Assembly: GCA_002099625.1 (NCBI GenBank)
Contig: GCA_002099625.1_4857.1
Source of the DNA: Escherichia coli
GTDB lineage: Bacteria > Pseudomonadota > Gammaproteobacteria > Enterobacterales > Enterobacteriaceae
Strand: one strand, 5' to 3'
Length of the DNA stretch: 64,000 nt
This document shows, piece by piece, positions 1 through 64,000 of this stretch. The notes below the pieces were generated by a model. The model was given only the letters and a program-made list of their open reading frames with translations, had not been told where the DNA came from and made no database searches. A program made the position numbers and the translations under genes. Every line of letters begins with the position of its first letter. Positions within the stretch are counted from its first letter, which is position 1.

Positions 1-257
1 CTCGGTGCGTATTCGGGGTCGCCTTTACCTTCCCAATAACCGACCGTTTGTGGATCGATGTAGAAGATTTCTTTTGCTTTTGCATCATTGGGGTCGATTT
101 TGTGGTAACATGAACCGATCATTTTCATTGTCGGAACATCGAATGCCACGTTTGCCAACGTTAAGATGTAGGCATCTGGACGTAAAGCCAGGGTCTCTAA
201 GTCCGTCCCAACAACAACGGTGGGCGTTAAAACAGGCAGAATTTTAGGATATGTCAT
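1..257 (-). CDS. partial CDS (N-terminal ~85 codons; gene continues past window start); possible DEDD-type 3'-5' exonuclease
   Basis: Minus-strand ATG near 257 preceded by GGAGAG RBS; translation MTYPKILPVLTPTVVVGTDLETLALRPDAYILTLANVAFDV... has a D-x-E (DLET) Exo-I-like motif; no stop before window edge; not in ORF track because truncated. Confidence 0.35.
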   Translation of the reverse strand, partial: MTYPKILPVLTPTVVVGTDLETLALRPDAYILTLANVAFDVPTMKMIGSCYHKIDPNDAKAKEIFYIDPQTVGYWEGKGDPEYAP

Positions 258-303
258 TTCAACTCTCCACGAGATTATATATCACACTATTGACTATTAA
301 CGT

Positions 304-340
304 AAAAAAGGAAATCCCCTCTTACCCGAAGGTAAGAGGG
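304..340 (-). terminator. rho-independent terminator (approx coords)
   Basis: 10-bp stem CCCTCTTACC/GGTAAGAGGG with CGAA loop, followed on the minus strand by a T-rich tract; directly after stop of lipoprotein gene. Confidence 0.5.
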
Positions 341-345
341 AGTTT

Positions 346-825
346 TCATTGCACAAGGCAACTACTTTTGTGCCGTTCGTAGGCATGATTAAAAGACTCT
401 CTGTCTTCGCGATAGCTGCGAATGAGAGACTTAATCTGTCGTGACAAATCACGACTAATGTCCTGAGGGCTACGAGAACCAGGGTCGAGATATATCCCGG
501 AGGGTATATCATGAAGAGTGGGGCGAATAAACTCTTCACAAAGCGGTGCGGCCATCGGGGTGCGCCACCCCTTAGCTTCTGCGTAATTGTTCAACGACTT
601 AGCGTACAGATAAACGTAATAAGCATAAGCGTTCACATCCGCAACAAACATTTTCCCTGCCAGCTTTTTCGCCTCAGGACTGTTCCCACCAGCATAAACT
701 GGTGGGTGTTCTAAAGGACGAAAAGGCCAATCTCCGGTTGAGGAGTAATCTGGGTCTACGTGACGGATGGCTCCAGGGCATCCTGTCAACAATAGCACCA
801 GTATCGCCACCAAAAATAACTTCAT
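346..825 (-). CDS. lipoprotein (candidate o-spanin-like / outer-membrane lipoprotein)
   Basis: N-terminus MKLFLVAILVLLLTGC with lipobox LTGC; GAGGAG RBS 6 nt upstream; start overlaps stop of upstream membrane-protein gene. Confidence 0.55.
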   Translation of the reverse strand: MKLFLVAILVLLLTGCPGAIRHVDPDYSSTGDWPFRPLEHPPVYAGGNSPEAKKLAGKMFVADVNAYAYYVYLYAKSLNNYAEAKGWRTPMAAPLCEEFIRPTLHDIPSGIYLDPGSRSPQDISRDLSRQIKSLIRSYREDRESFNHAYERHKSSCLVQ

Positions 826-834
826 GTATGCTCC

Positions 835-1350
835 TCATGGATTATTAAGCGTACTGATAATCTCCTGTCGGAAATCATTTGCCTCCTGCGACCCTACCGG
901 GCGAGAAGCGGCCTGGTATTTCTTGGCAGGTGGGCTAGACGGATTTAACGGTGCCGGCGGTGTTACCGGCTTGAGTTCTACAGGCGGAACCGCGGCCTCA
1001 GTGCCTGTTCCTGTTGGAGATTTGGTACCATCATATGGCGGTCGAGAACCCAGGCACGTGAAGAGACGATCGTACAACTTATTGTTCTCCACTTCGCCAT
1101 GATCGGACTTCTCTTTTAGCTCCTTATAGGATATCTCCAGATACTGAGTACGCGATTGAACGCTAACCAGTGTGTGGTATTGAACAATGTAGGCGTATGA
1201 GACAAATGCAGAGAACGCGATCAGTGCCACTATCACTAGTGTCACTATTTTCCCGGCTCGTGTTACTTTCTCCCCCTCGCCCGGTTTAAATGCTTCCCAC
1301 AGCATTTGTAAGAATGGAAGCAGTTTGAAAACTGATGCTATCATGCTCAC
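835..1350 (-). CDS. membrane protein with single TM and Pro-rich periplasmic tail (candidate i-spanin-like)
   Basis: Hydrophobic segment IVTLVIVALIAFSAFVSYAYIV, then charged helical region and PPAPLNPSSPP; GAGGTG RBS; translationally coupled to downstream lipoprotein; likely start at second Met (1344). Confidence 0.55.
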   Translation of the reverse strand: MSMIASVFKLLPFLQMLWEAFKPGEGEKVTRAGKIVTLVIVALIAFSAFVSYAYIVQYHTLVSVQSRTQYLEISYKELKEKSDHGEVENNKLYDRLFTCLGSRPPYDGTKSPTGTGTEAAVPPVELKPVTPPAPLNPSSPPAKKYQAASRPVGSQEANDFRQEIISTLNNP

Positions 1351-1368
1351 CTCGGAGAGTTTTTAATT

Positions 1369-2748
1369 ATGTATGATTTACAAGGCTTTATTCAAATAGC
1401 GGCTCTGATTGATAATGGCCCTGGCAACACCGCTCCGGTAGGTGAGTTGTCTGAGCTGTCATATTCGTTCGCTAAAAGCAAGCAGTATTTTACTAAAGAA
1501 AATCTGCAGGTGGAACTGGTTGCTTTTACTTCTAAACGTGACGAGTTGCCTATTAAGACCCCGGCCGTCTTTAGCGACCACGTTCTTACTGTTTCCCAAT
1601 GGATCTACCAACAGTCTATCCTGGGCAACTTAAGAAACGACGAAGTTGAATTCCAGCGTTTGCTGTTGGGGCAATTTAATAGTGTCATCAGCGGTGTTCA
1701 GTCTGGCGCGATGATTCAGACTAACAGTAACTGGTTCCCACGTTGGGTCAGTTGGAAACTTGAAACCACAGCAGATAAAGTCGAAGACCCATCTGATGTG
1801 AATAACCAGATTATTCTCTGGTTTGCTGATGAAGATTTCAATCAGGACTATACCGGATTTGAAATTGAAGTCCAAATGCCGATATTACCGGTTGATACTT
1901 TCTTGGCTGTGAAATCTGTAGTCGAAAAGGCAATGGAAGGGTTCAACCTTCCGGATCACCATAATAAGATTAACGAATTAGCTGACGGTTATCCGTACAC
2001 TAGCCTGATTACTAACATCTATACTTGGCACGACCAGGAAGACTTTGATTCCACCTTACCGATACCGATGTCGGCTATCATCTACGGACGCGCGGGTCGT
2101 AACCCGAGCAGGATTAAACAAGCGTTGCGTGATTACATTTTGGCAAACTCCAGTTTTACTGTGGCGTTGGGTGTCAAGGTGTTCCCAGAAATCTTTACGA
2201 CCACCAAGTTCACAATTGTTCCGGGTTGGTCAATTCGTGGGATTCCAAATGAGGAAGACGTTGCGGCATTATACTCGCCGATTCTCCCATATGATTTCTG
2301 GGTCAAAGCAATCTCCCGATTTGGGGAGTGGACTGTTCAAACCATTACGGAAAAAAATAGTGGAGCAATCTCAACTCCAACTACCGATGTAACGGATTTA
2401 CCGTCCATCTATAAATCACTAAACGCTGTAGTTATCGCAGGCCCTGAAAACGATTCACGCAAAACGACCCTGCACGATACGATTCCCGACTACGCATTAA
2501 TCGGCACTAACAATGCAGATATTGCGAGAATGTCGAAGAAAACCACCGAGTGGCTGGACCTGTTCTTCCAGGCGTTAATCGCAGCGGAAGAGTATCACCC
2601 ACATTCCACCCCGCTGGATATCGTGAAGCTCGTAGACGACGTTGATCCTAATGTTTACTTCTACGTCTTCGAATTCGATAACGTGGAGTATCGTGTCTTG
2701 GCCCGCAAAGCTGTTTGGGATGTCCCTGCGGCAGAGCCAGAAGCCTAA
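1369..2748 (+). CDS. hypothetical protein (459 aa)
   Basis: Long ORF, GGAGAG RBS ~8 nt upstream of ATG, tightly followed by next gene. Confidence 0.7.
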   Translation: MYDLQGFIQIAALIDNGPGNTAPVGELSELSYSFAKSKQYFTKENLQVELVAFTSKRDELPIKTPAVFSDHVLTVSQWIYQQSILGNLRNDEVEFQRLLLGQFNSVISGVQSGAMIQTNSNWFPRWVSWKLETTADKVEDPSDVNNQIILWFADEDFNQDYTGFEIEVQMPILPVDTFLAVKSVVEKAMEGFNLPDHHNKINELADGYPYTSLITNIYTWHDQEDFDSTLPIPMSAIIYGRAGRNPSRIKQALRDYILANSSFTVALGVKVFPEIFTTTKFTIVPGWSIRGIPNEEDVAALYSPILPYDFWVKAISRFGEWTVQTITEKNSGAISTPTTDVTDLPSIYKSLNAVVIAGPENDSRKTTLHDTIPDYALIGTNNADIARMSKKTTEWLDLFFQALIAAEEYHPHSTPLDIVKLVDDVDPNVYFYVFEFDNVEYRVLARKAVWDVPAAEPEA

Positions 2749-2758
2749 GGAGGGTTAA

Positions 2759-3382
2759 ATGGCACAACTGTTGCCTAACACGCCTCAGGTTAACCTTGAG
2801 GGGTTGTTCAAGGTTAAGGCACCTTATACGTTGCCGGATAAAGTGATTTATCGTGTTGACGCGGTACAGAACTTTCCGAAACTCCAACGTAACAACATTG
2901 ACGTTTATAACAAGTATTATAAACCTGTCGGCCTAACTCGTGACGACTATATCAGCGACGCTAATGTCGAAGCCTCGATTGTAACATTAAAGTCGAGGGA
3001 CGGTCAAGTCTACGAGTTGCCTGATACGTACATTGAGACGTATCCTGGACTGAACGGGTTAAATTATAGACGCAATGTGGTGGTTATTGACCTGGCATTA
3101 ATACCCGAATACGTCGATGTCACACTGCTAACGAACGACCTGAAAAGCATCTTAGAACGCGGTTTAGGAATCGATGCACGTGTGGACATCACATCGATGG
3201 ATTACGAAGGGACGGTGACGGAAGAAGAACACTTGCAAATGGAAGCGGTGCGTAAAGCCAAAATCCGTGAGCAGATTCCTCTGACAGAACAAGTTGCAAC
3301 ACTCACTAAGCAGAATCAAGAACTGCAGGCGTTGAATGATGCGATGTTGAAAATCCTGAAAGATAATGGGTTAACAAATTAA
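2759..3382 (+). CDS. hypothetical protein with C-terminal coiled coil (207 aa)
   Basis: Strong RBS AAGGAGGG before ATG; C-terminus heptad-like (LTEQVATLTKQNQELQALNDAMLKILK); followed by terminator. Confidence 0.7.
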   Translation: MAQLLPNTPQVNLEGLFKVKAPYTLPDKVIYRVDAVQNFPKLQRNNIDVYNKYYKPVGLTRDDYISDANVEASIVTLKSRDGQVYELPDTYIETYPGLNGLNYRRNVVVIDLALIPEYVDVTLLTNDLKSILERGLGIDARVDITSMDYEGTVTEEEHLQMEAVRKAKIREQIPLTEQVATLTKQNQELQALNDAMLKILKDNGLTN

Positions 3383-3394
3383 AGAAAAAAAGAA

Positions 3395-3436
3395 CTACCT
3401 ACTCCCAAGGGAGTAGGTAGGCTTTTATTTTTTTAT
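3395..3436. terminator. bidirectional rho-independent terminator (approx coords)
   Basis: Stem CTACCTACTCCC/GGGAGTAGGTAG with AAGG loop flanked by A-run upstream and T-run downstream; sits between convergent genes. Confidence 0.65.
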
Positions 3437-3440
3437 CGCA

Positions 3441-4574
3441 TTACTTGCCGATGATATCGCGGACCATTGCTTTGATTGTGGCAGCGGTACGTTTCTTTTT
3501 CGGCAGCTTGCGGATTTCTGCGTACAGTTTATCCAGGTTCAGCGTTTTCTGTACCTGCGCAACAATCTGCATTTGCTCTTCGTCGATCTTCACTTCGACG
3601 GTTTGTTCCTGCATTTTGCCCAGTTCCTGAATCACACTGGAAACCGATACCGGATAAGCTGTTGATTTTGGACGTTCGATACCGAGGGTGACAAAGATTT
3701 CGTCGTCAATAAACACATTTTCGATATCAACCAAGTTTTCCAGAATGATTTCATCGTGGCCTTCATCTTCCGACGCATTCGGGTATGGACGTTTGTAGGT
3801 GTAATCCCACACGTCATAACCGAGTTTATCTGCGAGTTGTACGAAACCTTCCCAGGTTACTTCGCCGGGGTTGATAGTCTGACCACGGAAACCGGGGTTG
3901 GCCGTAAAGACTTTCACCCAGTCGATGTTCGCGATGTTACGGCACTCTTCCAGCGGCGCGTAACGATCTCCCACTTCGTCATTGTCAGTCTCTTCAACAT
4001 GCTCTGCTTCACAACGCTCGAAAGTAACTGAGTGTGGTTTACCGTCACCGAAGATAACGGAGGCAGCACGCCAGTCTTCGATAGTCCACTGGACATGAGT
4101 CAATTCAATGTAACAATGCCCAACCTTAGCACGGCCCTGTGGGGCACTTACTGGTTTAATCAACTCACCTGGTTCGAAGAAGAATCCGTCAGAATGTGCA
4201 ATGGCATACCAGACACCATCAACACCTTCAACGAGAATAGACCAGTTATAAGGCGCGTGGCAATTTTGGAAAGCTACGCCCAGCATACTTCCCCAACGGT
4301 CATCTGGCGAATATTTCAGTGGCGGCAGGTTATCAAACTGAAGAGTTTGAGAAGAAAGGCACAACTTATTACGCAGGTGCGGCAGCGGCAGATAAGCCTC
4401 CACATTGTTATCGACCAGCGCATTGTAAAGATCCGGGTTGATAACACCGGTGCCAGTGACGTGTTGTGCAATCAGAGCTTCTGAATATGCACGAATACCC
4501 TCGTAGCTAAGCACATACGCACGGTCACGTACTACACGAGCCATATCTTCGATTACGGAAATTGGAAATTGCAT
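3441..4574 (-). CDS. hypothetical protein (377 aa from internal ATG)
   Basis: Track ORF 3441..4598 begins with a non-ATG codon; ATG at Met9 (MQFPISV...) has AAGGAC RBS; long acidic protein of unknown function. Confidence 0.65.
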   Translation of the reverse strand: MQFPISVIEDMARVVRDRAYVLSYEGIRAYSEALIAQHVTGTGVINPDLYNALVDNNVEAYLPLPHLRNKLCLSSQTLQFDNLPPLKYSPDDRWGSMLGVAFQNCHAPYNWSILVEGVDGVWYAIAHSDGFFFEPGELIKPVSAPQGRAKVGHCYIELTHVQWTIEDWRAASVIFGDGKPHSVTFERCEAEHVEETDNDEVGDRYAPLEECRNIANIDWVKVFTANPGFRGQTINPGEVTWEGFVQLADKLGYDVWDYTYKRPYPNASEDEGHDEIILENLVDIENVFIDDEIFVTLGIERPKSTAYPVSVSSVIQELGKMQEQTVEVKIDEEQMQIVAQVQKTLNLDKLYAEIRKLPKKKRTAATIKAMVRDIIGK

Positions 4575-4634
4575 GTTAATAGTCCTTATAAAAGTCAATG
4601 GTATTTTCAGATGATTAGTTACTGCTGTAAAAAA

Positions 4635-4901
4635 CTAGTTACGGTCGGAATTAAAGACGTGCCAGGTACTACGCCAGCGAAAGAATCGGGTTATGAAACC
4701 ACGTATGTGGTAGCCTGAGAACAACATCCAGATGGTAAGAAAGAGTTGCGCCCATGGAGACGTGAGTTCCATCAGATGCGCGACGATCGCACCGATCACC
4801 AACATTACCGTAGAGAATAACAAACTATACATCATCGGAATGTTGTGGCTATAGCGTTTCTCCATCCAGTAGAGAAAATTTATTAAACGTTTCACGAACA
4901 C
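4635..4901 (-). CDS. small membrane protein (two predicted TM helices)
   Basis: 88 aa with hydrophobic stretches LLFSTVMLVIGAIVAHL and LFLTIWMLFSGY; lies between a terminator and the next gene. Confidence 0.4.
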   Translation of the reverse strand: MFVKRLINFLYWMEKRYSHNIPMMYSLLFSTVMLVIGAIVAHLMELTSPWAQLFLTIWMLFSGYHIRGFITRFFRWRSTWHVFNSDRN

Positions 4902-4910
4902 ACACCCAAG

Positions 4911-4947
4911 AATTAAATAAAAGGTGGTCAGACCCGAAGGTCTGACC
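4911..4947 (-). terminator. rho-independent terminator (approx coords)
   Basis: Stem GGTCAGACC/GGTCTGACC, loop CGAA, followed on minus strand by T-rich TTTTATTTAATT. Confidence 0.5.
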
Positions 4948-4952
4948 GTTAA

Positions 4953-5546
4953 TTACGCTTCGGCCTCAAAGAACGGCTGGTTCGGTACCACTGCATATTC
5001 GAGCACGAAAAGATGTTCTGGGGCATCTTCTGCTCGCCACAGTTTGTGGCACGTTGCCAGTTTTTCCAGGATGGTCAACCAGCTGAGCTGGCAGAAAGCA
5101 CGATCGCCGAAGAACAGTTTCTGCAGTGCAATCGACACATCCATATACGCCTGTTTGAAGTCGAGTTCTTTATCGTAACCCGCCGACTGTCGCCACGTCA
5201 GCACGAAGCCTGCTTCGGTTTCGTTAATTGCTGGACGTAAACCACAAATCCACATCAGCGCCAGATTAACGTTCCAGTCGAATTCGATACCTTCGTCTTC
5301 GTCATCACCAAACGCCGCGTTTAACGCGTCGTAGAAACCGTGGTTCTCTGCGAACCATTCGCCGTACTCAACGTAGACAGGTGCTTCGACAGCTTCCCCA
5401 TCGGCTTCACCGATAGGACGCTCAACGTAGTTCGGATTGGTTTGAACGTGTTCCGCACCCGCGCGAATCAGTTCGTAAACGTCTTTGGCGGTGATTTGTG
5501 CGGCTGTTTTAAGACCTGGATACCAGGGGCGTGTTACGAGTGTCAA
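4953..5546 (-). CDS. hypothetical acidic protein (197 aa)
   Basis: ORF with AAAGGAG RBS 6 nt before a probable TTG start; overlaps stop of upstream gene by 4 nt. Confidence 0.55.
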   Translation of the reverse strand: MTLVTRPWYPGLKTAAQITAKDVYELIRAGAEHVQTNPNYVERPIGEADGEAVEAPVYVEYGEWFAENHGFYDALNAAFGDDEDEGIEFDWNVNLALMWICGLRPAINETEAGFVLTWRQSAGYDKELDFKQAYMDVSIALQKLFFGDRAFCQLSWLTILEKLATCHKLWRAEDAPEHLFVLEYAVVPNQPFFEAEA

Positions 5547-6265
5547 AGCAATGCTCCTTTCATGATAGTGTTATTTGCCAGTAATGTACCGGCCGCAGGT
5601 GATATTTTGGTGTACAGCGTATCCCAGATTTTCTGAAGTTCGGCGACGCGTTGGTCGTGGTCTTCCTTCGCAAAAGCAAGCTGACGTGTTTCAGCTTTCG
5701 GTGGTGTCATTTTCGCACCGTAGAATGCTGCGTCTTTTCGGTAGCTGGCCATCCAGCGTTTCCCGACCGGTGATTTCTTTTTAATCATCGCAACAGCAGC
5801 ACCCTCACCGAAGCGGTAGCCTAAAGCGATTTCGGCTGTGCTCGGCTTGCGTTTGAGTTGTTTTGTCAGATGATCCTCGATGTGTTTCATGTAAACGGCA
5901 GCAAGCTGTACAGCATACTTCGGTTTATTAAGGTCCGCATTCTTTGGGATGTTAAGTTGTTTCCCATACAGACGTATCATGGAGCGTTTAGTGCCTGTCG
6001 TCATTTGGACAACACTACTAGCACTGCTCGATTTATTCTTACCCACGTTTTTATTAAAACGGGATTCACGATAAATGGTGGTCGCGAGCATCCCGGCATG
6101 TACGCCTTGTTTTCGAGATGCGGTGACGATGAGAGGTTTAATCTCATTGAACTGGTCCTGGATAAGGACGAATTCTTTTTGGTGTTTGTTACTGGTGGTC
6201 TGGTAAGAAGCGTTGCTGTTGAACGTAGTCATTGCTACCAGAAGAAATAAAATGGTGCGAAACAT
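5543..6265 (-). CDS. secreted lytic transglycosylase-like protein (SLT-domain candidate)
   Basis: Signal-peptide-like N-terminus MFRTILFLLVAMTTFNSNA; motif IYRESRFN resembling the SLT catalytic E-S-x-F/W-N block; GGAGA RBS. Confidence 0.5.
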   Translation of the reverse strand: MFRTILFLLVAMTTFNSNASYQTTSNKHQKEFVLIQDQFNEIKPLIVTASRKQGVHAGMLATTIYRESRFNKNVGKNKSSSASSVVQMTTGTKRSMIRLYGKQLNIPKNADLNKPKYAVQLAAVYMKHIEDHLTKQLKRKPSTAEIALGYRFGEGAAVAMIKKKSPVGKRWMASYRKDAAFYGAKMTPPKAETRQLAFAKEDHDQRVAELQKIWDTLYTKISPAAGTLLANNTIMKGALL

Positions 6266-6364
6266 GGATGTATCTCCAAACGGATTTATACTTTTCCGTT
6301 CCCAATCCGGGAAGACGGCGCGGACGGCATTGTGCTCCTTTGTAATGTGCCCTGATGATAATAT

Positions 6365-6865
6365 CTATTTGAAACTATTTGGGATGATTTTCTCTGCTTC
6401 CTTTAGCAGTGTGTCCGGTAAATAGAATCGATAAGTCTGCTCCGTGTGTTGTAGTCGTTTCTGTAAGTGTATAAAGATTTCCAATCGCTCATGGTAACGT
6501 AACCAACCGTTAGCCATCCCTAGGGGCGGTATCGCAATCCCTCCTTCTAAGTCTTCCCCTAGTCGCGCCAGCGCATCAATGCCGGACGTGACATAGTAAA
6601 TCTGCGATTTATAGCGAAAATGGGTTTTAGTAGGAAGGAGTATTACCCCTTCCTCAGGATAACAATAGACCTCACCGATAACGATTTGCTCTTTACGACA
6701 TTTCTGGCGATAGTCATTATAAAGCGATGGGAAGCGTTCTCGGCACGCCAAAGCAATGCCCCTTCCCATTGCACCAACACAGTTAACTGTAACGACCTTG
6801 AAGCGCTCAGGCGCGTTAAACAAGTCGTGGGAGATAACGGCCTCGTCGATCAGTTCGAGTGACAT
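6365..6865 (-). CDS. macro-domain-like protein (candidate ADP-ribose binding/hydrolase)
   Basis: 166 aa; KVVTVNCVGAMGRGIALA resembles the macro-domain V-N-A-A-N...G-G-G-V block; assignment by eye only. Confidence 0.4.
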   Translation of the reverse strand: MSLELIDEAVISHDLFNAPERFKVVTVNCVGAMGRGIALACRERFPSLYNDYRQKCRKEQIVIGEVYCYPEEGVILLPTKTHFRYKSQIYYVTSGIDALARLGEDLEGGIAIPPLGMANGWLRYHERLEIFIHLQKRLQHTEQTYRFYLPDTLLKEAEKIIPNSFK

Positions 6866-7064
6866 CTATTGCCATACCCCATTGTGAAATAACCGGAGAC
6901 TGAAGCAACGATTCCAGCTCAGTAAGAACTCTGGCTTTTGCTTCTTCGCGCAACTTACGGACTTCCGGGTCAGGTTTTCCTGCGCCCAAATATTGGGGTT
7001 CTGTTTGTGGGGTAGGGAAGCCACAGAAAGAACCAACCGTTATTCCGATGATTGTTTTTTGCAT
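6816..7064 (-). CDS. hypothetical small protein (82 aa)
   Basis: Start abuts stop of upstream gene with AAGGAA RBS; 3' end overlaps macro-like gene by ~50 nt. Confidence 0.4.
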   Translation of the reverse strand: MQKTIIGITVGSFCGFPTPQTEPQYLGAGKPDPEVRKLREEAKARVLTELESLLQSPVISQWGMAIDVTRTDRRGRYLPRLV

Positions 7065-7487
7065 TTAGCTATTCCTTTTCACCCAGGCTTGTACCGCTGA
7101 CTCGAAACCTTCGTGTTCGATACCGAGTCGTTTCATTGCCAACATAGTGTTGAGGCTATTCGTAATTTCTTCACGGTAGCGATGGTCGTCCATCTTACGC
7201 CAACACTTCTCCGGGTCAACACCTAGGCGTTGGAGTAGATACGCCTCACGCACCATACCAGGCCGCCAGAACTTAGGACGGGTAATCGCAATTTCAATCA
7301 TCGGCGTCATGTCCAATGTGTGCGCGAGAATACTAACCGGCGTTTCCCCAACTTTATCACGTAGCGCTAAACGTAACCACCACTGAACATTTGCTTTGGT
7401 TTCAGGTAACAGGTCGTAGAATAAGGCTGTTTCTTCTTCTGATAAATGATCGTATAGTGATTTTGTTTCGCGAATAGCGGTAACCAT
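7065..7487 (-). CDS. hypothetical protein (140 aa)
   Basis: ORF in same-strand packed operon. Confidence 0.6.
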   Translation of the reverse strand: MVTAIRETKSLYDHLSEEETALFYDLLPETKANVQWWLRLALRDKVGETPVSILAHTLDMTPMIEIAITRPKFWRPGMVREAYLLQRLGVDPEKCWRKMDDHRYREEITNSLNTMLAMKRLGIEHEGFESAVQAWVKRNS

Positions 7488-7498
7488 TTTAATGCTCC

Positions 7499-7762
7499 TT
7501 AGGGTAAAGTTGCCTCCCAGTCGTGGTGGTGAGGCTCAGGCAGCGTACCAAGCGCTGCTTTAATACACGTACTCAGCGGAGTATCATCGAACGCAACACG
7601 CCCGATAGTACCCACGTTGATGTGTTTAGGATTTACGGGTAAGAACTCCTTCACCCGCTCGTACTCAGCCCAACAGACATCGGTGTTTAAAGCTGAAAAC
7701 CCAGGACGGTGAAACATAAATAGCACTCCTCGCGTAAAAATACCCCACTCATAGTGAGGCAT
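7499..7762 (-). CDS. hypothetical protein (87 aa)
   Basis: ORF in packed minus-strand operon. Confidence 0.5.
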   Translation of the reverse strand: MPHYEWGIFTRGVLFMFHRPGFSALNTDVCWAEYERVKEFLPVNPKHINVGTIGRVAFDDTPLSTCIKAALGTLPEPHHHDWEATLP

Positions 7763-7787
7763 AATCGTAAGGAGTGCTAAAACAGGA

Positions 7788-8303
7788 CTATGCTACCGCA
7801 GTCCTTAAAGGTTCATCTGCTTCCGCAGGAACCTGCTTCTTAAATTCAAGCCATTGTCCGTCTGTAGAGACGGTCTTGTCAAAACCGCGAGCGGTAAAGA
7901 ACGCAATACCAGCTTCCTGGCAAGCGTATATTCCCCCATGCGCACTGGTGAACTGTTCATTCACATCAAGCGCATCAAAAATCTGCGTCATCGTTTTACG
8001 ACGGCGTGCCATTTCAGACACGAACATCGTACGAATCTTCAGAACCCCAGCGATTACGCGATACAAACAGTAACCAACAGGGGTGCCCCCTTCCAGAGCA
8101 ACGCAAGCACGGTTCCCCGCCAACAGTTTCTCCAGAGTGAGGTTCGGAATCTCACCTTTTTCGATATGGAGTATGGTACGTTGGTGGTTCAGAAATTTAT
8201 AATGCAGCCCCAACAGCTGTTTATTTTGTGCTTCCGTTAAATCTGAAGATGAGGAAAGAATGACAATTTCGGCCATGAGCTGAATTCCTAAGTGAGCTTT
8301 CAC
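7788..8303 (-). CDS. hypothetical protein (171 aa; possibly starts at Met10, 8276)
   Basis: Minus ORF consistent with operon direction; first codon appears to be GTG; internal ATG at Met10 has AGGAA RBS. Confidence 0.55.
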   Translation of the reverse strand: MKAHLGIQLMAEIVILSSSSDLTEAQNKQLLGLHYKFLNHQRTILHIEKGEIPNLTLEKLLAGNRACVALEGGTPVGYCLYRVIAGVLKIRTMFVSEMARRRKTMTQIFDALDVNEQFTSAHGGIYACQEAGIAFFTARGFDKTVSTDGQWLEFKKQVPAEADEPLRTAVA

Positions 8304-8422
8304 CTGCGATGAAAGCGAGTAACGAAGAATTGCGTTTGTGTTTTCTTAAGTTTACCGGTAAAGCTTAGCGGTGTATACCGCTGCAGGTAAAGACCAGTTC
8401 TCTATCGGAACCGTGTCTTTAA

Positions 8423-8701
8423 TCAGCAACGTCGTTGAAAACGTCGCGATGCTGAGGTAACCTTCCGTCGCCACATTCGCTCATGGCGCTTCTGATTACC
8501 ACGCCAGTCTTCCCCGACTGTGCGTGAAACTGCAAAATCGTCCGGCCCGCAGACTTCCGCGATGTCTGCTAGAAGGTTCTTTGAAGACCCTATAGCCATC
8601 CCCACGCTCGAAAGAACGATACGCCGGGTTGGCTCGGCCGCCCCTGAACCCACGACCACGGGATCAGAGACTGTTTCACTGTCACATGATACTTCTCCCA
8701 C
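8423..8701 (-). CDS. hypothetical small protein (92 aa)
   Basis: GGAGGG RBS ~10 nt upstream of probable GTG start; basic C-terminus. Confidence 0.35.
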   Translation of the reverse strand: MGEVSCDSETVSDPVVVGSGAAEPTRRIVLSSVGMAIGSSKNLLADIAEVCGPDDFAVSRTVGEDWRGNQKRHERMWRRKVTSASRRFQRRC

Positions 8702-8929
8702 TTCGTAATTACCCTCCTGTTAAAACCAACCTTGCGTCAATGCAAGGATTGCGCCTAGGGCGTATGCGCCTGCTCCTAGTACCAGGCTACAGATGATACA
8801 CCCAACCCACTTCACTAAAATAACCATGATGCCAGAAATGCTCCGATTGCACAGATGATAATCGTAATGCCAAGGTCTGTCCAGGTGGTACCATCATACG
8901 CACCTGTTGCAATCATGGCTGCGTTGACA

Positions 8930-9133
8930 CTATTCACGACTGTCATAAGCCGGGTCCCTTAAACGCGGGGGCTTGCTCCACAGATTACCGAAGTAAACCC
9001 CTTCTAAGAACACCAAAACAACTAAGCCCCAGAAGGCAGGCGTGGCACGAGACAAGAAAATGCCCATCAGCACTACAGTGTGCATTACCACAACTGCCCA
9101 AAACTTTAAACGACCCGGTTTACGTGTTGCCAT
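8930..9133 (-). CDS. small membrane protein (67 aa from internal ATG)
   Basis: Track ORF 8930..9178 begins GTG; Met16 ATG has AAGGA RBS; two hydrophobic helices (FWAVVVMHTVVLMGIFL, FWGLVVLVFLEGVYF). Confidence 0.45.
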   Translation of the reverse strand: MATRKPGRLKFWAVVVMHTVVLMGIFLSRATPAFWGLVVLVFLEGVYFGNLWSKPPRLRDPAYDSRE

Positions 9134-9220
9134 GGAATGCCCATCCTTTCGTGCGGATAATCCAACCCCAGGCACCACGAATCAACCACAGTGCGATACC
9201 GGTTAGTACGATACCTTCAA

Positions 9221-9412
9221 TCATGTCCGTTCCCCTATATCTCGCCACTCACAACGCGTGTCAAAAAGACGTTCTTTAAGAGCAGAGGCTAAATACACAA
9301 CCGCAGCGATAACCACCACGGTTGCACAAAAGGAGAGGTACAGCACCATCACAACAAACTGAAGGAACTGAAAACCCCACCAAGCCCATAAGCGCCAACC
9401 TTTATGATGCAT
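9221..9412 (-). CDS. small membrane protein (63 aa)
   Basis: ATG start overlapping 3' end of upstream ATPase gene; hydrophobic core FVVMVLYLSFCATVVVIAAVVYLA. Confidence 0.45.
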   Translation of the reverse strand: MHHKGWRLWAWWGFQFLQFVVMVLYLSFCATVVVIAAVVYLASALKERLFDTRCEWRDIGERT

Positions 9413-11912
9413 ATTTGATTATTACCCCTTCGTTATACACCGGTGGAAGCGTCACACCTTCTGGTTCTACGACACAGTAGGTGGCTTCGTTAAGTTTAGA
9501 ATGAACTTCCGCTTCATGCGAAACGACCAGCAATTGAGAAAACTCTCCCGACAACGCCAACGATTTAATGAAGTTAACTAATCGGTTTTTGTGTTCTTCA
9601 TCCATGCCTTCAGATGGTTCATCCAATAACAAAGGATAGTTTTGTAAACCAAGTGCTTTATACGCCGTTAAACGAAACATCATGTTGAAAATAATGCGCT
9701 GTGCTTTTGAACCTTTCTTCACATCCGGCACCAGTTCTTCATGGTCTTTTAATCGCACTGGGAATGTATAATCCAAATCCCCGTCGGTTAAATCGCATGG
9801 AATAACCTGCATCGGATATGCCCACACCATCTCAATATACCGATTCATTAAATCCATGATGCGTGTAATCGCAGAATAGAAGTAACGTCTCAGTAAACCT
9901 TTTTCAGGAGAGACCGCGTTAATAATCAATCTGGCGTGGTGATGCTCTTTAAGCAATTCAGCTTGCTCTTTCTCCAGTTCCGCTAAGCGGGCAATAGCGC
10001 CTTCCATTTGTCGAAAACGTTCGCGCGCCGAGGTGTATGCATCTAACTTCGCTTCACGCCGGTTTAATAACTCGCGGACCACGACATTATTAACGGAAAT
10101 GTTCATTTCCGATATTAGATGCTCGTAACCTTTTTGGAAGCGTTCAATTGCATCCTTGGTTTGTTGCAACTGAGCAGTCTCACGTTCCAACTCACTGGCT
10201 TGTTTACGGTATTCTATTAACCGCCGATTAGCCCCATCCAGCTGTGACCGTACGTGTTCGATTTTCTGACTTAATGCGCCGTCGACGTTACCGACCGCAG
10301 CAACCGCTTCCTGCCACTCTCTTTCTGCTGTTGCAAGTTTTGCCGACTGACGTAGGTACATCATAGCCGATTCCATTTCTTCGGTAAAGGCACGTGCAAT
10401 AGCACCATAACGATCACGTGACGTAGTGAAGATATCCAACTCTTGCAGTTTGCGGAAGAACAAACCCACAACAGGATGATTGGAGTAAGACATGACGATT
10501 TCTCGAATCGTTCGTAAACTGCGAACGTCTTCTTCAATCTCTTTGCGGTCACGCAGAAGACTTTCCATTCCGACTTTCAGCTGTTTCTTCCAACCCTCGT
10601 TATCGTTGATCGCATTCTCAATTTCAGGTAGCGACTTGCGAATACCTGGACGGAATCGGTGGTTACATTGGGGGCAATCGACTTCTGCGGTTTCTAAGAA
10701 GTGCTGACGGTCGTGGTACAAACCGTGTAACACATTCTCGCAGCGCTGCAGTTTTTCAGATAGGTCTGCGGAGGTTAAATCCATACCCTGTAAACGTTTC
10801 TCTAACGCGCCCAGACGCTCTGTTGTCTTTAATTGGTCCAGATGCATAGACAACGGCAAGTTCCAGTTACAGGCGTCGTTTAGTGTGCTCTGAATGCTAT
10901 CCACGTCGATGCGGGTACCTTCAAACAGTTCAGGGAACAACCAATTTTGCTGGAATGTCGAAAGTTCCTGTTTTAAGCTGTCGATGGTTTGCTTTAGGCC
11001 GGCGTGATTACGCATCAGGTACGATTGTCGCGATTCCTCGTCCAGTAGCTGGGACAACTCTTTGTTGTACATACTGCATTCGGTCTCGGCTGAAGCTGCT
11101 TGTTCGCGCCATGCCACTACACGACTTTGAAACTCGTTAATCAGCTCGTCGGAAGGCAGTACACCGTACCGTTCCATGATAAGCTTTACAGCTGGCTGTA
11201 ATGACACAATACGTTTTCGGATACTATCAACCGAAACGGCGTTGTCTAGGCCAGGTCTCGCTTCAATTGTGCGGTTTAATTCCTGAAGCTCAGCATCGAG
11301 TTCTTTCAAACGAACTTCTAAACGTGCACGATCTTCTTCATCATCAACGACGCGCATTTTTGCTTCGCCGATTTTTCGTCCGGTGTGTTCGATGGCCCCG
11401 CTTAAACTGGAAGCGAGTTTACGCAAACGTCGATAGCAGCCAACGACATACGTTAAATCCGATTCTGACATTAACGTAAACCATTTGCGACGAACTTCGG
11501 TAGTGGCGTCAGTTAATAAGGTCTCGCCATTAATTAACTCTTTGATTTCTTTGGTGATTCCGGTTAACTGTTCCACCATGGAGTTGTAAACTTTGGCGTT
11601 TACCGAGTCCACAATAGGGACGCCTTTGGTGATATTGAAAATACTACAAGACAAAGAAGACCCACGTCGCAGGACTTCAAACTTAAGACGGTCGTCCCCG
11701 ACTAACGCGTAGTTAGTGTAAGAACCACCTTCACGGAATTCAGATTTTGCTGGAGCTAAGGGGAGAAAAACAGACAGGAGGCTTGTTTTACCGCAACCAT
11801 TGCCACCGAGGATGATGGTAACGGTTGACTTAAGGGTGAAATCAAACGTTTCGATTTCGTGTAACCCCATACCGGTAAATCCTTTCAAAATGATACGTTC
11901 GACCTTGAGCAT
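9402..11912 (-). CDS. Rad50/SbcC-like ABC ATPase with coiled coil and zinc hook
   Basis: N-terminal Walker A GGNGCGKTS; C-terminal signature/Walker B LLLDEPSEGMD and H-loop VVSHE; long heptad-rich middle; central CPQC (C-x-x-C) hook-like motif. Confidence 0.8.
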   Translation of the reverse strand: MLKVERIILKGFTGMGLHEIETFDFTLKSTVTIILGGNGCGKTSLLSVFLPLAPAKSEFREGGSYTNYALVGDDRLKFEVLRRGSSLSCSIFNITKGVPIVDSVNAKVYNSMVEQLTGITKEIKELINGETLLTDATTEVRRKWFTLMSESDLTYVVGCYRRLRKLASSLSGAIEHTGRKIGEAKMRVVDDEEDRARLEVRLKELDAELQELNRTIEARPGLDNAVSVDSIRKRIVSLQPAVKLIMERYGVLPSDELINEFQSRVVAWREQAASAETECSMYNKELSQLLDEESRQSYLMRNHAGLKQTIDSLKQELSTFQQNWLFPELFEGTRIDVDSIQSTLNDACNWNLPLSMHLDQLKTTERLGALEKRLQGMDLTSADLSEKLQRCENVLHGLYHDRQHFLETAEVDCPQCNHRFRPGIRKSLPEIENAINDNEGWKKQLKVGMESLLRDRKEIEEDVRSLRTIREIVMSYSNHPVVGLFFRKLQELDIFTTSRDRYGAIARAFTEEMESAMMYLRQSAKLATAEREWQEAVAAVGNVDGALSQKIEHVRSQLDGANRRLIEYRKQASELERETAQLQQTKDAIERFQKGYEHLISEMNISVNNVVVRELLNRREAKLDAYTSARERFRQMEGAIARLAELEKEQAELLKEHHHARLIINAVSPEKGLLRRYFYSAITRIMDLMNRYIEMVWAYPMQVIPCDLTDGDLDYTFPVRLKDHEELVPDVKKGSKAQRIIFNMMFRLTAYKALGLQNYPLLLDEPSEGMDEEHKNRLVNFIKSLALSGEFSQLLVVSHEAEVHSKLNEATYCVVEPEGVTLPPVYNEGVIIKYAS

Positions 11913-11964
11913 GTTTGCCTTCTAATGAGAAAGTATTAGTCGTTCATATCCAAAAGGCCATGCG

Positions 11965-11997
11965 TAAAAAAGAAGAAATGGAACCCCGAAGGGTTCC
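11965..11997 (-). terminator. rho-independent terminator (approx coords)
   Basis: Stem GGAACCC/GGGTTCC, loop CGAA, T-rich tail on minus strand. Confidence 0.5.
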
Positions 11998-12008
11998 AGA
12001 GAGGAGAG

Positions 12009-12635
12009 TTACTGCGGAATAAACTTACGGTGTCCGAGCGATTCCCAAAAACTGTCGGTGCGCTCTTTGGTTAATTCATACCACGCACGCCCGGCATCAG
12101 AATCGACAACCTTTAACGTTTCAGTAAGCAGGAATTTGAACAGTTCAGCGCTACGACCAGGTGCTACACCGTCGAGATATATCGGAATTAAATAACCGGT
12201 TTTGATTTCTTCGTACGGTTGCGATTGGTGCTGACCAACAACCCAGGCATCAGCAGCGCTACCGACCAAAGTGGTGTTTACAGTTAACTCATCAGAAATC
12301 CAGTTAACTGTATCAGCCATTATTGAATCGCCATTGACGTAGAAGAAAACTAAACGTTTAGGTTGTTCCACCGAACCAGCCAAATCTAATGCAGTAGTTC
12401 CGGTGAAGATCGTATTATTGGGATTACGTTCTGCAATAGGTAGAGCAAACCATGCTTCGAGCTGTTCCCAGCTACGTGGTAATGCTTCTTTAAACCACTT
12501 TACTAGCCGCGGGTATTCCAGAAACCCTTCGACTTCTTCTTCCATCAGATTGATACGCAGTTTGGTATCCTGACGATTCGCTTTCTGACACGTCACCATG
12601 TCGTCAATGAAACGAATCAGGGTAATCTCGTTCAT
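12009..12635 (-). CDS. hypothetical protein (208 aa)
   Basis: Long ORF between two terminators. Confidence 0.65.
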   Translation of the reverse strand: MNEITLIRFIDDMVTCQKANRQDTKLRINLMEEEVEGFLEYPRLVKWFKEALPRSWEQLEAWFALPIAERNPNNTIFTGTTALDLAGSVEQPKRLVFFYVNGDSIMADTVNWISDELTVNTTLVGSAADAWVVGQHQSQPYEEIKTGYLIPIYLDGVAPGRSAELFKFLLTETLKVVDSDAGRAWYELTKERTDSFWESLGHRKFIPQ

Positions 12636-12651
12636 GTTTAATCCTTCTTCA

Positions 12652-12681
12652 ACAAAAAAAGAAGGTAGCCTACGGGCTACC
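12652..12681 (-). terminator. rho-independent terminator (approx coords)
   Basis: Stem GGTAGCC/GGCTACC, loop TACG, followed on minus strand by T7 run. Confidence 0.55.
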
Positions 12682-12689
12682 TCTCGTAT

Positions 12690-13190
12690 TTACAGCCCCA
12701 TATGCATAAGGGAAATGATTGGGACCTTACGGCCACGAATCATTGCATACGGTTCGTACATTTGTGCGTTAGTTTCGAATAACTCACAGGCCGGAATGCG
12801 GTCACCGGTAGAGAGTTGTAAGACTTCAATTTGGTCGCCCCAGAAGTTATTCACTAATACATGGTCGACCGTGTTGTCTTCACGACCTTCTGGGGTGTTG
12901 CAATAAGTGGCTGCAGCGTACCAGCCCTTACGGTATGCTTCATAACCCGCATGAAGCATCCGGTAGTACGGGCGAAGTTGTGGGGCATTCAGAGTAGCAT
13001 CTAGCCACTCGCTGTGAATGGTGTTAATTAATACGGTTGCTTCTGCTGGCCAGTCGGTGCGGTTTAGGGTTAACTCGCCTAACAGCTTTAATTTCCAGCC
13101 AGTGGAAAGAATAGCACGGGTACGTTCGGGATTGACGTTCATCTGAGTAAAGAAAGAAGAACGGGTATCGTCGAGAATGTTCATGTTCAT
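12690..13190 (-). CDS. hypothetical protein (start placed at Met23 of track ORF 12690..13256)
   Basis: Track ORF first codon is non-ATG without RBS; Met23 (MNMNILDD...) has AAGGA RBS 8 nt upstream. Confidence 0.5.
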   Translation of the reverse strand: MNMNILDDTRSSFFTQMNVNPERTRAILSTGWKLKLLGELTLNRTDWPAEATVLINTIHSEWLDATLNAPQLRPYYRMLHAGYEAYRKGWYAAATYCNTPEGREDNTVDHVLVNNFWGDQIEVLQLSTGDRIPACELFETNAQMYEPYAMIRGRKVPIISLMHMGL

Positions 13191-13319
13191 TTGCTTAATC
13201 CTTACGAGTAATAGTCGATTAAAAAGGACCCTGCGGCTAAGTGTTGGGGATATCACCGCAGGGCCAAAGTGAGATGGGTCGTCATCTCACGTTATAACAT
13301 CAGTCTGAAAACTTTTCGG

Positions 13320-13703
13320 TTACTGGTCGAGCGCTACTGAACCACGCACCACCCCTTGCTGTTCAATAACCAGGAGGCGTTGTTTGGTTTTCGTATTGTA
13401 AGCGAGCGACGCGCGAAGCGTCGGGTCGCACGTTATTGTCTCTACTGGCACAATCTCTTGTGCCTTTGAGTTCAACAGAAAGTAGTAACCTGCCGGACAA
13501 GTTTCCTCGCCCTTTGCGTGGACTAGGATGTACTCGTCGTGCCGGCTGACTTCTTCACATCTACCATCGTCACCAGTACAGACTTCGAACGAAGGCGGAT
13601 TGTACTGATACGGTGTGCCTGGTAGTAAATCTTCTACGCTGGTTGTAGCTGAAGCAGAAGCGGTAAAGAACACCGCCACGATAATACCCATAAATCCACG
13701 CAT
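13320..13703 (-). CDS. small secreted protein (signal peptide, Cys-containing)
   Basis: N-terminus MRGFMGIIVAVFFTASASA; AAGGAA RBS; several Cys in mature part. Confidence 0.6.
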   Translation of the reverse strand: MRGFMGIIVAVFFTASASATTSVEDLLPGTPYQYNPPSFEVCTGDDGRCEEVSRHDEYILVHAKGEETCPAGYYFLLNSKAQEIVPVETITCDPTLRASLAYNTKTKQRLLVIEQQGVVRGSVALDQ

Positions 13704-13716
13704 GTTGTTTCCTTAC

Positions 13717-14127
13717 TTAAAAGTCGAGTTTATTGATACCTACGTTTTTCTTAATCGTAGGGTCGTACATGATAACCGTCAGGGCATTATCACCTGGGTC
13801 GCGAGTAAACTCAGCAACGGCTTCACCACTGCAGGCTTGGTTATCATTGTAGTTCATGGATTCGGCTTGCCCGGTTGCCATGTTAATAACCCCGTATTCA
13901 GGGTCGCCACATGCGACACCGCCCATCGTTTTCACTAACAGGTAACGGTTGTTATCGGACATCGCAACGATCTGGCAGCTACCGCCTTGTACGTCAGAGT
14001 TCTGGCACCAGAACGGCCCGCCGTATTCGTGATCGTTAACAACTTTTGGTAACTCGATACTTCCAGCGCGAGCGAAGAAACTAATGGCCAGAGTAGCAAG
14101 TAAAACTGGTAATAAAAAATGTTTCAT
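13717..14127 (-). CDS. small secreted protein (signal peptide, Cys-containing)
   Basis: N-terminus MKHFLLPVLLATLAISFFARA; GAGGTG RBS. Confidence 0.6.
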   Translation of the reverse strand: MKHFLLPVLLATLAISFFARAGSIELPKVVNDHEYGGPFWCQNSDVQGGSCQIVAMSDNNRYLLVKTMGGVACGDPEYGVINMATGQAESMNYNDNQACSGEAVAEFTRDPGDNALTVIMYDPTIKKNVGINKLDF

Positions 14128-14149
14128 AATAGCACCTCAATTTTTTGAG

Positions 14150-14641
14150 TTATTCTGAATAGTCGATTGTTTTGATGGTTTCCATACCGTAGTACATAGC
14201 GATGGAGGCCAGAGTTTTGGTATCCGGTCGCTGTACAAAACCGGCCCTGAAATCTTTGCTGCAAATTTTCTCCACTGATAGTTCATCACGATTAGGGATA
14301 AGCCATAACGCGTCACCATTGTGACGGTCGACTGCACCCCACCAACCACCTGGGCAATCTTTATCGCCAGGACGGTGTACGATAGCGACACGACCGTTGA
14401 AGGATATGTCAACTACACGACACTGTTTCTTAAGCAGCTTACGCGCATTGCACCAGAACGGCTTATCATTAAGATTGATGGTGCGGGTATATGCTGGAAT
14501 GCTGCCGTTAATACTGCCCTGGAACCCGCTGAATTCGTCAGCGTGTGCCTTAGAAATCCGTAGCCCAACAACAACTGCCATCAACAGCACAGTAAAAAGC
14601 ACCACTTTGGCCAAGTGGCGATTAACGTTATTGCATTTCAT
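14150..14641 (-). CDS. small secreted protein (signal peptide; start at Met16 of track ORF)
   Basis: Met16 MKCNNVNRHLAKVVLFTVLLMAVVVGLRISKAHA is signal-like with GGAGA RBS. Confidence 0.6.
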   Translation of the reverse strand: MKCNNVNRHLAKVVLFTVLLMAVVVGLRISKAHADEFSGFQGSINGSIPAYTRTINLNDKPFWCNARKLLKKQCRVVDISFNGRVAIVHRPGDKDCPGGWWGAVDRHNGDALWLIPNRDELSVEKICSKDFRAGFVQRPDTKTLASIAMYYGMETIKTIDYSE

Positions 14642-15029
14642 TTTTAATATCTCCACGATTAAGGGTGATGCGACCGACGAGCACATCGTTGTGATAAAAG
14701 CTCACAGCAACCATATTCGGTAATTCCAGTGGTGACACACTGACCGAGGTGACTTTTGGTTGATTGCACGATATGTCAATCAACCGCTGATACATTTTCA
14801 ATTTCTTATCAGCGATAACCAGCCCTGTGCAGTTCTTACCGTCCGTCAGTCTGTAGATTTGTAACTGTTCGACCTCACGCATCAGTTCTGGTTTTTCATT
14901 CGGCGCAATGCCATAATCCGAATCAGCTGATGTGTATTCAGTCACGTCTGGCTTATCGAAAGCATAAGTTGCTGCAATACCACATGCGGCCAGAACTACT
15001 ACTGCTTGTAAGAACTTCTTGATAGTCAT
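14628..15029 (-). CDS. small secreted protein / putative lipoprotein
   Basis: N-terminus MTIKKFLQAVVVLAACG with lipobox-like LAAC. Confidence 0.6.
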   Translation of the reverse strand: MTIKKFLQAVVVLAACGIAATYAFDKPDVTEYTSADSDYGIAPNEKPELMREVEQLQIYRLTDGKNCTGLVIADKKLKMYQRLIDISCNQPKVTSVSVSPLELPNMVAVSFYHNDVLVGRITLNRGDIKNEMQ

Positions 15030-15051
15030 GTTTTACTCTATAGTCGATTGG

Positions 15052-15083
15052 TTTAAAAAAGAATAGGCTACCCGAGGGTAGCC
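15052..15083 (-). terminator. rho-independent terminator (approx coords)
   Basis: Stem GGCTACC/GGTAGCC, loop CGAG, T-run on minus strand. Confidence 0.55.
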
Positions 15084-15134
15084 AGTTGAGTTAATCTCTT
15101 AACTCTCACCTAGGTAATATATATCTGAGATATT

Positions 15135-15722
15135 TTACAATGTGAAGGTTGTGTTAAGAATACGAAAACCCAATGCTCGCTTAGCGATTTGCATATTTGC
15201 AGGCGTGAAGTCCACCAGTTTGATTTGAACGATCGATAAATCGTAAAGCTTGTGAAGCACTTCGATTTTGTGTCGCCAATCTGTTTTTTGGTGCAGCTCT
15301 ATCGTCGTCGGTAACTCACCCAGTCTCGGCAACTGCGCCCCAAGTAAACGATGATGGACTTTACCGTTTATAGTTGGGGTGCCTTCCGTGACCATCAGTC
15401 GCGCATCGATGTAGTTATTTCGCTTAGCGTACTCCATAAAAGTTTTGACATTTATCTTTTCCTCGTATAGAATGCTGCGAAAGTATTCGTAAATGATGTG
15501 TCCTGCCTCCCTACCGCTTTCCGAGTCTGGAATAACCTTATCGATGAAAATCGCAGAGACCACTTCGCTCCCACGCGAATGCATTGTAATGACCCTATCC
15601 CCGTGCTCTGCGGCAGTTAATAATCCACTCACATCAAGCCCCACCGGAAACAAGCCACGACTACGCATTACGTGCAGGTCTTCTAACTTGTTCTCTTGCA
15701 GTCGTAAAATACGTTCTGTCAT
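15135..15722 (-). CDS. hypothetical protein (195 aa from Met4)
   Basis: GAGGTG RBS 6 nt before internal ATG; track start is GTG. Confidence 0.6.
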   Translation of the reverse strand: MTERILRLQENKLEDLHVMRSRGLFPVGLDVSGLLTAAEHGDRVITMHSRGSEVVSAIFIDKVIPDSESGREAGHIIYEYFRSILYEEKINVKTFMEYAKRNNYIDARLMVTEGTPTINGKVHHRLLGAQLPRLGELPTTIELHQKTDWRHKIEVLHKLYDLSIVQIKLVDFTPANMQIAKRALGFRILNTTFTL

Positions 15723-15754
15723 ATACCACACCTCAAATTAATTTGAGTTAAGTG

Positions 15755-15796
15755 TAAAAAATAAGAGGACTCCAGTAACCGCGAGGGTTACTGGAG
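15755..15796 (-). terminator. rho-independent terminator (approx coords)
   Basis: 11-bp stem CTCCAGTAACC/GGTTACTGGAG with GCGA loop and T-rich tail on minus strand. Confidence 0.6.
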
Positions 15797-15801
15797 ATAA
15801 A

Positions 15802-16329
15802 CTACACACTCAACGTTTCAATGAATTTGATGCGCGCTGGGTGAAATGTGTGATAAACAGTTACTGGCGCGTGCGGGCCTTCGGCTGCGTGTATTGCGCC
15901 ATCGTATCCGCTCAGCAACAGATGGTCATATATCGCACTACAGTTATACGCCACCGATGCCCATAGTGGTAACTTGTCAAACTCTTTAGGGTGTTGGTGG
16001 TAAACCTCCATCAAACCCTTTTCAGGATGACGCTCTTGGATACGCTCCCACTCATTTGTTTCAATGAGCAAGTTCCCTTTCTTCTGTGCAACTGTCTGGT
16101 ATTGATGCGGGGAAAGAATCTCGCGGAAATTACCGATATCGACGAACGGGTCAGTAGGATCGTTGATAAACGGATTGGTGATTTCCAAAGAAACGTGGTT
16201 GATTAGCCAGCTGGGATTCGCTTTAACAATTTCAGCAGGGACATCGATGTCTTTATAGACAACTTGAGAACGTGAAAGGTTAGCCTCAACAAACGGCTTA
16301 TCAGTAACAATATAACCTTCGAGTTTCAT
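15802..16329 (-). CDS. hypothetical protein (175 aa)
   Basis: AAAGGAG RBS; ATG overlaps stop of upstream gene (TAATG). Confidence 0.65.
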   Translation of the reverse strand: MKLEGYIVTDKPFVEANLSRSQVVYKDIDVPAEIVKANPSWLINHVSLEITNPFINDPTDPFVDIGNFREILSPHQYQTVAQKKGNLLIETNEWERIQERHPEKGLMEVYHQHPKEFDKLPLWASVAYNCSAIYDHLLLSGYDGAIHAAEGPHAPVTVYHTFHPARIKFIETLSV

Positions 16330-16892
16330 TATAAGGCTCCTTTAAAGTGATATGTTAAGCTTTCTACGAGATGGCAGGTTTGGCTTTCAAAGAAGTGTAA
16401 AATGGGCTCAATGGGCACACCGCCGAGATTATAGACTATTACGTCCTGCTTTAATCCGGCCTCGACTTCGCTAAGAAACGATTCGGTTGCGAGTTCACTC
16501 TCTGACGAGGAAAGGGTAATCGTTGTTTCCCCGTCGCCGCTGCTACCAGAGACATCCTGTAAACGCAAAACGGTCGGTACAGTTTTACTGATACGAATAT
16601 CTGGCGGGAGTGTAACCTCCAGTAGCGGTGTACGGACTTTACGCGCAAGATAGTTGGTGAATAGATTGGGATCAAGCTCACTGACGCCACAGCAAATGCA
16701 GTTCAGTAAGGTCGACAAGCTTGTCGTTTTGCGTTCAAATATCCCCTTGATCTGTTTGGCTTTATCGCTATAAAGGAACACCAACAGCTGGTCGGGGTTA
16801 TCCGGTAAATCACTTTCAACCCCTTCCCACTCCGGATCGTTGCGGATGTGCTCTTGCCAGATATCGTTTCGAATTTCTAGTAAACGGAACAT
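16329..16892 (-). CDS. hypothetical protein (187 aa)
   Basis: AAGGTG RBS; translationally coupled to neighbours. Confidence 0.65.
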   Translation of the reverse strand: MFRLLEIRNDIWQEHIRNDPEWEGVESDLPDNPDQLLVFLYSDKAKQIKGIFERKTTSLSTLLNCICCGVSELDPNLFTNYLARKVRTPLLEVTLPPDIRISKTVPTVLRLQDVSGSSGDGETTITLSSSESELATESFLSEVEAGLKQDVIVYNLGGVPIEPILHFFESQTCHLVESLTYHFKGAL

Positions 16893-16901
16893 ACGCTCAC
16901 C

Positions 16902-17483
16902 TTACGCAATGTAAATACCACGGTGGTTACGGAAACCGTGTTCTTCGGTAAGGTAACGCGCATAGGTGTGCTCAACGGATGGGGTGTAGCAAACCAGATG
17001 CAGTTCCTGACCTTCAGCTAGGCCCGGTAACATGACGTTTAGCCAATCCATCCCGCCGTTCTGCTGTAACGTATCTTGCGACAGCGTTAGTGGCTGAACA
17101 ATATGCGCTGGGTTACTGTCGTCTTCGCTTTTCGTAAAACGAAGAATAGCCGGACGGGAACCATCTACTAGTACCGTGCGTGGTAAGTCAAAAGCAACCA
17201 CCTTCGCTTTCTGTTCGTAGGATGATTTATAACGACGTAACAGTCCAATATCGGTATCTAGTACGGTAGCCATCACGTTATACAGCATCACTAGACGGTC
17301 GTCGTTATCGGTGGTGACGTGTTTTACGAACACCAACATCGGAACACCTTCGCGTTGGAATACCACGAAGTCTGCTTCTTTGTATTTCTCGCAACCTTCT
17401 ACTACCCGTGGGGCTTTCACGCGATAGCGGCGGGTCAGTTCTTCGTAGTTCATTTCATGTTGTTCAATAATTGGTTGTGGCAT
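16902..17483 (-). CDS. hypothetical protein (193 aa)
   Basis: ORF in coupled operon. Confidence 0.65.
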   Translation of the reverse strand: MPQPIIEQHEMNYEELTRRYRVKAPRVVEGCEKYKEADFVVFQREGVPMLVFVKHVTTDNDDRLVMLYNVMATVLDTDIGLLRRYKSSYEQKAKVVAFDLPRTVLVDGSRPAILRFTKSEDDSNPAHIVQPLTLSQDTLQQNGGMDWLNVMLPGLAEGQELHLVCYTPSVEHTYARYLTEEHGFRNHRGIYIA

Positions 17484-17504
17484 GGTTAAATACTCTTTAC
17501 GGTT

Positions 17505-17533
17505 AAAAAATAAGAAGGGGGTACAAGACCCCC
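17505..17533 (-). terminator. possible terminator hairpin (approx coords)
   Basis: GGGGG/CCCCC stem with 7-nt loop, T-rich tail on minus strand. Confidence 0.4.
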
Positions 17534-17543
17534 GATGACGAGA

Positions 17544-18782
17544 TTACAGTAAACGCAAATCAGCGACAAACAATAGTTGACGGCCGTACTTAGTCACTTC
17601 TTTCCAGCCATTGTTAACACCCCATTTGATGATGGCATCGTAATGCCACTGTTTCAGTTCGTTGGTACCCCACGCATCCCGTACCGCCTTCGCCGACATC
17701 AAATAAGCAGGTTCGGCAACGGAGCGCATTTCAGAATCTGGCAGGCGAGAAACAACGGAACTGTTCACACGTTGCAGTGTACCGGACACTTGCACCCAGA
17801 ATGCGGGCGATACCATATTTGTCGGTCGACAGTCAAATACCCAGGCCGTGTCATTTTCACTGGCCGGGGTCTTACGCTTATAGATGCTTAACAGTATTTC
17901 CGATTGGATAACTTCGCGGAAAACGTTAAGAAGGGTGACGACCTTCTCATTAACCACCTCACCCTTTTCGACCTTATAGTAATCTTTAAGGTTTCCGGGC
18001 TCTGTTATCGGCATTACTGACCAAACATCGGCGTCTAACATCTCACCGAAATAATGGTTAGCGTTTTCATCAGATGTCCAGAACATCGTATTGCCATCAT
18101 TGGCTATGGTGACTAGATCACGCAGTGCTTCCTTGGTGTCTTCGTCAATTTCCACAGGTTTGGCTGCTTCTCGCGGTGCGTTTTTCGTGTAGAATCTGCG
18201 CTTGCTTACCGCTCTATTCCATACGGTAGTAATTTGGTACGCAGTGAATTCGGGGAACTGCTGCACTAACACTTCCGCATCAACATCGAGTCGCTCTGAA
18301 TTAAAGTTTTGTAATTTCTCATTAAACCCTGTATTCAGCTCTCCGCCAGTCCACCAGTTGCTATCGCTTAGTGCAGGCATGTCAGGTGTTAACTCGAACA
18401 CCGGTTTACCGGTCAGCAGAGTAAGAATGTAGTGCACCCACATTGTGTTACCCTCAGCAATGGCGCGTCCGATGTTTTGATTACCCGATAGGTAAGCTAC
18501 CCGCGAATCCCCTTCGAATGTCATGGTTAACTCAACCCACGGCGCTAAGTCAGAGACGTGGTGGCCTAAACGGCACTTTACTTCCCCTTTGTCAAGCAGC
18601 CTCTTTTCGACAACGGTTGAGAGCTTTTGTGGCAGGTACGCACAATCCTGCCACGTTACGTCGCTGTAAGCCATACTCCGAACACTGAACTGCATTCCCA
18701 ACAGTACAATTGAGTTAGTAATTACTGCATTAAAGAATGCTTCTTTCGGTGTCTGGTAAACTAATTCGTATTCGTTATACAT
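17544..18782 (-). CDS. hypothetical protein (412 aa)
   Basis: Long ORF with AAAGGA RBS. Confidence 0.7.
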   Translation of the reverse strand: MYNEYELVYQTPKEAFFNAVITNSIVLLGMQFSVRSMAYSDVTWQDCAYLPQKLSTVVEKRLLDKGEVKCRLGHHVSDLAPWVELTMTFEGDSRVAYLSGNQNIGRAIAEGNTMWVHYILTLLTGKPVFELTPDMPALSDSNWWTGGELNTGFNEKLQNFNSERLDVDAEVLVQQFPEFTAYQITTVWNRAVSKRRFYTKNAPREAAKPVEIDEDTKEALRDLVTIANDGNTMFWTSDENANHYFGEMLDADVWSVMPITEPGNLKDYYKVEKGEVVNEKVVTLLNVFREVIQSEILLSIYKRKTPASENDTAWVFDCRPTNMVSPAFWVQVSGTLQRVNSSVVSRLPDSEMRSVAEPAYLMSAKAVRDAWGTNELKQWHYDAIIKWGVNNGWKEVTKYGRQLLFVADLRLL

Positions 18783-18849
18783 TTGGTATTTCCTTTAAAG
18801 TACACTAAAGTGACCAAAAACTGTTACTAAAGAACAGTTGGTGTTTAAG

Positions 18850-18890
18850 CGACTGTGGGTTTATACACAATGCTCACTAAGATGACATCT
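18850..18890 (-). promoter_or_regulatory. candidate sigma70-like promoter (approx coords)
   Basis: Minus-strand ATGTCA -17 nt- TATAAA in the ~120-bp gap upstream of the 412-aa gene. Confidence 0.2.
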
Positions 18891-18902
18891 ATCTGTAAAA
18901 AC

Positions 18903-19220
18903 TTAGTATACAACCAGTACGATGCAGTCATCGATAGCCAGATTCAGTAATGCGTAGTCGTTACTTAACCGCTGGTAACGCATCCCTTTTTCAAACTGAC
19001 TTAGTTGTTCAGTCGGCATGACGTATACCGCGCTTTGCACTACTCCCGTAAACAGTTCGTTGTAGAACTGGTCTACTTCCCCGACTTTGTAAAAGCGCAT
19101 TCTTTGATTGTTAGCAAAGACGCTGTCTAGCTTCCCGTTACTGGCTTTCTGTACCGCAGTAAAGGCACTGTCTGCATCATTACGCTCTAATGCACTTTTA
19201 ATGGTTTGAAATAAAGACAT
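18903..19220 (-). CDS. hypothetical protein (105 aa)
   Basis: GAGGAG RBS ~10 nt upstream of ATG. Confidence 0.55.
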   Translation of the reverse strand: MSLFQTIKSALERNDADSAFTAVQKASNGKLDSVFANNQRMRFYKVGEVDQFYNELFTGVVQSAVYVMPTEQLSQFEKGMRYQRLSNDYALLNLAIDDCIVLVVY

Positions 19221-19400
19221 GGTACTGCACTCCTCGTTAGGTTAAAAGTCAAGGTCAACTACAAAAAGGATGTCGGTATCCTACGGATACCTCCGTTTAT
19301 GTTCGCATCCAATACATAAACCCCCTTACCCCCGTACTCTCCTCGATTGTCAAACGATGAGATCGAAACGTAAAAAAGTGTAGTATGAGAGGAGGGTGGT

Positions 19401-20333
19401 ATGAATAAATCTAAGTCAGGGTTGCACATCTTCTCGATAGGTATCGTCGCGGAAGATAAACCTCGTGGTGCCACTCGAGTTAAAGTCATCCCTATCGAAG
19501 TTAACTTTATTAATCCTACAGCTGTCGATGCAACAGAGACACCTGTAGAGAAGCAACACAACAGTTTAAGTGGTACTGACAACCTTACTGTAAAGCAAGG
19601 TAATGCCATCACTGCAAAATGGATGAAGTCCAACAGCAACCGGGTTAACCCTCCGGATGTGAAAAAAGAAGACTACGTAAGAATCTGGCGTATCGGTGAA
19701 ACCGATATGTACTTCTGGGAAGATTTAAACAACAGTAACGTTAAGCGACTGGAAGATGGGGTATACGCCTGGTCTGCTGACCCAGTAAACCAGATGGCCG
19801 ATGACCTCTCTAACGCCTACGTACTGAATATCTCCCCGATGGATGGTCACGTTACTTTACGTACCAGTATGACTAACGGTGAGAAAAATGCGTATTTGCT
19901 CCAGCTGAATACCCGTGATGGGTTTTGCCAGTTAGTGGATGACGAAGGGCGTAAGTTCTACCTCAATTCTCCGGAGGATGACTTAGGGTTTGAAAACGCC
20001 TGCCGGTCGAAGATTAATATCAATAAAGAGGACGCTTTCATTTATGCTAAACGTTCTATTAATCTCGAGACAAAGACGATTAACGAGAAGTGCGAAACTC
20101 GCAACTCTACAGCGTCGAAAAACATGGCATGGACGACTGAAGACTGGAAGACCACATGCCCAACGAATCTATTTACCGGTAACCTGGAAGTAGGTAAGAA
20201 TTTCCTCTATAACGGCAAGGGTGAGGGTAAGGGCACATTCACAGTTACCGAATCGGTTATCGGCGGCATCACCTTTACTCTTCACGTACATACTGGCCAT
20301 GGTCCGGGCAACGACACCAGTACACCGCACTAA
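19401..20333 (+). CDS. hypothetical protein (310 aa)
   Basis: Strong RBS GAGAGGAGGG 5-6 nt before ATG. Confidence 0.7.
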   Translation: MNKSKSGLHIFSIGIVAEDKPRGATRVKVIPIEVNFINPTAVDATETPVEKQHNSLSGTDNLTVKQGNAITAKWMKSNSNRVNPPDVKKEDYVRIWRIGETDMYFWEDLNNSNVKRLEDGVYAWSADPVNQMADDLSNAYVLNISPMDGHVTLRTSMTNGEKNAYLLQLNTRDGFCQLVDDEGRKFYLNSPEDDLGFENACRSKININKEDAFIYAKRSINLETKTINEKCETRNSTASKNMAWTTEDWKTTCPTNLFTGNLEVGKNFLYNGKGEGKGTFTVTESVIGGITFTLHVHTGHGPGNDTSTPH

Positions 20334-20365
20334 GTTATTTACGTGTGTGGGGTATAATGTGACAA
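20325..20365 (+). promoter_or_regulatory. candidate promoter with perfect TATAAT -10 box (approx coords)
   Basis: GGGGTATAATG ~185 nt upstream of the small DUF1471-like gene; -35 region weak. Confidence 0.3.
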
Positions 20366-20540
20366 TAAACCCCTAACTGTAACGATAACCCGAATCGCTT
20401 GTGCACAGTTAGCCACTTTTTTCGCACAAAAGCCGGTTTATTGTCAACTAATTTACGAGTCGGGGCAGTTAATATGCCTCGAAGTACAAGTAGTTGAACA
20501 TAGGGTTCTTCTGCTATCATTTGTTAATGGAGATAAGTAA

Positions 20541-20750
20541 ATGAGCATTCGTGAAATCACCGCAGGCAGCGACGTTTCTGGTCTGGTAGAAGCAGGCACC
20601 GTTCAGGTTTCTGGACTGAGCACCGTTACCGAAGTTACCGAAGCGCTGGCTAAGAAAGCCGAAGCTGAAGGCGGCGTAGCATTTAAAGTTACCGCTTGCG
20701 GCGGCAACAACAAAATGTTCGGCAACGCCATCTATTACATAAACGCGTAA
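20541..20750 (+). CDS. small DUF1471 (YdgH/BhsA/McbA)-like protein lacking signal peptide
   Basis: 69 aa; by-eye alignment to BhsA-type mature domain: GTVQVSG...TEALAKKAEAEGGVAFKVT...NNKMFGNAIYY; in-frame stop immediately upstream of ATG excludes an N-terminal signal peptide; GGAGA RBS. Confidence 0.55.
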   Translation: MSIREITAGSDVSGLVEAGTVQVSGLSTVTEVTEALAKKAEAEGGVAFKVTACGGNNKMFGNAIYYINA

Positions 20751-20763
20751 TCGGCCTGCGGGC

Positions 20764-20820
20764 AAAAAAGATATAGGTACCCTACTCCCGTTGGGAGTAG
20801 GGTTTACCTTTTATTTTTTT
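20764..20820. terminator. bidirectional rho-independent terminator (approx coords)
   Basis: Stem ACCCTACTCC/GGAGTAGGGT, loop GTTG, A-run before and T-run after. Confidence 0.65.
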
Positions 20821-22073
20821 CGTGCTTTGTAGCGATGCATTTCAACAAATGGCTTACCCCAAGCCCCGAAAGGCCCGACGATTGCCTGCGCGTCGTTTAC
20901 CAAATTCTGGTTATACCAACGCGCGTTCCCCAACAAAAAGTTTTCCCGGTCGAAGAATGTGGTATTAAAGACCCACTCCCCTTCTTCCCAGGTCGGCCAG
21001 TACCCTACACATTTACCAATACGGTTAAAGATAGGACCTAGCGTCTTCTTCCCATCTGGGTCAGTCGGGTCTTTTAAATAGAACCGGCCCCAGATAGCGT
21101 TGTGGCTTATTCCGTGAATCTCTTTTTCGAGATACGGGTTGTCTATCGTAAAGATAAACGAGGATTCGTGCGTCAGCAACGCTTTTAACGTTTCTGAGTT
21201 ACGAATACGTTGAACGGACGTAGGCGTACTTAAATCACCTACACCGATGGCGTCCCAATCGTAATAGCGACGGGTTTCCAATACAATCTTCGCCACGCTA
21301 AGGTTTGGCAGACTCAGCATAATCGCACGGTCGCTGAAATAGCCCTGCGGTGGCAACCAATGCAGAATACCCCCGATGACGAACCCAACGGTTTTCCCTG
21401 TAATGGAATCGGGTAAGGTCAGCATTAACGAAGAATAGTAATCTCGCGTAGTATCGAGTTTGTTCATCGTTAAACTGGATATGGGGTAGGTCTTTACTTT
21501 ACCGATATTTGCCATCACCAGACAGCCAATGTCTGGCGTATTGGCACGCCGCACGATATTACCAGCGCCGGTTAAGCGAACGCCCACTGGGTCAGATTGG
21601 TGAGGTACCCACTGGCCATTGATGTTGTACAGCACCCCAGTACGGTATTTCTCTTTCCACTCATCGTCGCAGACTACAACAACGTCGTGTGCATCATCGG
21701 GATTGAAGTCCTGAGTGTAATGGTACCCAGGAGGGCACAGGTGCGTTTCTACGGGCACATCTGCATTAATAGACTGGTAGTGTGCCTCAACGAATTCGAG
21801 CTTCGGTAGGCCCTTCCCAAGCGTTGGAATCGCGATTCCTGACTTGGTGTTTAACCAATCTTGCAACGTGTCCGTACGGTTTTGTAAATCAGCCAGGTGA
21901 TACTGGCTATAGAAGGTATATTCAGCACCTAGTGCTTCTAGTCCTACTTCGAAAAAGTGGTAGTTAGCACAAAGGGTATTTAAGGGCTGCGTGACATCGA
22001 TGGTTCCCCAAGTTCGGGTGTCTCGAGAGAAGCCAAAAGCGCTGTCGGCCCGCACTTGATAAGCAGTAGTCAC
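20811..22073 (-). CDS. hypothetical protein (420 aa), divergent from the tail-fibre operon
   Basis: Long ORF with AGAGGA RBS. Confidence 0.7.
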   Translation of the reverse strand: MTTAYQVRADSAFGFSRDTRTWGTIDVTQPLNTLCANYHFFEVGLEALGAEYTFYSQYHLADLQNRTDTLQDWLNTKSGIAIPTLGKGLPKLEFVEAHYQSINADVPVETHLCPPGYHYTQDFNPDDAHDVVVVCDDEWKEKYRTGVLYNINGQWVPHQSDPVGVRLTGAGNIVRRANTPDIGCLVMANIGKVKTYPISSLTMNKLDTTRDYYSSLMLTLPDSITGKTVGFVIGGILHWLPPQGYFSDRAIMLSLPNLSVAKIVLETRRYYDWDAIGVGDLSTPTSVQRIRNSETLKALLTHESSFIFTIDNPYLEKEIHGISHNAIWGRFYLKDPTDPDGKKTLGPIFNRIGKCVGYWPTWEEGEWVFNTTFFDRENFLLGNARWYNQNLVNDAQAIVGPFGAWGKPFVEMHRYKARKK

Positions 22074-22140
22074 TGGCTGTTTCCTCTAAGGATTCGGGTC
22101 ATAGTATGAACTCGACGCCCTCAGAGAAAAGGAGTGTAAA

Positions 22141-25100
22141 ATGGCTGTCGTCCCTGACCCGCACTATCAAGAACCGGGGAATATGCAGACCGGTGAAGCG
22201 GTAACGCCGATCGGTACTAAGTACCGGATGTTGTTCCCCGCACACGCCCCCTTTTATACCACATCCCTGGTGGTCAAGAGTGGCGGCAAGAAATTAACAT
22301 TAGGTGATGATTACGTCATCACCCATGCGTACGTTACGGGCATGGCACGCACTGGCCATGTTTGTCATGGTGGTGTGTGGATTACCAACCCGAAATATCA
22401 GAGTGGCTTTACACTCGATTACCACGCAATTGGCATCGGTGAAGCCACTGCAGAAATGATCGCCGCAGAACGAGAAGCGAATAAAGATCGCTATCCCGTG
22501 GACTGCCAATGGGATAACGTCATTGGGGATTTATATTTCCCACCGGTCGATATTAAGTTCGACTGGGAAAACTGGCGTGGCGAATCCGAGTTGATGGAAG
22601 CCATTGTTGCGGTTGGCGCTAAGCTCGGTGAAGCGATCAGTCGCGTTGACCCGATTGCTCGTAACACGTTAGACCTTCAATATCGCGCCGGTGTCACGCT
22701 TATCACATCCGAGCAGTATGCGACGTACGACGGTACTGGCGGCTACACGTATAACGCGAAACGTCGTCGTTATTCGTTATCTTACCAGAACACGACGTTC
22801 AATGCGTATTCGTTAGCGGTAAAACACCGTTTACCGAGCATTCCACCGGAAACAACGTTAAACCCAGGCGAGTTGATCGATTGGATGCTCTGTTACGCAA
22901 ACGGTGGGACAAGTATCCTGCGTCTTCAGTTGAAGCAACGCGCGATTTATCTTACCTTAACGACGGCGATTGGTTCTGGTTCGTCTAATTACAGCTATAC
23001 GTTGACGACTGGCCTGACCGATACCGAGTTGGCGGGTGATATTGAGCTTAGCGTGGTCAGACGCGAAGGTAACGGCGTTTACGACATTACCGTTAAAACA
23101 AGCAAGCAAACCGTTAACTACAGCTTTAACGTTGACAACCCACCGAGCGAATTTGCACCAGGGTATCAGAAAACTGATGTCGCAAAATGGTTGAAGTTTA
23201 AATCGGGCGTCAACCTAAACTGGTGGGCAGGTGAGAACGATTACGTCCAGATTCGTTCATTACCAGGCGCACCGGCACCTGACGTTAACAACGACGTGTA
23301 CCAGCTGCTGGTAAAATATCACCAGATTGTCGATAAGCTGTACCGTGATGCACCGGCACATACGCACGTGCCGCGCAAGGATAACCCACATCGCGATTCG
23401 TGGGGCGCAATCCGTGCTTTGGAGAATAACGGTATTGCTTCGGACGCGACACTGGTATACGGAAAAACGCAACCGCAGCTGACAGATTACGTTAACAATC
23501 TGTTGCCGAAACTGTCAACGCTGGCGAATAAGCTTTTACGTTTACCGGCGGCTGCACAGTCTATCAACGGCACTTTCGGTATGAGGCCTGGCCTGACTTC
23601 GATAACGTCAGCAGTGGGTACCGATGAGTCTGAAGGAGTGGGTGCACAATTCACGGTTGACCCGAAGGTTATCCGTTTTATTGGACGCGATTCGCAAACC
23701 GTTAACGCCGGGAACAATCCGATTACATGGCAAGGTGGGGCTAACCAACTCATCCTTTATCCGGATTCCCGTGGATTGGAGTTCAACGGTAAGAAACTAT
23801 TGGACCCTACTACGGTCGGGCCGTACCTGCCGGGTAACGAGTCAGGTGGTGATGGACTGTTTTACGGAACATCCACAGCTACTGTAACCATTAACGGCAA
23901 CGGTATTCAGTCTGTTCCGTTCATTTGTACTTTTGTTCCACCGGAGTCCGACGACCTTGGCCTGATGGCTGTCCGTTTGTTGGCTACTGAATTCGGTGAT
24001 CGTGAGGACTTGGCCGCAACGCCGGCACTCATCAAGAAATTGGATCAGCAGTTTACGGGCAAGTTGGTTGCTGTTAAATCGTACATCAACGACATGCCAC
24101 TGACGAGTTCTATTTACATCGATAAAACTAACTTCGGCTTATCGAACGTACAGAACATCCCAGATGTGCAATTGCCGATTTCCCCGCTCCAACGAGCTGA
24201 GCTGGACAAGTACGCAGTCGTCGGTCACACACACACTCCTGCTGCGCTCGGGATTAAGCGTGCAACAACGACGGAGTTCGGTTTAGTACAGTTCGGCACC
24301 GCGGTTGACGATGCCACGCTGGCATTAGACGGCGGTGAGGTCATCCGACAGGCGGACGCCATCACAGAGATAGAGAAGGTTGCGAAGACAGTCGACTCTG
24401 GTGCTTCAATCAACATTATTCGTTACGGTTTACCCGGCACGGACATCATTGAAAACGGCATCACTTACACCGACTGGATGGTTACTATTAAAGCGAACGA
24501 TTATTTCGTTGGTCGCGAGTACAAAGTACCTCTCTCCACATTTAACTTGGCGGAGCTATTCCCAGCGACGCACGAAGATGCTGAGTTTGGCGTGTATGTT
24601 GACGCGGCGGGCGATGACGGCAAGTACATTATCTACGAAAATCCAAACACGGCAGAAACTGAGACGATGACCAAAATAGGTTCCATCATCACCAGTGAAA
24701 CCGGTGTGGTTTTTGTAGAAATCCGCAACGTGACGCGTTTAGGTGAGTTCCGTGAATTAGGCGAGCATATCGAGGATGATAACGCCCATATTCGTCGGGG
24801 CATGACGCAAGCTGAATTCGGATTTACTTACGGTACTGGCGGGCCTGTGTGGTCCACGGGCGCACCGGGTACAAAACGTATAGATGCCGATTGGCGTTAC
24901 GCGCAGGCTAGCAGCTATACACCTATGTTGAAAGCGGACTACGATCCGGCTGCTGATAAATGGACGTTTAAAACAACCAGTTTATCTGTAACCGATTATC
25001 GTTTTGTCCACAACACATTCCCGATGTTCCAGAATAACGGCATTACCGCAACGTGGACACCTTTAACCGCAACAGCGGACAGTGTGCTAGAAACGGTAAT

Positions 25101-25854
25101 TGGGTGTTGCCATCACTCGGCCACGTTCATGCACCGTATTTCTGTACTCGTCGCACGCACCGCAGGACGTATTACCACTCCAGGCGGCGTGAGCACGTAT
25201 GCGGGAATCGCGGTTAACTACGGACGTGCTGCACAGGTTGTTATTGGTCTGAATGGCGTTACTGGTGCCGGCCATGACTGGACGGCACTTAATCCATCGG
25301 TGCGTTTCAGCCACGCGCGAACAGCGGACGGTATTTCGTTCGTGGGAACGATTAACATCGATTCCAAAACGATTAACTTTGAGCTGACGCTAACCGCGAC
25401 AACAAAGACGCTGAAATACACCTTGCAGTCGACCGGCGAGTCGTGGACTGAGGATTTGTCTACCCGTCTCCGTCCTGACTATATCGACTTGACGAAACTG
25501 ATTACCGATCCGAGTACGCCGATTTATCACGGCGTGGGTGGTTTGTTTAGTTCCGACACAGAAGCGCGTTTGACTTACGCTAACCTGAACACGATGCCGA
25601 CAAAGAATCGTTATTACGCCACGTTCCTTGACTATGCGATTAACTATTCCGGCTTAAACCGCGCAAGATTCTTTACTGGCGTGGTGGATGCAGGTTCAAC
25701 GATCAATGAGATGAACAGCGCGATGTGCAACTATTCATACAGTTCGTTCCGACCAGTGGATACAGGTAAAATTCCACTGGTGGCACACCCGTCCAAGATG
25801 ATGACGTTCAATCCGAAAAACACGTCAGGTCGAACACTTATTATTCGTGATTAA
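22141..25854 (+). CDS. tail fibre protein 1 (1237 aa)
   Basis: AAAAGGAG RBS; HTHTPAALGIKRATTTEFGLVQFG resembles the T4-type fibre repeat H-x-H...A-S/T-x-x-x-G-V/L-V; shares N-terminal region pattern with the next three genes. Confidence 0.8.
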   Translation: MAVVPDPHYQEPGNMQTGEAVTPIGTKYRMLFPAHAPFYTTSLVVKSGGKKLTLGDDYVITHAYVTGMARTGHVCHGGVWITNPKYQSGFTLDYHAIGIGEATAEMIAAEREANKDRYPVDCQWDNVIGDLYFPPVDIKFDWENWRGESELMEAIVAVGAKLGEAISRVDPIARNTLDLQYRAGVTLITSEQYATYDGTGGYTYNAKRRRYSLSYQNTTFNAYSLAVKHRLPSIPPETTLNPGELIDWMLCYANGGTSILRLQLKQRAIYLTLTTAIGSGSSNYSYTLTTGLTDTELAGDIELSVVRREGNGVYDITVKTSKQTVNYSFNVDNPPSEFAPGYQKTDVAKWLKFKSGVNLNWWAGENDYVQIRSLPGAPAPDVNNDVYQLLVKYHQIVDKLYRDAPAHTHVPRKDNPHRDSWGAIRALENNGIASDATLVYGKTQPQLTDYVNNLLPKLSTLANKLLRLPAAAQSINGTFGMRPGLTSITSAVGTDESEGVGAQFTVDPKVIRFIGRDSQTVNAGNNPITWQGGANQLILYPDSRGLEFNGKKLLDPTTVGPYLPGNESGGDGLFYGTSTATVTINGNGIQSVPFICTFVPPESDDLGLMAVRLLATEFGDREDLAATPALIKKLDQQFTGKLVAVKSYINDMPLTSSIYIDKTNFGLSNVQNIPDVQLPISPLQRAELDKYAVVGHTHTPAALGIKRATTTEFGLVQFGTAVDDATLALDGGEVIRQADAITEIEKVAKTVDSGASINIIRYGLPGTDIIENGITYTDWMVTIKANDYFVGREYKVPLSTFNLAELFPATHEDAEFGVYVDAAGDDGKYIIYENPNTAETETMTKIGSIITSETGVVFVEIRNVTRLGEFRELGEHIEDDNAHIRRGMTQAEFGFTYGTGGPVWSTGAPGTKRIDADWRYAQASSYTPMLKADYDPAADKWTFKTTSLSVTDYRFVHNTFPMFQNNGITATWTPLTATADSVLETVIGCCHHSATFMHRISVLVARTAGRITTPGGVSTYAGIAVNYGRAAQVVIGLNGVTGAGHDWTALNPSVRFSHARTADGISFVGTINIDSKTINFELTLTATTKTLKYTLQSTGESWTEDLSTRLRPDYIDLTKLITDPSTPIYHGVGGLFSSDTEARLTYANLNTMPTKNRYYATFLDYAINYSGLNRARFFTGVVDAGSTINEMNSAMCNYSYSSFRPVDTGKIPLVAHPSKMMTFNPKNTSGRTLIIRD

Positions 25855-25866
25855 GGAGATTTTTGA

Positions 25867-28800
25867 ATGAAAACGTATCCTTACGATCCTCGGGGTGTAA
25901 ATCCTGAGTGTCACTTCATCGAGGAACGTATCATCGACTCCGACAATCCTAACGATCGGGTGGTGATGCTAGATCATCGCCCGTTTTTCGAAGGATTGGT
26001 GGTAAGGCTCGCCGGCTCGTCCATACCGCTTACCCGCGGGACGGACTATGAGCTGGAGTATGCTTTAACACCGTTGGACGACTCGGTGACGACCCCGGTG
26101 TTTTGCGGGGTGCATCTTATTAACCCTAAACTGCGTGGTGCGGTGGTCTTTGAAGGCCAGATGCTCGGGGGTACGTTTTACAGTGGTTTGATTGAGATGT
26201 TGGATGAGCTAGTTAAGGCACTCAACAATCCAACGGCTGCAGATTGGCTGCTTTTAGGTAATCGTCCTTCCCTGTACCCAGCCACTCCTGCAGCGGTAGC
26301 TTGGTCAGACATGCTGAATAAAAAGTATGTTGCCTCTGCAGTGCATGATGTGGAGTTAGATGCCGGGGCGGCCAACGAGCAGATCCGTGAAAAGCTTACT
26401 GAGCTGAAAGATGCGGTTTTGGGCTTAGGAACTGAAATCGCCACATTTAACTACCCCGGACACATTGCGTCCACTAACCCTCATGGGACTACCGCGGCGC
26501 AGGCCGGTGCGCATCCTGTCAACCTGAAAACGCCAGATACTTTCCTGGCGTATGGAAAGACGTTGCGTCAGTTAACCAACGAGGTCCGTGCACTGGGTCT
26601 GCAACAATCGGATATCGACAAGTACATTTCTAAATGGGTGTCGAAAGAATCCAAAGGGGTGTTTAATGCGACGATATCCGGTACTCGTGCCCTGTTCCGT
26701 TCTCCTGCTGGTGAATCCGAAATTGTGTTCTCTGCTGAGGCATTCACTCTTAAATCTAATGGCTCTGTTGTGTTGGCGTGTGGGTATGCCGACACTACTG
26801 GAACCGTCCGGTTTATGGAGTGGAAAGCAGGCATCAATACATTACGTATTGAGTCGACTGGCAGTGCCTTGGGGATGGATAAGCTGACGCTTAATGGTAC
26901 GACGTTACTGACCACAACTGCTCTCATGGGCTATCAACAAGACCCTGGTACCAGCGGTGGTACCGTTGACCCGGATGACAACAAACTGTACATTAGCGGG
27001 GTGAACGGCATTACTTTCACGGGTAAAGGGTCAAAAGCCGATCCCGTCACCGGGAAGGTCACAGCCAAACCCGCGACGACCTCTGAACCTGGCGTTGTGA
27101 CGTTGACCGATAAGCCGAGCGATGTAGTCAAAGGACAAGCAGCCACCCCGGCTTCGCTCTTACCATACGAGGGTGATCTGTCTTCGTACGTCAGGAAGAC
27201 AACGCTGCTGAATAACCAGCCGATGGACACCGGTAGCCGAACGCTAACGAAAAAGGATTTGGGTCTGGACTTGGCTGATAACACAGCTGACGTCGATAAA
27301 CCACTTTCTGATGCGTTGGCAGAAGCAGTTACCGATCTTAGTGATAAAGGTCACCATCACAACTTCGCCGATTTACAGATCCCAACGGCTTCTCAAACAG
27401 TTCCCGGTATCGCTCGATATTCTACCAACCTAAATAGCTTGTCGGATAATCGCGGCGTTACCCCGAACGTACTGAACGATTTGTCAAAACGTTTAGACGT
27501 AGTTGCAGCTGCGCTAGCAAACGCGAAAGAGGACACCGTGACCGATTTTGCCGCTGTGCGCGGTAAGACTTGGACTGTGGGATCTACACGTACCACAGTC
27601 GCCGTAACGGATTTGAATTATTTCTATCTGTTAAATGGTGCACGTAAAGAGGGGACGGTATCTGGTTCGATAGACCTGCAAACCACACCGATGTTCCAGT
27701 GGTTCTCTCCAGATAACCGTATGGAAAGAACGTGGCAGAACGCGGTAATTAATACCGGTGCCGGTATTGATTTTAGTGGGTTTGAGGTTGCCGTCCCGGA
27801 AACGAACTACGGTGCGCAGATTGGTTTAACGACAACCGGAATGGGTGATTTGTCAGTCGTTAACCTCTTGGCGAAAACGTGGGTTCGTTGCGACTCTGGT
27901 AAGCTGCGGATTTGGGTTCGTGGCGGTGGTGCTGTTTCTGTTTATCTGGACGGTGAAATTATCGGTGCGGGTATTACAGAAGCGGGGTATCTGGAGGCGA
28001 CTGTCAAGGAGGGATGGAAGCAACACTGCTTAGCGTTCCGTGCAGAGTGTAACGATAGCGCTAAAGCGGCTGCAATCCGTTTCACAATCTACGACGGTGA
28101 CTTTGCGGTTGGGGCCTCTGATAAAAACACCAAGGTTGCTCGCCTTCAGGAGTTTGTTAAGACTCCGAACGGTTTAAGGCATTACCTTTACGTGAACATG
28201 ATAACCGATGCGTTATATTCACGCGCCGAACCTATTGTGGACACGGAAGGTATTAACCTGGAACGTGGGTATATCGGCCACATTGATGTCCCTGACGCGG
28301 GATTGGTTGCAGGCACGACTTACGAGTTTGAAACGACATTTGATTTTGGCATGGCGTCCGAACTTAAACGGCACTTCGAAACACGTCTAGCACACGGGGT
28401 GAGTAACACCGACTGGTCGTTGACGGATAACCCGAAAATGCTGCCGTTGAATAAGGTTGATCCATTACCTAAACAATGGCTGTATGCGTATCCAACTAAC
28501 CCGTCTGTATCTGGGGATAACCTCGTTCGTTTAGATCGTGGGTTATTTGATTATAAATTCGTAAGTGCCACCTCGCTCAGGATTCTTCTTGCGGCGGTTG
28601 TTTCCACTGAAAACGCGTCCCCGTATTGCTGGTTTACACCAAGCAACCCGAAAGAAAATGGAATGGCGACATTCGAGGGTTCGGTGGTAATCGACACTGA
28701 TTATCCTGAAGTCCCAAAAACCTCGGACGTCGAAGTTTCATTAAACTTCATGGCCCCTTCTGCTGATGGGAAAGGTAAAACCAGAGTCCTGCGGTGGAGT

Positions 28801-29997
28801 AACTCCCACACCAGTTTAAACTGCGGCTTTATTGCTGCGCCGTACGATAAACCAACCGGAAGAATTGCCACCACACAATCCAGCGTTACTAATACGCTGG
28901 TTGATGCTCCTCGTGTAATCAAGAGCGTGGATGTTCAGTCGCCTGACTGTTTAGACTATCTCCCGGTTTCAATCGCTAGCGAGTTCGCAGCCATTGGTTC
29001 GCGCTGGCTTATTCGTTATCGCTATATTGTTGATACGCAGATACTGCGAATATCGTCGATTAGTAAGATAGGTGGGCAGGCTTCGGCGACTGTTCGTGAG
29101 ATAGAATACGACATTCCGTTTGACGCGATTGATTATTTTAAAGGTGGCGCTTTATCGATTGGTGTTACTGGCCTCGAAACTGGTGAAGGCGTCACAATCA
29201 ACCACGGTTTGATGGACCCTTCCACAACAGAAGTGGATTTAAATCGTTTCCATTATCTACGCTCGCTATTTGAGTCGTATATTGAGCGTTCTCCGGACAG
29301 CCAGTCTTCTGGGCATGAGGAGATGTCGATATCAACCGTCGCGTTCGCGAACTTTGGAGATAACGTCGATAACCCGGTTACGGAATACATCACGATGTCT
29401 GCTGCAAGTGAGGGTTATCCGGAACTTGCACCGAACGGTAAACTCCCCGCACCGTTTTACAAAGGGCTGCAGAAACGTGGTGCTCCGCTACTTGAGTCGG
29501 CTCCTGCAGACTATACGTCTAACGGTGGTGAATGGAAGTACGGCTTTATGCGGGCTTATCGCCCAACTCAAAATGAGCGTTTTGTGTCGGTAAATGGGAC
29601 AATGCTCTCTAACTACCCTGGATATATCATCGTGGGTAGTGAGAAAATTCCGGGTAATGTTATACCTTTCAGTGCATCGACAACAGCTGTTCAGATATCT
29701 GGGACTCTTGCCCGCACGAAACCGATGCAGCCAATTCACATCGTGTTCGTGCCTCCGGAAGGTTCTGTGCCGCCGCTGCAAGCGAAGTTCACTATTAACG
29801 GTGTGGGTAGTAGTGGTAATCCGATGTTCGTGATTACTGAAACGACACCGGTGGAACTTCGCACGGGTGGCGAGACGATTCTCATTGAGAAGCGTAATCC
29901 ATTCCACATCCCCACCAGGACATGGGATTGGATTTTACAAACGTTGGATACTGAACGTAGAAACGAAGGCAACAACTCGGGTGAGTGGGCCTCTTAG
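25867..29997 (+). CDS. tail fibre protein 2 (1376 aa)
   Basis: TAAGGAG RBS; motifs HHHNFADLQIPTASQTVPGIARY and KPATTSEPGVVTLT (fibre-repeat-like). Confidence 0.8.
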   Translation: MKTYPYDPRGVNPECHFIEERIIDSDNPNDRVVMLDHRPFFEGLVVRLAGSSIPLTRGTDYELEYALTPLDDSVTTPVFCGVHLINPKLRGAVVFEGQMLGGTFYSGLIEMLDELVKALNNPTAADWLLLGNRPSLYPATPAAVAWSDMLNKKYVASAVHDVELDAGAANEQIREKLTELKDAVLGLGTEIATFNYPGHIASTNPHGTTAAQAGAHPVNLKTPDTFLAYGKTLRQLTNEVRALGLQQSDIDKYISKWVSKESKGVFNATISGTRALFRSPAGESEIVFSAEAFTLKSNGSVVLACGYADTTGTVRFMEWKAGINTLRIESTGSALGMDKLTLNGTTLLTTTALMGYQQDPGTSGGTVDPDDNKLYISGVNGITFTGKGSKADPVTGKVTAKPATTSEPGVVTLTDKPSDVVKGQAATPASLLPYEGDLSSYVRKTTLLNNQPMDTGSRTLTKKDLGLDLADNTADVDKPLSDALAEAVTDLSDKGHHHNFADLQIPTASQTVPGIARYSTNLNSLSDNRGVTPNVLNDLSKRLDVVAAALANAKEDTVTDFAAVRGKTWTVGSTRTTVAVTDLNYFYLLNGARKEGTVSGSIDLQTTPMFQWFSPDNRMERTWQNAVINTGAGIDFSGFEVAVPETNYGAQIGLTTTGMGDLSVVNLLAKTWVRCDSGKLRIWVRGGGAVSVYLDGEIIGAGITEAGYLEATVKEGWKQHCLAFRAECNDSAKAAAIRFTIYDGDFAVGASDKNTKVARLQEFVKTPNGLRHYLYVNMITDALYSRAEPIVDTEGINLERGYIGHIDVPDAGLVAGTTYEFETTFDFGMASELKRHFETRLAHGVSNTDWSLTDNPKMLPLNKVDPLPKQWLYAYPTNPSVSGDNLVRLDRGLFDYKFVSATSLRILLAAVVSTENASPYCWFTPSNPKENGMATFEGSVVIDTDYPEVPKTSDVEVSLNFMAPSADGKGKTRVLRWSNSHTSLNCGFIAAPYDKPTGRIATTQSSVTNTLVDAPRVIKSVDVQSPDCLDYLPVSIASEFAAIGSRWLIRYRYIVDTQILRISSISKIGGQASATVREIEYDIPFDAIDYFKGGALSIGVTGLETGEGVTINHGLMDPSTTEVDLNRFHYLRSLFESYIERSPDSQSSGHEEMSISTVAFANFGDNVDNPVTEYITMSAASEGYPELAPNGKLPAPFYKGLQKRGAPLLESAPADYTSNGGEWKYGFMRAYRPTQNERFVSVNGTMLSNYPGYIIVGSEKIPGNVIPFSASTTAVQISGTLARTKPMQPIHIVFVPPEGSVPPLQAKFTINGVGSSGNPMFVITETTPVELRTGGETILIEKRNPFHIPTRTWDWILQTLDTERRNEGNNSGEWAS

Positions 29998-29999
29998 GA

Positions 30000-30074
30000 C
30001 GGACTGCCTACGGGCGGGTAGTCCGTAGGTAAACCGCCCTTCCGTTATTGGGAGGGCGGTCTCCGTTTTATTAC
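30000..30074 (+). terminator. tandem hairpins followed by T-run (terminator/attenuator, approx coords)
   Basis: Hairpin 1 CGGACTGCCTACGGGCGGGTAGTCCG; hairpin 2 CCGCCCTTCC-GTTATT-GGGAGGGCGG, then TCTCCGTTTTATTA. Confidence 0.5.
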
Positions 30075-30092
30075 AGATTAGGAGTGTTTGCA

Positions 30093-33000
30093 ATGCCGAG
30101 AGAAGATGCGGCGCAGTTTAACGGTACCCTCAGTACCGCTACTTACCCGAACCGTTATTCGACGGTCATTCCCGTCGAAGCACCGTTCTATCGCATCGGG
30201 TTAACGTTAACCGTTACCGATAAAACAACCGGAACCAAACGCAAGTTAATAGAAGGTCTTGATTATTTCTTAGGACATTACTTCCAGGAATTAGCCGAGG
30301 CTGAGAACGATGCAATATACGGCAGCATAATGCTGCTGAACGCCACAGAGGTAGAATACGAGTTGTTGTCGGTTGGTCGACAGTATCGCATCCCTGCTTC
30401 TGAAATCGGCAAGTATCTGGTTAAGACGGATATGAAAGACCCACGCAACTGCGATTGGTCTGAGCTGATGAAATATCCGCCGATTATCTCGCCAATCGAC
30501 CCGCCAAAAGATCTCGAAGAAGCCATCCTTCGCGATGAGATTGTAAAGGCGCTGGAAGATATCCGACTGGGCATTTTAGAACGTGCCCACGAACTGGATG
30601 AGGCTTTTGCCGAAGTTACCGATTTGATTTATCAGAACGGTAAAAAGGTGTTTGATGACGAAATGTATCAACACCATCTGATTAAAAATGCACATGGTTA
30701 CACCTGTGGCGATATCGGTGCACTCCCTGTGCTCGGTAAGGCCGTGGATGCGACTAAGGCGTTTGGACGTACACTGGCAGAGTTAGTGACGCTAATGTCT
30801 ACCAGCGGTATCCAACAGAAACATGTTGACATGCTTCTGGATAATACCCTGGGTGATTTACTGGGCCGTATGCGTGTTCTGAATAACGACGCGATTACGT
30901 TCCAAACAACGTCTGGCCACGTTATCAGCATGAAGGGTGAGAAGTTCATCATCACCTCGACAAAACCGCTGGTATTAAAAGCTGACCAGGATAACAACGA
31001 ACCGGGTATCGCTACGGAGTTCAGTGCTGGTCTGAACACGCTTTGGGTTCACTCGGGTAAAGCAGGTGACAAGTGGGGCGCTTATGATGCAGGTGTGCTT
31101 GCTCCTGTGTATAACAGCGTCTATCTCGTTACACCGGATATGGTTAAGATGTACTTGACCTCGGTGAAGATACTTCCAGCAAACGCCTACTTCAAGTCCA
31201 GCGACACGTTGAAGATTTACGGCTCTGGTAAAGAAACAAACAAAGTTTACATGAATGCGGAACTGCCTGCAGCAACCACAACTGTGCAGGGCTTGTTTGC
31301 GATTACTAACCTTTCGGCGTCCGCTGCAGCGTCCACAGCGATTTCCCAAAAAGCTGTTACTGACTTGAAGAACAAACTAGACGGATATGTGGACGACACG
31401 TATACGGTCAATGGTAAAGGGTTTGTGTTAGACGAAAACGGTCAAATGCATTTAACATTAACCGCGTCGGATTTCGGTATTGAGAAGATGAACAATACCG
31501 GACCGCTGGAGAAACCGGTTACTAATGCGTTGCGCACCGTGCTATCAGGCAAGGCACTCTCAACACACACCCACACCATTGCTGATCTCGATAACGTGCC
31601 GTACGCATCCACGTCTGTTACAGGTTTGGCTAAACTGTGGGATGCTATTGACACCACAACAGATAAGATGGTTACTGCCCGCCAGGGTTTCTTGCTCGAA
31701 CAGAAAATCGGTACACTGAATGACAAGATTGCTACGTTGTTGCCGGCATGGACCGTTGGCGGATCATCGTACGGCAACAATAACTTCTTGCCTATACCTG
31801 TCCAGGGGAACTACGAAGGGTACACCAAAAACCAAACTTGGCAAAAAGGACTGGCGCGTTACGAGGCTGGTAAGGTTTACTCGTTGCGTAATGGTTCCAA
31901 CGGGAACCCGCCAGGTGACTGGGCTATCTATTACGCCTATGCTGATGTGTCGCCAAGCAATACGCTGGAAAATATGCAGCAGACGTCCGTACGTTATCAC
32001 CCCGCTGGAATGTCGGCGTATCCTGGGGTGAATCTGGTTGCTATTCTGATTACCGGTACAGATGCAATGATCTGCTTAGGCAGTGACTATGCGTATTATC
32101 TGGTCATCTTTGACGGCACCATTGACCATGCAAAACATCATCGCGTTGTTAAAGTTTACTTGGGCGATTACCGAAATGGTAACGCGGCCGGTGTGATTAC
32201 AACCACACCATGGGTTGCCGATCCATCAACAAACGATTTGATCGTTTGCAACGATCGGGTTTATCTACTCCGCACTGTCCTTACCTCCGGTGACTATTTC
32301 GTGAGTATGCGTAGCATCGCACTCAACGAACTTAATCTGGGTGGTAGCAACACGTTTGTGGCGGATGTGTTAACAGGTGGGATGTTAACGTCGGGAGATA
32401 ATATCTACTTGCGTCAGGGTCAGAAACGTTCTGATACAGATGTGTTGGTAGCGCCAGTAACACAAATCTACGCAGATGCATCGGCGAAGTGGAATAGTGC
32501 GCGAAATTTCGTCCATGGTCCGGAATGTAATCACGCGATTGCTGTGGATGGGCTGAACTTTCGTGTTGGTTTAACGCCAACAGTCTGGTTTGCTTCTACT
32601 ACAGGGCAAACTATTAACTTTAAACAATGGGTGTCAAGCTTTGTTGTTGATTGCAGTTCAATGACGGTAACGCTGGAAGGTGCCGATCGATTCCCTATCG
32701 TGGCCGATCTTACCACGGTCCGTTATAACGGCGGGGCTGAGATTGGGATTCCGAGCCGGAAGTGGGGCGAAGGTCAAGCTAATAACCGAACCTTTGCAAC
32801 ATCGCAAGACAAGTATATTGTTTCGCAAGGACATGCAGGCGATCGCGACCTAATGCCTTATGTCACGATTACAACGTTAGATGACGGTGTGAGTTGGTAC
32901 GAGTACCTGTCGTGTGACTACAACTTCACTGCCAGAAGTTTTAGTGCGGTAATGTTAAACCAAGGTCGTGGTTCTATCTACGAGCTGGGTATGGCGTATC

Positions 33001-35276
33001 CGCTGACTCTGGGAGCGAATTCCAGACTTATCTGGTTGTCACAACCGCGTTCCCGTTTGGCAATTGAAGTTGAGTTTGATCCGAACACCACTTACTCAGG
33101 TAAGGCGGGGTATGGCCCAACTAACAATCGTCGTGTAGTAGATTCTATCACGTATGAGAATCTGTCGCAGATGTGCCACATTGTTACACCGGCGTCGCCT
33201 GGTACAGAGTTAAACGGCTGGTATTGCACAGGACCAGAAACATTCCCTTACCACAACGTTTCCGGCACTTTCACGATTCATGCCGATCGATTGACGCTGT
33301 CACAAGCTGAATGGGATAAGATGAAGCAGATGATCATCGACGGAGCACCGGCAGGCGCTGCGAATGGTTATGCTTCGGAATTTATCCTTGCTGCAAATAA
33401 CGCAGGAAAGGCATTGTTTTCCGTTTGGTTCATCGGCATCGGAACGGCCACACCGCTCACATTAGCACAAGTAGCATGTACACGTACTGTGAACAATGTT
33501 AACTTGTTAGATATCTACTACTTTACACTGAAACCAACAATCAGCAACGGGCAGGTAACATTCCCCGCAGCGATATTGGCACTGTTTGACTTCTATAACA
33601 ACCTCGACTATGGCTTGAACTATGCTACGTTGGGAGAGATAACGGGAGGAAAAACACGCCGGCCGGGACAACCTACCATGGTGTCGGTAGATGGTACGCA
33701 GTTCGGGTTGTATCTTCCACACACGTTAACCTTGCGCCAGATTGGCGACTTGGGTGCGCTTAACTACGCTGCTGGTCTTACGCTGTCTAATGGTACCTGG
33801 ACGCGTTCTTCTGCACCACACGGCGTTGGACGTATGGCACCGTCACACACTCCAGTCAGCCCAGCTTATCTGGCTCATCGTGATCAGGTGATGCTACACA
33901 ACTCATCTCTCGACTACGTCTATTGTGGTGGTATCGCAATGTCGTCGAGTGATTTTGTTGCACGTCCGAGTTTCGGTGGGGCGACTGAGACTGTTGTTAT
34001 CGCCGGTGTGGAAACAGCCGAAGGTTGGCTGGTATATGTGACTGAGGAAGTTAACCTGCGTTTCGGCTCGAGCACTTATAAGCTGCCTACGTGGTATATT
34101 GACCTCAGCGCAGCGTTTCCAACAAACCATCAGAACCGGACATTCTACCTGCACGCTAAGGTAGAAAATGGTACACCGAAGTACGTAATGGACGTGGTTC
34201 AACATCCAGACACTGAAACGGAACTCTACATCGGGTATGTTAAAACGGGCTCGTCGCGAGTCGTCGAGACTAACGTCGACCATGCTAAGCGATTGGGGGC
34301 GGTAAAACAGCTGTTGGAACACGCGGCGGTTGAGAATAAGCATGATGTGGAAGTGGGAAGGGATGCAGCAACGGGCAGACTGGCACCATTGCGTAAAGAA
34401 GCGATGGGTCCTTTGTCAGTCGATGCTACGAAAGGCTATCTGGATAGTCAGTTGCTTTATACCGTATCTGACGCACAGCGTCGCGGTAAAGCGATGGTGT
34501 CCAAACGTTTCGAAGGCTTGAAAACTTTGCCGGCGTTTACTCAGGCAAACAAGTCGGGGGCGTTTTGGAAACATCCTACAACAATCGCGACGGTAACGGC
34601 CGACGAGAACAGTGAAGCGACATCGTTGGGTATGGAGTGGGTAGGTATTCCAACGCCCGCTTTCGCTCCGACTTCAACAAACTTGATGGTGGTGGTGCAA
34701 AGTAAATTCGTCGTCCCAGGTACACTGGGAGTAGAAACGACCTTTAATGTCCACGTTGCCCCATGGGAGGCGGTGGATGGCTTTTTCTACAACGTCGAGG
34801 CGGAAGGTACGGATGTTAACATTGACGAAAATCCAGAAGTGTTATTGCCGTCACCACATACCGTGCACCACAAACAGCACTCTCTGCCAGCAGGCGTGCC
34901 GTGCACCTTTACATTTGTCGCGGCGGTAAGTTCTTCAGCGCTCGAAACAGCTAACCAGCATATTTGCTCTTGGCTTTTCACGGACGCTGGGGGTCTACCA
35001 ATCACCACCGATCTTTCGGATAGTAAGATTCAAATCTTACCACAGTCGGGAGAGACCAACGGCACACCAGTTGTTCTGAACAGTCGTAGCTACACGTTTA
35101 CGAATGTGACAGGTGCAATCCCGGTTGTTACCACGGGCGCTCAGGGTTTATTCCCACCACCGATCGTGGCGTGGGATGGCGATGATCTTACGTTAACGAT
35201 TGCGCACGATTGGGTGAACGAGAGAGGACGTCAACAGCCTGATATTATCCAGGTCAATCTTATGTTCCGTACCTAA
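30093..35276 (+). CDS. tail fibre protein 3 (1727 aa from Met16 of track ORF 30048..35276)
   Basis: GGAGTG RBS 6 nt before internal ATG; motifs HTHTIADLDNVPYASTSVTGLAKLW and PAATTTVQGLFAIT. Confidence 0.8.
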   Translation: MPREDAAQFNGTLSTATYPNRYSTVIPVEAPFYRIGLTLTVTDKTTGTKRKLIEGLDYFLGHYFQELAEAENDAIYGSIMLLNATEVEYELLSVGRQYRIPASEIGKYLVKTDMKDPRNCDWSELMKYPPIISPIDPPKDLEEAILRDEIVKALEDIRLGILERAHELDEAFAEVTDLIYQNGKKVFDDEMYQHHLIKNAHGYTCGDIGALPVLGKAVDATKAFGRTLAELVTLMSTSGIQQKHVDMLLDNTLGDLLGRMRVLNNDAITFQTTSGHVISMKGEKFIITSTKPLVLKADQDNNEPGIATEFSAGLNTLWVHSGKAGDKWGAYDAGVLAPVYNSVYLVTPDMVKMYLTSVKILPANAYFKSSDTLKIYGSGKETNKVYMNAELPAATTTVQGLFAITNLSASAAASTAISQKAVTDLKNKLDGYVDDTYTVNGKGFVLDENGQMHLTLTASDFGIEKMNNTGPLEKPVTNALRTVLSGKALSTHTHTIADLDNVPYASTSVTGLAKLWDAIDTTTDKMVTARQGFLLEQKIGTLNDKIATLLPAWTVGGSSYGNNNFLPIPVQGNYEGYTKNQTWQKGLARYEAGKVYSLRNGSNGNPPGDWAIYYAYADVSPSNTLENMQQTSVRYHPAGMSAYPGVNLVAILITGTDAMICLGSDYAYYLVIFDGTIDHAKHHRVVKVYLGDYRNGNAAGVITTTPWVADPSTNDLIVCNDRVYLLRTVLTSGDYFVSMRSIALNELNLGGSNTFVADVLTGGMLTSGDNIYLRQGQKRSDTDVLVAPVTQIYADASAKWNSARNFVHGPECNHAIAVDGLNFRVGLTPTVWFASTTGQTINFKQWVSSFVVDCSSMTVTLEGADRFPIVADLTTVRYNGGAEIGIPSRKWGEGQANNRTFATSQDKYIVSQGHAGDRDLMPYVTITTLDDGVSWYEYLSCDYNFTARSFSAVMLNQGRGSIYELGMAYPLTLGANSRLIWLSQPRSRLAIEVEFDPNTTYSGKAGYGPTNNRRVVDSITYENLSQMCHIVTPASPGTELNGWYCTGPETFPYHNVSGTFTIHADRLTLSQAEWDKMKQMIIDGAPAGAANGYASEFILAANNAGKALFSVWFIGIGTATPLTLAQVACTRTVNNVNLLDIYYFTLKPTISNGQVTFPAAILALFDFYNNLDYGLNYATLGEITGGKTRRPGQPTMVSVDGTQFGLYLPHTLTLRQIGDLGALNYAAGLTLSNGTWTRSSAPHGVGRMAPSHTPVSPAYLAHRDQVMLHNSSLDYVYCGGIAMSSSDFVARPSFGGATETVVIAGVETAEGWLVYVTEEVNLRFGSSTYKLPTWYIDLSAAFPTNHQNRTFYLHAKVENGTPKYVMDVVQHPDTETELYIGYVKTGSSRVVETNVDHAKRLGAVKQLLEHAAVENKHDVEVGRDAATGRLAPLRKEAMGPLSVDATKGYLDSQLLYTVSDAQRRGKAMVSKRFEGLKTLPAFTQANKSGAFWKHPTTIATVTADENSEATSLGMEWVGIPTPAFAPTSTNLMVVVQSKFVVPGTLGVETTFNVHVAPWEAVDGFFYNVEAEGTDVNIDENPEVLLPSPHTVHHKQHSLPAGVPCTFTFVAAVSSSALETANQHICSWLFTDAGGLPITTDLSDSKIQILPQSGETNGTPVVLNSRSYTFTNVTGAIPVVTTGAQGLFPPPIVAWDGDDLTLTIAHDWVNERGRQQPDIIQVNLMFRT

Positions 35277-35323
35277 CAGATAGCGCTATGGGGCAAGGAA
35301 GCCCCAATCAAAGGAGTTTGGCA

Positions 35324-36526
35324 ATGGCCGAAATCATTTATCAGTACCCGCTTGACCTTACCGGGACATTAACGTCGAACGCCGTTACGCGGCGTATTAC
35401 GTTAGGTTCTGGTAAAGTTAACCGGGCTTTTGCATTTCCTGACGGAGCTTTCTACGCGGATACCTTCCGCTTGGCGGCTGCGAATAAACCAGGTGTCTAC
35501 CCGTACAAACGCGGCACAGACTACGAACTGATTTTTGCACATACTGCATATCAGAAAATGACCAAGAACCGCGAAGTGGTCATGGGTGTGGTGGTAACTA
35601 ACTCGGCCATTCCTACTGATATCGAAGTCTCTGCGCAAGTCGTTGGTGGTTTTCAGTCCGCGAACGTCGAAGGTATCCGACAAGCGATTGCGTCGTTGAA
35701 AATTGAAGACCGTGTGGTGGACTTCAAGGATCTTCGAAACGTACCTGATACGTTCCCATCCGCCCCGACGTATAAAGACCTTGGCGATATCTACGGTTTT
35801 GAGTATATCATTACCGTACTCGCTGGGATTAAAGATGCGATTAACTCCGGCTCTGCAGTACAGCTGGAAGAAATCAAAGGTATTCTGGACGGTCTGAAAA
35901 ACGACTTCCTCGATGCCTTAAATGCCCACGTCAACGCCGAAGGTAACGTACACAATCTCGACATTCATCAGGTTAATGGCCTGACGGAGACGGAGATTCG
36001 TGCTCTGATTCAAAGTGTACAGACTGCCATTGACGCCACTATCAAAGATATCGGCGACTTAAGAGCAGCAGACACGGCGTTGGGACAACGCATCGATGCA
36101 GTTGTGGCTTCGTTAGCCGCGTGGAACGACCAGCTTAATGTAGTTGCTCAAAATTACCAGAAAATGTCGTTAGCATTAGCTAACCTTAATTCTCTGGTGT
36201 TGCAATTACAGAAGAAGGTTAACGATCTTCAGTCTGCGCTGAATGAAACAAATCAGCGTGTCACGGATCTTGAGAATCAGGGCAAAGACTTCCAACAGCA
36301 AATTGATAACCTGCAAGGACAAATCAACAGTCTTAAAACTCAGGTTGTAAACAACACCAACGCAATTTCGCAGGCAAACCAGAATCTGGCGAACCATGCG
36401 GCTGCGGATAACCCACACCCGAATTACCTCCATAAACAGTATGGCGGTGTTGTGCAGGCTGCTGTTCACGTCAACAACAACCTCACCTCGCGCGACGATG
36501 TTCAAGCTGAAGCGGGTACTAAGTAA
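35324..36526 (+). CDS. tail-fibre-associated coiled-coil protein (400 aa from Met13)
   Basis: AAGGAG RBS 7 nt before internal ATG; N-terminus resembles those of the three large fibre genes (RGTDYELIF...); long Q/N-rich coiled coil. Confidence 0.7.
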   Translation: MAEIIYQYPLDLTGTLTSNAVTRRITLGSGKVNRAFAFPDGAFYADTFRLAAANKPGVYPYKRGTDYELIFAHTAYQKMTKNREVVMGVVVTNSAIPTDIEVSAQVVGGFQSANVEGIRQAIASLKIEDRVVDFKDLRNVPDTFPSAPTYKDLGDIYGFEYIITVLAGIKDAINSGSAVQLEEIKGILDGLKNDFLDALNAHVNAEGNVHNLDIHQVNGLTETEIRALIQSVQTAIDATIKDIGDLRAADTALGQRIDAVVASLAAWNDQLNVVAQNYQKMSLALANLNSLVLQLQKKVNDLQSALNETNQRVTDLENQGKDFQQQIDNLQGQINSLKTQVVNNTNAISQANQNLANHAAADNPHPNYLHKQYGGVVQAAVHVNNNLTSRDDVQAEAGTK

Positions 36527-36539
36527 CTTGTTTACGAGC

Positions 36540-36580
36540 CGGACTATGTTTATGGACATAGTCCGCTCGTTCTACTTTTT
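36540..36580 (+). terminator. rho-independent terminator/attenuator (approx coords)
   Basis: 9-bp stem CGGACTATG/CATAGTCCG, 8-nt loop, then CTACTTTTTAA; lies between fibre operon and first Cys-rich peptide gene. Confidence 0.5.
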
Positions 36581-36591
36581 AAGGAAGCGTA

Positions 36592-36984
36592 ATGGCGATA
36601 TCTATTAAAGACGTCAGAAACCGCGTCCAGATAGTCGAAGCTAACATGGCGACAGGCCCCCGTATCGACGCGCAAGTGGCCTCTAAAGCCCATAATGCGG
36701 CAGACCGATTTGGGGGTTGGACGAAAGCACAGCTAGATTGCGGCGGGACATGTTCTTGGACGTGCTCTAACGGTTGCTCGCATGGCTGTTCGAGCTGTTC
36801 AGGAAGCTGTTCTGCTTCTTGTATCGGTAGCTGTTCTTCGACGTGTGGCGGTAACTGTTCTGGTTGCTCTGGTTGTTCTGGTGGTTGCAGTAGTAGCTGT
36901 ACCGGTAACTGTTCAGGTGGTTGCGGCGGCTCTTGTTCCGCAAACTGCTCCGGGGCCTGCTCCGGCGGCTGTTCAGGTCGCTAA
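36592..36984 (+). CDS. Cys/Ser/Gly-rich precursor-like peptide P1 (130 aa): ~50-aa leader-like N-terminus plus 21-Cys repeat core
   Basis: AAGGAAG RBS; N-terminus MAISIKDVRNRVQIVEAN...; core DCGGTCSWTCSNGCSHGCSSCSGSC... with Cys every 3-4 residues; ends CSANCSGACSGGCSG. Confidence 0.65.
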   Translation: MAISIKDVRNRVQIVEANMATGPRIDAQVASKAHNAADRFGGWTKAQLDCGGTCSWTCSNGCSHGCSSCSGSCSASCIGSCSSTCGGNCSGCSGCSGGCSSSCTGNCSGGCGGSCSANCSGACSGGCSGR

Positions 36985-36994
36985 GGGGGATTAA

Positions 36995-37399
36995 ATGGCA
37001 ATTGGATTAAAAGAACTGAATAACCGATTAAACACGATCGATGCAAACGCTTTAAAGAACACCACGAATGTGCAAAACTACATTCGCAATAAAGCTACGA
37101 ATAACGCCGACTTGTTCGCAGGTCAAGGCCGTTCGCACTATGACTGTGGCGGCACATGCTCTTTTAGTTGCTCGAGTTGTTCTGGCGGGTGTACTGGGTC
37201 CGCTACGGGTGGTTGTGGGTCGACTTGTTCCGCAAACTGTGTATCGGGCTGTAGCAGCAGCTGTACGGGCTGTAGCTCTTCGTGCTCGGGTGGTTGTAGC
37301 GGCACGTGCACAGGCAGCTGTTCTGGGGGTTGTGGTAAATCCTGCTCCGCAAACTGCTCAGGTGCGTGCTCTGGTGGTTGTTCAGGTCCTAACTCCTAA
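36995..37399 (+). CDS. Cys/Ser/Gly-rich precursor-like peptide P2 (134 aa)
   Basis: RBS AAGGGGG; N-terminus MAIGLKELNNRLNTIDAN... paralogous to P1; core about 21 Cys; same C-terminal CSANCSGACSGGCSG block. Confidence 0.65.
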   Translation: MAIGLKELNNRLNTIDANALKNTTNVQNYIRNKATNNADLFAGQGRSHYDCGGTCSFSCSSCSGGCTGSATGGCGSTCSANCVSGCSSSCTGCSSSCSGGCSGTCTGSCSGGCGKSCSANCSGACSGGCSGPNS

Positions 37400-37414
37400 C
37401 TGACGGAGGCTTAT

Positions 37415-37621
37415 GTGATCAGTCTCAAGGCTATTCGAAACCGTCTCGTTACGGCAGAAGGTTACATTACAACCGCACAGGCAAACAACTATATCGCTAA
37501 CCAGGGCACCGTGTCAACCACGAACAACCTGGCTGGTTTACCGCTTTCCCACTATAACTGTAATGGTGGGTGTAGCTGGTCCTGCAGCGGAAGCTGTAGC
37601 CGTGGAGCGGGGAATCGATAA
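37415..37621 (+). CDS. short precursor-like peptide P3 (68 aa, 4 Cys), probable GTG start
   Basis: RBS ACGGAGG; N-terminus (M)ISLKAIRNRLVTAEG shares leader motif with P1/P2; core NCNGGCSWSCSGSCS. Confidence 0.5.
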   Translation: MISLKAIRNRLVTAEGYITTAQANNYIANQGTVSTTNNLAGLPLSHYNCNGGCSWSCSGSCSRGAGNR

Positions 37622-37643
37622 CAGAAAACGTTCGGAGTATTAA

Positions 37644-38531
37644 ATGAAAAACGATTTGCATCTTGCGTATAAAACCACATTCAACCACCCGCTGCATCTA
37701 TCTTCCCCAGACTCGGTGCGTGCACACCTCGCTGACAAAGTCAGACTGATTGCACAGATTCCTGGTGAGTGGCCAAAGGTTCGTGGTCGCTTCTTGACCG
37801 ACAAGAAGAACTACACCGTAGAAAATACGTTTAAGATCCGTGATATGGTTGCAGAGGCCATCGTTATCTTTAACGGCGATGGTAACTCTCGCGGCGTGTT
37901 AGTCGACGGTAAGTATTTCTTCAGTGAAGGGATTTTGAACAACAGCGTCGATTTAGAACTGATGTTTACACCGTTTGACGAACTTGAAGCAAAACCGATG
38001 GCGCGCCGTTGGTGGAGTCCGGACTATCTGGGCTCGTTCCCTTACTACTTTGTACTGGTACCTGCCGATACGGAAACGTATTTCGACACCGAACCATACA
38101 TCGATATCGAGGGGTATAAAGAACTCGGCATCACCCGTTTAGCGGACATGATGGCGTATAGCTATAAGTTCGTGTGGGATAAAAAGCGTTCTGTCTGGTA
38201 TGCGCTGACTGACGATTTTGAAATCACCAAGCGTATTCGTAAGCCGTGGATGCAACACCTGGTTCAAACTCGATATGGGGATTACCCGGCGACAGAAGCG
38301 GATTTGAGTAAGCTGGTAAGTTTCCTCTTAACGAAGGTGGATTTAACGAAAGAAGAAGCAGAAGCTGTTTCTGAGATTCGTGGTCGTTCGGTAACGTTGG
38401 CCGATTTGAAACGTCTGAACGAAAGACACGCCGACCTGAACAAAATTTTAGCTGCCTATCACGACCCGATGTTACTGGTGCCTGGCGCTAACGTAGACGA
38501 AGATCCTTTATTCGCCATTGATTATATTTAA
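37644..38531 (+). CDS. hypothetical protein (295 aa) in peptide/rSAM operon
   Basis: ORF with RBS, between peptide genes and rSAM genes; no motif recognised. Confidence 0.65.
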   Translation: MKNDLHLAYKTTFNHPLHLSSPDSVRAHLADKVRLIAQIPGEWPKVRGRFLTDKKNYTVENTFKIRDMVAEAIVIFNGDGNSRGVLVDGKYFFSEGILNNSVDLELMFTPFDELEAKPMARRWWSPDYLGSFPYYFVLVPADTETYFDTEPYIDIEGYKELGITRLADMMAYSYKFVWDKKRSVWYALTDDFEITKRIRKPWMQHLVQTRYGDYPATEADLSKLVSFLLTKVDLTKEEAEAVSEIRGRSVTLADLKRLNERHADLNKILAAYHDPMLLVPGANVDEDPLFAIDYI

Positions 38532-38553
38532 AAATATACTGGAGCAACCTGCA

Positions 38554-39468
38554 ATGACAGATCAAGTAGAATCCAGGATCTCGTCTGAACTGTACGACAA
38601 ACCGTCAATTCTGTCGGTTGTCGCAACTTCTAAGTGTAACTTAGACTGTAGCTTCTGTGGAGGGGCTTATTACATGGATAGAGAAGATACTTCTCGTGAG
38701 TTTCAACGTGAAGAGATTCTCTCGATTTTAGAGAAGAATCCGGATATCGGTGAGATTCATTGGACGGGCGGTGAGCCGCTGTTAGCGCAGCGTAAGATTG
38801 AAGACTTCGTGAACGAGTTGAAGGAGTCTCATCCGAACCTCCGTCATCACATGTACACCAACGGTTTAAAGATGCGTAAATCACATCTGCCGTTGCTGAA
38901 ACAGTTCGACCTTATCTTTGTGTCCATTGACGGCTACAAGAAGTCGGAACGTCCGTTTATGAACTTTGTAAACGGTGGTAATCACGAAGCGCTGGAAGTG
39001 CTGTACGAGCTGGACAATTATTACACCTGGGGTGTGATGACGCGTGACCAGTTAGGCGATAAACGCTGGTACGAAGATTTCATCGAGCTGCACCGAGCAA
39101 TCTATCATTACCGTCCAGGTGGTGTGTCGTTGTTGTTTGATGCGATGATGCCGAAACCGTTATCGCCAGACCACGTCATGAACTTCATGTACGGGTATTG
39201 GAAAATACTCGACAATATCGAACGCCTTAACATGCAGAACGACTCTGAATGTGGGCTTGCGATCAGTAAAATGTTCGATACCGAGTGCAACACGTGCAGT
39301 GAAGTGCTGTGGCTTAACGCCGACGGTACGCAGGAGCAAATTCAGAACGCCCCAGAGATATTGGAAGTCGGCTGTAATCGCCTGGCGCGTTCTATCGGCG
39401 TTGATGCGTATAACTACATCAACCGTGTAATTTCTGCTAAGCGTAAACGGGCGGCGAACAATGAGTAA
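38554..39468 (+). CDS. radical SAM enzyme 1 (304 aa from Met13)
   Basis: CNLDCSFCGG (C-x3-C-x2-C) near N-terminus; WTGGEPLL glycine-rich SAM motif; additional C-terminal Cys (C-x12-C-x2-C...C) suggesting an auxiliary cluster. Confidence 0.75.
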   Translation: MTDQVESRISSELYDKPSILSVVATSKCNLDCSFCGGAYYMDREDTSREFQREEILSILEKNPDIGEIHWTGGEPLLAQRKIEDFVNELKESHPNLRHHMYTNGLKMRKSHLPLLKQFDLIFVSIDGYKKSERPFMNFVNGGNHEALEVLYELDNYYTWGVMTRDQLGDKRWYEDFIELHRAIYHYRPGGVSLLFDAMMPKPLSPDHVMNFMYGYWKILDNIERLNMQNDSECGLAISKMFDTECNTCSEVLWLNADGTQEQIQNAPEILEVGCNRLARSIGVDAYNYINRVISAKRKRAANNE

Positions 39469-40789
39469 TAGCGAACAGCAAATCCAGTACACACCACGCA
39501 CGTATCAGGTTGTGACTAACCTGTCATGTAACCTGGACTGCGAATACTGCTACGAGCGTAAATATCCGCGTAACAACAAAGTAGCAGACGTGATTGATTT
39601 TATCCACGCTTGTTTCGAGCGTGATAAAGATATCCCGAACGTTGAAGTCATCATCGATATCATCGGTGGTGAGCCGTTCATGCAGCCTAAACTTCTTTTG
39701 GCGGCCTTTGAAACCGCAGAGAAGTTATGCGCAGAACACAATCGCCCGTATATGTTCAGTATCTCCACGAACGGTACGCTTCTGGACCGTCCGCTGAACA
39801 AAGAAATTATCGAGCGCTGGAAAGACAAACTGTCTATTGGGGTCTCCATCGATGGTTTACCTGAAGTCCATGACAAATATCGTATCTTTACCACGACGCG
39901 TGAAGGGTCGTACGAAGCTGCGGTACGCGGTTACAATTATCTGAAGAGTGTTGGCATCGCTGAACTGGGCGTAAAAGCGACGTTTACGATCGATACATTG
40001 CCGCACTATGCCGCCAGCATGAAATCGTTAATTGACATGTCCGGCGGTGGTACCATTTCTGGTAATGTAACGTACGAAGATATCCTGCCGCGCCATATGG
40101 CGTTGGATATCGCGAACCAGATGATGGACGTGATGGACTACTGGATTGAGAAGGGTCTGCACACCAACCCGCGTAACACGATTACACACATCATCCCGGA
40201 TGGCCTGAACTTTATGGCAACTTGGGACCCGGATTGGCGTGACAAACTCTTGCACGACGACTCTGTTCGTCTCGACCCAGAACGCCTGAAACCGTACTGC
40301 GGTACGTTGACGCACATGACCTGTCTCGGCTTTGATCGCAAGATTTACGGTTGTAACCGTTTCATGTCCACGGTAACTTCCCGCTCTGCTGTAGCGGAAC
40401 TGGTCGGTCGTGAGTTTGTGAGTCTGGACGGTGGTAAGCTGTTAGAAGAGATTCAAACGCAGTACACCAACTACCCAGAAACCTGTTTAGGGTGTCCGAT
40501 GAAGCACAGCTGCGGTAGCTGCGCAGCAGCATCGTACGAAAACGGTGAAGGTACACTGGAAGACCGTAAAGCGTATCACGCCGAGCGTCGTCAGTGTGGT
40601 TGGACTACTGCGAAGCTGATGGCGGCGGAATATTGGTATCAAAAAACTGGTACGACTCGCGCATCAGATTTGCACGATAAATCCATGTGCTATTGTTCAC
40701 GTTGTGTACGCCAACGTGCCGAAGCAGAAAAATTACAAAACGGAGCCCAGAATGAAGTCAATACTGATTCACAATTTTACGAAGCGTAA
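39461..40789 (+). CDS. radical SAM enzyme 2 with SPASM-like C-terminal domain (442 aa)
   Basis: CNLDCEYC (C-x3-C-x2-C); IIGGEPF; C-terminal Cys cluster CGTLTHMTC...C...CLGCPMKHSCGSC typical of SPASM/twitch; start overlaps rSAM1 stop by 8 nt. Confidence 0.8.
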   Translation: MSNSEQQIQYTPRTYQVVTNLSCNLDCEYCYERKYPRNNKVADVIDFIHACFERDKDIPNVEVIIDIIGGEPFMQPKLLLAAFETAEKLCAEHNRPYMFSISTNGTLLDRPLNKEIIERWKDKLSIGVSIDGLPEVHDKYRIFTTTREGSYEAAVRGYNYLKSVGIAELGVKATFTIDTLPHYAASMKSLIDMSGGGTISGNVTYEDILPRHMALDIANQMMDVMDYWIEKGLHTNPRNTITHIIPDGLNFMATWDPDWRDKLLHDDSVRLDPERLKPYCGTLTHMTCLGFDRKIYGCNRFMSTVTSRSAVAELVGREFVSLDGGKLLEEIQTQYTNYPETCLGCPMKHSCGSCAAASYENGEGTLEDRKAYHAERRQCGWTTAKLMAAEYWYQKTGTTRASDLHDKSMCYCSRCVRQRAEAEKLQNGAQNEVNTDSQFYEA

Positions 40790-41318
40790 ACTGCACTTGG
40801 TCGATCGCTTCCTGCGCAAAAGCAAGCTGTACAATGTGCACGCAATTGTGGCAGGGGAAGACTTCACTGATGAAATCCAAAGCCTGTTGATTAAATACGG
40901 GCTGAATGTGATGATCCCGGTCTACTGCGTTGAGAAAGGACACGAGTCTGTCGCGGAAATCGAAAAGCGCAACCCTGGCTTTGAGAAGCGACTGCTTGCA
41001 TACCCACGCCACAAAATCGAACTGCTACGTCACTCTATTGATGAAGCCAGTCCTGAAAGTTTAGTGGCATTGGGCTTGTCATTCCCGCGGATGCGTATTC
41101 GTAACTTACGCTCCAATAACCCGGTTGACGCTTATTACACAGAACGTCAAATCTTCGAAGAACACCTGCTCCCGCAGTTGGAAGAAGAAGAGCAACACAA
41201 CATTTCTCTGTTGTGGGCCGGTAACCTCGATCAGGACTTCCAGATGCTGGACTTCGGTTTGTTGTTAGAACTTGGCCTGATTGAGGAGGACGAATGTCTG
41301 TTACTGACAAAAGCTTAA
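40752..41318 (+). CDS. hypothetical protein (188 aa from Met17)
   Basis: ACGGAG RBS before internal ATG; overlaps rSAM2 3' end. Confidence 0.55.
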   Translation: MKSILIHNFTKRKLHLVDRFLRKSKLYNVHAIVAGEDFTDEIQSLLIKYGLNVMIPVYCVEKGHESVAEIEKRNPGFEKRLLAYPRHKIELLRHSIDEASPESLVALGLSFPRMRIRNLRSNNPVDAYYTERQIFEEHLLPQLEEEEQHNISLLWAGNLDQDFQMLDFGLLLELGLIEEDECLLLTKA

Positions 41319-41965
41319 CGAACGAAGAGATCCGCGCCCGTTATTTCCAGCGCGATTTGCCGATTGATCGTCACGGTAATTTCATGGAACGAATCGGTGC
41401 GCAGGATCAGGGTCGTACTGGATTTTGTGCATTACTCCATTACCATCTCATCGAAGGGATGTCTGATAAAGAAGCCCTGGCACGCATGAAGCTGTATGAG
41501 ATGTCGGAGATTGAAGCTAACTTCACATTGAAACGCACGAAAGAGTTTATTGCTAATGTGCTGGAGATTGACCTCGACGAAATTCGCGGGAATCTGAAAT
41601 CTACCGCACGTTACATTTACGAAGACGTGCAGAAGATGCTGTTGGAACTTGACCATCGCTACGAAGATGAGCGCCATGGTTATATCGAGTTTGAAGGTAG
41701 CCACTTTCAAGCCGATGAATCGTCGCGTACCATCCTCGGTCAATATATTCAGGCGGATACCGCACCAGAATACTGGCTCGATACGCTGAATACTAAGCAC
41801 AGTCCGTTTACAGTAGACCAATGTAAAGCGTTGTTGGCCGCTATTGTTGCACGTGACCAAGTGTTGCACTCAGCAATGGCAGATAACAAACGCCAAATCC
41901 GTGAGTTGGCTGAAAAGCGCGATTACACTGGATTAAAAACATTGTCCGAATCTCTCGGCATGTAA
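41294..41965 (+). CDS. hypothetical protein (223 aa), last gene of operon
   Basis: GAGGAGGA RBS; followed by strong terminator. Confidence 0.6.
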   Translation: MSVTDKSLTNEEIRARYFQRDLPIDRHGNFMERIGAQDQGRTGFCALLHYHLIEGMSDKEALARMKLYEMSEIEANFTLKRTKEFIANVLEIDLDEIRGNLKSTARYIYEDVQKMLLELDHRYEDERHGYIEFEGSHFQADESSRTILGQYIQADTAPEYWLDTLNTKHSPFTVDQCKALLAAIVARDQVLHSAMADNKRQIRELAEKRDYTGLKTLSESLGM

Positions 41966-41967
41966 GC

Positions 41968-42024
41968 AAAGAAAATAAAGGCCCTACCTCCCCGAAGGGA
42001 GGTAGGTACCTTTTATTTATTTCT
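41968..42024. terminator. bidirectional rho-independent terminator (approx coords)
   Basis: 10-bp stem CCTACCTCCC/GGGAGGTAGG, GAA loop, A-run before and TTTTATTTATTT after. Confidence 0.7.
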
Positions 42025-42046
42025 TAGAAACTACTAAGTTGTTTTG

Positions 42047-42574
42047 TTAAACGAATCCGTCCAGTTCACCGTTGGTGGTGCTCAGGTCAGTTTTAACGAC
42101 TGGCTGCGTTACAGTATAAACTGCAAGGCTGGCAGGCTGGTATTTAATGTGGCCTTCTTTCACCTTAACAGTGATGATTTTCTCACCACTGTCGCCGTCC
42201 TCGCGTGTAATGGTGAGTTCAGACAATGCAAACGCATCTTCCGTTTTACCGGCAGCAATTAGATCTGCGTTGACAAAAGCAAGCACTTCTTCATCGGTAT
42301 CCCATTCTGCCTGGTCAGCGGTCACTGCTTTCGCACCGATAATGTTCAATGAATTGAGGCGGGTATAATGCAGCTCTTTCTCGCCAGTAAAGTTAGCGGA
42401 TTCCGCGGTGGCAGTGATGGTGAGTTTGGAGTTGCGAGTGTCTCCAGAATCTGCTGGTGAATAGTCGGCAACAGCGCCGAATGTAACGTCAGCAGAAGTT
42501 AACGGACTAGACAGTCCGCTGTTTGCAGCATTAAACAGCGCAACGAGTTGGTCTTTTGCAGAGATGACTGCCAT
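42047..42574 (-). CDS. small member of the fibre-like paralog family (175 aa) with C-terminal NGELDGF motif
   Basis: N-terminus MAVISAKDQLVALFNAAN resembles family N-termini; ends TTNGELDGFV; AAGGAA RBS. Confidence 0.65.
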   Translation of the reverse strand: MAVISAKDQLVALFNAANSGLSSPLTSADVTFGAVADYSPADSGDTRNSKLTITATAESANFTGEKELHYTRLNSLNIIGAKAVTADQAEWDTDEEVLAFVNADLIAAGKTEDAFALSELTITREDGDSGEKIITVKVKEGHIKYQPASLAVYTVTQPVVKTDLSTTNGELDGFV

Positions 42575-42697
42575 GGTTGTTTCCTTATAGTAGGTTTGTG
42601 GTGCATACTAAATCATTCTAAAAAATACATAGTGGGCTTAATATGACAGTAAAGTTGGCTGTTAAACAAGAAATTTTTTACCACTGAAAGGTACTCT

Positions 42698-43189
42698 ATG
42701 AAACGTCTATTTATCGTATTCGCGATTATAAACCTGTTGGCCGGTTGTGTTCAGTCGCCAAGCAACATAGGACAATTTAGCGCCACACCAGTAAAGAATC
42801 ACGACTTGGTGATTTATACATGCACAGGGACGCAGGAGAAGTTTATAGACTACCGTCCGGTTCTGGACAATCTACAGATGATGCCGCGGTCAGTAACAGT
42901 AATGGATGTGGGTGCAAACTGGGTAGCAACGTGGGACGGTGGCAAACTTGAGTCACCGATGATGTTTAAAGATGTGGTTGGCAAAATCGACGGGAATGTT
43001 AACACCACCACGGGCGAGCGTTATTACCGTATTAATAAAACAGCAAACGATAGCCCAACTTATTCTTTTTCGGATGTGAACCCACATACCGGGGAAGGTA
43101 AAGGGATGACATTCTTTCGCTGCAGCGCCGGCTTTATCGACGAAGTTCCTACGCCGATTATGATTGTTCCGTTAGAAGAAAATAAATAA
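42698..43189 (+). CDS. lipoprotein (163 aa)
   Basis: MKRLFIVFAIINLLAGC lipobox LAGC; isolated plus-strand gene with own terminator. Confidence 0.65.
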   Translation: MKRLFIVFAIINLLAGCVQSPSNIGQFSATPVKNHDLVIYTCTGTQEKFIDYRPVLDNLQMMPRSVTVMDVGANWVATWDGGKLESPMMFKDVVGKIDGNVNTTTGERYYRINKTANDSPTYSFSDVNPHTGEGKGMTFFRCSAGFIDEVPTPIMIVPLEENK

Positions 43190-43234
43190 TGCTTACCCAC
43201 TCCCGTAAGGGGAGTGGGTATGGGCTTTATTTAC
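43186..43234 (+). terminator. rho-independent terminator (approx coords)
   Basis: Stem ACCCACTCCC/GGGAGTGGGT, loop GTAA, followed by GGGCTTTATTT. Confidence 0.6.
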
Positions 43235-43239
43235 CCTCT

Positions 43240-43285
43240 AAAACGCTCTGTAACGCTCTCTAAACGCATTAAACGTCTTGGATGA
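43240..43285. repeat. four tandem ~10-bp direct repeats, core AACGC (approx coords)
   Basis: CTAAAACGCTCTG / TAACGCTCTC / TAAACGCATT / AAACGTCTTG in convergent intergenic region. Confidence 0.3.
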
Positions 43286-43314
43286 TAAATGATATTACTT
43301 TTGATTAAAGTGGC

Positions 43315-43830
43315 TTAGATTTTAACTAGCTTGCTCCAATCGATGGGTTGTTGTTTAACCACTTTAACGGTACCACGTGTCGGTGACCAGAAAGTGATAT
43401 CAGGCTGGTTGCGTACGTCAACATGCAGCCAGGTAATATCGCACTCGATAAAGTGAATAAACGGAAACTCGTTAGGGTTCGCGGCAATATAGTCGTGTAC
43501 TTTCTGCAACGGAGTATCAAGCATTGTTGCATCAAACGCATTGCCGAATTTATGCATACTGCCTGATTCCGCGTACAGTTTGTTTGCACGAGTTTGCCAA
43601 TCGCCACCCTTTGGTTTCTCTTGATTAATAAAGAACTGCAGGGTACGCAGACTACGCTGTTGCTGGGAACTGGTTAAAATCACCATCCGCCCAAAACGAT
43701 TACGAATCTGTTGGAGCGAGATTAGCAGTAACGGATTAAGGAAACGAATAGCACCTTCACCGTATTTCGCGATGTACTCCTGCGGCATCAACTCTTTTAA
43801 CGCGAAGTTGGCAGGATTCGGATGAAACAT
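43315..43830 (-). CDS. LAS-type zinc peptidase (peptidase M15-like; candidate endolysin L-alanyl-D-glutamate peptidase)
   Basis: SMHKFGNAFDA matches S-x-H-x-x-G-x-A-x-D zinc-binding block; downstream LHVDVR (H-x-D); AAGGAG RBS. Confidence 0.6.
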   Translation of the reverse strand: MFHPNPANFALKELMPQEYIAKYGEGAIRFLNPLLLISLQQIRNRFGRMVILTSSQQQRSLRTLQFFINQEKPKGGDWQTRANKLYAESGSMHKFGNAFDATMLDTPLQKVHDYIAANPNEFPFIHFIECDITWLHVDVRNQPDITFWSPTRGTVKVVKQQPIDWSKLVKI

Positions 43831-43839
43831 TTTCTCTCC

Positions 43840-44481
43840 TTAAGGGGTAGTCAGGAACGCACGTTTGATATTCAAATACTGCACGTTTACCGGTTGCCCA
43901 TTAGTAATGTCAACACGTTCGTGTTCAGGAATCGCTAACGTACGCGACGTTCTAAAGAACAGGTAGTTGCGATTATAGGACAACGTCTTTTCTACCGGCC
44001 GGCTATAAACCACCTTAGAGTTATCGTCTACATAGGACGGCCAACCAAACTCGTGAACGGCATGGTAGAAGGACTTACGAATAAAGGTATCAACGCCTAA
44101 TGCCTCCATGATACGTAAGAACATCAGGTCAGCGAATGTTTTGTCACATGCACGAGATAGATTACCTTCGACAGTGTCAGGGTAAAAGCCTACCGATGAA
44201 CGTTTCTGGTAAAACAAATCATGCACACAAGCGGCAGCGGCCCAAGGCCCATCCGGATGCAGGATAGGACGTAACGCTTCTGGAATGCTTGCCAGGTCCG
44301 TCACAAATCCTCTCGGTACCGTTACCCATAACGGGGTATCCGGATGCACACCTGCTAATGCTACCATCGCATCCATTCCGGTCTGTTCACGATAGAGGCT
44401 GCGCAACGTAAACTCGAAATGGAAATCATCCGTGAGGATAAACCACGGCTTCTCTAACAACTTATACTCAAGTGCTTCCAT
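43840..44481 (-). CDS. hypothetical protein, DUF1353-like (213 aa)
   Basis: Motif PRGFVTDLASIP...HDLFY reminiscent of DUF1353 phage proteins; GTGAGG RBS. Confidence 0.5.
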   Translation of the reverse strand: MEALEYKLLEKPWFILTDDFHFEFTLRSLYREQTGMDAMVALAGVHPDTPLWVTVPRGFVTDLASIPEALRPILHPDGPWAAAACVHDLFYQKRSSVGFYPDTVEGNLSRACDKTFADLMFLRIMEALGVDTFIRKSFYHAVHEFGWPSYVDDNSKVVYSRPVEKTLSYNRNYLFFRTSRTLAIPEHERVDITNGQPVNVQYLNIKRAFLTTP

Positions 44482-44488
44482 ACTGACC

Positions 44489-44581
44489 TCACGTCATATA
44501 ACGCACGAGCATCGTGAGGACCATTAATCCCAGTAAAATGGGCATTAAGCCTTTCGGCCAGTCGTCGTTGTCGTATTGCAT
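44489..44581 (-). CDS. possible small TM peptide (30 aa; approx coords)
   Basis: GGAGGG RBS 7 nt before ATG; MQYDNDDWPKGLMPILLGLMVLTMLVRYMT has one hydrophobic helix; below ORF-track size cutoff. Confidence 0.25.
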   Translation of the reverse strand: MQYDNDDWPKGLMPILLGLMVLTMLVRYMT

Positions 44582-44697
44582 GGCTTTACCCTCCGACAGA
44601 AGATCGCGCGTAATAGTTTGAAGAACCCAGAATCGTAATACGTTTCCGGAACGGTTTGTACTTCGGGGAACTTAGGCGGAGTTGGACGGTGGGTCAT
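44545..44697 (-). CDS. possible small protein (50 aa; approx coords)
   Basis: AAGGAG RBS 8 nt before ATG; overlaps neighbouring small ORFs out of frame. Confidence 0.2.
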   Translation of the reverse strand: MTHRPTPPKFPEVQTVPETYYDSGFFKLLRAIFCRRVKPCNTTTTTGRKA

Positions 44698-44773
44698 TAC
44701 GTTTTCTCCTTGCGGCAAAAACAAGGGCGCGCCAGATAGCTTTCATTAAGGCAGCAAACCAATTCTGTTTCAT
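44672..44773 (-). CDS. possible small basic/amphipathic peptide (33 aa; approx coords)
   Basis: ATG overlaps the lysozyme-gene stop (ATGA); MKQNWFAALMKAIWRALVFAARRKR. Confidence 0.2.
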   Translation of the reverse strand: MKQNWFAALMKAIWRALVFAARRKRNDPPSNSA

Positions 44774-45387
44774 TTGCACACCCCCAACTTAGCCACGTAG
44801 TCTGGCATTTCATGATAGACGCGGCCATACCAGCCGTAAGTAAACTCTTCGTTATCCTCACGCCCTTCACTGATTTCCGTGTAATACGCAACCTGATGAC
44901 AGGTTAAAGCGAACATCAGTCGATTCAGGCCCTCTTCCCCACGGGCTTTGATGAAGCCTTCTAACGCTGTTAACGTACGTGGCCCGATACCACCATCGGC
45001 ATCGATATCATCGTATAGTTTACCCTGACGGTTTAATACGTTCAGAATACGTTGCAGGGACTTGATACAGTTACCGCGTCCTGCGTTAATGCCGAAATCA
45101 AACATTCGGTCAGCTAGCAGGACATTCATTTTCATAATCTGGTCTAAACGCATTCGCTGCCACCAGAGCTTGTTGTAAATGTCTAACGCGATTTCTAAGC
45201 TCAGGTCACGCATATCCCCTTTATAGCCATATTCGCGCGCAGTGAGTTCGGTGACACCGCGGTTCGTTGCTTTGCCCAAATCTTTCGGGTTATTAACGTA
45301 ACCGGCTTCGATGTTTACTTTGGCACGAATAATGCCCTCTTTACTCCAACGATCGACCACGATAACCTCCTGAGTTGATAGGGTCAT
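44770..45387 (-). CDS. GH108-like lysozyme with C-terminal PG_binding_3-like domain (206 aa from Met13; candidate endolysin)
   Basis: EAGYVNNPKDLGKATNRGVTELT resembles the GH108 E-G-G-Y-V-N-D-P-x-D-x-G-G-x-T block; DADGGIGPRTLTAL resembles the D-G-x-x-G-P-x-T PG-binding motif; track start lies inside terminator hairpin, Met13 follows it. Confidence 0.65.
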   Translation of the reverse strand: MTLSTQEVIVVDRWSKEGIIRAKVNIEAGYVNNPKDLGKATNRGVTELTAREYGYKGDMRDLSLEIALDIYNKLWWQRMRLDQIMKMNVLLADRMFDFGINAGRGNCIKSLQRILNVLNRQGKLYDDIDADGGIGPRTLTALEGFIKARGEEGLNRLMFALTCHQVAYYTEISEGREDNEEFTYGWYGRVYHEMPDYVAKLGVCK

Positions 45388-45389
45388 AA

Positions 45390-45420
45390 AAAGAAAGCCT
45401 CTTCCCCACAGGGAAGAGGG
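45390..45420 (-). terminator. rho-independent terminator (approx coords)
   Basis: Stem CCTCTTCCC/GGGAAGAGG, loop CACA, T-rich tail on minus strand. Confidence 0.5.
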
Positions 45421-45465
45421 CATGGGTTATCTTCAGGCTTTAAACCCGTCAAGTTCCTCGTTAAA

Positions 45466-47643
45466 TTACGATAACGGTATCGTTGGCCGCACCCACGGTT
45501 TAGGGGCAGATTTGGTATACGGATTACATTCCATCATTTTACCGAGATACGCATCGTAATACACGAAGCGATCGACGTAGAACTTCTCCACCGGTGCACT
45601 ACTGGTAGCCGATTTCACCCGGTTGCGTTCCACAGCGAGGCTAATCGCCCCGGTAGGTGCGGGTTTTAGCGTGAACATTACCGCGCGGTTGTAACGCCAA
45701 GTGTCGTGCACAATATCAAACTCCGATACACAGTGTGCCATGATACCAAACAATGTGGTGGCTGGTAAGTTGGCTACAGCATCGCCGTATGGTGTTCCCA
45801 CCAAACCGCCGGGTATGTTTTGCTTTTTGAACAGCGTACCTGAAATAATCGTACCTAAGAACTCCACAACTACAGGTTTGGTTGGGTCGGTGACTTTATC
45901 TATCCCATCCGCACTGGCCAATCGGTTGGCATCTAAATCTGCGAGGTAGTCGAGGAACTCTTGGTACTCGTCGGTGACATTCGGTTTCACCGTTCCGACG
46001 GATACCCAGTTGACGATACTTTTATTCCCACCGACGGCTTCGCCTGCCATCCCAGGGCGAGTCCATGACATCCCGTCTTCACGACCGTAGACATAGACTG
46101 GCGAGCCGGTAGCCGGGGTGTTCCATTGCTCGAACGCTGTATATCGTCCCGGCTGGCCCCAATCCCCACCCGGACCGCCATAGTAGCGACTCTGGTAGCC
46201 GGTAAATTGTGCGACGACTAACTGGGTAGCACCGCCTTTGTCACGGGACCCAGCTAAGCCGTTACGGTTATTGGTGCCGCTGGGCACCGCCGCGCCTGGC
46301 CCGAGAGGCGCACCACCAGCTCCACCGATCTTGGTGGTGCTAAACGCATAGTAGTCGCCCCCACCCCCACCACCGGCGATGGTGCCGTAGTTTTCGATGG
46401 TGACTTTGCCGCGGAAGGTATCGGTAATGTGGATTGCGTCAGCTCCGTCTGCTGATGTGTTCGCAGGCAGAGAATAGACCATACCCGAACCACCACGACC
46501 AAGAATGGTTCCCCGGTTAACGAAGTTCCAAACCACCTCGCCAATTTGCGGCAATTCGTCGATAACGAACGTCGGTTTCAGGTTGCTGTCGCGATAAACG
46601 AAAGCCCCCGCATCTACGGTCACGTTAACAAACAAACGCCCGCACGCCGCATGGTTGGTCAACGTTGTGGCCCAGTAGCTGTCCGAAACTTGCGACGTGG
46701 TTGTGTAATTCAGGTTAAGGGTTTGCTCGTTATCTTGATAGCGTGCCACATTCAACGTGGCACTGCCCATGACTTTGTACGAACCCTCCACGGGTGCCAA
46801 TTGCACTTGTCTTGGCCACTCGCCTGTCAAGTTCTCTACAGGAGCAATTTCGTTTACATCAAAAACACTCCGAATGCCGAGTGTCTCGATGGCCAGAGCA
46901 TCGTGCAGGCTACCGGTGAAATCATCCGGGACGTATGTGGTTTTGCCTGCATATGTCTCGAGTTTGTTACGTGAAAAGAACACATACTTCGTCCCAAACA
47001 TCCCGCTCCCCGGTCTAGCGGTCAAAGCCACGACGCTGTTATACGCAGAGGTTTGGCCTATATCCTCCGGGGACATCGGGGCGCTGACATCGACTTTATC
47101 AAGATCCACGATCCGTTTGGCTGCATTAGAGTAGAAGTTAATCCACTGCTGTTTATTCGCAGCCTTTAGCGTGAGAATGATATTGGTAACAGTGTAGACG
47201 GTGTTGATATCCACGTCGCCGTTTATCACATCTAGCGTTTGGCTGCCGTACCAGACAAGACTTGTCTGTTTCGCCTGGAACGTGATGCGCGCAGCATTGT
47301 TTGTCCAAGTGATAGGCAGGTCTTCAAAGTCGTCGGTTAAAAAGGTAATCCCCAGTAAAGTGTCTAAATGCGGCAACAGTTCGTGAATGGATGCACAAGT
47401 GGGAATGGCATCCAACTTAACCTTAGCGAAATAATCAGCAATATTTTGCTTCGTGACTTGGGCCGTAATTTGACCGTAACTTGAATACCCCGGACCCCCT
47501 GTCAGTGTGACGTCTAGGGTTTTTTCGTCATGATGCTCCACGGACACCAGGCGAACGTTAGCGGGGTCTACTGCTTTGGCGACCGCGTTTTTACGGTTGA
47601 GCGACCGAATCACGGTCGCCACTAAATCAGGAGTGTAGGACAT
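45466..47643 (-). CDS. fibre-like paralog family member, long form with Gly-rich region (725 aa)
   Basis: AAGGTG RBS; family-type N-terminus; Gly-rich segment GGGGGGDYY...GGAGGAPLGPGAAVPSG. Confidence 0.75.
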   Translation of the reverse strand: MSYTPDLVATVIRSLNRKNAVAKAVDPANVRLVSVEHHDEKTLDVTLTGGPGYSSYGQITAQVTKQNIADYFAKVKLDAIPTCASIHELLPHLDTLLGITFLTDDFEDLPITWTNNAARITFQAKQTSLVWYGSQTLDVINGDVDINTVYTVTNIILTLKAANKQQWINFYSNAAKRIVDLDKVDVSAPMSPEDIGQTSAYNSVVALTARPGSGMFGTKYVFFSRNKLETYAGKTTYVPDDFTGSLHDALAIETLGIRSVFDVNEIAPVENLTGEWPRQVQLAPVEGSYKVMGSATLNVARYQDNEQTLNLNYTTTSQVSDSYWATTLTNHAACGRLFVNVTVDAGAFVYRDSNLKPTFVIDELPQIGEVVWNFVNRGTILGRGGSGMVYSLPANTSADGADAIHITDTFRGKVTIENYGTIAGGGGGGDYYAFSTTKIGGAGGAPLGPGAAVPSGTNNRNGLAGSRDKGGATQLVVAQFTGYQSRYYGGPGGDWGQPGRYTAFEQWNTPATGSPVYVYGREDGMSWTRPGMAGEAVGGNKSIVNWVSVGTVKPNVTDEYQEFLDYLADLDANRLASADGIDKVTDPTKPVVVEFLGTIISGTLFKKQNIPGGLVGTPYGDAVANLPATTLFGIMAHCVSEFDIVHDTWRYNRAVMFTLKPAPTGAISLAVERNRVKSATSSAPVEKFYVDRFVYYDAYLGKMMECNPYTKSAPKPWVRPTIPLS

Positions 47644-47657
47644 GGTGACACCTTAGT

Positions 47658-48977
47658 CTATAGCGGTGGATACCAAGGGACCGGGGCGGTTTTGCTATAT
47701 GGACTGTAGACCATATAGCCGCCTTTGCTTGGGTCGTAATAGATGAAATAGTTACAGTAATTCGAGTAAATACTCGTCATTTGTTTGGATTGGTATCCGT
47801 TACGGTATAGTCCCTGGTAAGTAATAGCTGATGTCGTGGTGGTGTAAGCAGTGTGGTACAGTACCCGACGCCGGTTAGCAATACTTTCTTGGAACATTTC
47901 TTCGGTCGGAAACGCGTGTTGCATCAGCCGTCGAATACTCCCGGTACAGTATCGAGTGCCATACGGGGAACCCGTTAAATCATCCGCTGTTTCAGGCGCT
48001 TCCGCCCGAGTCAACACGTACTCGTTTTGATACAACGTGACGCTCATCGAATTTGAGCTGGTTTCCCGGAACCTCATGTAACGCGCATAACGTTCGACGT
48101 CCTCTTCCTGCGCCAAATAGGCCACGTTATTTTTCGGACCAAAGTGCAAGAAGAACGGACGGCGGAGATTACCCATATCCTCAGGTGGCGTCAACTTCAC
48201 GCAGTAATTGTACTCCCCACGCATATCAGGGTCTAAGCCTGGGTTGTTATTGCGTGTAGCGACATACCCATAGAGGTCATACGGGTTATCAGTAGCAGCA
48301 TTACCGATAGTGAACGGGATGCCCGACCATGCCGACAGCGCCGCGATGAACTGGGTCATGTACGAGTTACTGTTTAGTCGCAGCGGGGTACCCATCGGGA
48401 TATTGATTATCTGTTGGGTGTACATGCTCCAGTCGAGTCGATAGACCGTGCTGTAAACATCCATGGGTTCCCAAGCTCCGGTTTCGGTGGTGTGGTACAA
48501 GTCGGCAAAGCTGGGCTCTTCACGAATAAAGCTAATTGGAATGTGACCCGTGAATGCGGGGTTATCCGATTTAATCGCCACCGTCCGATCGCCCGTTGCC
48601 ACAGTGATCATTGCAAACTGGCTGTCAGGATACGTTAAATCGTCAGCAGTAAGCACCAGCCCACAAGCTGCGGAAATCCGATCGATGATGTCGCGGTAGG
48701 ACGTCGCCCGATAAGGTACTTTAACCGGTACGCTGACGCCTTTAAAATACTGCGAAAGGTTTAAGCGGTCGTAGTAGATGTCCATCTTACCGCTGTAACC
48801 ACCACCCTGTAATCCGTTTACCACTATACGGCTGTTGCGGCCATCGCGCAAGGCATTGGTTAAAGGACCTTGTAATAACGCCACGTTGGTTGCGTTGAGT
48901 GGTTTCTTGAGCTGCGGGTTATCACGATTAATCTGATCCCAAACCAGCTGCATGACAGGTTTGTTATAGTTGATCAT
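47658..48977 (-). CDS. fibre-like paralog family member (439 aa)
   Basis: N-terminus MINYNKPVMQLVWDQINRDNPQL...GRNS...YYDRLNLSQYF carries the family NRDNP / YYDRLNL motifs. Confidence 0.75.
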   Translation of the reverse strand: MINYNKPVMQLVWDQINRDNPQLKKPLNATNVALLQGPLTNALRDGRNSRIVVNGLQGGGYSGKMDIYYDRLNLSQYFKGVSVPVKVPYRATSYRDIIDRISAACGLVLTADDLTYPDSQFAMITVATGDRTVAIKSDNPAFTGHIPISFIREEPSFADLYHTTETGAWEPMDVYSTVYRLDWSMYTQQIINIPMGTPLRLNSNSYMTQFIAALSAWSGIPFTIGNAATDNPYDLYGYVATRNNNPGLDPDMRGEYNYCVKLTPPEDMGNLRRPFFLHFGPKNNVAYLAQEEDVERYARYMRFRETSSNSMSVTLYQNEYVLTRAEAPETADDLTGSPYGTRYCTGSIRRLMQHAFPTEEMFQESIANRRRVLYHTAYTTTTSAITYQGLYRNGYQSKQMTSIYSNYCNYFIYYDPSKGGYMVYSPYSKTAPVPWYPPL

Positions 48978-48987
48978 TGCAACGTCC

Positions 48988-49028
48988 TAAAAAAAGAAAA
49001 TAGGCCCCGAAGGGCCTATTTTTAGCTG
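48988..49028 (-). terminator. rho-independent terminator (approx coords)
   Basis: Stem TAGGCCC/GGGCCTA, loop CGAA, flanked by A/T runs. Confidence 0.55.
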
Positions 49029-49051
49029 TTATGGTGAAGTACGCTATCCCT

Positions 49052-49144
49052 TTAACTCCAGCTGATTCGACCTGCGTGTTGGGGATTATCCCGCTGAATG
49101 AGCCGACACAACAGCTCAAGTGCAGTGGATGAGTAAAACCCCAT
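49052..49144 (-). pseudogene. decayed remnant of a paralog-family gene (N-terminal ~30 codons fused to degenerate 3' end; approx coords)
   Basis: Minus-strand RBS+ATG gives MGFYSSTALELLCRLIQRDNPQHAGRISWS-stop, matching N-termini of the 480/498-aa paralogs; the following ~35 nt resemble the 3' end of gene 59342..60169. Confidence 0.4.
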
Positions 49145-49155
49145 ATTAGCTCCTG

Positions 49156-50058
49156 TTAGCTAAGAACCAGTTCGATAACGTGGACTACCGACGCGCTATT
49201 GGTCGAAGAGGTGTACGATGGTAAGTCTGGTGAGCCGCTGCGATAATACCACGGGCTGGCGTTGTCATAACCGTTGGCAAACAATGTTGCGGTTGACTCG
49301 GTTGGACTACTGCCGGAGCGCGTCGGTAAGTCGCCAAAACGTCTTACGATGCCCGCGTACCGGAACAAGCTTGCGAACGTGTTGTGCCACTCGCCGTCTT
49401 GAAAATAACCACCGCTGCTTAGGTAGGTGCTGTGCCCATAACTGTAGTCTCCGAGTCGAGGCAAACGTACCACATACTCGTAACCGTCTTTATTAAATGT
49501 CCGACGCTGGTTAGTGGTAGTGACGCTCCGCGGCGGGAAACCGTAGTCATCTGTTCCCCAGGCCAGACCTTGCTGGTATTGTTCGTTCCACGTCGTCCCT
49601 AAACGGGTCACCGTGTCAGGAATGAACAGAATGCGTCCTTTGAAAACGAATTTATGGAACAATGTTGGAGCTTGGTTCCAGGCATTAAAGCCAATTAAAC
49701 CATTCAGCTCGGCATGGTTAAGAATAAATTCTTCGTTTGTCAGTGTGCCAAAGTAGCCACGATGCCAGTCGCCACGAATAAGTTCCTGTGGGCCGGGTCC
49801 TGTCATTGGAAAGTCGCCCTGTACAATCGGCAGCCCCATAACCTTTTCAGTGCCCTTTACCGCCACGATGCGATATTGATACGTTTTATACGCTTCGGTG
49901 GTCTTGTCCTCGTACGTCGTTGTGTTACCTGGTAGTGTTACAATAGGTTCCCCCGGTGCTACTGGGTTAACATTTTGTCTGGGGTTGTCGTAACGATAGA
50001 TTTCAATGGAATCCAAAGTCTGACCTGGCTGTTGTTTCCAGTTTAAGATAATCGACAT
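49156..50058 (-). CDS. module gene A1: fibre-like protein with FN3-like N-terminus (300 aa)
   Basis: GGAG RBS; motif FPMTGPGPQELIRGDWHRGYFGT shared with A2/A3 and the C genes. Confidence 0.75.
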   Translation of the reverse strand: MSIILNWKQQPGQTLDSIEIYRYDNPRQNVNPVAPGEPIVTLPGNTTTYEDKTTEAYKTYQYRIVAVKGTEKVMGLPIVQGDFPMTGPGPQELIRGDWHRGYFGTLTNEEFILNHAELNGLIGFNAWNQAPTLFHKFVFKGRILFIPDTVTRLGTTWNEQYQQGLAWGTDDYGFPPRSVTTTNQRRTFNKDGYEYVVRLPRLGDYSYGHSTYLSSGGYFQDGEWHNTFASLFRYAGIVRRFGDLPTRSGSSPTESTATLFANGYDNASPWYYRSGSPDLPSYTSSTNSASVVHVIELVLS

Positions 50059-50061
50059 GTT

Positions 50062-51060
50062 TTACTCCACTAACTCGATAACGAATGCGTACAAACCGAC
50101 CTTCTCAGCACTGTCAATTAACGTAACTTGGGAGAGGTTACGTTTCGACGTATTGGTTATACTTGAATCGATAGGCGCAGACCCACGAACCAGAACTAAT
50201 CCCGATTCAGGATCACGTTCCTGGCACAAGAAACCTTTGCCTTGGTAAGCGCCACCGCTCCCATAAATGGACGCTGGACTAATATTAGTCCAGTTAGGGA
50301 GCATTTGTTTGTTAGGGATGCAATCAGCGAACGGATAAACAAAGTCGTTATATTCGCAGCGACCATATTCCAAGTCATCATGGTCTGCGTTTCGTAACGA
50401 TTCATCCAACGTCATTACTGTCGGTTCGTCCCCGTCGGTTAAACCGCGCAGCAATCGCATCCGATAGGTGTCGCCTTGCCATTCAAACAACCCACTCTGG
50501 TCAACACCTGCCAGATCCCCACGTCCGTTATCAGGACCAAATCCGTCTACGCCGTATACAAGACCCGCGTTATAAATGTCATTCCACGAGTAAAGTGTAG
50601 AGTTAAATCGTCCGCCGTTGTACATCATGTAGTAAACTTTACCATGACGATAAAACTTGTTCATGATTAGCGTGCCCGTGCCCGATATCCCTGTTAATGC
50701 ACGAAAGCCTGCAGGCAACGCGTCATAGGTCATCTGTTCTTCGAACGGCAACTGCCCCAGAAACGCCAAGTCGTCAGTATCGGAATAGTTAATCTGGTCG
50801 ACGCCACCCACACCACGACGGTTTTTAATGACAATGGATTTTTGTGGACTACCTACGGTACGACCGTTAACAGTTACTGTTAAAAGATACCAGTAACGGG
50901 TGTTAAGAATAACGGTTTCGTCCGTCCATTCCGTTTCGCCATTACTTAAAGTTGCAATAGGGGCTGGTAATGCGGCTGTATTTATTTTAGCCGTGCCCCG
51001 ATAAATGTTAACAATTGAACCTGCCGGATTTTCATTTTTCCAGCGTAGTGTGAAAGCCAT
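50062..51060 (-). CDS. module gene B1: fibre-like protein (332 aa)
   Basis: AAGGAG RBS; N-terminus MAFTLRWKNENPAGSIVNIYRGT paralogous to B2/B3. Confidence 0.75.
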   Translation of the reverse strand: MAFTLRWKNENPAGSIVNIYRGTAKINTAALPAPIATLSNGETEWTDETVILNTRYWYLLTVTVNGRTVGSPQKSIVIKNRRGVGGVDQINYSDTDDLAFLGQLPFEEQMTYDALPAGFRALTGISGTGTLIMNKFYRHGKVYYMMYNGGRFNSTLYSWNDIYNAGLVYGVDGFGPDNGRGDLAGVDQSGLFEWQGDTYRMRLLRGLTDGDEPTVMTLDESLRNADHDDLEYGRCEYNDFVYPFADCIPNKQMLPNWTNISPASIYGSGGAYQGKGFLCQERDPESGLVLVRGSAPIDSSITNTSKRNLSQVTLIDSAEKVGLYAFVIELVE

Positions 51061-51070
51061 CTGTTACTCC

Positions 51071-52513
51071 TTAGAAGCCGTTCAACTCACCGTTCGCGGT
51101 TGCTAAATCTGTTTTAAGTGGAGGTTTTGCCTGAGTAGGCGGTAGTGGACGCGGTGCGTCGACGTGTGGTTCAAGTACAACCATCGGCCTAACTGTACCT
51201 ACGCTGTTCGACACTGTCGATAACGGCAGCGCAGTATCGACGTTTGGTTCACCCACCACAATCGGGCTGATAGGTTCTTCCACCTGTTCCGCAGTTGTTG
51301 CTAGAGGTCTCGGCGCATCTGTTGTCGCAACCACGACTGCAAGAGGGCGAATGCTATCAGGTTGTGGTGATGGTACATTAGGAATAACCCTAACGCGCCA
51401 CACAACATCCCCTTCCACATCAGCTAAAGGTAAGACGATGTCGTCCTTATTGATTTCCTCTAAAACAGGCCACCAGTAAGTGGTATCTGTAAGGGTTACC
51501 CATTCAACTGAGCCACCGCGCATATTGCAACGTTGTACTTTAACAGGGTTACCCCCGGTTAACAGTTGTTGCGTGAAGAAGACGGTGGTTCTGGTTAACG
51601 TGGTGTCATTTGCCCAGTCGCCGCCCGTAGAACCGTCACCGAGTTGTGAAATAAGCCACAACGGTGTGGCCTTTGATAAATCAGGGCTAACCGGAACGGA
51701 GACGCGGTAATAATGCGTCTTGTTATTCTCAGTTTTCGTGACAATCAAAGCCTGGTCAACAGGTTCGATACCGTCTGGATACGGACCAGCGTCACCTGTA
51801 CCGAAAATGGCACCCGCTTGATAAAGGGCCGTCCAGGTTGCTGTTAACGTTCCGGTAGTCGGTAGATAAACAATCTTACCATCCTTGAAAAATTTCAACC
51901 ATTCGAAAGTCATTTTCGTTGGGGCAACATCAGGACGAATTAGGTTGTTTAGTTCAGCAAAGGTAAATAACTCTTGCTGAGAAACGTGGCCGAAGTATCC
52001 GTTTGTGCTGTCCCCTGCCAACAAATATTTATTGCCTGGCCCAGAATCTGGATAGTAGCCCACGGCTTCATTCAAATAATCGACCGGGATATAGCCGCGA
52101 TAGCATACGCTATTATACACGGTTAAATTAATACGTGTTGGCGTTGCCAGCGATTTGATAGGCGCGTCTACCGACTGTACACTGCTATCAGATAACCAAA
52201 CACCGTATAAATCGCGTAGAGCTGGGAGAAGATCCCGCACGGTCTTGGCCGTTTGTGGTACGTAGATGCGCGGAGCTATTTTAAATAGATCTGATAATGT
52301 TAAACGGTCGTAATAAACCGTGCACTCCCCAGAGAAACCTTTACCGGGTTTTCCTACCAACGTAATTACCGTGTTACGACCATTCTTAGTGGTCTCGGCA
52401 GGAATACCCCTCACCCCAATCGAATCAGCGCTGATTCTTCCTGCGAGTTCAGGGTTATCCCTTACGACTTGCTGGCAGAGTAATTCCAGTTCGGGTGCGC
52501 TATACAATCCCAT
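51071..52513 (-). CDS. module gene C1: fibre-like family protein with C-terminal NGELNGF (480 aa)
   Basis: AGGAGA RBS; N-terminus MGLYSAPELELLCQQVVRDNPELAG...YYDRLTLSDLF; PRPL repeats near C-terminus. Confidence 0.75.
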   Translation of the reverse strand: MGLYSAPELELLCQQVVRDNPELAGRISADSIGVRGIPAETTKNGRNTVITLVGKPGKGFSGECTVYYDRLTLSDLFKIAPRIYVPQTAKTVRDLLPALRDLYGVWLSDSSVQSVDAPIKSLATPTRINLTVYNSVCYRGYIPVDYLNEAVGYYPDSGPGNKYLLAGDSTNGYFGHVSQQELFTFAELNNLIRPDVAPTKMTFEWLKFFKDGKIVYLPTTGTLTATWTALYQAGAIFGTGDAGPYPDGIEPVDQALIVTKTENNKTHYYRVSVPVSPDLSKATPLWLISQLGDGSTGGDWANDTTLTRTTVFFTQQLLTGGNPVKVQRCNMRGGSVEWVTLTDTTYWWPVLEEINKDDIVLPLADVEGDVVWRVRVIPNVPSPQPDSIRPLAVVVATTDAPRPLATTAEQVEEPISPIVVGEPNVDTALPLSTVSNSVGTVRPMVVLEPHVDAPRPLPPTQAKPPLKTDLATANGELNGF

Positions 52514-52524
52514 GAAGTCTCCTG

Positions 52525-53424
52525 TTAAGGCAGAACGAGTTCAAGTACCGCAATGGAGCGTATTGTAGTGGTACCGTAGTTACTCCACGACGGCGACTCA
52601 GGGTAAGGTGGACGGTTGTACCACTGACTGGACGTGTTATTCATAGCCGCAAAGAATGCAGATTGTTGGGCAGTAACCGAATCGATTGGACCGACCGGAA
52701 GGTCGTCAAAGCGCGGAAACTGCCCACTGTAGTTGTACAGGCGCGCGAAGGTGTTAAACCACTCACCGTCGAGATACAACTCAGTGTTACCGCTTCCAAC
52801 GTAAGACGTCCAGTATTTGTAGTCGAACAAATACGGCAAGCGCACCACGTATTCGTAACCGTTCTTCGCCACCGTGCGGCGTTGGTTACGTGCAGTAGCC
52901 CAGCCCGGTACATATCCATTGCCATCCTGGCCGTACATCATCCCCTGGTTATAAATGAACTGCGGGCTAGCGTTTATTATCGAGTTATCGGACATAAACA
53001 GAATACGGTTTTTGTAAATGAATTTATGCCAGGCACCAACGGCGGAACTGAACATATTCACCACGAGGCCGTTCAGTTCCGTGTTAGTGAATAACTCTGC
53101 CGGCGTTACTGTTCCAAAGTATCCAGCGTGCCAGTCGCCGTATAACAGCTTCTGGGGGCCAGGCCCGGTGTCTAAAAAGAACCCTTGGGCGGTAGGGGTG
53201 TTGAAGACACGCTCACCGTCTTTAACCGCAGCTATCCAATAACGGTAAGTGGTGTTGTTTTCCACAGCGTTGTCTTCGTACGATGTAGCGTCACCCGGAA
53301 GGGTTGCCAGAGGCGTTCCCGGTGCATTAACATCAATGGTGGCGTTGCCAGGCGTCTTGCGATAGATTTCGATGTTATCGAGCGCCTGTGGCTTCCGTTG
53401 TGCAAAGTTTAATGTAATAGGCAT
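52525..53424 (-). CDS. module gene A2 (299 aa from Met13 of track ORF)
   Basis: GAGGA RBS before internal ATG; LDTGPGPQKLLYGDWHAGYFGT. Confidence 0.75.
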   Translation of the reverse strand: MPITLNFAQRKPQALDNIEIYRKTPGNATIDVNAPGTPLATLPGDATSYEDNAVENNTTYRYWIAAVKDGERVFNTPTAQGFFLDTGPGPQKLLYGDWHAGYFGTVTPAELFTNTELNGLVVNMFSSAVGAWHKFIYKNRILFMSDNSIINASPQFIYNQGMMYGQDGNGYVPGWATARNQRRTVAKNGYEYVVRLPYLFDYKYWTSYVGSGNTELYLDGEWFNTFARLYNYSGQFPRFDDLPVGPIDSVTAQQSAFFAAMNNTSSQWYNRPPYPESPSWSNYGTTTIRSIAVLELVLP

Positions 53425-53426
53425 GA

Positions 53427-54416
53427 TTAATCCTCGATAAGCTCGATTACTGGAATCCAAATACCGCCCACGGTCGCACCAGGGACATGTTGTATACGCT
53501 GGAGGTTATCCACGGTATCAGTGGAATCCGCCGCCGCCCATCCGCGCGTCAGCCCCAACTTACTGTCTGGGTCAAACTCCTGACAATGCGCCCCACGGCC
53601 TGCCACCAGCGATCCGTTTCCGAATATGCTGGAGTTCGACCACTTTATCAGGGACATCACTTTTTTCTTTTCTGGGAACCAGCTACTTATCCCATAGATG
53701 AGTCGGTTGTATTCGCTATCGGCAGTATACGGTGACGCGTCATGGAGTTTACCGTTCCACTGTGCGTCGAGTGTCATGACCGGGCTTTCACTGTCGAGCG
53801 TTAACCCGCGCAGCAGGCGCATCCGATAGCGGTCACCCAACCACGTAAACTCCCCAGCCTGGTCAACGTCAGGTAAATCACCATGACCGCCTTCCGGACC
53901 AGGTCCCGCCACACCGTACAGCAAACCCGCGTTATAAATCGCATCACGGCTATACAGCGTGTTGCCGTTCACACGAAGACCACTAAACAGATACAGAATT
54001 TTACCGTCTAGCTGGAACTTCATCAAGCCCGGCTTAACAGTTGGGTCGTATCCAGAAAGGGCCACAAACCCTGGCGGATAATCACCCGCGCTAGGTAATT
54101 CACCGTACGCCACGTACCCGTAATACGCAAAGCGGTCATCACCGTACAGTGGAGCCACGATGCCGATACCGCGACGGTTCTGAATCAGAATTGATTTCTG
54201 CGGACTGAACAGTGTCCGACTTCCCACTGTCACGGTGGTCATGTAGTAATACGTTGTCCCCAGTATCGCTGTTCGGTCAGTATACTCAGTTTCCCCGTTA
54301 GTGAACGTTGCCAGGGGTTCAGGTAATGCCGTACGCACCAGAGGTTTGGTGTCGCGGTACAGCTTCACGGTCGAAGCCCCAGGGTTATTGTTCGTCCAAC
54401 GAATTGTAAAAGCCAT
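53427..54416 (-). CDS. module gene B2 (329 aa)
   Basis: Paralog of B1/B3 (MAFTIRWTNNNPGASTVKLYRDT). Confidence 0.75.
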   Translation of the reverse strand: MAFTIRWTNNNPGASTVKLYRDTKPLVRTALPEPLATFTNGETEYTDRTAILGTTYYYMTTVTVGSRTLFSPQKSILIQNRRGIGIVAPLYGDDRFAYYGYVAYGELPSAGDYPPGFVALSGYDPTVKPGLMKFQLDGKILYLFSGLRVNGNTLYSRDAIYNAGLLYGVAGPGPEGGHGDLPDVDQAGEFTWLGDRYRMRLLRGLTLDSESPVMTLDAQWNGKLHDASPYTADSEYNRLIYGISSWFPEKKKVMSLIKWSNSSIFGNGSLVAGRGAHCQEFDPDSKLGLTRGWAAADSTDTVDNLQRIQHVPGATVGGIWIPVIELIED

Positions 54417-54428
54417 TGTCGTTACCTC

Positions 54429-55925
54429 TTATTGGAATCCATCCAACTCACCGTTAGTATCGCCCAGAGTAATTTTTGAAGGTTGGGCGATTTGGTCAGT
54501 CGTGAGAATAATCGGTCTAATCTTAACGCTAGCCATACCTGTTACCGCGACGGAATATGCACGTTCATCATTGTCCGTCGTGGCAAGCAGAGGACGTGGT
54601 GAGTCTGATGACGCTTCCCGCACCCAGGCAGGGGTGGCAGTTTCGGTGTTGTCGGTGTTGAAAACTAACGGACGTGGATTCGCTGCGGCGGAGGTTTCCG
54701 TAATAGGCACCACACGAAGCGATTCATTTTGGTCGATGTCCGTCAGAGTAACCACGGACGGTGCCCATGTTAGTTCTGCACCTTCGTCAATCAACGGCAC
54801 AGGTTCATTGGCAATATCAAACATCTCCAGGATTGGCCAAAAGCCAGAAGAGGTGTAGATGTAGGTGTTTGAACGATAGCTCCCACTGATAGACTGGTAA
54901 TACGCTTGGTCGGCACCGAACTGGTGTCGTAACCACACGTAATCCAGGAAGTTAGCATCAGTCGTGCTAAGAGTTCCCCATTCCCCATATACGTTCACCG
55001 ACCCCAATTTGCTGGTCAGTGACAGGATAGAGGTGATTGACGGCGGTTTACTCCAATCAGGCGCGGCGGCGTTCTCGGTGTAATACGGGATAGACATTCT
55101 GAAATAATGCGTTCCTTCATCATCCCGTTTTACCATGTATTTCAACTGTTCAACATCGACAGGTGTGTAAGTCGACTTCGGGCGAGGTCCTGCGTCTCCG
55201 GAATCAAATATTGCACCCTTGTTGTACAGGTCTGCCCAGGTAACGTTGCAAATCGCACGGGTCGGAACAAACACTACCGCCCCATTCAGAAAGAATTTGA
55301 GCCACTTGATAGCGTAGCGGTTAGGCCAGTTGGTGCCGTTATAAAGGGCATACACCATTTCATCAGATGTGAATAACTCTTCCGCGCTTACCAGCCCAAA
55401 GAATCCGTATAACTCATTACCAGCCATTAATCCTTTTGGCCCAGGACCCGACTTCGGATACATCGCAATCGGTTCGTAAACATAGGTCATCTTGCATGAC
55501 CCGGTATAGCACAAGGAGTTAGCGTGCGCCGTCAGAGTTACAGTTTCCGGCGTAGCGTATTTCATTAATGCAACGTTTGGACTGGTGATATCACTCGCGG
55601 TTAAGTTCAACCCATTCAATTCATTGAACGCCGGTAACGCTTCCGCATGGGTTTGTGCGCTACGTGGAATACTCACCATATTCGGGCCAGACTTAAATAG
55701 ACTGGCCAGATTCAACCGGTCGTAATATACCGTTATTTCCCCAGCAAATCCTTTACCGGGTTTTCCTACCAACGTAATCTGTGTGTTTCGTCCGTTAACG
55801 TTTCTCGCAACAGGAACACCCCTGACCCCAACGGAGTCAGCGGTGATTTTTCCTGCTAAACTGGGATTGTCACGCACAATTTGTTGGCAGAGCAGTTCCA
55901 TTGAAGGTTCTGTATACAACCCCAT
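54429..55925 (-). CDS. module gene C2 with C-terminal NGELDGF (498 aa)
   Basis: ACGGAG RBS; N-terminus MGLYTEPSMELLCQQIVRDNPSLAG; SPRPL repeats. Confidence 0.75.
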   Translation of the reverse strand: MGLYTEPSMELLCQQIVRDNPSLAGKITADSVGVRGVPVARNVNGRNTQITLVGKPGKGFAGEITVYYDRLNLASLFKSGPNMVSIPRSAQTHAEALPAFNELNGLNLTASDITSPNVALMKYATPETVTLTAHANSLCYTGSCKMTYVYEPIAMYPKSGPGPKGLMAGNELYGFFGLVSAEELFTSDEMVYALYNGTNWPNRYAIKWLKFFLNGAVVFVPTRAICNVTWADLYNKGAIFDSGDAGPRPKSTYTPVDVEQLKYMVKRDDEGTHYFRMSIPYYTENAAAPDWSKPPSITSILSLTSKLGSVNVYGEWGTLSTTDANFLDYVWLRHQFGADQAYYQSISGSYRSNTYIYTSSGFWPILEMFDIANEPVPLIDEGAELTWAPSVVTLTDIDQNESLRVVPITETSAAANPRPLVFNTDNTETATPAWVREASSDSPRPLLATTDNDERAYSVAVTGMASVKIRPIILTTDQIAQPSKITLGDTNGELDGFQ

Positions 55926-55938
55926 GGCTTTTACTCCG

Positions 55939-56862
55939 TTACGGTAAGACTAATTCGAAAGCAAAGAAAATTGTTACAGCAACACCCACTCCTGATGAGT
56001 TGGTAATCCCCGCCGGGGCATAACCGTACGCATAAGCGAAAAGGTTGCTGTTCCATAAAGGAGCTAGCACGGCTGCACCTGTTTCGTTAGGCTGGGCAGT
56101 TGAACCTTGCGGCGGTATTGAATCGATGGCACCAAGACCAATAGGCGGGAACTGTGCACCGACAGGATACAAACGGCCCATTGTGTTTCGCCATTCGCCG
56201 TTGTTGTAATCCTGTCCTGAGAGAGCCGCGTCGTACGGGACTGCGTAAGGTAATCGGATACGGTACGTACGACCATCCTTCGTGACCTTACAATCTTGTT
56301 TAGTCGCCGTGGCTCCCTGCGGGACTATGATCCCGTTATCATCGGTCCCGTACATCATCCCGTACTGATACGCCATCTGTACCGAGTTGGTTTTCGAATG
56401 CATCGTCGCTGGGAAGAAGACAATTCTCCCACGGAAAATAAACTTGTGCCATTCCTGAGGGTCGTAGGTAAACATGTTTCCCTGCTGCGCAGTTAACATG
56501 AGTTTTAACTCGGCAGTATTAAAGAACTCTGTATTCGGTACTGTACCGAAATAACCTGAAGCCCAGTCACCTCGCAAAATAGTTTGCGGTCCCGGTCCAG
56601 TGTCTGGATAGAACCCTTGCGTAATCGGATTGCCGATAAGTCGTTCACTGTCTTTTACAGCAGCTACCCAATAACGATAAGTTGTATTCTTCGTCAGAGT
56701 ATCAATATCGTCTACGAACTCTACCGCGTTGCCTGATAAAGTTGCGTGGGGCGTGCCTGGATTGTAAACGTCGATTGTTGCGTTCCAACCTTCCTTGCGG
56801 TAGATTTCAATCGCGGTAAGACCTTTGCTGGCTTGGGACGGCCAGCTTAACCGTATAGTCAT
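55939..56862 (-). CDS. module gene A3 (307 aa)
   Basis: AAGGGG RBS; YPDTGPGPQTILRGDWASGYFGT. Confidence 0.75.
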   Translation of the reverse strand: MTIRLSWPSQASKGLTAIEIYRKEGWNATIDVYNPGTPHATLSGNAVEFVDDIDTLTKNTTYRYWVAAVKDSERLIGNPITQGFYPDTGPGPQTILRGDWASGYFGTVPNTEFFNTAELKLMLTAQQGNMFTYDPQEWHKFIFRGRIVFFPATMHSKTNSVQMAYQYGMMYGTDDNGIIVPQGATATKQDCKVTKDGRTYRIRLPYAVPYDAALSGQDYNNGEWRNTMGRLYPVGAQFPPIGLGAIDSIPPQGSTAQPNETGAAVLAPLWNSNLFAYAYGYAPAGITNSSGVGVAVTIFFAFELVLP

Positions 56863-56871
56863 GACTGCCCC

Positions 56872-57870
56872 TTACTCGACCAGTTCAAAGATAGGGTAGT
56901 AACGCCCTTTCGTGGTGGGTGATAAATAGTTTATACGCTGAATCGCTGATACGGGTGTTCCACCGGCATTGTTAAAGATACCACGATGGAGCACACGGTC
57001 TTCCGCGGTGTCGTGTTCCATACAGAGAACTCCGGCACCGAAATACGTTGCCGAGGTTCCCAAATTAGCCTGTCCCAGATAAGTATAACCGATTGTTGCC
57101 CAGTTAGCCCAACGTTGTTTCTTCGGCACCTCGTTAACCATCGTGTAAAGTAAATCGTTATACTCGCACGGGTTGGTTAGAGAAGCGATTTCATCGTGGG
57201 TTTTCCCATTGTAGTCAGCCACGAAAGGATACGCAGGAGACTCGCTAGACGTCGTCAGGCCGCGAGGAAGACGCATAATGTACGTATCCCCTTTGTGGAC
57301 TATCTTAGCGTCTTGTGGAGTGGCCGGTAGCGTTCCATGGCCGTTCTCTGGGCCAGCATCGCCTGTACCATAGACTAAACCAGCTTGATAGAGGGAAGCC
57401 CAGTCCACAGGCGTATTCGGGAACTGCGACGTATTAGATAGCATGTAATAGATCTTCCCGTTTCGGGTAAATTTATACAACGCCACACGATCGGTTAATA
57501 GATTAGGGAACATCGCCAAAAATGCAGGTGGCATTTGCGACGGAAGCCATTGTTCGTCGTAAGGAACCGCACCCATAAACCCTAAACGGTCGTTACCGTT
57601 TAGAATAGTCATTGGGCCAATCCCACGCTTTATCTCAATGGTGTATTTCTGGCTAGACGATGCCACTGTTTTACCGTTGGCGGTTACCGTCAGAAGGTAA
57701 TAATAGGTTGCGCCTGGTGCGGCGGTGGTATCACGCCATTCTGTCTCGCCATTTGAGAGCGTTGCAATCGGTTCAGGCAAAGCGCTCGGTGTGATATCTT
57801 TAACGTCACGGTAGATTTTTACTACCGTAGAGATTACGTTTGGATTTTTCCAACGCAAAGTAAAAGACAT
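56872..57870 (-). CDS. module gene B3 (332 aa)
   Basis: Paralog of B1/B2 (MSFTLRWKNPNVISTVVKIYRDV). Confidence 0.75.
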   Translation of the reverse strand: MSFTLRWKNPNVISTVVKIYRDVKDITPSALPEPIATLSNGETEWRDTTAAPGATYYYLLTVTANGKTVASSSQKYTIEIKRGIGPMTILNGNDRLGFMGAVPYDEQWLPSQMPPAFLAMFPNLLTDRVALYKFTRNGKIYYMLSNTSQFPNTPVDWASLYQAGLVYGTGDAGPENGHGTLPATPQDAKIVHKGDTYIMRLPRGLTTSSESPAYPFVADYNGKTHDEIASLTNPCEYNDLLYTMVNEVPKKQRWANWATIGYTYLGQANLGTSATYFGAGVLCMEHDTAEDRVLHRGIFNNAGGTPVSAIQRINYLSPTTKGRYYPIFELVE

Positions 57871-57881
57871 GGATGATACCT

Positions 57882-59294
57882 CTACTTAAAGCCGTTCAGT
57901 TCACCGTTAAGAGACGTTAACGATGTCTTGTCGGGTGGCGTATACATTTCAGCGGTAGCCGCAATGGGTTGGAAGTCGACTGTCTTCGGCAGCATTAAAG
58001 CAGGCGGATGCAGTGCGAAACTGTTTTCTGAAGTAACAACTACCGGTTCGAAATCGGTAGTATCTGGATTACCGAGCACCAACGGCTTGAGACTAAACGT
58101 GTTTTCTGCGGACACGCTGCACGGTTGGAGACTGTAATCTACCGCACCATGGATATCTTCTAAACCCAAGGTAACTGTGGACTTATCCACCAACTCTAGC
58201 ACCGGGAACCAGTAGTAGTTGCCTGCGCTCGATGATTTTCCTAAGTTTGTCCAACTGGCTCCAGACAACGTCGCCATGCGATGATTGGCGACGTTGGTGT
58301 TCAGTGTATCTTTCAATAAACAGAACAGCGTCCAGTAACTGTTAATCGGTTTGTCCCACGTTCCATTATACAGAAAGTTGAACATCTCAAACTCACTACC
58401 TGCTAACTCAGCGGCAGTTGGGGTGCCGCTGACGTATGGGTCTTTCCCGGCACTAGGTAGACGAACACGGAAGTAAAACCTTTTGTTGTCTGCGCCTGTA
58501 AAGCTAATGATGCGTCCCTGGTTAACGGGCGTCGCCGCAGGGTATTTACCATTATCGTCTGTTCCGTAAACGAGTCCGTTTGTATATAACGTATTCCAGG
58601 AGATGGAGCTAGCGACAGGACTAATCGGGAGGTAAATAACCCTACCCTGGTAAAAGAACTTGTACCAACCTTCGGCACCAGAATGTACCGGTGGTAACGC
58701 ACCGGCCGATATAGTGGCATTAAGAAGTTGAGAGTGTGTAAACAACTCTGCAATTGTGGTTGTTCCGAAATAACCCGCGATAGTGTTACCTTGCAGCAAC
58801 GTTTTAGGGCCAGGTCCAGAATCGGGGTAAATTGCACCACTCGGGACGGTATAACGTATCGTTAAGCTGCCTGTAAACGCAGGGCAATTACCTGAGATAT
58901 TTAATTTCAACGTCTGCGGCGAAGCGCTCGGTTTAGGTAAACTTGCGTCAGGTGACTGCAAATCAGAAGCAACTAATGTAAGCCCCAATGCGTCGTTTAT
59001 TGCAGGTAGCGCGTCTCGTACCGTTAAGACTGTATCTTTGATAGCCACAGTCGGCACAAAATTAAATAAAGTGGCCAGGTTAATCCGGTCGTAGTACACG
59101 GTAACATTACCTTGTACACCTGTCCCTGGATACCCGGTGAAAACAGCTTTGGTGTTACGTTGGTTTAACGTAACTGAAGTTGGGCCGCTGGTTAAAGCAG
59201 CGATAGCCGGCGTCAGCTTAACAACTAAATCAGGATTATCCCGATTGACTTGGTCGTATACAAGCAGTGCCGACTCCTTCGAGTAAAATAGCAT
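57882..59294 (-). CDS. module gene C3 with C-terminal NGELNGF (470 aa)
   Basis: CGGAG RBS; N-terminus ...VYDQVNRDNPDL...YYDRINLATLF. Confidence 0.75.
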   Translation of the reverse strand: MLFYSKESALLVYDQVNRDNPDLVVKLTPAIAALTSGPTSVTLNQRNTKAVFTGYPGTGVQGNVTVYYDRINLATLFNFVPTVAIKDTVLTVRDALPAINDALGLTLVASDLQSPDASLPKPSASPQTLKLNISGNCPAFTGSLTIRYTVPSGAIYPDSGPGPKTLLQGNTIAGYFGTTTIAELFTHSQLLNATISAGALPPVHSGAEGWYKFFYQGRVIYLPISPVASSISWNTLYTNGLVYGTDDNGKYPAATPVNQGRIISFTGADNKRFYFRVRLPSAGKDPYVSGTPTAAELAGSEFEMFNFLYNGTWDKPINSYWTLFCLLKDTLNTNVANHRMATLSGASWTNLGKSSSAGNYYWFPVLELVDKSTVTLGLEDIHGAVDYSLQPCSVSAENTFSLKPLVLGNPDTTDFEPVVVTSENSFALHPPALMLPKTVDFQPIAATAEMYTPPDKTSLTSLNGELNGFK

Positions 59295-59310
59295 AGGGAC
59301 TCCGCATCGC

Positions 59311-59340
59311 CAAAAGATGGGGCTCCGAAGAGCCCCTACA
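59311..59340 (-). terminator. possible terminator hairpin (approx coords)
   Basis: Stem GGGGCTC/GAGCCCC, loop CGAA; weak T tract on minus strand. Confidence 0.3.
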
Positions 59341-59341
59341 C

Positions 59342-60169
59342 TTAGCTGTTATAGTGGTAGTACGCCACGCCTTTCACGCCTTCCTCATCGATACCCGTTT
59401 GGATAACCACGCGGTCGTACGATTTGTTAGCGAACTGTGCGGTGGAAGTCGGCACATCCTGAACGGTGTTACTGTTCAGTGGCCCCGCGTAGTTCGGAAT
59501 ACCCAGGTCATCCAACACCTTACGCAAACCAGCCCACTGCGGTAGGCCAGAAGCATCTACTGTCAGTAGGTTTTTATACGCGGTAAAGTCAATACCGTAC
59601 GTCAACAAATCAATACACTTCTTACCGAGAGACGGTGAAATAGGCTCTTGAATCGCATTCAAGACATCTGATTTCACCGAAGTGTCTAGTACCGGTAAAC
59701 CACGGTTATAACGCAACGTCGCAGAACCGATATAAGCCGGAGATGTCGATAGCGCTGCAATGGTCTGTGTATTGGTGTAATTTGGGGTATTGGCACCCGC
59801 CAGTGAGTAGTTTTGGATATCGATTGCGGAGAAGTTTACTCCGTAGGTATCCAAGAGCACCGAAAAGGCTGAGTGGAGGTTGGGAGCGTCAAACGTGACG
59901 AACTGCGCCTGGACGGAAGGACCCCACGGCAATAACCGCGCTAAGTTCACACGGTCGTAGTAAACGGTGATTGCGTCTCGAAATCCGGAACCCTGAATAC
60001 CGCGCAAGCGTGCCGACGTATTGCGGTTGTTGGAAGCTGCATTAACGGGAACCTGTGTCACTTTCTCCACGTAGCAGTTTGCCGGCGACGCTTTAATAGG
60101 TAGGTTTGGGTTATCCCGGTTAATGAGGTCAAAGACCAACTCGTTTGACGGCTTAGCATAGTTGATCAT
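59342..60169 (-). CDS. fibre-like paralog family, short form (275 aa from Met2)
   Basis: GAGGT RBS; N-terminus MINYAKPSNELVFDLINRDNPNL...YYDRVNLARLL; C-terminus ...YYHYNS. Confidence 0.75.
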   Translation of the reverse strand: MINYAKPSNELVFDLINRDNPNLPIKASPANCYVEKVTQVPVNAASNNRNTSARLRGIQGSGFRDAITVYYDRVNLARLLPWGPSVQAQFVTFDAPNLHSAFSVLLDTYGVNFSAIDIQNYSLAGANTPNYTNTQTIAALSTSPAYIGSATLRYNRGLPVLDTSVKSDVLNAIQEPISPSLGKKCIDLLTYGIDFTAYKNLLTVDASGLPQWAGLRKVLDDLGIPNYAGPLNSNTVQDVPTSTAQFANKSYDRVVIQTGIDEEGVKGVAYYHYNS

Positions 60170-60172
60170 CAA

Positions 60173-61060
60173 TTATACCTCGCTTGGATCGTCCAGATCG
60201 TTGAACTGGAGATACAACGTTCCGACGATGGTGGTACAAGTAACAGGCAGTTTCAACACCAGCGCATACTTGTACTTCGCGTTTGTCGGCATTGCAACAG
60301 GGTCATTCAAACCAACGCTGACAACCTCCGCGCCCGCCAAACCGTAGGAAGCGGAGGTGGTCGCTACCCATGCAGTACCCGTGATATCTTTCAGCAGGTT
60401 AACCATATCCGTTAACGGCTGTCCGGACAGAATACCCGGCACGTATGCCAGCAACTCATCACGGTATTTGGTGAAGTTGTACGGGTAGGAATAAACCTCT
60501 GCAATGACCGCAGTAACGGTTTCGGAACCCATCTGACCGTTCGGGTATTTCAGACCGGTCAGGACGTTAGTGGTGACTGCAGAGACTAACGACTCATCGC
60601 CTTTCACGACTTTAAATGTCGCCTGTCCAACCCAACCGATAGACTCAGGATGTGCAACAACACGCACAGTTCCTTCGGTCTTATCACCGTTCCATTCGAT
60701 ATCTGCGTCCTGCAGGTCAGCTTCTTCCAGAACAAAACCGTAACGTTGGTTCAGTCCAGGAATGGCCGCATACAAGGTTTCGTTGGATGGGCCGATCGCC
60801 AACGTGTCACCAATCAGCACTAACAAGTCTTCGATTTTCATGCGGTTGTAGAAGACATTTTTCTTACCCGACCAGGTAGAGCCCGTTACCCCATCTGCCG
60901 TAATTTTAATTTGCGTGTTACGGTTAGTCAGCGTTTCCTTCTCCGTACCACGGATGTCCTTTGGCGAGGACCAGATGATGTCAGTCATCTTAACAGCAAG
61001 CGAGTTCTGTGCGTTCACTGCTGCCAACAGGACGTCTTTAGAAGGTTGATAAATAGCCAT
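60173..61060 (-). CDS. fibre-like paralog family, short form (295 aa)
   Basis: AGGAA RBS; family N-terminus MAIYQPSKDVLLAAVNAQN; C-terminus ...LYLQFNDL. Confidence 0.75.
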   Translation of the reverse strand: MAIYQPSKDVLLAAVNAQNSLAVKMTDIIWSSPKDIRGTEKETLTNRNTQIKITADGVTGSTWSGKKNVFYNRMKIEDLLVLIGDTLAIGPSNETLYAAIPGLNQRYGFVLEEADLQDADIEWNGDKTEGTVRVVAHPESIGWVGQATFKVVKGDESLVSAVTTNVLTGLKYPNGQMGSETVTAVIAEVYSYPYNFTKYRDELLAYVPGILSGQPLTDMVNLLKDITGTAWVATTSASYGLAGAEVVSVGLNDPVAMPTNAKYKYALVLKLPVTCTTIVGTLYLQFNDLDDPSEV

Positions 61061-61070
61061 TCGCTAATTC

Positions 61071-61910
61071 CTAGTTGTTGTAGTGCAACATACACTCGCC
61101 GATTACTTTCGGGTCGTTCTGAATGCCGGTAATCAGCAATACGTTATCGTACGCTTTATTGGCGGTCGCCAACTCACTCGTTTTGTAGCGGGTAATTGTG
61201 CAGTTCGTCGGATCAAACGACGGTACCCCACGTGCGACCAATGTGGCCATCAGATTGGACGTGTAACCCAAATCAAAGTTACTTCCTACGTCCATTCGTC
61301 CGTTCTTAAACGAGGCCATAACCTGCACTTCATCAGTAAAGTCTTCCCCGTACGTCAAGAAGCCCATGTATTTCTTACCAGTGCTTGCTGCTGCAGGGTG
61401 GTTCAAAGCCGACAAGATGTCGTTTACCACGAGGTCTTCGAGACTATTCTTACCCCGGATAGACATAAAGGTGATGCTGCCAGTGTATTGGATACAGCTA
61501 GCGTTAATACGCATCGTGTTGTTTACGTTCAGATAAACGTATTGTTCTGGGATATCGTCTGCAACCAGGTTTAATCCATAACGACCGTTCAGGTTCTGCG
61601 CAAACGCAGTACGTTTCGACTCCACGTTCAACCAACCGTAGGCATTCGGTGCAGTTACCTGAGGTGTCATGTTCTTAAATAAGTCGTTCAGCGACAAGCG
61701 CTTATAACGGAACGTCTGAGGACCGATATAGCCACGACCTTGACGACCACGAATGATAATCTCAGTATTGGCACCGCTTGCTGTCGGTGTGATTGCTTTC
61801 GGCGTACCGATGATAGCATTGTCTAAACCCATCGGTAGAACAGCATCCGGGTTTTCGGCATTAATCGCATCGTACAGATATTGTCGCTGAGACAGACTAT
61901 ATAAAGCCAT
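61071..61910 (-). CDS. fibre-like paralog family, short form (279 aa from Met7)
   Basis: GAGGAGG RBS 6 nt before internal ATG; C-terminus ...CMLHYNN. Confidence 0.75.
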   Translation of the reverse strand: MALYSLSQRQYLYDAINAENPDAVLPMGLDNAIIGTPKAITPTASGANTEIIIRGRQGRGYIGPQTFRYKRLSLNDLFKNMTPQVTAPNAYGWLNVESKRTAFAQNLNGRYGLNLVADDIPEQYVYLNVNNTMRINASCIQYTGSITFMSIRGKNSLEDLVVNDILSALNHPAAASTGKKYMGFLTYGEDFTDEVQVMASFKNGRMDVGSNFDLGYTSNLMATLVARGVPSFDPTNCTITRYKTSELATANKAYDNVLLITGIQNDPKVIGECMLHYNN

Positions 61911-61979
61911 AATAGCCTCCTCGGCCAAAAAAGAAAGGAGTAGCCAGGAGGAGGATTTCCTCCTCCCAGCGAGGCCTAA

Positions 61980-62891
61980 TTAGGCATTAAAGTGCAGGTA
62001 CATGACGCCCTGGAAGTTGGTGCACAGAGTGTCATCCAGCTGCAGCAGCAGAACCTGGTTGTAAGCAGTGTTTGCACCTTCAACCGGTTTCTTAGGATCG
62101 TCGCCTGAAGCGGTGCCGTCGTCAGCAGTAGAACCAACGTACAACACGTTAGCACCTTTCAGGTTATAATCCGCAGGCTCATCAGATGCAACCCACAGTT
62201 CCGGCACAACTTTATTCAGCTCAACCGGGAATGCAGAGTCGCCAGCGATAACACCTTTCGTCTGTACTTTCAGGAATGCTGCGATTGCTGTGCAGTCTAC
62301 ACCGTAAGAGTAGATGTAACCCTGACCCTTCGCTTCGCTTGCACCATCTGGGTAAACCAGGCCGTCGAGCTTGGTTTGTGTTACCACCAGATTCAGACGT
62401 TCACCAACTTGAGGCTTAGCACCGATTTTAACCGGGATGCTGCCCAGATAAGCATAGCAGTCTTCTTTGAAGGTAATGACGTGGTCAACCGGTGCTGGGT
62501 CCGGATCGTTCGGGTTAGTCAGCGGCGGGTTGGTATTTTCCGGAATAGCCGCCGGAACGATATCGTCTTCGGTCAGCTTCAATCCGTATTGGGTGTTCAG
62601 GGTCGTCAGCAGGTCGGTGGTGGTTTTCGGCAGTTTAACGTCGAGGTATGCTGTTACATTACGGAACAGCGCACTGCCTTCCAGGCGATTATAAGTCACG
62701 TCCTGAGTACCGATGTACCCGGAGTTCTTTTTCGCAGTCAGGGTCATGCTGGTATTGCGATCGGCACCTCCATCGACAATAGGGGTCGGTGTGCCGAGCG
62801 TTATTTTAGAAAGTTCCAGTTCTGCGTCTGGGTTTTTCTCATTAATAAAATCCAGAACCAGCTGATCGGACGTTTTGTTTAAAGGTTTCAT
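61980..62891 (-). CDS. fibre-like paralog family, short form (303 aa)
   Basis: AAGGAAG RBS; C-terminus ...VMYLHFNA. Confidence 0.75.
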   Translation of the reverse strand: MKPLNKTSDQLVLDFINEKNPDAELELSKITLGTPTPIVDGGADRNTSMTLTAKKNSGYIGTQDVTYNRLEGSALFRNVTAYLDVKLPKTTTDLLTTLNTQYGLKLTEDDIVPAAIPENTNPPLTNPNDPDPAPVDHVITFKEDCYAYLGSIPVKIGAKPQVGERLNLVVTQTKLDGLVYPDGASEAKGQGYIYSYGVDCTAIAAFLKVQTKGVIAGDSAFPVELNKVVPELWVASDEPADYNLKGANVLYVGSTADDGTASGDDPKKPVEGANTAYNQVLLLQLDDTLCTNFQGVMYLHFNA

Positions 62892-62912
62892 TCTTACTTC
62901 CTTTACTCAGGA

Positions 62913-63758
62913 TTAATCAGGGTCGTTGTAGTGCAAATACAAACGCCCGCCAAAATTCAGACAGTACAACGACAGCTCCACAATCAGCACGTTGTCGACT
63001 GCTGGGTTGGTTGGTAATTCCGCTTTGTTACGCCCGTTATAGACGACGACAGCTTCACGAAGGTTAAAGTCGATTGGGTTACGGTACGTTGTCCAGTTAT
63101 CACCGGTGACCGTTTTGAGAATCTGCGCCAGACGTTCTGCGGTTATCGCAGCACCTAGTCGTTGAAATTCCTCCGCGAAATTATCAAAGCGCCAGGGATA
63201 CGAATAAACTGCACCTTGACCGACCTTGATGTTGAAATACGGATACTCGTAAGGTGTCACTGTTAAGGGTTCGAAGTTTGCAGGAAGCAACGCATCGCCT
63301 GGTAACAGCTGTACCTGTTGTTGCCCTATCCAACCTAAAGAAGTGGGCGTGGCAATCAGATCCACACGCCATGTCTTCCTGTCGATTTCGGTATTCACCA
63401 CATCTGCGGGTTTAAGGCTGAGACCGTAATACTGGTTAATTAACCCGACCACGTCATGCATCTGGTAAACAGCGTCGAGACGTGCAGGAACACGTAGAGG
63501 TTGAATCCCGTCTGGGTCGGTAAACATGTCTGCGAAGTCAACACGATCGTAATACACGGTAGTGGCACCGATAGCATTAGCGGTGGCCAAAGCCTGAATG
63601 CGCACCATCGCGTTATGACCATTGGCTTTTGCCAGGTCTTCGTCAGACGTCGGTATCGCAGGGACACCGAAAACCACATCTTCGACTTTTAAATCGAGAT
63701 TGTTTTCGACGTTAACCTCCGCGATAATAATCTTTTCAGCAGTGGCTAAAAGTGGCAT
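62913..63758 (-). CDS. fibre-like paralog family, short form (281 aa)
   Basis: AAGGA RBS; ...TTVYYDRVDFADMF; C-terminus ...RLYLHYNDPD. Confidence 0.75.
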   Translation of the reverse strand: MPLLATAEKIIIAEVNVENNLDLKVEDVVFGVPAIPTSDEDLAKANGHNAMVRIQALATANAIGATTVYYDRVDFADMFTDPDGIQPLRVPARLDAVYQMHDVVGLINQYYGLSLKPADVVNTEIDRKTWRVDLIATPTSLGWIGQQQVQLLPGDALLPANFEPLTVTPYEYPYFNIKVGQGAVYSYPWRFDNFAEEFQRLGAAITAERLAQILKTVTGDNWTTYRNPIDFNLREAVVVYNGRNKAELPTNPAVDNVLIVELSLYCLNFGGRLYLHYNDPD

Positions 63759-63768
63759 GTCAAAATCC

Positions 63769-64000
63769 TTATATCGGGAGATAGTGAAGGATGAGATTAC
63801 CGGCGTAGTTGCTGTCCGCAGCTAGCTTGATAATCGCCACACGCTGATAATCGGGGTTGTAACTATCGTTCGGTGTGACTGAAGTTATCCCCATATATCG
63901 TGCACCTTGAAGCGCAATTTGTTCAGGTTGCGCAGTCGCCCCCGTCACATATGCAAACTTTAATGGCACCACTTCGTTAAGCAATTCAACATCCGCCGCG
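63769..64000 (-). CDS. partial CDS: 3' end of a further short-form paralog (start beyond window end)
   Basis: Stop at 63769; C-terminal residues ...AGNLILHYLPI match the family L-H-Y-N-type C-terminus; open to window edge. Confidence 0.6.
   Translation of the reverse strand, partial: AADVELLNEVVPLKFAYVTGATAQPEQIALQGARYMGITSVTPNDSYNPDYQRVAIIKLAADSNYAGNLILHYLPI

Follow-up and report, generated by a model that had tools for sequence, protein, structure and literature searches.

Organization of the locus

The stretch of DNA analyzed here (64,000 nucleotides; hereafter, the window) is ~98% identical to the Salmonella jumbo phage SPN3US, a phage of the giant type. Positions 36592–41965 form a single co-directional block on the + strand, comprising three Cys/Ser/Gly-rich ORFs (P1, P2, and P3), a 295-aa protein, two radical SAM enzymes (rSAM-A and rSAM-B), and two further proteins (Table 1). 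Upstream of each of P1, P2, P3, and the 295-aa gene is a Shine-Dalgarno-like sequence, and the overlaps at the enzyme genes are 8, 38, and 25 nt. A preliminary description of this DNA had reported three small genes of this composition, directly followed by the two enzymes and situated between tail-fiber genes. The small genes are present on the + strand, with lengths of 130, 134, and 68 aa, and share a block with the enzymes, but the 295-aa gene intervenes. Neighbors that are baseplate/fiber candidates are found on the upstream side only (gp167–gp170 homologues); on the downstream side, the block is followed by a DUF7941 virion protein, a lipoprotein-like ORF, and genes of lysis type.

Table 1. 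Positions of the genes and RNA-level elements at the locus
Feature	Position	Strand	Basis
gp168 homologue (SPN3US_0168), giant baseplate/tail-fiber protein	30093..35276	+	ORF and SPN3US mapping
gp167 homologue ("virion structural protein 20")	35288..36526	+	ORF and SPN3US mapping
Conserved stem-loop, then U-rich stretch, between gp167 and P1	36534..36570	+	MFE −23.7 kcal/mol, z = −4.5
P1, 130 aa	36592..36984	+	ORF; phrog_6085 5e-40; TIGR04114 18.4 bits
P2, 134 aa, paralogue of P1, 20 Cys	36995..37399	+	ORF; phrog_6085 3e-41
P3, 68 aa, short paralogue, GTG start	37415..37621	+	ORF; phrog_6085 3e-24
Accessory protein, 295 aa (SPN3US gp165, phrog_8030)	37644..38531	+	Conserved module member
rSAM-A (SPN3US gp164)	38554..39468	+	Pfam Radical_SAM 1e-15
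rSAM-B (SPN3US gp163), 442 aa, radical SAM/SPASM	39461..40789	+	Pfam Radical_SAM above threshold
gp162-like, 188 aa	40752..41318	+	phrog_7988
gp161-like, 223 aa, DUF4376	41294..41965	+	PF14301 2.4e-9; phrog_2837 "tail protein" 4e-4
Intrinsic-terminator-like bidirectional hairpin closing the gene block	41983..42006	.	GC-rich 10-bp stem, T runs on both strands

The gp167–gp170 homologues are the only baseplate/fiber candidates that flank the block. SPN3US gp168 has been described as a virion tail/baseplate-fiber protein (PMC5105663, PMC5694885), and gp167 was found in SPN3US virions (supplementary tables, PMC5694885). The gp167 homologue has a long coiled coil at residues ~216–373 and an HxH-type C-terminal motif, and its Pfam matches are to coiled coils only. 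The stem-loop between gp167 and P1 is possibly a terminator, an attenuator, or an RNA-stability element; a hairpin of different sequence occupies the equivalent position in Machina, CR5, Wellington, and Phobos.

Cys-repeat proteins and radical SAM enzymes

P1 shares 54% identity with P2 and 33% with P3. All three share an N-terminal region of ~49 aa that ends in a junction motif, NA..L.G....[YH]Y.C..CSW[ST]C. In P1, this region is followed by a tract of 21 Cys in a C-X-X-X arrangement; the 81-residue core contains 24 Ser, 21 Cys, and 21 Gly residues, and 18 of the 21 units are exactly C-X-X-X. P3 keeps the N-terminus and the junction motif with only four Cys (two to four in its relatives). Of the window's ORFs that reach 100 aa (109 in all; median Cys content, 1.7%), P1 and P2 are the richest in Cys, at 15.8% and 14.9%. 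The Cys columns of P1 are all invariant (21/21) in five phages of four genera, with synonymous TGT/TGC variation in 18 of them, and the alternative reading frames are open only sporadically. Therefore, the Cys frame is not a product of chance, and it is under strong purifying selection across the four genera. In SPN3US, P1 and P3 are not annotated, and gp166 is annotated over P2 in another, wrong frame (37068–37403 in the window). Matches of the small proteins to TIGR04114 (CXXX radical-SAM target repeat) are weak; P1 scores 18.4 bits, where the cutoff is 20. An AlphaFold model of P2 has a pLDDT of 42, too low to be informative.

Both enzymes score above the Pfam Radical_SAM threshold and carry the C-x3-C-x2-C and GGEP motifs previously noted. 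The ORF of rSAM-A extends from TTG 38518 to 39468, and its likely start is ATG 38554, which has GGAG upstream. Its motifs are CNLDCSFC and GGEP, with C40, C44, and C47 (numbered from TTG 38518) forming CX3CX2C. Three further C-terminal Cys are conserved, suggesting a twitch-like C-terminus. The annotated start of SPN3US gp164 lies 3' of the cluster motif. Among NCBIfam families, HxsC ranks first for the distant rSAM-A homologues examined and third for rSAM-A in the window.

rSAM-B is 100% identical to SPN3US gp163 and contains CNLDCEYC (CX3CX2C at C23/C27/C30) and GGEP. A SPASM/twitch-like Cys cluster had been proposed for this enzyme, and eight Cys with SPASM spacing (C280, 288, 298, 342, 345, 351, 354, and 379) are indeed kept in 9/9 diverse homologues. 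rSAM-B is a full SPASM maturase, with two predicted auxiliary Fe-S clusters. Its best NCBIfam match is TIGR04115, the CXXX-repeat-target maturase (3e-36; 125.6 bits against a trusted cutoff of 350), followed by PapB (1e-32; 113.6 bits against 340). TIGR04115 is the best or second-best family for rSAM-B and all of its phage relatives, with nearly the whole 359-position model aligned. The QhpD family (TIGR03906) is also among the better matches of the phage family (2e-25), and the closest solved structure by sequence is CteB (5wgg). rSAM-B gave no QueE or NrdG match.

No RRE was found on rSAM-B, which begins at its CX3CX2C motif, or on the 295-aa protein. The confident structure model of the latter has no PqqD-like match and no match to a known fold, and the gp165-like protein has no NCBIfam match of any kind. 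The gp162-like protein has no Pfam or NCBIfam match. It occurs in Machina, CR5, Wellington, and Phobos; the CXXX proteins examined and the genes listed for distant loci include no homologue, and it is conserved in the SPN3US-like clade only. DUF4376, found in the gp161-like protein, is also known from phage tail proteins, and a DUF4376 protein adjoins the CXXX gene in another viral locus (L012) as well.

Association with tail-fiber proteins and proposed function

A scan of IMG/VR gave at least 489 rSAM-B relatives, of which the best 80 loci were inspected. A CXXX-run ORF lies within 7 kb of the enzyme gene in 77 of these 80, in nearly every case on the same strand; it lies upstream of that gene in 72 loci and downstream in 5. 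Of the other three loci, one carries a 3-Cys mini-tail and one runs off the end of its contig. The association of enzyme and CXXX protein is therefore near-obligate. All 22 type I loci combine a CXXX protein, a gp165-like protein, rSAM-A, and rSAM-B, and in L093 the two enzymes are fused into one 668-aa protein. The module is located 3' of a GpJ-like tail tip protein in L007 and L010; after Dit, a Tal-like protein, and a 796-aa PHROG head/virion structural protein in L050; after a T4 gp13-like neck gene in L008; after a T7 tail-fiber adaptor and a collagen-like fiber in L093 and L094; and after the baseplate/fiber proteins gp167–gp170 in the window.

In siphovirus, podovirus, and myovirus contigs, the junction motif and CXXX tract constitute the C-terminus of 200–570-aa proteins, which always adjoin the same enzymes. 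These long homologues carry PF12571 tail-collar fiber N-termini, HxHD.RYYTE fiber repeats, collagen-like repeats, and coiled coils, and PF27846 (tSAM_targ_Cxxx_rpt) is precomputed on them. The motif lies 100–460 residues into the tail-fiber proteins of other phages, immediately before the C-terminal tract. When 1.84 billion representative proteins were searched with a profile, ~43 of the best matches were seen to carry the motif after an N-terminal extension of 36 to >400 residues (median, ~142), and the tract ends 2–13 residues before the C-terminus in nearly all of them. phrog_6085 is matched by 31 of the 32 long members; among the 25 most-matched PHROG families listed, all other function-named ones are tail fiber, collar, spike, or tail proteins.

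P1–P3 thus appear to be miniature members of a phage family with a C-terminal (Cys-X-X-X)n tract after a tail-fiber-type motif, a family that in other phages makes the distal end of tail-fiber or receptor-binding proteins. The preliminary description had interpreted the N-terminus of ~50 aa as a leader in front of a core peptide. Conservation of ~49 aa was observed, but the region ends in a motif that elsewhere precedes the C-terminal tract inside tail-fiber proteins, which does not fit a leader/core precursor. Its pairing of a Cys-rich substrate with a RiPP-maturase-type rSAM/SPASM enzyme agrees with the TIGR04115, PapB, and CteB matches, the weak TIGR04114 match, and the 77 of 80 loci. Of the products that it considered, thioether-crosslinked virion or fiber components are favored by these comparisons.

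We consider it an even chance that P1–P3 are tail-fiber-associated proteins crosslinked by radical SAM enzymes, probably through thioethers, rather than classical leader-core precursors. Late in infection, P1–P3 would be co-produced with a dedicated maturation set (the gp165-like protein, rSAM-A, and rSAM-B), whose putative substrate is the CXXX tract. By 5'-deoxyadenosyl radical chemistry, rSAM-B would join Cys thiols to carbons of neighboring Ser, Thr, or Gly along the tract, a step proposed because the nearest characterized relatives (PapB, CteB, and QhpD) form thioethers in this way. This would yield a ladder of small rings, independent of the cytoplasmic redox state. rSAM-A, with its twitch-like C-terminus, may contribute a second kind or set of modifications, and the gp165-like protein may replace an RRE as a substrate-presenting or assembly partner. 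The matured proteins, rigid and resistant to proteases and reductants, would then enter the baseplate/fiber apparatus beside gp167–gp170, presumably to stiffen or stabilize an exposed virion structure assembled in a reducing cytoplasm. The chemistry could differ from thioether formation because rSAM-B scores well under the TIGR04115 and PapB trusted cutoffs. Of the residues that act as acceptors in characterized ranthipeptides, Asp and Thr among them, only some occur here. In SPN3US virion proteomics, gp160 and gp167–171 were present and gp161–166 were not. These data are silent on P1–P3, which were absent or mis-framed in the searched database and whose cores offer trypsin hardly any cleavage sites.

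A different reaction is the essence of a less likely explanation, in which the tract serves as a structural or assembly domain that binds metal or Fe-S or forms disulfides, comparable to the HxH metal sites that tail fibers carry or to an intramolecular chaperone at the C-terminus. The enzymes would then convert Cys/Ser to formylglycine as in anSME, epimerize residues, or form C-C/C-O crosslinks with the conserved Trp. The thioether-family scores under cutoff are compatible with this, as are the presence of anSME among the solved relatives of both enzymes and the HxH fiber repeats found just upstream in L007 and L010. The CSW motif with its invariant Trp/Phe, the most conserved element, also stays in P3 variants with two Cys. 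However, all top-scoring characterized relatives (PapB, CteB/SCIFF, and QhpD) make Cys-to-carbon thioethers, the tract lacks the anSME-type C/S-X-P/A-X-R motif, and every Cys is invariant, as expected if each is chemically used.

Slightly less probable again is a genuine phage RiPP, whose ~49-aa N-terminus would be a leader and whose modified Cys-rich core would be freed at lysis as an antibacterial, anti-defense, or signaling product. The SPN3US-clade proteins (68–134 aa) are small, with a conserved N-terminus; they show no recognizable domain for attachment and resemble neither gp167 nor gp168, and a peptide-like role within this clade is possible. The maturase family otherwise works on RiPP precursors (PapB, CteB, and TIGR04115), bacterial CXXX peptides with secretion-type leaders exist, and the absence of gp161–gp165 from virions is as expected of biosynthetic enzymes. 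Against this, the module always sits in tail modules, and the searches found no leader peptidase, transporter or exporter, signal peptide, immunity gene, RRE, or double-glycine-type site. Because the same repeat ends large tail-fiber proteins in many other phages, of three morphotypes and beside the same enzymes, P1–P3 are probably an enzyme-crosslinked virion part rather than a secreted antibiotic-like peptide. That the small ORFs are nonfunctional remnants or mis-called low-complexity sequence, the true host or phage substrate being encoded elsewhere, is highly improbable. Several published annotations omit them or use other frames or strands, gene callers rarely report them, and the exact P2 is absent from a set of 5.8 billion proteins. 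Nevertheless, selection on the Cys frame and enzyme co-occurrence (77–78 of 80 loci) bring this explanation close to refutation, and the presence of ribosome binding sites and the conservation of the trio of lengths also oppose it.

Comparison with known systems

The bacterial CXXX-repeat system (TIGR04114/TIGR04117 targets, TIGR04115 maturase, and PF27846) likewise places Ser/Gly/Thr-rich tandem C-X-X-X repeats beside an rSAM/SPASM maturase. rSAM-B and its relatives score 125–157 bits, far under the 350-bit cutoff of TIGR04115; therefore, the phage enzymes form a sister clade. The bacterial peptides carry an SRREFFKKAAK leader, Tat-signal-like by inspection, whereas the phage targets have, instead of a secretion-type leader, the fiber junction motif and often a large tail-fiber N-terminal region. 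Type I phage modules also add a second rSAM enzyme and the gp165-like protein. The literature searched contained no experimental characterization of the bacterial system, which is known from family models; on our best reading, it had been defined only in this way and the phage form is new.

PapB (freyrasin), which forms thioether macrocycles (PMC12373016), and CteB (SCIFF) share with rSAM-B the rSAM core and a SPASM domain that holds two auxiliary clusters; the alignment to PapB covers 12–319 of 330 positions. Their substrates are also Cys-rich with regular Cys spacing, but contain about 6 Cys, compared with at least 20 per phage chain in a family reaching ~570 aa, and genes for leader removal or export were not found. 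In freyrasin, Asp is the acceptor in C-X3-D motifs; the phage substrate lacks these Asp acceptors.

In QhpD/QhpC, an rSAM/SPASM enzyme introduces several Cys-to-carbon thioethers into a small structural subunit of a larger assembly (PMC7876137). A conserved Cys/Trp pair occurs in both substrates, and the QhpD family matches at 2e-25. The analogy is functional only, as the phage system has no QhpC-like sequence, QhpE protease, QhpG, or periplasmic enzyme context. HxsB/HxsC resembles the phage module in its four-gene logic: a repeat target, a SPASM rSAM, a shorter second rSAM, and an uncharacterized fourth protein. The phage SPASM enzymes give HxsB-like matches of 5e-21 to 3e-27, but all scores are far under the cutoffs and the phage repeat is CXXX, not HXS.

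No description of dedicated radical SAM enzymes acting on any virion protein was found in the literature searched. Virions are reinforced elsewhere by autocatalytic isopeptide bonds in the HK97 capsid and by HxH metal sites in T4-type fibers. Whereas those systems are autocatalytic or depend on metal ions, the phage module described here would require dedicated radical SAM enzymes.

A gene block in the tail module of SPN3US-like phages

Bases 36500–42000 of the window are matched over more than 80% of the region by 26 complete jumbo-phage genomes, and the nearest relatives are Salmonella phage 1252 (98.9% identity) and SPN3US (98.2%) of the genus Seoulvirus. The block runs from gp167 to gp161 in SPN3US numbering. 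All eight of its ORFs were found in one direction, the enzyme genes overlap, and Shine-Dalgarno-like sequences lie upstream of the small Cys-rich genes P1, P2 and P3 and of the 295-aa gene. With the conservation of the Cys frame described below, these features confirm that the small Cys-rich ORFs and radical SAM genes noted in the preliminary description are real. P1–P3 are encoded in the tail/baseplate module, immediately 3' of the gp167–gp170 baseplate/fibre proteins. gp168, gp169 and gp170 are giant baseplate/tail-fibre candidates and have been detected in the virion, as has gp167 (PMC5105663, PMC5694885).

Features of the block and its surroundings in the window
Feature	Position	Strand	Remarks
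Stem-loop followed by U-rich stretch	36534–36570		between virion gene gp167 and P1; −23.7 kcal/mol, z = −4.5
P1	36592–36984	+	
P2	36995–37399	+	
P3	37415–37621	+	
gp165-like protein	37644–38531	+	
rSAM-A (gp164)	38554–39468	+	
rSAM-B (gp163)	39461–40789	+	
gp160, DUF7941 virion protein			downstream of the block (beyond bidirectional terminator or on opposite strand)
gp159, lipoprotein-like ORF	42698–43189	+	163 aa; between virion and lysis-type genes
Cell-wall-related gene cluster	43315–45423	−	three proteins
Weak Peptidase_M15-like protein	within 43315–45423	−	171 aa
DUF1353 protein	within 43315–45423	−	213 aa
GH108 + PG_binding_3 endolysin-type protein	within 43315–45423	−	217 aa

A hairpin of different sequence occupies the same position between gp167 and P1 in four related phages, and the strong stem-loop of the window may cause gp167 and the genes after it to be expressed at different levels. 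The start of gp159, MKRLFIVFAIINLLAGC, looks on inspection like a lipoprotein signal peptide with a lipobox; the protein has no family match. In the SPN3US-like phages SPFM1, SPFM5, SPFM9 and SPFM15 (LR535901, LR535903, LR535907 and LR535913), the region was matched only as ~40 short pieces, with 44% coverage at 99.4–99.7% identity, and some of their block proteins align with those of the window over just 6–32% of their length. This pattern suggests many indel errors in the assemblies rather than true divergence.

P1 (130 aa), P2 (134 aa) and P3 (68 aa) are paralogues with a conserved N-terminus of ~49 residues common to all three. The cores of P1 and P2 consist almost only of Ser, Cys and Gly, contain hardly any Lys or Arg and are built from 4-residue units of the pattern C-[S/T/G]-[G/S/A]-[G/S/T/N], which is exact in 18 of 21 units in P1 and 16 of 20 in P2. 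Their Cys contents (15.8% and 14.9%) are the two highest among the 109 ORFs of the window (median 1.7%). Tandem repeats are weak at the DNA level, and the periodicity is kept at the protein level. P1–P3 have no match in our local copy of Pfam, and they score 18.4, 17.1 and 13.7 bits against TIGR04114, whose cutoff is 20; PF27846 is recorded on homologues, including a 568-aa protein of a T4-like contig (L008) and P0119. Taken alone, P1–P3 comprise two helices, predicted with low confidence at residues 5–19 and 23–35, and a junction motif before the tract; the predicted structure of P2, with a pLDDT of 42, is uninformative. The N-termini are hydrophilic, and a search for an attachment domain revealed no similarity between them and other proteins of the window.

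Several reading frames stay open in this low-complexity DNA, and the published annotations conflict. In SPN3US (JN641803; locus L001, 8001–9145, equivalent to 36592–37621 of the window), P1 and P3 are missing from the reference annotation, gp166 is an Ala/Val-rich 111-aa ORF in another frame (window 37068–37403), and gp164 is annotated from an internal Met, with loss of the CX3CX2C motif. Minus-strand ORFs have been called over P1/P2 in CR5 and Phobos. Therefore, the frame was tested by comparison. Machina, CR5, Wellington and Phobos, whose enzymes are 63–77% identical, possess the same three Cys-frame ORFs with near-equal lengths. The Cys columns are invariant at 21 of 21 positions in P1 and 20 of 21 in P2, and both TGT and TGC are used at 18 and 17 of the invariant columns, respectively. 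From this comparison, the Cys frame is the coding frame, and selection acts on every Cys. The conservation rules out the Ala/Val-rich gp166 and the minus-strand calls of CR5 and Phobos as coding frames. The exact P2 sequence is missing from a collection of 5.8 billion proteins.

The radical SAM enzymes and the remaining proteins of the block

Both enzymes, rSAM-A and rSAM-B, score above the Pfam Radical_SAM threshold. In rSAM-B (442 aa), the CX3CX2C motif (residues 23–30) is formed by C23, C27 and C30. Eight more Cys residues (280, 288, 298, 342, 345, 351, 354 and 379) are kept in nine of nine diverse homologues, down to ~32% identity, and are spaced as in SPASM domains (C-x7-C-x9-C, then C-x2-C-x5-C-x2-C, then C). 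rSAM-B therefore has the CX3CX2C motif and the 7–8 auxiliary-cluster Cys residues by which rSAM/SPASM maturases are recognized. Its top NCBIfam model is TIGR04115, "radical SAM peptide maturase, CXXX-repeat target family" (3e-36), and the PapB ranthipeptide maturase also matches (1e-32). The nearest solved structure is that of the SCIFF maturase CteB, and anSME is the next. TIGR04115 is the best or second-best family of rSAM-B and its phage homologues and is aligned over nearly the full model, with scores (125.6 bits for rSAM-B of the window, 132–157 for distant phage homologues) that miss the trusted cutoff of 350 bits. Because all of its family scores are well below the curated cutoffs, rSAM-B is a relative of these families rather than a member.

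rSAM-A has the cluster motif and three conserved C-terminal Cys residues and is twitch-like. Its family matches are confined to the N-terminal core, and nothing closely alike was found outside it. HxsC is the top family for the two distant rSAM-A homologues tested and the third-best for rSAM-A of the window. HxsC is the short partner in the paired HxsB/HxsC system. rSAM-A is strictly tied to the module, being present in 22 of 22 loci, and the two enzymes form a single 668-aa fusion protein in one T7-like podophage contig (L093, 7330–9336), with an A-type domain at 13–220 and a B-type domain at 298–664.

The preliminary description had allowed that both enzymes might be of nucleotide or cofactor families such as QueE or NrdG. 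For rSAM-B, a QueE-, NrdG- or MoaA-type enzyme is rejected because the peptide-maturase families are ahead by more than 10 orders of magnitude. For rSAM-A, which is matched in its N-terminal core only, a QueE/NrdG-type function is unlikely.

gp165 (295 aa, phrog_8030) is a core member of one of the two module types described below, type I. gp162 is found in the SPN3US clade only and has no family match. gp161 has a DUF4376 domain and a weak match to a tail-protein PHROG, and a DUF4376 protein also flanks the module at locus L012. The SPN3US virion tables contain gp160 and gp167–171 and none of gp161–165 (PMC5694885), which fits a role of the latter as non-structural maturation factors. P1–P3 were beyond the reach of the published virion mass spectrometry because P1 and P3 were unannotated and gp166 was mis-framed. 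The main text of the same paper places gp161 in the head 'paralog family B', whereas gp160 is the protein named in its abundance statement and tables, and the virion tables lack gp161 (PMC5694885). The "161" in the text is probably a numbering slip, which bears on any head assignment of gp161; owing to this mismatch, we gave the statement no weight.

Long Cys-repeat proteins in other phages

Phages also carry the distant homologues of rSAM-B (25–39% identity), in gene surroundings that vary very little. A GpJ-like tail-tip protein precedes the module in a Deferribacter prophage (L007) and in a metagenomic relative (L010), where the Cys-repeat protein (302 or 258 aa) has HxHD.RYYTE.E tail-fibre repeats and then NADQLGGQAGSYYRCSDCSWTCSSSCTGSC, which reaches the C-terminus. 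The 568-aa Cys-repeat protein with PF27846 in the 213-kb L008 contig adjoins the gp13 neck gene, and a 271-aa protein (L011) combines an N-terminal PF12571 tail-collar-fibre region with a coiled coil. The Cys-repeat protein comes after Dit, a Tal-like protein and a 796-aa protein matching PHROG head/virion structural families in ~58-kb siphophage contigs (L050); in T7-like podophage contigs (L093 and L094), it comes after a T7 tail-fibre N-terminal adaptor and a collagen-like mini-fibre. The CXXX protein of L093 thereby occupies the place of the receptor-binding protein, and it has its N-terminal ~60 residues in common with the neighbouring mini-fibre. Three consecutive radical SAM genes (274, 301 and 377 aa) follow the CXXX fibre protein in the siphophage-type L010 (4306–7134), with a Cys-rich thrombospondin-type (TSP1_ADAMTS) protein downstream.

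At least 489 rSAM-B relatives were found in IMG/VR in a scan with the rSAM-B alignment. Of the 80 best loci, 77 have a CXXX ORF, defined as a C-X(2,3) run of at least six Cys, within 7 kb of the enzyme. These ORFs (40–574 aa, up to 103 Cys) are almost always on the strand of the enzyme, 72 upstream and five downstream of its gene. Among the three other loci, one is at a contig end, and the remaining two (L032 and L033) look like the same sequence. L033, a 279-kb jumbo-phage contig, encodes at the target position (5883–6176) a 97-aa protein with only three C-terminal Cys residues, ending CESCAMGCHGPQ. It resembles P3 proteins with 2–4 Cys, which suggests that a very short motif is enough for recognition.

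HMMs of the module families separated two types of loci. In type I, to which the SPN3US clade belongs, 22 of 22 loci combine rSAM-B, rSAM-A and a gp165-like protein. The commoner type II (58 loci, L035–L092; e.g. L050 4971–6578 and L074 2932–4434), many of which come from metagenome 3300045988, has rSAM-B only. Its targets (100–570 aa, up to 103 Cys) have an N-terminal domain of ~110 aa, different from that of type I, and likewise a different entry motif, S-S-C-R-G-A-C-[ST]-G-L-C.

The motif N-[A/N/D]-x-x-[L/F]-x-G-x(4-5)-[H/Y]-[Y]-x-C-x(2,3)-C-S-[W/F]-[S/T]-C is common to P1–P3 and all type I members. The end of the "leader" of P1–P3 thus corresponds to the fibre/Cys-repeat junction of the long type I proteins. 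A profile of P1, P2 and relatives gave 279 matches at E ≤ 1e-3 among 1.84 billion representative proteins, and ~43 of the best 150 contain the junction motif. The Cys tract of nearly all ~43 proteins stops 2–13 residues before the C-terminus; their N-terminal parts are between 36 and more than 400 residues long (median ~142). phrog_6085, the family of P1–P3, was matched by 31 of 32 longer members; among the 25 most-matched PHROG families listed, the other function-named ones are all tail fibre, tail collar fibre, tail spike or tail protein. The long homologues carry PF12571, tail-fibre PHROGs and collagen-like and HxH repeats.

The RiPP precursor with a leader, as originally proposed for P1–P3, is not favoured by these homologues, in which the same motif and tract are the C-terminus of tail-fibre proteins of 200–570 aa. 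No PqqD-like RRE, fused or stand-alone, was found for the block, and neither a leader peptidase nor an exporter nor a signal peptide was found; Pfam, NCBIfam and PHROGs revealed no peptidase or transporter family among the eight proteins. The N-terminal parts of the long CXXX fibre proteins have no similarity to gp167, the C-terminus of gp168, gp160, gp161 or gp162; therefore, an origin of P1–P3 as a "split fibre" is unsupported.

Proposed role of the CXXX tract

The CXXX tract is the putative substrate of rSAM-B, as indicated by its near-obligate linkage to the enzyme genes, the invariance of all its Cys residues, the A-B fusion and the family to which the enzyme is related, and the enzyme-substrate pairing of the preliminary description is retained on these grounds. 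By analogy with PapB, CteB and QhpD, rSAM-B would be expected to form thioethers from Cys sulfur to carbon by radical chemistry. Repeated along the tract, this reaction would link a floppy, Gly/Ser-rich tail into small rings arranged as a ladder. Thioethers, unlike disulfides, can form in the reducing cytoplasm where virions assemble, and a structural role would make sense on this account. Radical SAM thioethers in a protein that stays within a larger assembly have a precedent in QhpD/QhpC (PMC7876137). The product may belong to the host-recognition apparatus, since the module lies among tail genes in four kinds of phage and the long proteins have fibre domains. The three short proteins of SPN3US-like phages might, speculatively, attach near gp167–gp170 via their helical N-termini.

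We tentatively propose, at a little under an even chance, a widespread, undescribed class of phage virion proteins, located in the tail fibre or its tip, in which dedicated radical SAM/SPASM enzymes of the phage turn a C-terminal (Cys-X-X-X)n domain into a ladder of crosslinks, either thioethers or other radical-derived bonds. The chemistry of RiPPs would then serve a structural, receptor-facing part of the virion, not a secreted product, and SPN3US would have three unannotated miniatures. The families related to rSAM-B favour thioethers; other chemistry on the tract, such as formylglycine formation, epimerisation or crosslinks to the invariant Trp/Phe of the CSW motif, is also possible. The short SPN3US-type proteins may likewise have drifted towards a peptide-like function.

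If the proposed crosslinked fibre domain is correct, viruses use radical SAM peptide-crosslinking chemistry to harden or shape their host-recognition apparatus, and RiPP enzymology is joined with phage structural biology, fields without overlap on this point so far. The IMG/VR relatives (sipho-, podo-, myo- and jumbo phages) would then provide viral cases of an enzyme paired with substrates of great length and regularity, which are attractive for enzymology and for the engineering of hyperstable peptide rods. The two conserved "radical SAM superfamily" genes of SPN3US-like phages would gain a role, none having been proposed before, and three missing genes would be added to this model phage. 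SPN3US is genetically tractable and has an amber-mutant collection and deep proteomics, which makes the idea directly testable. An oxygen-sensitive maturation step may underlie host range and particle stability, which is relevant to phage therapy candidates of this clade (Salmonella, E. coli, Erwinia and Cronobacter).

A literature search on phage radical SAM enzymes, ranthipeptides, CXXX repeats and tail-fibre thioethers found no description of this system, and the sole prior traces it revealed were the NCBIfam and Pfam family models. We rate the system as a phage, structural variant of the already known kind in which CXXX-repeat proteins are paired with radical SAM maturases.

Follow-up and report, generated by a model that had tools for sequence, protein, structure and literature searches.

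A conserved triad of cysteine-repeat proteins beside radical SAM enzymes in a jumbo-phage tail-fibre operon

The window, a stretch of 64,000 nucleotides, carries a plus-strand tail-fibre and radical SAM operon that runs from about 22141 to 41965, with short gaps or overlaps between its genes. Within this operon a cluster of three small genes, P1, P2 and P3, is co-oriented with and packed tightly behind gp170–167, which in phage SPN3US are baseplate/tail-fibre candidates and virion proteins. The coordinates and plus-strand orientation that an earlier note on this DNA had given for the three open reading frames were exact. The features of the region are as follows.

35288 to 36526, plus strand: gp167-like coiled-coil virion structural protein (phrog_2163), found directly upstream of P1–P3 in every jumbo-phage relative.
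36534 to 36570, plus strand: strong hairpin in the RNA of the gp167–P1 interval, with a U-rich tail (dG -24.1 kcal/mol, z -3.7).
36592 to 36984, plus strand: P1, 130 residues with 21 Cys; open reading frame with a Shine-Dalgarno sequence; phrog_6085, E 5e-40.
36995 to 37399, plus strand: P2, a paralogue of P1, 134 residues with 20 Cys.
37415 to 37621, plus strand: P3, a short paralogue, 68 residues with a GTG start and 4 Cys.
37644 to 38531, plus strand: gp165-like accessory protein, 295 residues, module-specific.
38518 to 39468, plus strand: radical SAM enzyme 2 (SPN3US gp164), PF04055 E 1e-15, with the motif CNLDCSFC.
39461 to 40789, plus strand: radical SAM/SPASM enzyme 1 (SPN3US gp163, 100% identical), 442 residues, a TIGR04115-like CXXX-repeat maturase homologue.
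40704 to 41318, plus strand: gp162-like accessory protein (phrog_7988), conserved within the module.
41294 to 41965, plus strand: DUF4376 protein (gp161-like), the last gene of the operon; PF14301 E 2e-9, weak tail-protein PHROG match.
41983 to 42006, both strands: bidirectional intrinsic terminator that closes the operon, flagged on either strand; 10-bp stem with 7 GC pairs.

Later starts are likely for two of these genes: radical SAM enzyme 2 likely begins at an ATG at about 38554 (304 residues) rather than at the TTG at 38518, and the gp162-like protein likely begins at about 40752 (188 residues).

P1–P3 are genuine genes of an SPN3US-like jumbo (giant Salmonella) phage, and the triad is present in 12 phages or phage contigs. 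A Shine-Dalgarno-like sequence lies 5' of each gene (AAGGAAG, AAGGGGGA and ACGGAGG for P1, P2 and P3, respectively), and the proteins begin MAIS, MAIG and VISL. The frame proposed earlier contains no stops in all ten orthologous genomes and is the sole frame open in every one of them; all other frames carry stops in most of the ten. Third codon positions in this frame vary 2.2–3 times more than the other two, both in the leader and in the core, and Cys columns are invariant at 19 of 23 positions in P1 and 20 of 23 in P2. Alternative frames and strands were rejected on these grounds, and the reading frame of P1–P3 is proven. It is thus vanishingly unlikely that the three go untranslated in this frame and that the true genes are those annotated in other frames or on the opposite strand in the SPN3US, Huxley, CR5, Phobos and pEa_SNUABM_29 records; such annotations speak for that reading, whereas the codon pattern, the ribosome-binding sites at each start and protein-level homology to an independent family speak against it. 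The locus is mis-annotated in most GenBank records inspected, and SPN3US gp166 (window positions 37068–37403) is a wrong, Val/Ala-rich frame of P2.

Virion mass spectrometry is available for wild-type SPN3US and a tailless mutant (Ali et al. 2017; Thomas et al. 2016). Since the JN641803 annotation lacks P1–P3, the SPN3US virion proteome searches were blind to them; peptides of their N-terminal regions are VQIVEANMATGPR, IDAQVASK and AHNAADR. By the same SPN3US mass spectrometry gp167 is an abundant non-head virion protein, and neither the radical SAM enzymes nor the accessory proteins were detected in purified virions, which fits a role as maturation factors.

Alignment bore out the N-terminal motif and the junction motif that had been described as common to all three proteins. 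In P1, a 49-residue N-terminal region leads into the junction D-C-G-G-T-C-S-W and an 81-residue core that contains the 21 Cys. In 21 family members C50, G52, C54 and S55 do not vary and W56 hardly does, and the conserved junction consensus reads [LF]-x-G-x4-[HY]-Y-x-C-x-G-x-C-S-W. The N-terminal region holds an amphipathic helix at approximately residues 5–33, with hydrophobic residues at positions 5, 8, 12, 15 and 19. In an AF2 monomer of P2, made from a 26-sequence alignment and with a pLDDT of 49.6, this helix (pLDDT about 70) is the sole modelled part and the Cys core is unstructured (pLDDT about 40). P3 proved to be the shortened paralogue it had been taken for, in which the N-terminal region and junction are kept and the Cys stub holds 4 Cys (2–4 in orthologues).

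About 21 Cys had been ascribed to each of the two long cores, a figure that is right for P1, whereas P2 has 20. The described Cys-x-x-x-Cys spacing is real, holding for 17 of the 20 gaps in P1 and 16 of the 19 in P2, and over 20 orthologues the gap between successive Cys is four in 331 of 396 cases. The repeat-unit consensus of the P1 and P2 cores is C-S-G-[G/S/T], Cys content is about 16% with regular spacing, and the putative acceptor positions hold Ser, Gly, Thr or Asn, with no Asp.

On sequence criteria, P1–P3 are members of the 'CXXX-repeat radical SAM target' family, which was defined by computation, with their own scores below the cut-offs: 18.4, 17.1 and 13.7 bits for P1, P2 and P3 against TIGR04114 (cut-off 20), and 12.8 bits for P2 against TIGR04117 (cut-off 50). 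Relatives of the three carry weak matches to PF27846 (tSAM_targ_Cxxx_rpt). With the CXXX-repeat system (TIGR04114/TIGR04117, TIGR04115, PF27846) the phage proteins share a Cys in every fourth position separated by small residues, a core that opens C-x-G-S-C-S-W (C-N-G-S-C-S-W in L015, a canonical bacterial system), and an adjoining radical SAM/SPASM enzyme whose best match is TIGR04115. The two systems differ in several respects. Against a TIGR04115 cut-off of 350 the phage enzyme reaches 125.6 bits, and where the partners TIGR04119 (CXXX repeat peptide maturase) and TIGR04116 would be expected there are a second radical SAM, gp165 and gp162; none of these three has an NCBIfam match, and comparison of the TIGR04119 protein of L015 with the phage module by hhalign and BLASTP was negative. 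In L015 the target bears a Tat signal and TatA/TatC are encoded, whereas the triad has no RR motif and the operon no Tat genes, and the phage proteins have a helical N-terminal region where bacterial targets have a signal peptide. Lastly, the phage module lies inside a tail-fibre operon and is kept as a fixed triad, whereas the bacterial homologues are small Tat-exported proteins and not virion parts. The CXXX-repeat system was defined by comparative genomics, and we know of no determined chemistry for the family; literature searches returned nothing on CXXX-repeat systems, no experimental paper and nothing on radical SAM enzymes in tail fibres.

Radical SAM enzyme 1 carries the CxxxCxxC motif as CNLDCEYC at residues 23–30, and C-terminal SPASM motifs YCG...C...GC and CLGCPMKHSCGSC...C. 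TIGR04115 is its best NCBIfam family, and it aligns over its full length with the true member of that family in L015 (which scores 625 bits) at 25% identity (E 5e-22). The best PDB match is CteB (5wgg), in an alignment that pairs query residue 22 with CteB residue 106, indicating that the phage enzyme lacks an N-terminal RRE; a model of gp165 gave no PqqD-like match. Radical SAM enzyme 2 is homologous to the sole radical SAM seen beside a Cxxx protein on truncated T7-like contigs. The seven-gene module (the triad, gp165, radical SAM enzymes 2 and 1, and gp162) is kept even in the very divergent phage contig L019, which also has the gp162 homologue. PADLOC reported on the window a generic radical-SAM-core similarity to viperins and nothing else. 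Because of the family link and the adjoining TIGR04115-like and second radical SAM enzymes, RiPP-like enzymatic maturation of P1–P3 is well supported.

Among SPASM enzymes, PapB (freyrasin) and CteB (SCIFF/thermocellin) are the ranthipeptide maturases, which form thioethers at Cys; freyrasin has repeated C-x3-D units. The phage enzyme has the same radical SAM core and C-terminal SPASM motif; PapB is its second-best match, with the profile aligned over 12–319 of 330, and CteB the best match of solved structure. Ranthipeptide cut-offs are nevertheless missed (113.6 bits against 340 for PapB and 53.9 against 425 for the SCIFF maturase), the RRE of CteB is missing, the predicted acceptors are Ser, Gly, Thr or Asn rather than Asp, and there are about 20 potential donors compared with about 6. 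The likeness to sactipeptides that the Cys spacing had suggested did not hold up, as the closest enzyme relatives are CXXX-repeat and ranthipeptide maturases and RumMC scores only 48.3 bits against a cut-off of 720. Sactipeptides such as subtilosin (AlbA) share the radical-SAM thioether logic and the Cys donors, but have few nested bridges, compared with 20–21 evenly spaced Cys in P1 and P2. One of the radical SAM genes in SPFM2 bears the Prokka label 'albA'. The proposed cross-links in P1–P3 are probably thioethers.

The same Cys tract could instead bind metal or Fe-S clusters with no covalent modification, as a metal-stapled fibre, a metallothionein-like sink or a cluster donor to the radical SAM enzymes. 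The high, regularly spaced Cys content would suit such a role, as would the ability of phage fibres and tail tips to use metals: T4 gp37 binds Fe by way of His-x-His motifs (the His-Fe needle) and lambda gpL has a [4Fe-4S] cluster, each a distal tail or fibre element with a repeated ligand-type residue. The bacterial homologues, moreover, use Tat, the usual path for proteins that are folded or loaded with a cofactor. To our knowledge, however, T4 gp37 and lambda gpL need no dedicated maturase, whereas dedicated radical SAM enzymes travel with the P1–P3 tract. Cxxx proteins are strictly coupled to radical SAM/SPASM maturase homologues in five unrelated contexts, which indicates enzyme–substrate pairs, and the Ser/Gly-rich tract has no predicted fold, unlike known metal-binding domains. 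We consider metal binding quite improbable.

The earlier note had read the three proteins as RiPP precursors; the view of them as duplicated radical SAM substrates stands, but a classic removable leader fits poorly with the fusions, the C-terminal domains and the lack of a protease or exporter. A profile of the leader only, searched against 1.84 billion proteins, gave 20 matches, nearly all of them family members, so the leader is not a widespread domain; the marginal matches were two repeat proteins from bacteria that carry the motif L-D-x-R-V-x-x-I-E-x-D-Y. The big fibre proteins of the 64-kb window have no motif of the N-x-A-D-x-L-x-G...Y type, and inspection of the P1–P3 N-terminal regions found no SPN3US prohead-protease motif (A-x-E). 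Domain, family and PHROG searches together with the annotation detected no protease, exporter/transporter or Tat signal in the cluster or operon. P3 orthologues carry added C-terminal domains of 70–150 residues (P0042 on the SPN3US-like contig L020, P0028, P0019, P0046 and P0067/68). Since these domains are present, since the cluster has no protease or exporter, and since the leader-junction-core module sits behind tail-fibre N-terminal domains elsewhere, the 'leader' is probably not disposable and is probably retained.

Those arrangements are found in several phages. On the T7-like contig L014 the order is a PF03906 fibre N-terminus, a 132-residue fibre-like protein, the Cxxx protein P0017 and a radical SAM; residues 1–87 of P0017 are paralogous to the neighbouring protein (E 1e-15), residues 11–69 match a tail-fibre PHROG (phrog_5073) and residues 91–156 align with the whole of P3. 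In the SU10-like podophage L026 a BppU_N-like protein (a weak match, below the Pfam cut-off), a Cxxx protein, a radical SAM, a 247-residue protein and a second radical SAM follow one another within the structural block. Elsewhere the module is fused to tail-fibre PHROG domains in P0047 (phrog_5073) and P0076 (phrog_967/972), to PTR phage-tail repeats in P0213 and to collagen-like repeats in P0207. Gene order at the triad is identical in five jumbo-phage genera.

These data bear directly on whether P1–P3 are classical RiPPs, in which the 49-residue leader is removed and cross-linked cores are freed at lysis as an antimicrobial, metallophore or signal. The architecture of P2 in the AF2 model, a leader helix followed by a disordered core, is what such a precursor would have; the adjoining radical SAM/SPASM enzyme is of the thioether RiPP-maturase clade, the bacterial homologues are small exported peptides, and the invariant [LF]-x-G 8 residues before the first Cys is a possible cleavage site. 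In L019, too, no obvious tail genes adjoin the module. On the other side, in the T7-like, SU10-like and PTR-fused homologues the 'leader' lies inside the protein chain, the C-terminal domains of P3 orthologues look folded and follow the Cys stub, the operon has no peptidase or exporter at all, and all five jumbo-phage genera keep the cluster at one place in the tail-fibre operon. A freed classical RiPP is, on balance, unlikely.

We put at roughly even chances the reading that P1–P3 are phage CXXX-repeat radical SAM targets, namely cross-linked small tail-fibre or baseplate components that are kept on the virion. The proteins would be translated late, from the tail-fibre operon. Their N-terminal helix and junction would serve as a handle for the maturation enzymes and probably also as a docking or oligomerisation element. 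Radical SAM/SPASM enzyme 1 and radical SAM enzyme 2, aided by gp165 and gp162, would then modify the Ser/Gly tract with its Cys at every fourth residue, the likeliest product being a series of S-C thioether bridges. A disordered tract would thereby become a covalently stapled rod, resistant to reduction and protease. Stapling by an enzyme would suit the reducing cytoplasm, because disulfides cannot form there. The matured proteins would remain with the virion rather than being cleaved and exported. We infer the thioether chemistry, the virion incorporation and the roles of radical SAM enzyme 2, gp165 and gp162 from the comparisons above.

Several observations count against a virion component. 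P1–P3 have no recognisable tail-fibre domain by Pfam or PHROG, their sole match being phrog_6085 of unannotated function, and in L019 no obvious tail genes lie next to the module. The homologues in bacteria are exported through Tat, the enzyme scores lie far below curated cut-offs, and the AF2 monomer gives the Cys core no fold. The modified peptides might also act off the virion, as a transient scaffold or chaperone for gp168–170 that is then discarded, an assembly role that we rate as highly improbable.

The broader proposal, to which we give somewhat less than even chances, is that phages of several unrelated lineages (SPN3US-like jumbo myophages, T7-like and SU10-like podophages, and gut phages) staple a tail-fibre part with Cys at every fourth residue by RiPP-type radical SAM thioether rings. 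In the jumbo phages the fixed triad may form a heterotrimer. If true, radical-SAM cross-linking would be seen for the first time to mature a structural protein of the virion, standing in for disulfides in a way compatible with the cytoplasm, and RiPP-style radical chemistry would make structural parts of viruses as well as secreted natural products. Genome papers credit the two radical SAM genes of SPN3US-like jumbo phages with 'enhancing host metabolism'; fibre maturation would explain the presence of both in this clade. The phage would also offer a tractable model for the CXXX-repeat family, as SPN3US has amber-mutant genetics and virion proteomics, and a rod of Ser, Gly and Cys with a staple at roughly every fourth residue would be an unusual material, with bearing on receptor binding and virion robustness.

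The identical 15-residue block near the ends of the two long proteins, CSANCSGACSGGCSG, is confirmed at residues 115–129 of P1 and 117–131 of P2. The underlying DNA matches at 38 of 45 bases and all seven differences are synonymous. This identity is strain-specific, because SPN3US P1 reads CSSSCSGACSGGCSG, and it may derive from a short P2-to-P1 gene-conversion patch. The description of the DNA as low-complexity was not sustained: by TRF it is weakly repetitive (units of 24 nt, x2.4 at 76%; 9 nt, x2.7; and 12 nt, x2.8), and all six Ser codons are in use. Slippage with copy-number change, which such DNA had been thought to favour, was rejected on the weak arrays, on the constancy of P1 (exactly 21 Cys in 11 of 11 jumbo-phage relatives examined) and on the lone indel among near-identical isolates, a 7-nt duplication at the P2 stop.

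The stretch belongs to an SPN3US-like jumbo myophage of the genus Seoulvirus, and over the 6.7 kb around the triad it shares 98-99% identity with Salmonella phages 1252, SPN3US and the SPFM series and with Escherichia phage Lh1B. The three consecutive + strand ORFs proposed in the earlier note were found at exactly the positions it gave, each with a Shine-Dalgarno-like sequence 5-8 nt 5' of its start:

36592-36984, + strand: P1, 130 aa, 21 Cys
36995-37399, + strand: P2, 134 aa, 20 Cys
37415-37621, + strand: P3, 68 aa, GTG start, 4 Cys

The N-terminal (leader) motif and the junction motif before the Cys core, both claimed as common to the three, align among P1, P2 and P3. The Cys-x-x-x-Cys spacing was borne out as well, the interval between cysteines being exactly four residues in 17/20 cases in P1 and 16/19 in P2, with the unit consensus C-S-G-[G/S/T]. 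P1 and P2 do carry the same C-terminal block, CSANCSGACSGGCSG, residue for residue; the underlying 45 nt contain 7 differences, each of them synonymous.

That the true reading frame might be a different one had been named as one way the proposal could fail. The triad was recovered from ten phages, which span five genera (Seoulvirus, Machinavirus, Erskinevirus, Derbicusvirus and Wellingtonvirus), with DNA identity down to about 64%, and is also present in two metagenomic phage contigs. In all the genomes compared the proposed frame is free of stops, every other frame is stopped in most of them, and in the leader as in the core third codon positions are 2.2-3 times more variable than the first two. 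The Cys count of P1 is exactly 21 in 11/11 jumbo-phage relatives, in which P2 has 20-23 and P3 2-4; a very divergent phage contig, L019, has 15 and 16 in its two long peptides and 2 in the short one. In the P1 and P2 alignments 19/23 and 20/23 Cys columns, respectively, are invariant. On this cross-genome comparison the frame is settled: a wrong frame is practically out of the question, since only the proposed one is free of stops across genomes and shows the third-position excess. GenBank records are inconsistent and mis-annotation of the locus is widespread. SPN3US gp166 (window 37068-37403) reads P2 in the wrong, +1 frame, which is rich in Val and Ala; records for Huxley, CR5, Phobos and pEa_SNUABM_29 have opposite-strand ORFs, several others have nothing, and among the records compared only Lh1B and EC001 have all three genes annotated. 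P1-P3 have therefore been out of reach of published proteomics.

The suggestion that the DNA is repetitive and prone to slippage found no such backing. Tandem Repeats Finder returned weak, short arrays only, all six Ser codons are in use, and the sole indel among near-identical isolates affects a 7-nt tandem duplication (TCCTAAC, x2.1, 37387-37401) at the P2 stop codon: one copy (37387-37393) is absent from SPFM4 and MET_P1_082_240, in which P2 ends GPN rather than GPNS. Nor does the predicted copy-number change appear across related phages, given the constant Cys count of P1. Compared with SPN3US P1, 10/11 differences in this strain fall within a 37-nt patch (36912-36948, corresponding to 37321-37357 in P2), inside which 14 nt, TCCGCAAACTGCTC, match P2 exactly. 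The patch may reflect a short inter-paralogue gene conversion, which would account for the 15 residues identical between P1 and P2, an identity SPN3US itself lacks.

The triad is followed by a compact gene set:

3' of the triad, + strand, all overlapping or nearly abutting: 295-aa gp165-like protein, two radical SAM proteins (rSAM2, rSAM1), ~190-aa gp162-like protein, DUF4376 protein
41983-42006, both strands: strong bidirectional terminator, perfect 10-bp GC-rich stem, ending the + strand tail-fibre/radical-SAM operon, with a − strand gene beyond

No protease or exporter gene was found near the triad. Between the gp167 stop and the P1 start lies a strong RNA hairpin with a U-rich tail (36534-36580; dG -24 kcal/mol, z -3.7), which could be a partial terminator, attenuator or RNA-stability element setting the gp167 : P1-P3 expression ratio. 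The mechanical starts of rSAM2 (38518, TTG), gp162 (40704, GTG) and gp167 (35288, ATG) are probably too far upstream, because annotated relatives begin at internal ATGs (38554, 40752 and 35324, respectively).

rSAM1 (442 aa) carries the motif CNLDCEYC and, in its C-terminal part, a SPASM Cys pattern; it is 100% identical to its SPN3US counterpart. Among NCBIfam models it scores highest against TIGR04115, 'radical SAM peptide maturase, CXXX-repeat target family', with 125.6 bits against a cut-off of 350; PapB, a thioether-forming ranthipeptide maturase, comes second (113.6 bits). Of proteins with a solved structure, the SCIFF maturase CteB is its closest relative; the alignment begins only at CteB residue 106, so rSAM1, unlike CteB, lacks the N-terminal RRE. 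Against TIGR04114, the Cxxx-repeat target model, P1, P2 and P3 score 18.4, 17.1 and 13.7 bits, all just under the cut-off of 20. Relatives were gathered by profile search with the family. On contig L015 lies a bacterial CXXX system of the canonical kind, made up of a peptide with a Tat signal and a core that starts L-D-C-N-G-S-C-S-W, a TIGR04115 enzyme (625 bits), TIGR04119, TIGR04116, TatA and TatC. Aligned along its full length, rSAM1 shares 25% identity with this bona fide maturase, and RiPP-like radical-SAM maturation of P1-P3 is therefore well supported. In contrast to L015, the phage module has no TIGR04119, TIGR04116 or Tat components, scores under curated thresholds, and has in their place a second radical SAM, gp165 and gp162. 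All seven genes of the module (those for the two long peptides and the short one, gp165, rSAM2, rSAM1 and gp162) recur together in L019.

The CXXX system of L015/L016 (8001-11809), with its own TatA/TatC, has an integrase and a P22-like portal as neighbours, so that the exported version, too, is carried by a mobile element or prophage. Besides the module, L019 has genes for a third radical SAM protein, an anti-CBASS hairpin protein of the Acb2/Tad1-like type and GroEL (3271-4455 and 8220-8441). In the metagenomic protein P0240 a Cxxx-repeat tract runs directly into a Hint/intein-like domain (CCFPAGTKVL; Hom_end_hint 22 bits), which suggests autoproteolytic release or ligation of the Cxxx segment in some systems.

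Genomic context and domain fusions, together with the missing protease and exporter, point to the tail fibre and away from a secreted, leader-cleaved peptide. The cluster lies 3' of gp170-gp167, on the same strand; these are SPN3US baseplate/tail-fibre candidates, gp167 is an abundant non-head protein of the virion, and this order is constant in all five genera. In the T7-like podophage contig L014 the genes for tube, nozzle and internal virion protein are followed by one for a 180-aa protein with the T7 tail-fibre N-terminal domain, and then by those for a fibre-like protein of 132 aa, P0017 and a radical SAM, in that order. P0017 is paralogous to this 132-aa protein over residues 1-87 (41% identity, E 1e-15), matches a tail-fibre PHROG at residues 11-69, and aligns over residues 91-156 with the whole of P3, leader included. 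In the SU10-like podophage contig L026 a Cxxx protein sits in the structural block, 3' of a BppU_N-like protein (a weak match, under the Pfam cut-off); after it come two radical SAM genes with a gene for a 247-aa protein between them. The junction-plus-Cxxx module is also fused to other domains:

P0076: T4 gp34/gp9-like region
P0213 (Desulfoluna): PTR phage-tail repeats
P0207: collagen-like repeats
P0195: CBM5/12-like fibre head

A further homologue, P0047, contains GDADTLDGQHGSYY-RCESGCSW, which we take to resemble a common tail-fibre motif. P3 orthologues of other SPN3US-like phages (for example P0042 in L020, where gene order is otherwise as in the window) have an extra 70-150-aa C-terminal domain that looks beta-rich from its sequence, the same pattern as the swappable distal domains typical of receptor-binding proteins.

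We consider it an even prospect that P1-P3 are tail-fibre-associated proteins with a radical-SAM-cross-linked Cys-every-fourth tract. The N-terminal helix and junction would serve enzyme recognition and also docking or oligomerisation; the tract would be covalently cross-linked by the TIGR04115-like rSAM1 together with rSAM2, most plausibly through thioethers, giving a stapled rod produced in the reducing cytoplasm. The cross-link chemistry, virion incorporation of P1-P3 and the roles of rSAM2, gp165 and gp162 are what we infer. A diffusible RiPP is unlikely given the tail-fibre operon position, the tail-fibre-domain fusions, the domains added to P3 and the lack of a nearby protease or exporter. 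An unmodified, metal-binding protein is quite unlikely, and so is a transient assembly factor. gp161-166 are absent from purified SPN3US virions, which fits maturation factors; as P1-P3 were outside the searched proteome, this result has no bearing on them. A genome paper on the SPFM phages, which belong to the same clade, saw the role of the radical SAM genes in 'enhancing host metabolism'. Our literature search found no published study of the CXXX-repeat target family, known as curated HMMs, or of phage tail proteins matured by radical SAM enzymes.

Structure predictions are of little added weight. For P2 an N-terminal helix is predicted (residues 5-33, pLDDT about 70) with the Cys tract after it unmodelled, which is compatible with a RiPP-like disordered substrate and an oligomeric fibre alike. 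The gp165 model is confident (pLDDT 87.7), and no convincing structural neighbour was found for it. Elsewhere in the window, a long head-to-tail array of roughly 280-500-aa ORFs on the − strand (about 49150-63760) probably represents the SPN3US 'paralog family B' head proteins (PMC5694885), judging by its position relative to gp156-170.

Follow-up and report, generated by a model that had tools for sequence, protein, structure and literature searches.

Cys thioethers are the product of several radical SAM (rSAM) enzymes, among them PapB, QhpD and the SCIFF maturase. In the PapB family of ranthipeptide maturases (NF047865), known from freyrasin, the acceptors are Asp or Glu; the SCIFF maturase CteB (PDB 5wgg) has an open iron site and carries, before its SAM-cluster motif, an N-terminal domain that is presumably its recognition domain, and anSME (PDB 4k36) has all eight SPASM cysteines. 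HxsB, a large SPASM rSAM, and its small partner rSAM HxsC work jointly on a target with short-period repeats. Enzymes of family TIGR04115 are SPASM rSAMs that adjoin proteins built of C-x-x-x (CXXX) repeats (TIGR04114). This CXXX-repeat/rSAM pairing exists as an NCBIfam family pair, for which our literature search found no paper assigning a biological role, nor did it find one on a two-rSAM fibre system of the kind described here. We consider it reasonably probable that the two rSAM enzymes of this locus supply the catalysis in a module that matures phage tail fibres. The pair most likely serves to harden a virion part chemically, rather than to make an antibiotic peptide.

The window, the whole 64,000-nt stretch of DNA analysed from an Escherichia coli assembly (GCA_002099625.1), matches SPN3US-type jumbo phages at 98–99% identity and, judged by sequence, is that of a jumbo phage like the giant Salmonella phage SPN3US. 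A late fibre operon on the + strand runs in the order gp168, gp167, P1–P3, gp165, rSAM1, rSAM2, gp162, gp161, terminator, and its nine genes from gp167 to gp161 stay syntenic down to 65% rSAM2 identity. Within the stretch examined, this unit opens with the homologue of gp168, a giant baseplate/tail-fibre protein (30048–35276, +; from the ORF and the SPN3US annotation); SPN3US gp168 is a tail protein, missing from tailless mutants (PMC5105663; PMC5694885). The gp167 homologue (35288–36526, +) is a coiled-coil virion structural protein (phrog_2163, E 5e-108), and gp167 itself is present in SPN3US virions, with no head assignment. Downstream of the enzymes are the gp162 homologue (40752–41318, +; phrog_7988), overlapping rSAM2 by 38 nt, and the final gene of the unit, encoding the gp161 homologue, a DUF4376 protein (41294–41965, +; PF14301 at 38.1 bits, cut-off 25; phrog_8169). 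The unit is closed by a strong bidirectional terminator-like hairpin (41983–42006; its 10-bp stem contains 7 GC pairs, and both strands have T runs); a sigma-70 promoter scan was uninformative (5 sites vs 8.4 expected). In SPN3US virions gp167–170 were detected and gp161–166 were not, and P1–P3 were absent from the mass-spectrometry database.

In P1 (36592–36984, +; 130 aa, 21 Cys; phrog_6085, E 5e-40) a short segment at the N-terminus precedes a CXXX repeat domain. P1 is followed by a paralogue, P2 (36995–37399, +; 134 aa, 20 Cys; phrog_6085, E 3e-41, and alignment), and by P3 (37415–37621, +; 68 aa; phrog_6085, E 3e-24), a short paralogue that starts with GTG and has just 4 Cys. SPN3US gp166 is annotated over the P2 stretch in a different frame. 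P3 orthologues in L007–L015 measure 58–68 aa, and we rejected P3 as a truncated pseudogene since the short form is kept across the clade. Cysteines of the CXXX repeats are spaced by 4 in 228 cases (84% of intervals) and by 3 in 43; Ser or Thr occupies position +1 in 69%, Cys is the sole invariant residue, and aromatic residues are absent except for one Trp or Phe at the start. The TIGR04114 cut-off of 20 bits is just missed (18.4 for P1 and 17.1 for a second of the three). No fibre shaft or attachment domain is recognisable in P1–P3, only a pre-repeat junction motif, which in P1 (NAADRFGGWTKAQLDCGGTCSWTC) matches the C-termini of fibres elsewhere. The exact P1 and P2 sequences are absent from the sequence collection, and the longer entries counted as "members" of the P3 cluster turned out to be unrelated.

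The next gene encodes a gp165-like protein (37644–38531, +; phrog_8030), a marker of the two-rSAM class and a candidate adaptor or chaperone. Its HMM finds all class A loci other than L003/L004, which are divergent, and none of class B. Only 23 cluster representatives among 1.84 billion belong to this family (E ≤ 0.001), and no Pfam or PDB sequence relatives of it were found. No operon protein gave a PqqD-type Pfam match; gp165 could be an unrecognised adaptor. In the source, P3, gp165 and rSAM1 all go by the names "hypothetical" or "radical SAM".

The initial annotation described two different, tightly coupled rSAM enzymes, and this is what we find: rSAM1 is a small radical SAM enzyme (38554–39468, +; 304 aa) and rSAM2 a radical SAM/SPASM enzyme (39461–40789, +; 442 aa). 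Both score above the Pfam Radical_SAM cut-off (PF04055; 58.8 and 55.6 bits, respectively, vs 29.5), which places them in the superfamily. The CX3CX2C and GGEP motifs attributed to both could be located at C28/C32/C35 (nt 38635–38658) and residues 72–75 of rSAM1, and at C23/C27/C30 (nt 39527–39550) and residues 69–72 of rSAM2, and are conserved among homologues; for rSAM1 they are invariant in 20/20 homologues and retained in 10/10 small rSAMs aligned across lineages. With CX3CX2C beginning at residue 28 or 23, an N-terminal recognition domain is absent from both enzymes. The reported 8-nt overlap is exactly ATGAGTAA (39461–39468, +), with the rSAM2 start codon inside the end of rSAM1. As rSAM2 is without a good Shine-Dalgarno sequence (AACGGGCGGCGAACAATG), unlike its neighbours with their GGAG-type sites, the overlap fits coupled translation of the pair.

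The two enzymes differ in their C-terminal regions. The SPASM-like tail ascribed to rSAM2 is real: its eight SPASM cysteines (280, 288, 298, 342, 345, 351, 354 and 379; 40298–40597) include seven (C280, C298, C342, C345, C351, C354 and C379) that are invariant in 28 homologues of at least 31% identity, with C288 nearly so. It has the 7–8 Cys for two auxiliary clusters and the C-terminal SPASM fold that characterise the subfamily; Pfam SPASM (PF13186) was not detected in it by sequence. A clade-specific CxCxxC (C410/C412/C415, 40688–40705) lies further downstream. For rSAM1 a shorter auxiliary motif had been correctly noted, with one spacing misjudged: the C-terminal cysteines 233, 245, 248 and 274 are arranged as C-x11-C-x2-C-x25-C, not with x12. 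Conservation of the auxiliary cysteines, proposed as a check, thus holds for rSAM2 and, in rSAM1, for C245, C248 and C274 (39286–39375), invariant in 20 homologues of at least 40% identity; it does not extend to C233, which is not conserved in the 20 homologues down to 40% identity. These three conserved C-terminal cysteines fall short of the seven Cys and two auxiliary clusters of a SPASM region, and the C-terminal region of rSAM1 is twitch-like, with one auxiliary cluster at most.

Some 11 independent lineages of phages and prophages contain the module, which consists of a SPASM rSAM, a gp165-like protein and a protein whose C-terminal end is a CXXX repeat domain, joined in 9/11 cases by a small rSAM. 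At 79/80 viral loci with an rSAM2 relative there is a CXXX ORF on the same strand, mostly within about 2.5 kb. Class A loci have the gp165-like gene in common and vary in gene order; one of them has a single fused ORF of 686 aa. In most of these lineages the CXXX carrier is recognisable as a tail-fibre protein, and fibre domains were found on the CXXX-carrying polypeptide itself in L017/L166 (PF12571 at 138.8 bits, phrog_327 at 1e-55), L022 (phrog_2631 at 1e-31), L016 (long-tail-fibre distal subunit family), L005 and L023. The C-termini of the L017/L166, L022 and L016 carriers match phrog_6085, the P1–P3 family. In all lineages examined the module sits within fibre or baseplate gene blocks. 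One P2-like prophage has the order gpJ, gpI, fibre, gp165-like, rSAM, rSAM, DUF1353 protein, sheath, and in a P2-like Campylobacter prophage the module occupies the fibre-chaperone slot. Among the best 80 loci in species-representative bacterial genomes there were TIGR04115-like loci only and no two-rSAM gp165-type locus. Because CXXX carriers elsewhere are tail-fibre proteins, P1–P3 appear to be stand-alone fibre-tip modules and not classical leader-core precursors.

The initial annotation had assumed leader peptides. In the corresponding reading as a classical RiPP natural product, P1–P3 are leader-core precursors modified by both rSAMs to yield a bacteriocin, metallophore or signal released at lysis and unrelated to the virion. 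The shape of P1–P3 agrees with this, as they are short and, by alignment, share 50 conserved N-terminal residues before a Cys-rich C-terminus; RiPP maturase families are nearest to rSAM2, and the peptides are not known from virions, the mass-spectrometry database being without them. We nevertheless regard it as unlikely, since profile searches of the operon proteins found no protease, transporter or recognition domain, the presumed leaders match the segment before the CXXX domain at tail-fibre C-termini elsewhere, where fibre proteins proper, of 250–570 aa, carry the homologous domain as a fusion, and the fibre/baseplate setting of the module is constant in the lineages examined. Two further suggestions were not supported by the comparison between lineages. 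Substrate specialisation among P1–P3 is at odds with the same rSAM pair occurring with one CXXX protein only (L002, L004, L005, L017/L166, L018 and L023), which favours two roles on one substrate. Nor is a need for an anaerobic enteric host supported, as 34 Erwinia amylovora phage records carry the same module; many rSAM enzymes function in E. coli grown aerobically.

The fibre tip could also be the target of some other chemistry, with one or both enzymes carrying out epimerisation, oxidation of Cys/Ser to formylglycine or formation of C-C links. Two enzymes do suggest two chemistries, their structural neighbours cover five, and rSAM2 shares the full set of eight SPASM cysteines with anSME; a BFVD search returned many other phage rSAM enzymes. 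This is unlikely in our opinion, as Cys alone is invariant in the repeat, the near absence of aromatic residues argues against cyclophane formation, and the nearest families, TIGR04115 and PapB, are named peptide maturases by NCBIfam. The anSME-type reading put forward earlier fails on the substrate side, C/S-x-P/A-x-R being absent from P1–P3; PapB-type substrate logic was rejected likewise, as there is no C-x3-D/E motif in them. A different doubt concerns rSAM1, which might be a non-catalytic or redundant paralogue acting as scaffold or partner, with rSAM2 alone modifying the substrate. The small rSAM is missing from L016 and L167, the L022 fusion no longer has its C-terminal Cys motif, L023 carries that motif in changed form, and for these reasons the rSAM1 step may be dispensable or variable; across the clade rSAM1 also evolves faster (41–69% identity vs 65–83% for rSAM2). 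We hold a non-catalytic rSAM1 to be very unlikely, however, given the invariance of its CX3CX2C and GGEP motifs and its retention in 9/11 lineages despite gene shuffling.

What we observe is the anatomy of the genes, their conserved motifs and folds, and a linkage to fibre genes that recurs; beyond this we infer a modification, its chemistry, a division of labour and a place for P1–P3 in the virion. In the proposed tail-fibre maturation module the substrates would be P1–P3, stand-alone versions of the CXXX repeat domain that elsewhere forms the distal C-terminal end of tail-fibre proteins. The module would be produced together with the late fibre genes and act in the host cytoplasm without being packaged. 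With its predicted SAM cluster and two fully Cys-ligated auxiliary clusters, rSAM2 would cross-link the repeat covalently at many places, most likely through thioethers from Cys to nearby Ser, Thr or Gly, giving a ladder of small rings. rSAM1, with its predicted SAM cluster and at most one three-Cys cluster, would act on that substrate too, in a second step of another kind, and gp165 may substitute for the missing recognition domain or serve as a fibre chaperone. Being redox-independent, such cross-links would be possible in the cytoplasm, whose reducing conditions prevent disulfides, and could make the fibre tip rigid and protease-resistant. More tentatively, fibre tips might be made from a ribosomal domain stapled by the rSAMs into a covalent cysteine ladder, each of the two enzymes making its own kind of link, possibly joining the three fibre chains.

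If correct, the stapled cysteine ladder would represent a novel type of virion maturation and would give the CXXX-repeat/rSAM family its role. In jumbo phages and P2-like prophages, and likewise in tail tips of siphovirus type, genomic context already ties this pairing to the end of the phage tail that recognises the host. Should the modification be confirmed, it would be, to our knowledge, the first case of a virion structural protein modified post-translationally by a radical SAM enzyme, and a route to cross-links in a reducing cytoplasm. The system has been hidden in the SPN3US reference genome because its annotation misses P1–P3 and truncates gp164, with loss of the cluster motif. Since SPN3US grows on Salmonella and, as a genetic model, has amber mutants available, the question can be tested directly.

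Compared with the described systems, rSAM2 scores below every named NCBIfam cut-off and, on profile scores, is a sister of its two top matches, TIGR04115 (125.6 bits, cut-off 350) and PapB (113.6 bits, cut-off 340). The anSME (TIGR03942, 57.3 vs 349 bits) and CteB (53.9 vs 425 bits) families are more distant, and rSAM2 lacks the N-terminal domain of CteB, just as the repeats here lack the acceptors used by PapB-type enzymes. The HxsB/HxsC pair offers a parallel in its division into a large and a small enzyme: HxsB is among the top matches of rSAM2 and HxsC among those of rSAM1, as well as being the best NCBIfam match of the L002 and L005 small rSAMs. Scores are nevertheless far from the cut-offs (75.1 vs 370 bits for rSAM2; 45–53 vs 268 for the small rSAMs, 45.0 for rSAM1), the target here is without HXS repeats, and the gene context is that of a phage fibre. 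TIGR04115 is similar in arrangement, with the CXXX target (P1–P3) 1–2 kb upstream of rSAM2, and its true members (class B viral, 400–497 bits) also adjoin CXXX proteins in viral contigs; one such viral locus comes after Dit and minor-tail genes. True TIGR04115 loci differ in having a single rSAM, no gp165-like gene and larger targets (20–92 Cys in viral loci). To the P2 gpG and Tfa chaperones there is no sequence relationship, the slot here being filled by two radical enzymes and an orphan protein; the likeness is one of position and fate, as, within a P2-like tail block, the genes come directly after the one for the fibre and their products are not virion parts, in keeping with the failure to detect gp161–166 in SPN3US virions.

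The DNA is that of an SPN3US-like jumbo phage of Enterobacterales, and two Salmonella phages, 1252 and SPN3US, match its stretch 36500–41400 at 98–99% identity. The two radical SAM genes lie in a plus-strand fibre operon with homologues of SPN3US gp168, a giant fibre/baseplate protein (30048–35276), and gp167, a coiled-coil virion protein (35288–36526). These are followed by three small paralogues with Cys-rich CXXX repeats, P1 (36592–36984), P2 (36995–37399) and P3 (37415–37621), a 295-aa gp165 homologue (37644–38531), rSAM1 (38554–39468), rSAM2 (39461–40789) and homologues of gp162 (40752–41318) and gp161, the latter with DUF4376 (41294–41965); a strong bidirectional hairpin terminator stands 3' of the gp161 homologue (41983–42006). 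Related jumbo phages of the Erwinia and Cronobacter type keep the synteny of the gp167-to-gp161 block, even where rSAM2 identity has fallen to 65%. The SPN3US reference record (JN641803) leaves P1–P3 (window 36592–37621) without annotation, calls gp166 over P2 in another frame (window 37068–37403), and starts gp164 at Met41, which cuts off the rSAM1 CX3CX2C motif (window 38554–38673). About a dozen ORFs, each of 276–498 aa, follow one another on the minus strand (49156–63758) and are probably the counterpart of the SPN3US head paralogue family B (PMC5694885).

Both enzymes score above the Pfam Radical_SAM cut-off of 29.5 bits (rSAM1 58.8, rSAM2 55.6) and carry the CX3CX2C and GGEP motifs reported in the initial annotation (C28/C32/C35 and 72–75 in rSAM1, C23/C27/C30 and 69–72 in rSAM2). 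The 8-nt overlap noted there is likewise present (ATGAGTAA at 39461–39468); a good ribosome-binding site is missing from rSAM2 alone, and this fits translation coupled to that of rSAM1. Their mutual identity is only 26%, confined to the N-terminal 144 residues, so the two are distinct enzymes, as had been proposed, and not recent duplicates. The auxiliary cysteines, expected to be conserved, are so in rSAM2, where C280, C298, C342, C345, C351, C354 and C379 are invariant among 28 homologues (31–91% identity) and C288 is nearly so. Among 20 rSAM1 homologues (40–89% identity) this holds in the C-terminal region only for C245, C248 and C274; the C-x12-C-x2-C...C pattern ascribed to rSAM1 exists, as C-x11-C-x2-C-x25-C, but its first cysteine, C233, varies. 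Past the SPASM region, rSAM2 has an extra C410-x-C412-x2-C415 (window 40688–40705), conserved only in the jumbo-phage clade. AlphaFold models of the two enzymes are confident (pLDDT 87 and 88), and show rSAM1 to be a radical SAM core whose SPASM part is reduced to a short twitch-like remnant; an N-terminal recognition domain is present in neither.

In NCBIfam, rSAM2 comes closest to the CXXX-repeat-target maturase TIGR04115 (125.6 bits, cut-off 350) and to PapB (113.6, cut-off 340); rSAM1 matches rSAM cores only, e.g. HxsC at 45 bits. P1 (18.4 bits) and P2 (17.1 bits) fall just below the TIGR04114 cut-off of 20. The two enzymes fall into phrog_1802, and P1–P3 into phrog_6085. Distant rSAM2 homologues (32–39% identity) occur within phage tail modules, accompanied by a second rSAM. 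Scanning IMG/VR returned at least 481 related stretches, and 79 of the 80 loci fetched have a CXXX-repeat ORF on the same strand, mostly within ~2.5 kb.

HMMs built in this analysis sort the loci into two classes. Class A, comprising the window and ~11 independent lineages, combines a gp165-like gene with a SPASM rSAM that reaches 380 bits or more against the rSAM2 profile; L167, a Pyramidobacter prophage, was assigned from gene context only, not by score. A small rSAM1-like enzyme is found in 9 of 11 lineages. The order of the genes differs among loci, and neighbours mostly adjoin closely, overlapping by 1–8 nt. L167 (6732–9794) lacks the small rSAM: after a collagen-like fibre that ends only in ...GCSCDEA come a gp165-like gene and a reduced rSAM of 328 aa, an arrangement that may represent the system in minimal form. 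On a 284-kb viral contig (L022, 6137–8194) the small and SPASM rSAMs form one 686-aa ORF, whose small-rSAM part has lost the C-terminal Cys motif. Class B loci have a single rSAM, a true TIGR04115 member at 400–497 bits, and neither a gp165-like gene nor a small rSAM. Some class B targets are very large: the one in L028 (4756–6198) has 480 aa and 92 Cys, and those in Margulisiibacteriota and Termititenax genomes (L086–L088, ~3868–6647) have up to ~670 aa and 112–122 Cys. On viral contig L076 (12315–14741) a second rSAM adjoins a different Cys-repeat target, a 369-aa protein with 81 Cys and Asp-rich C-x-C-D-type repeats.

The class A CXXX domain forms the extreme C-terminus of 250–570-aa proteins, mostly recognisable tail fibres. 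Carriers match PF12571 (L005; L017/L166 at 138.8 bits, also phrog_327 at 1e-55), phrog_2631 (L022, 1e-31) or a long-tail-fibre distal-subunit family (L016), or have collagen-like repeats (L023). C-termini of six of the nine class A carriers match the P1–P3 family, phrog_6085, and the pre-repeat junction is conserved (NADQLGGQAGSYYRCSDCSWTC in L002, AETLNGQAPDYYRCANGCSWTC in L023, NAADRFGGWTKAQLDCGGTCSWTC in P1). A P2-like prophage of Campylobacter pinnipediorum reads gpW, gpJ, gpI, CXXX-tipped fibre, gp165-like gene, SPASM rSAM, small rSAM, DUF1353 protein, sheath and tube, placing the module where P2 has its fibre-assembly chaperone gene G. One class B locus follows Dit and minor-tail genes. 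We interpret P1–P3 as stand-alone forms of the fibre-tip domain, not as leader–core precursors.

Among cultured phages, those that carry rSAM2 relatives come almost exclusively from the jumbo clade of SPN3US, Erwinia and Cronobacter phages, and no class A locus occurs among the best 80 loci from species-representative bacterial genomes. The identical rSAM2 protein (P0001) is on 598 contigs, many of them ~240 kb long and part of isolate assemblies of Salmonella enterica and E. coli, so the jumbo phage often accompanies isolates from surveillance, whether in a carrier state or as contamination. Several SPFM phage records (H27–H30; P0081–P0084, P0136–P0145) match only in 40 short pieces with frameshifted protein fragments, which suggests error-rich assemblies rather than biology. 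Our search, covering few subscription-journal papers, found no published description of an rSAM-pair/CXXX system. SPN3US virion proteomics detected gp167–170 and none of gp161–166 (PMC5694885); P1–P3 could not be found there because they are unannotated.

The rSAM pair and gp165 would form a non-virion maturation module acting on the fibre-tip domain. Specialisation of the two enzymes among P1–P3, raised initially, is unlikely, since single-substrate phages keep the pair too. Most lineages keep rSAM1 and have its SAM motifs intact, which argues for a catalytic role, and the loss of rSAM1 in two lineages, together with its variable C-terminal Cys motif, argues that its step would be accessory. 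The repeats consist only of Cys and small residues, with Cys spaced by 4 in 228 intervals and by 3 in 43, and with Ser or Thr at position +1 in 69%; anSME and PapB acceptor motifs, looked for in the repeats, are absent. By analogy with CteB, PapB and QhpD, and with NxxcB and streptosactin GggB, which make small rings, rSAM2 would most likely install repeated thioethers from Cys to nearby Ser, Thr or Gly.
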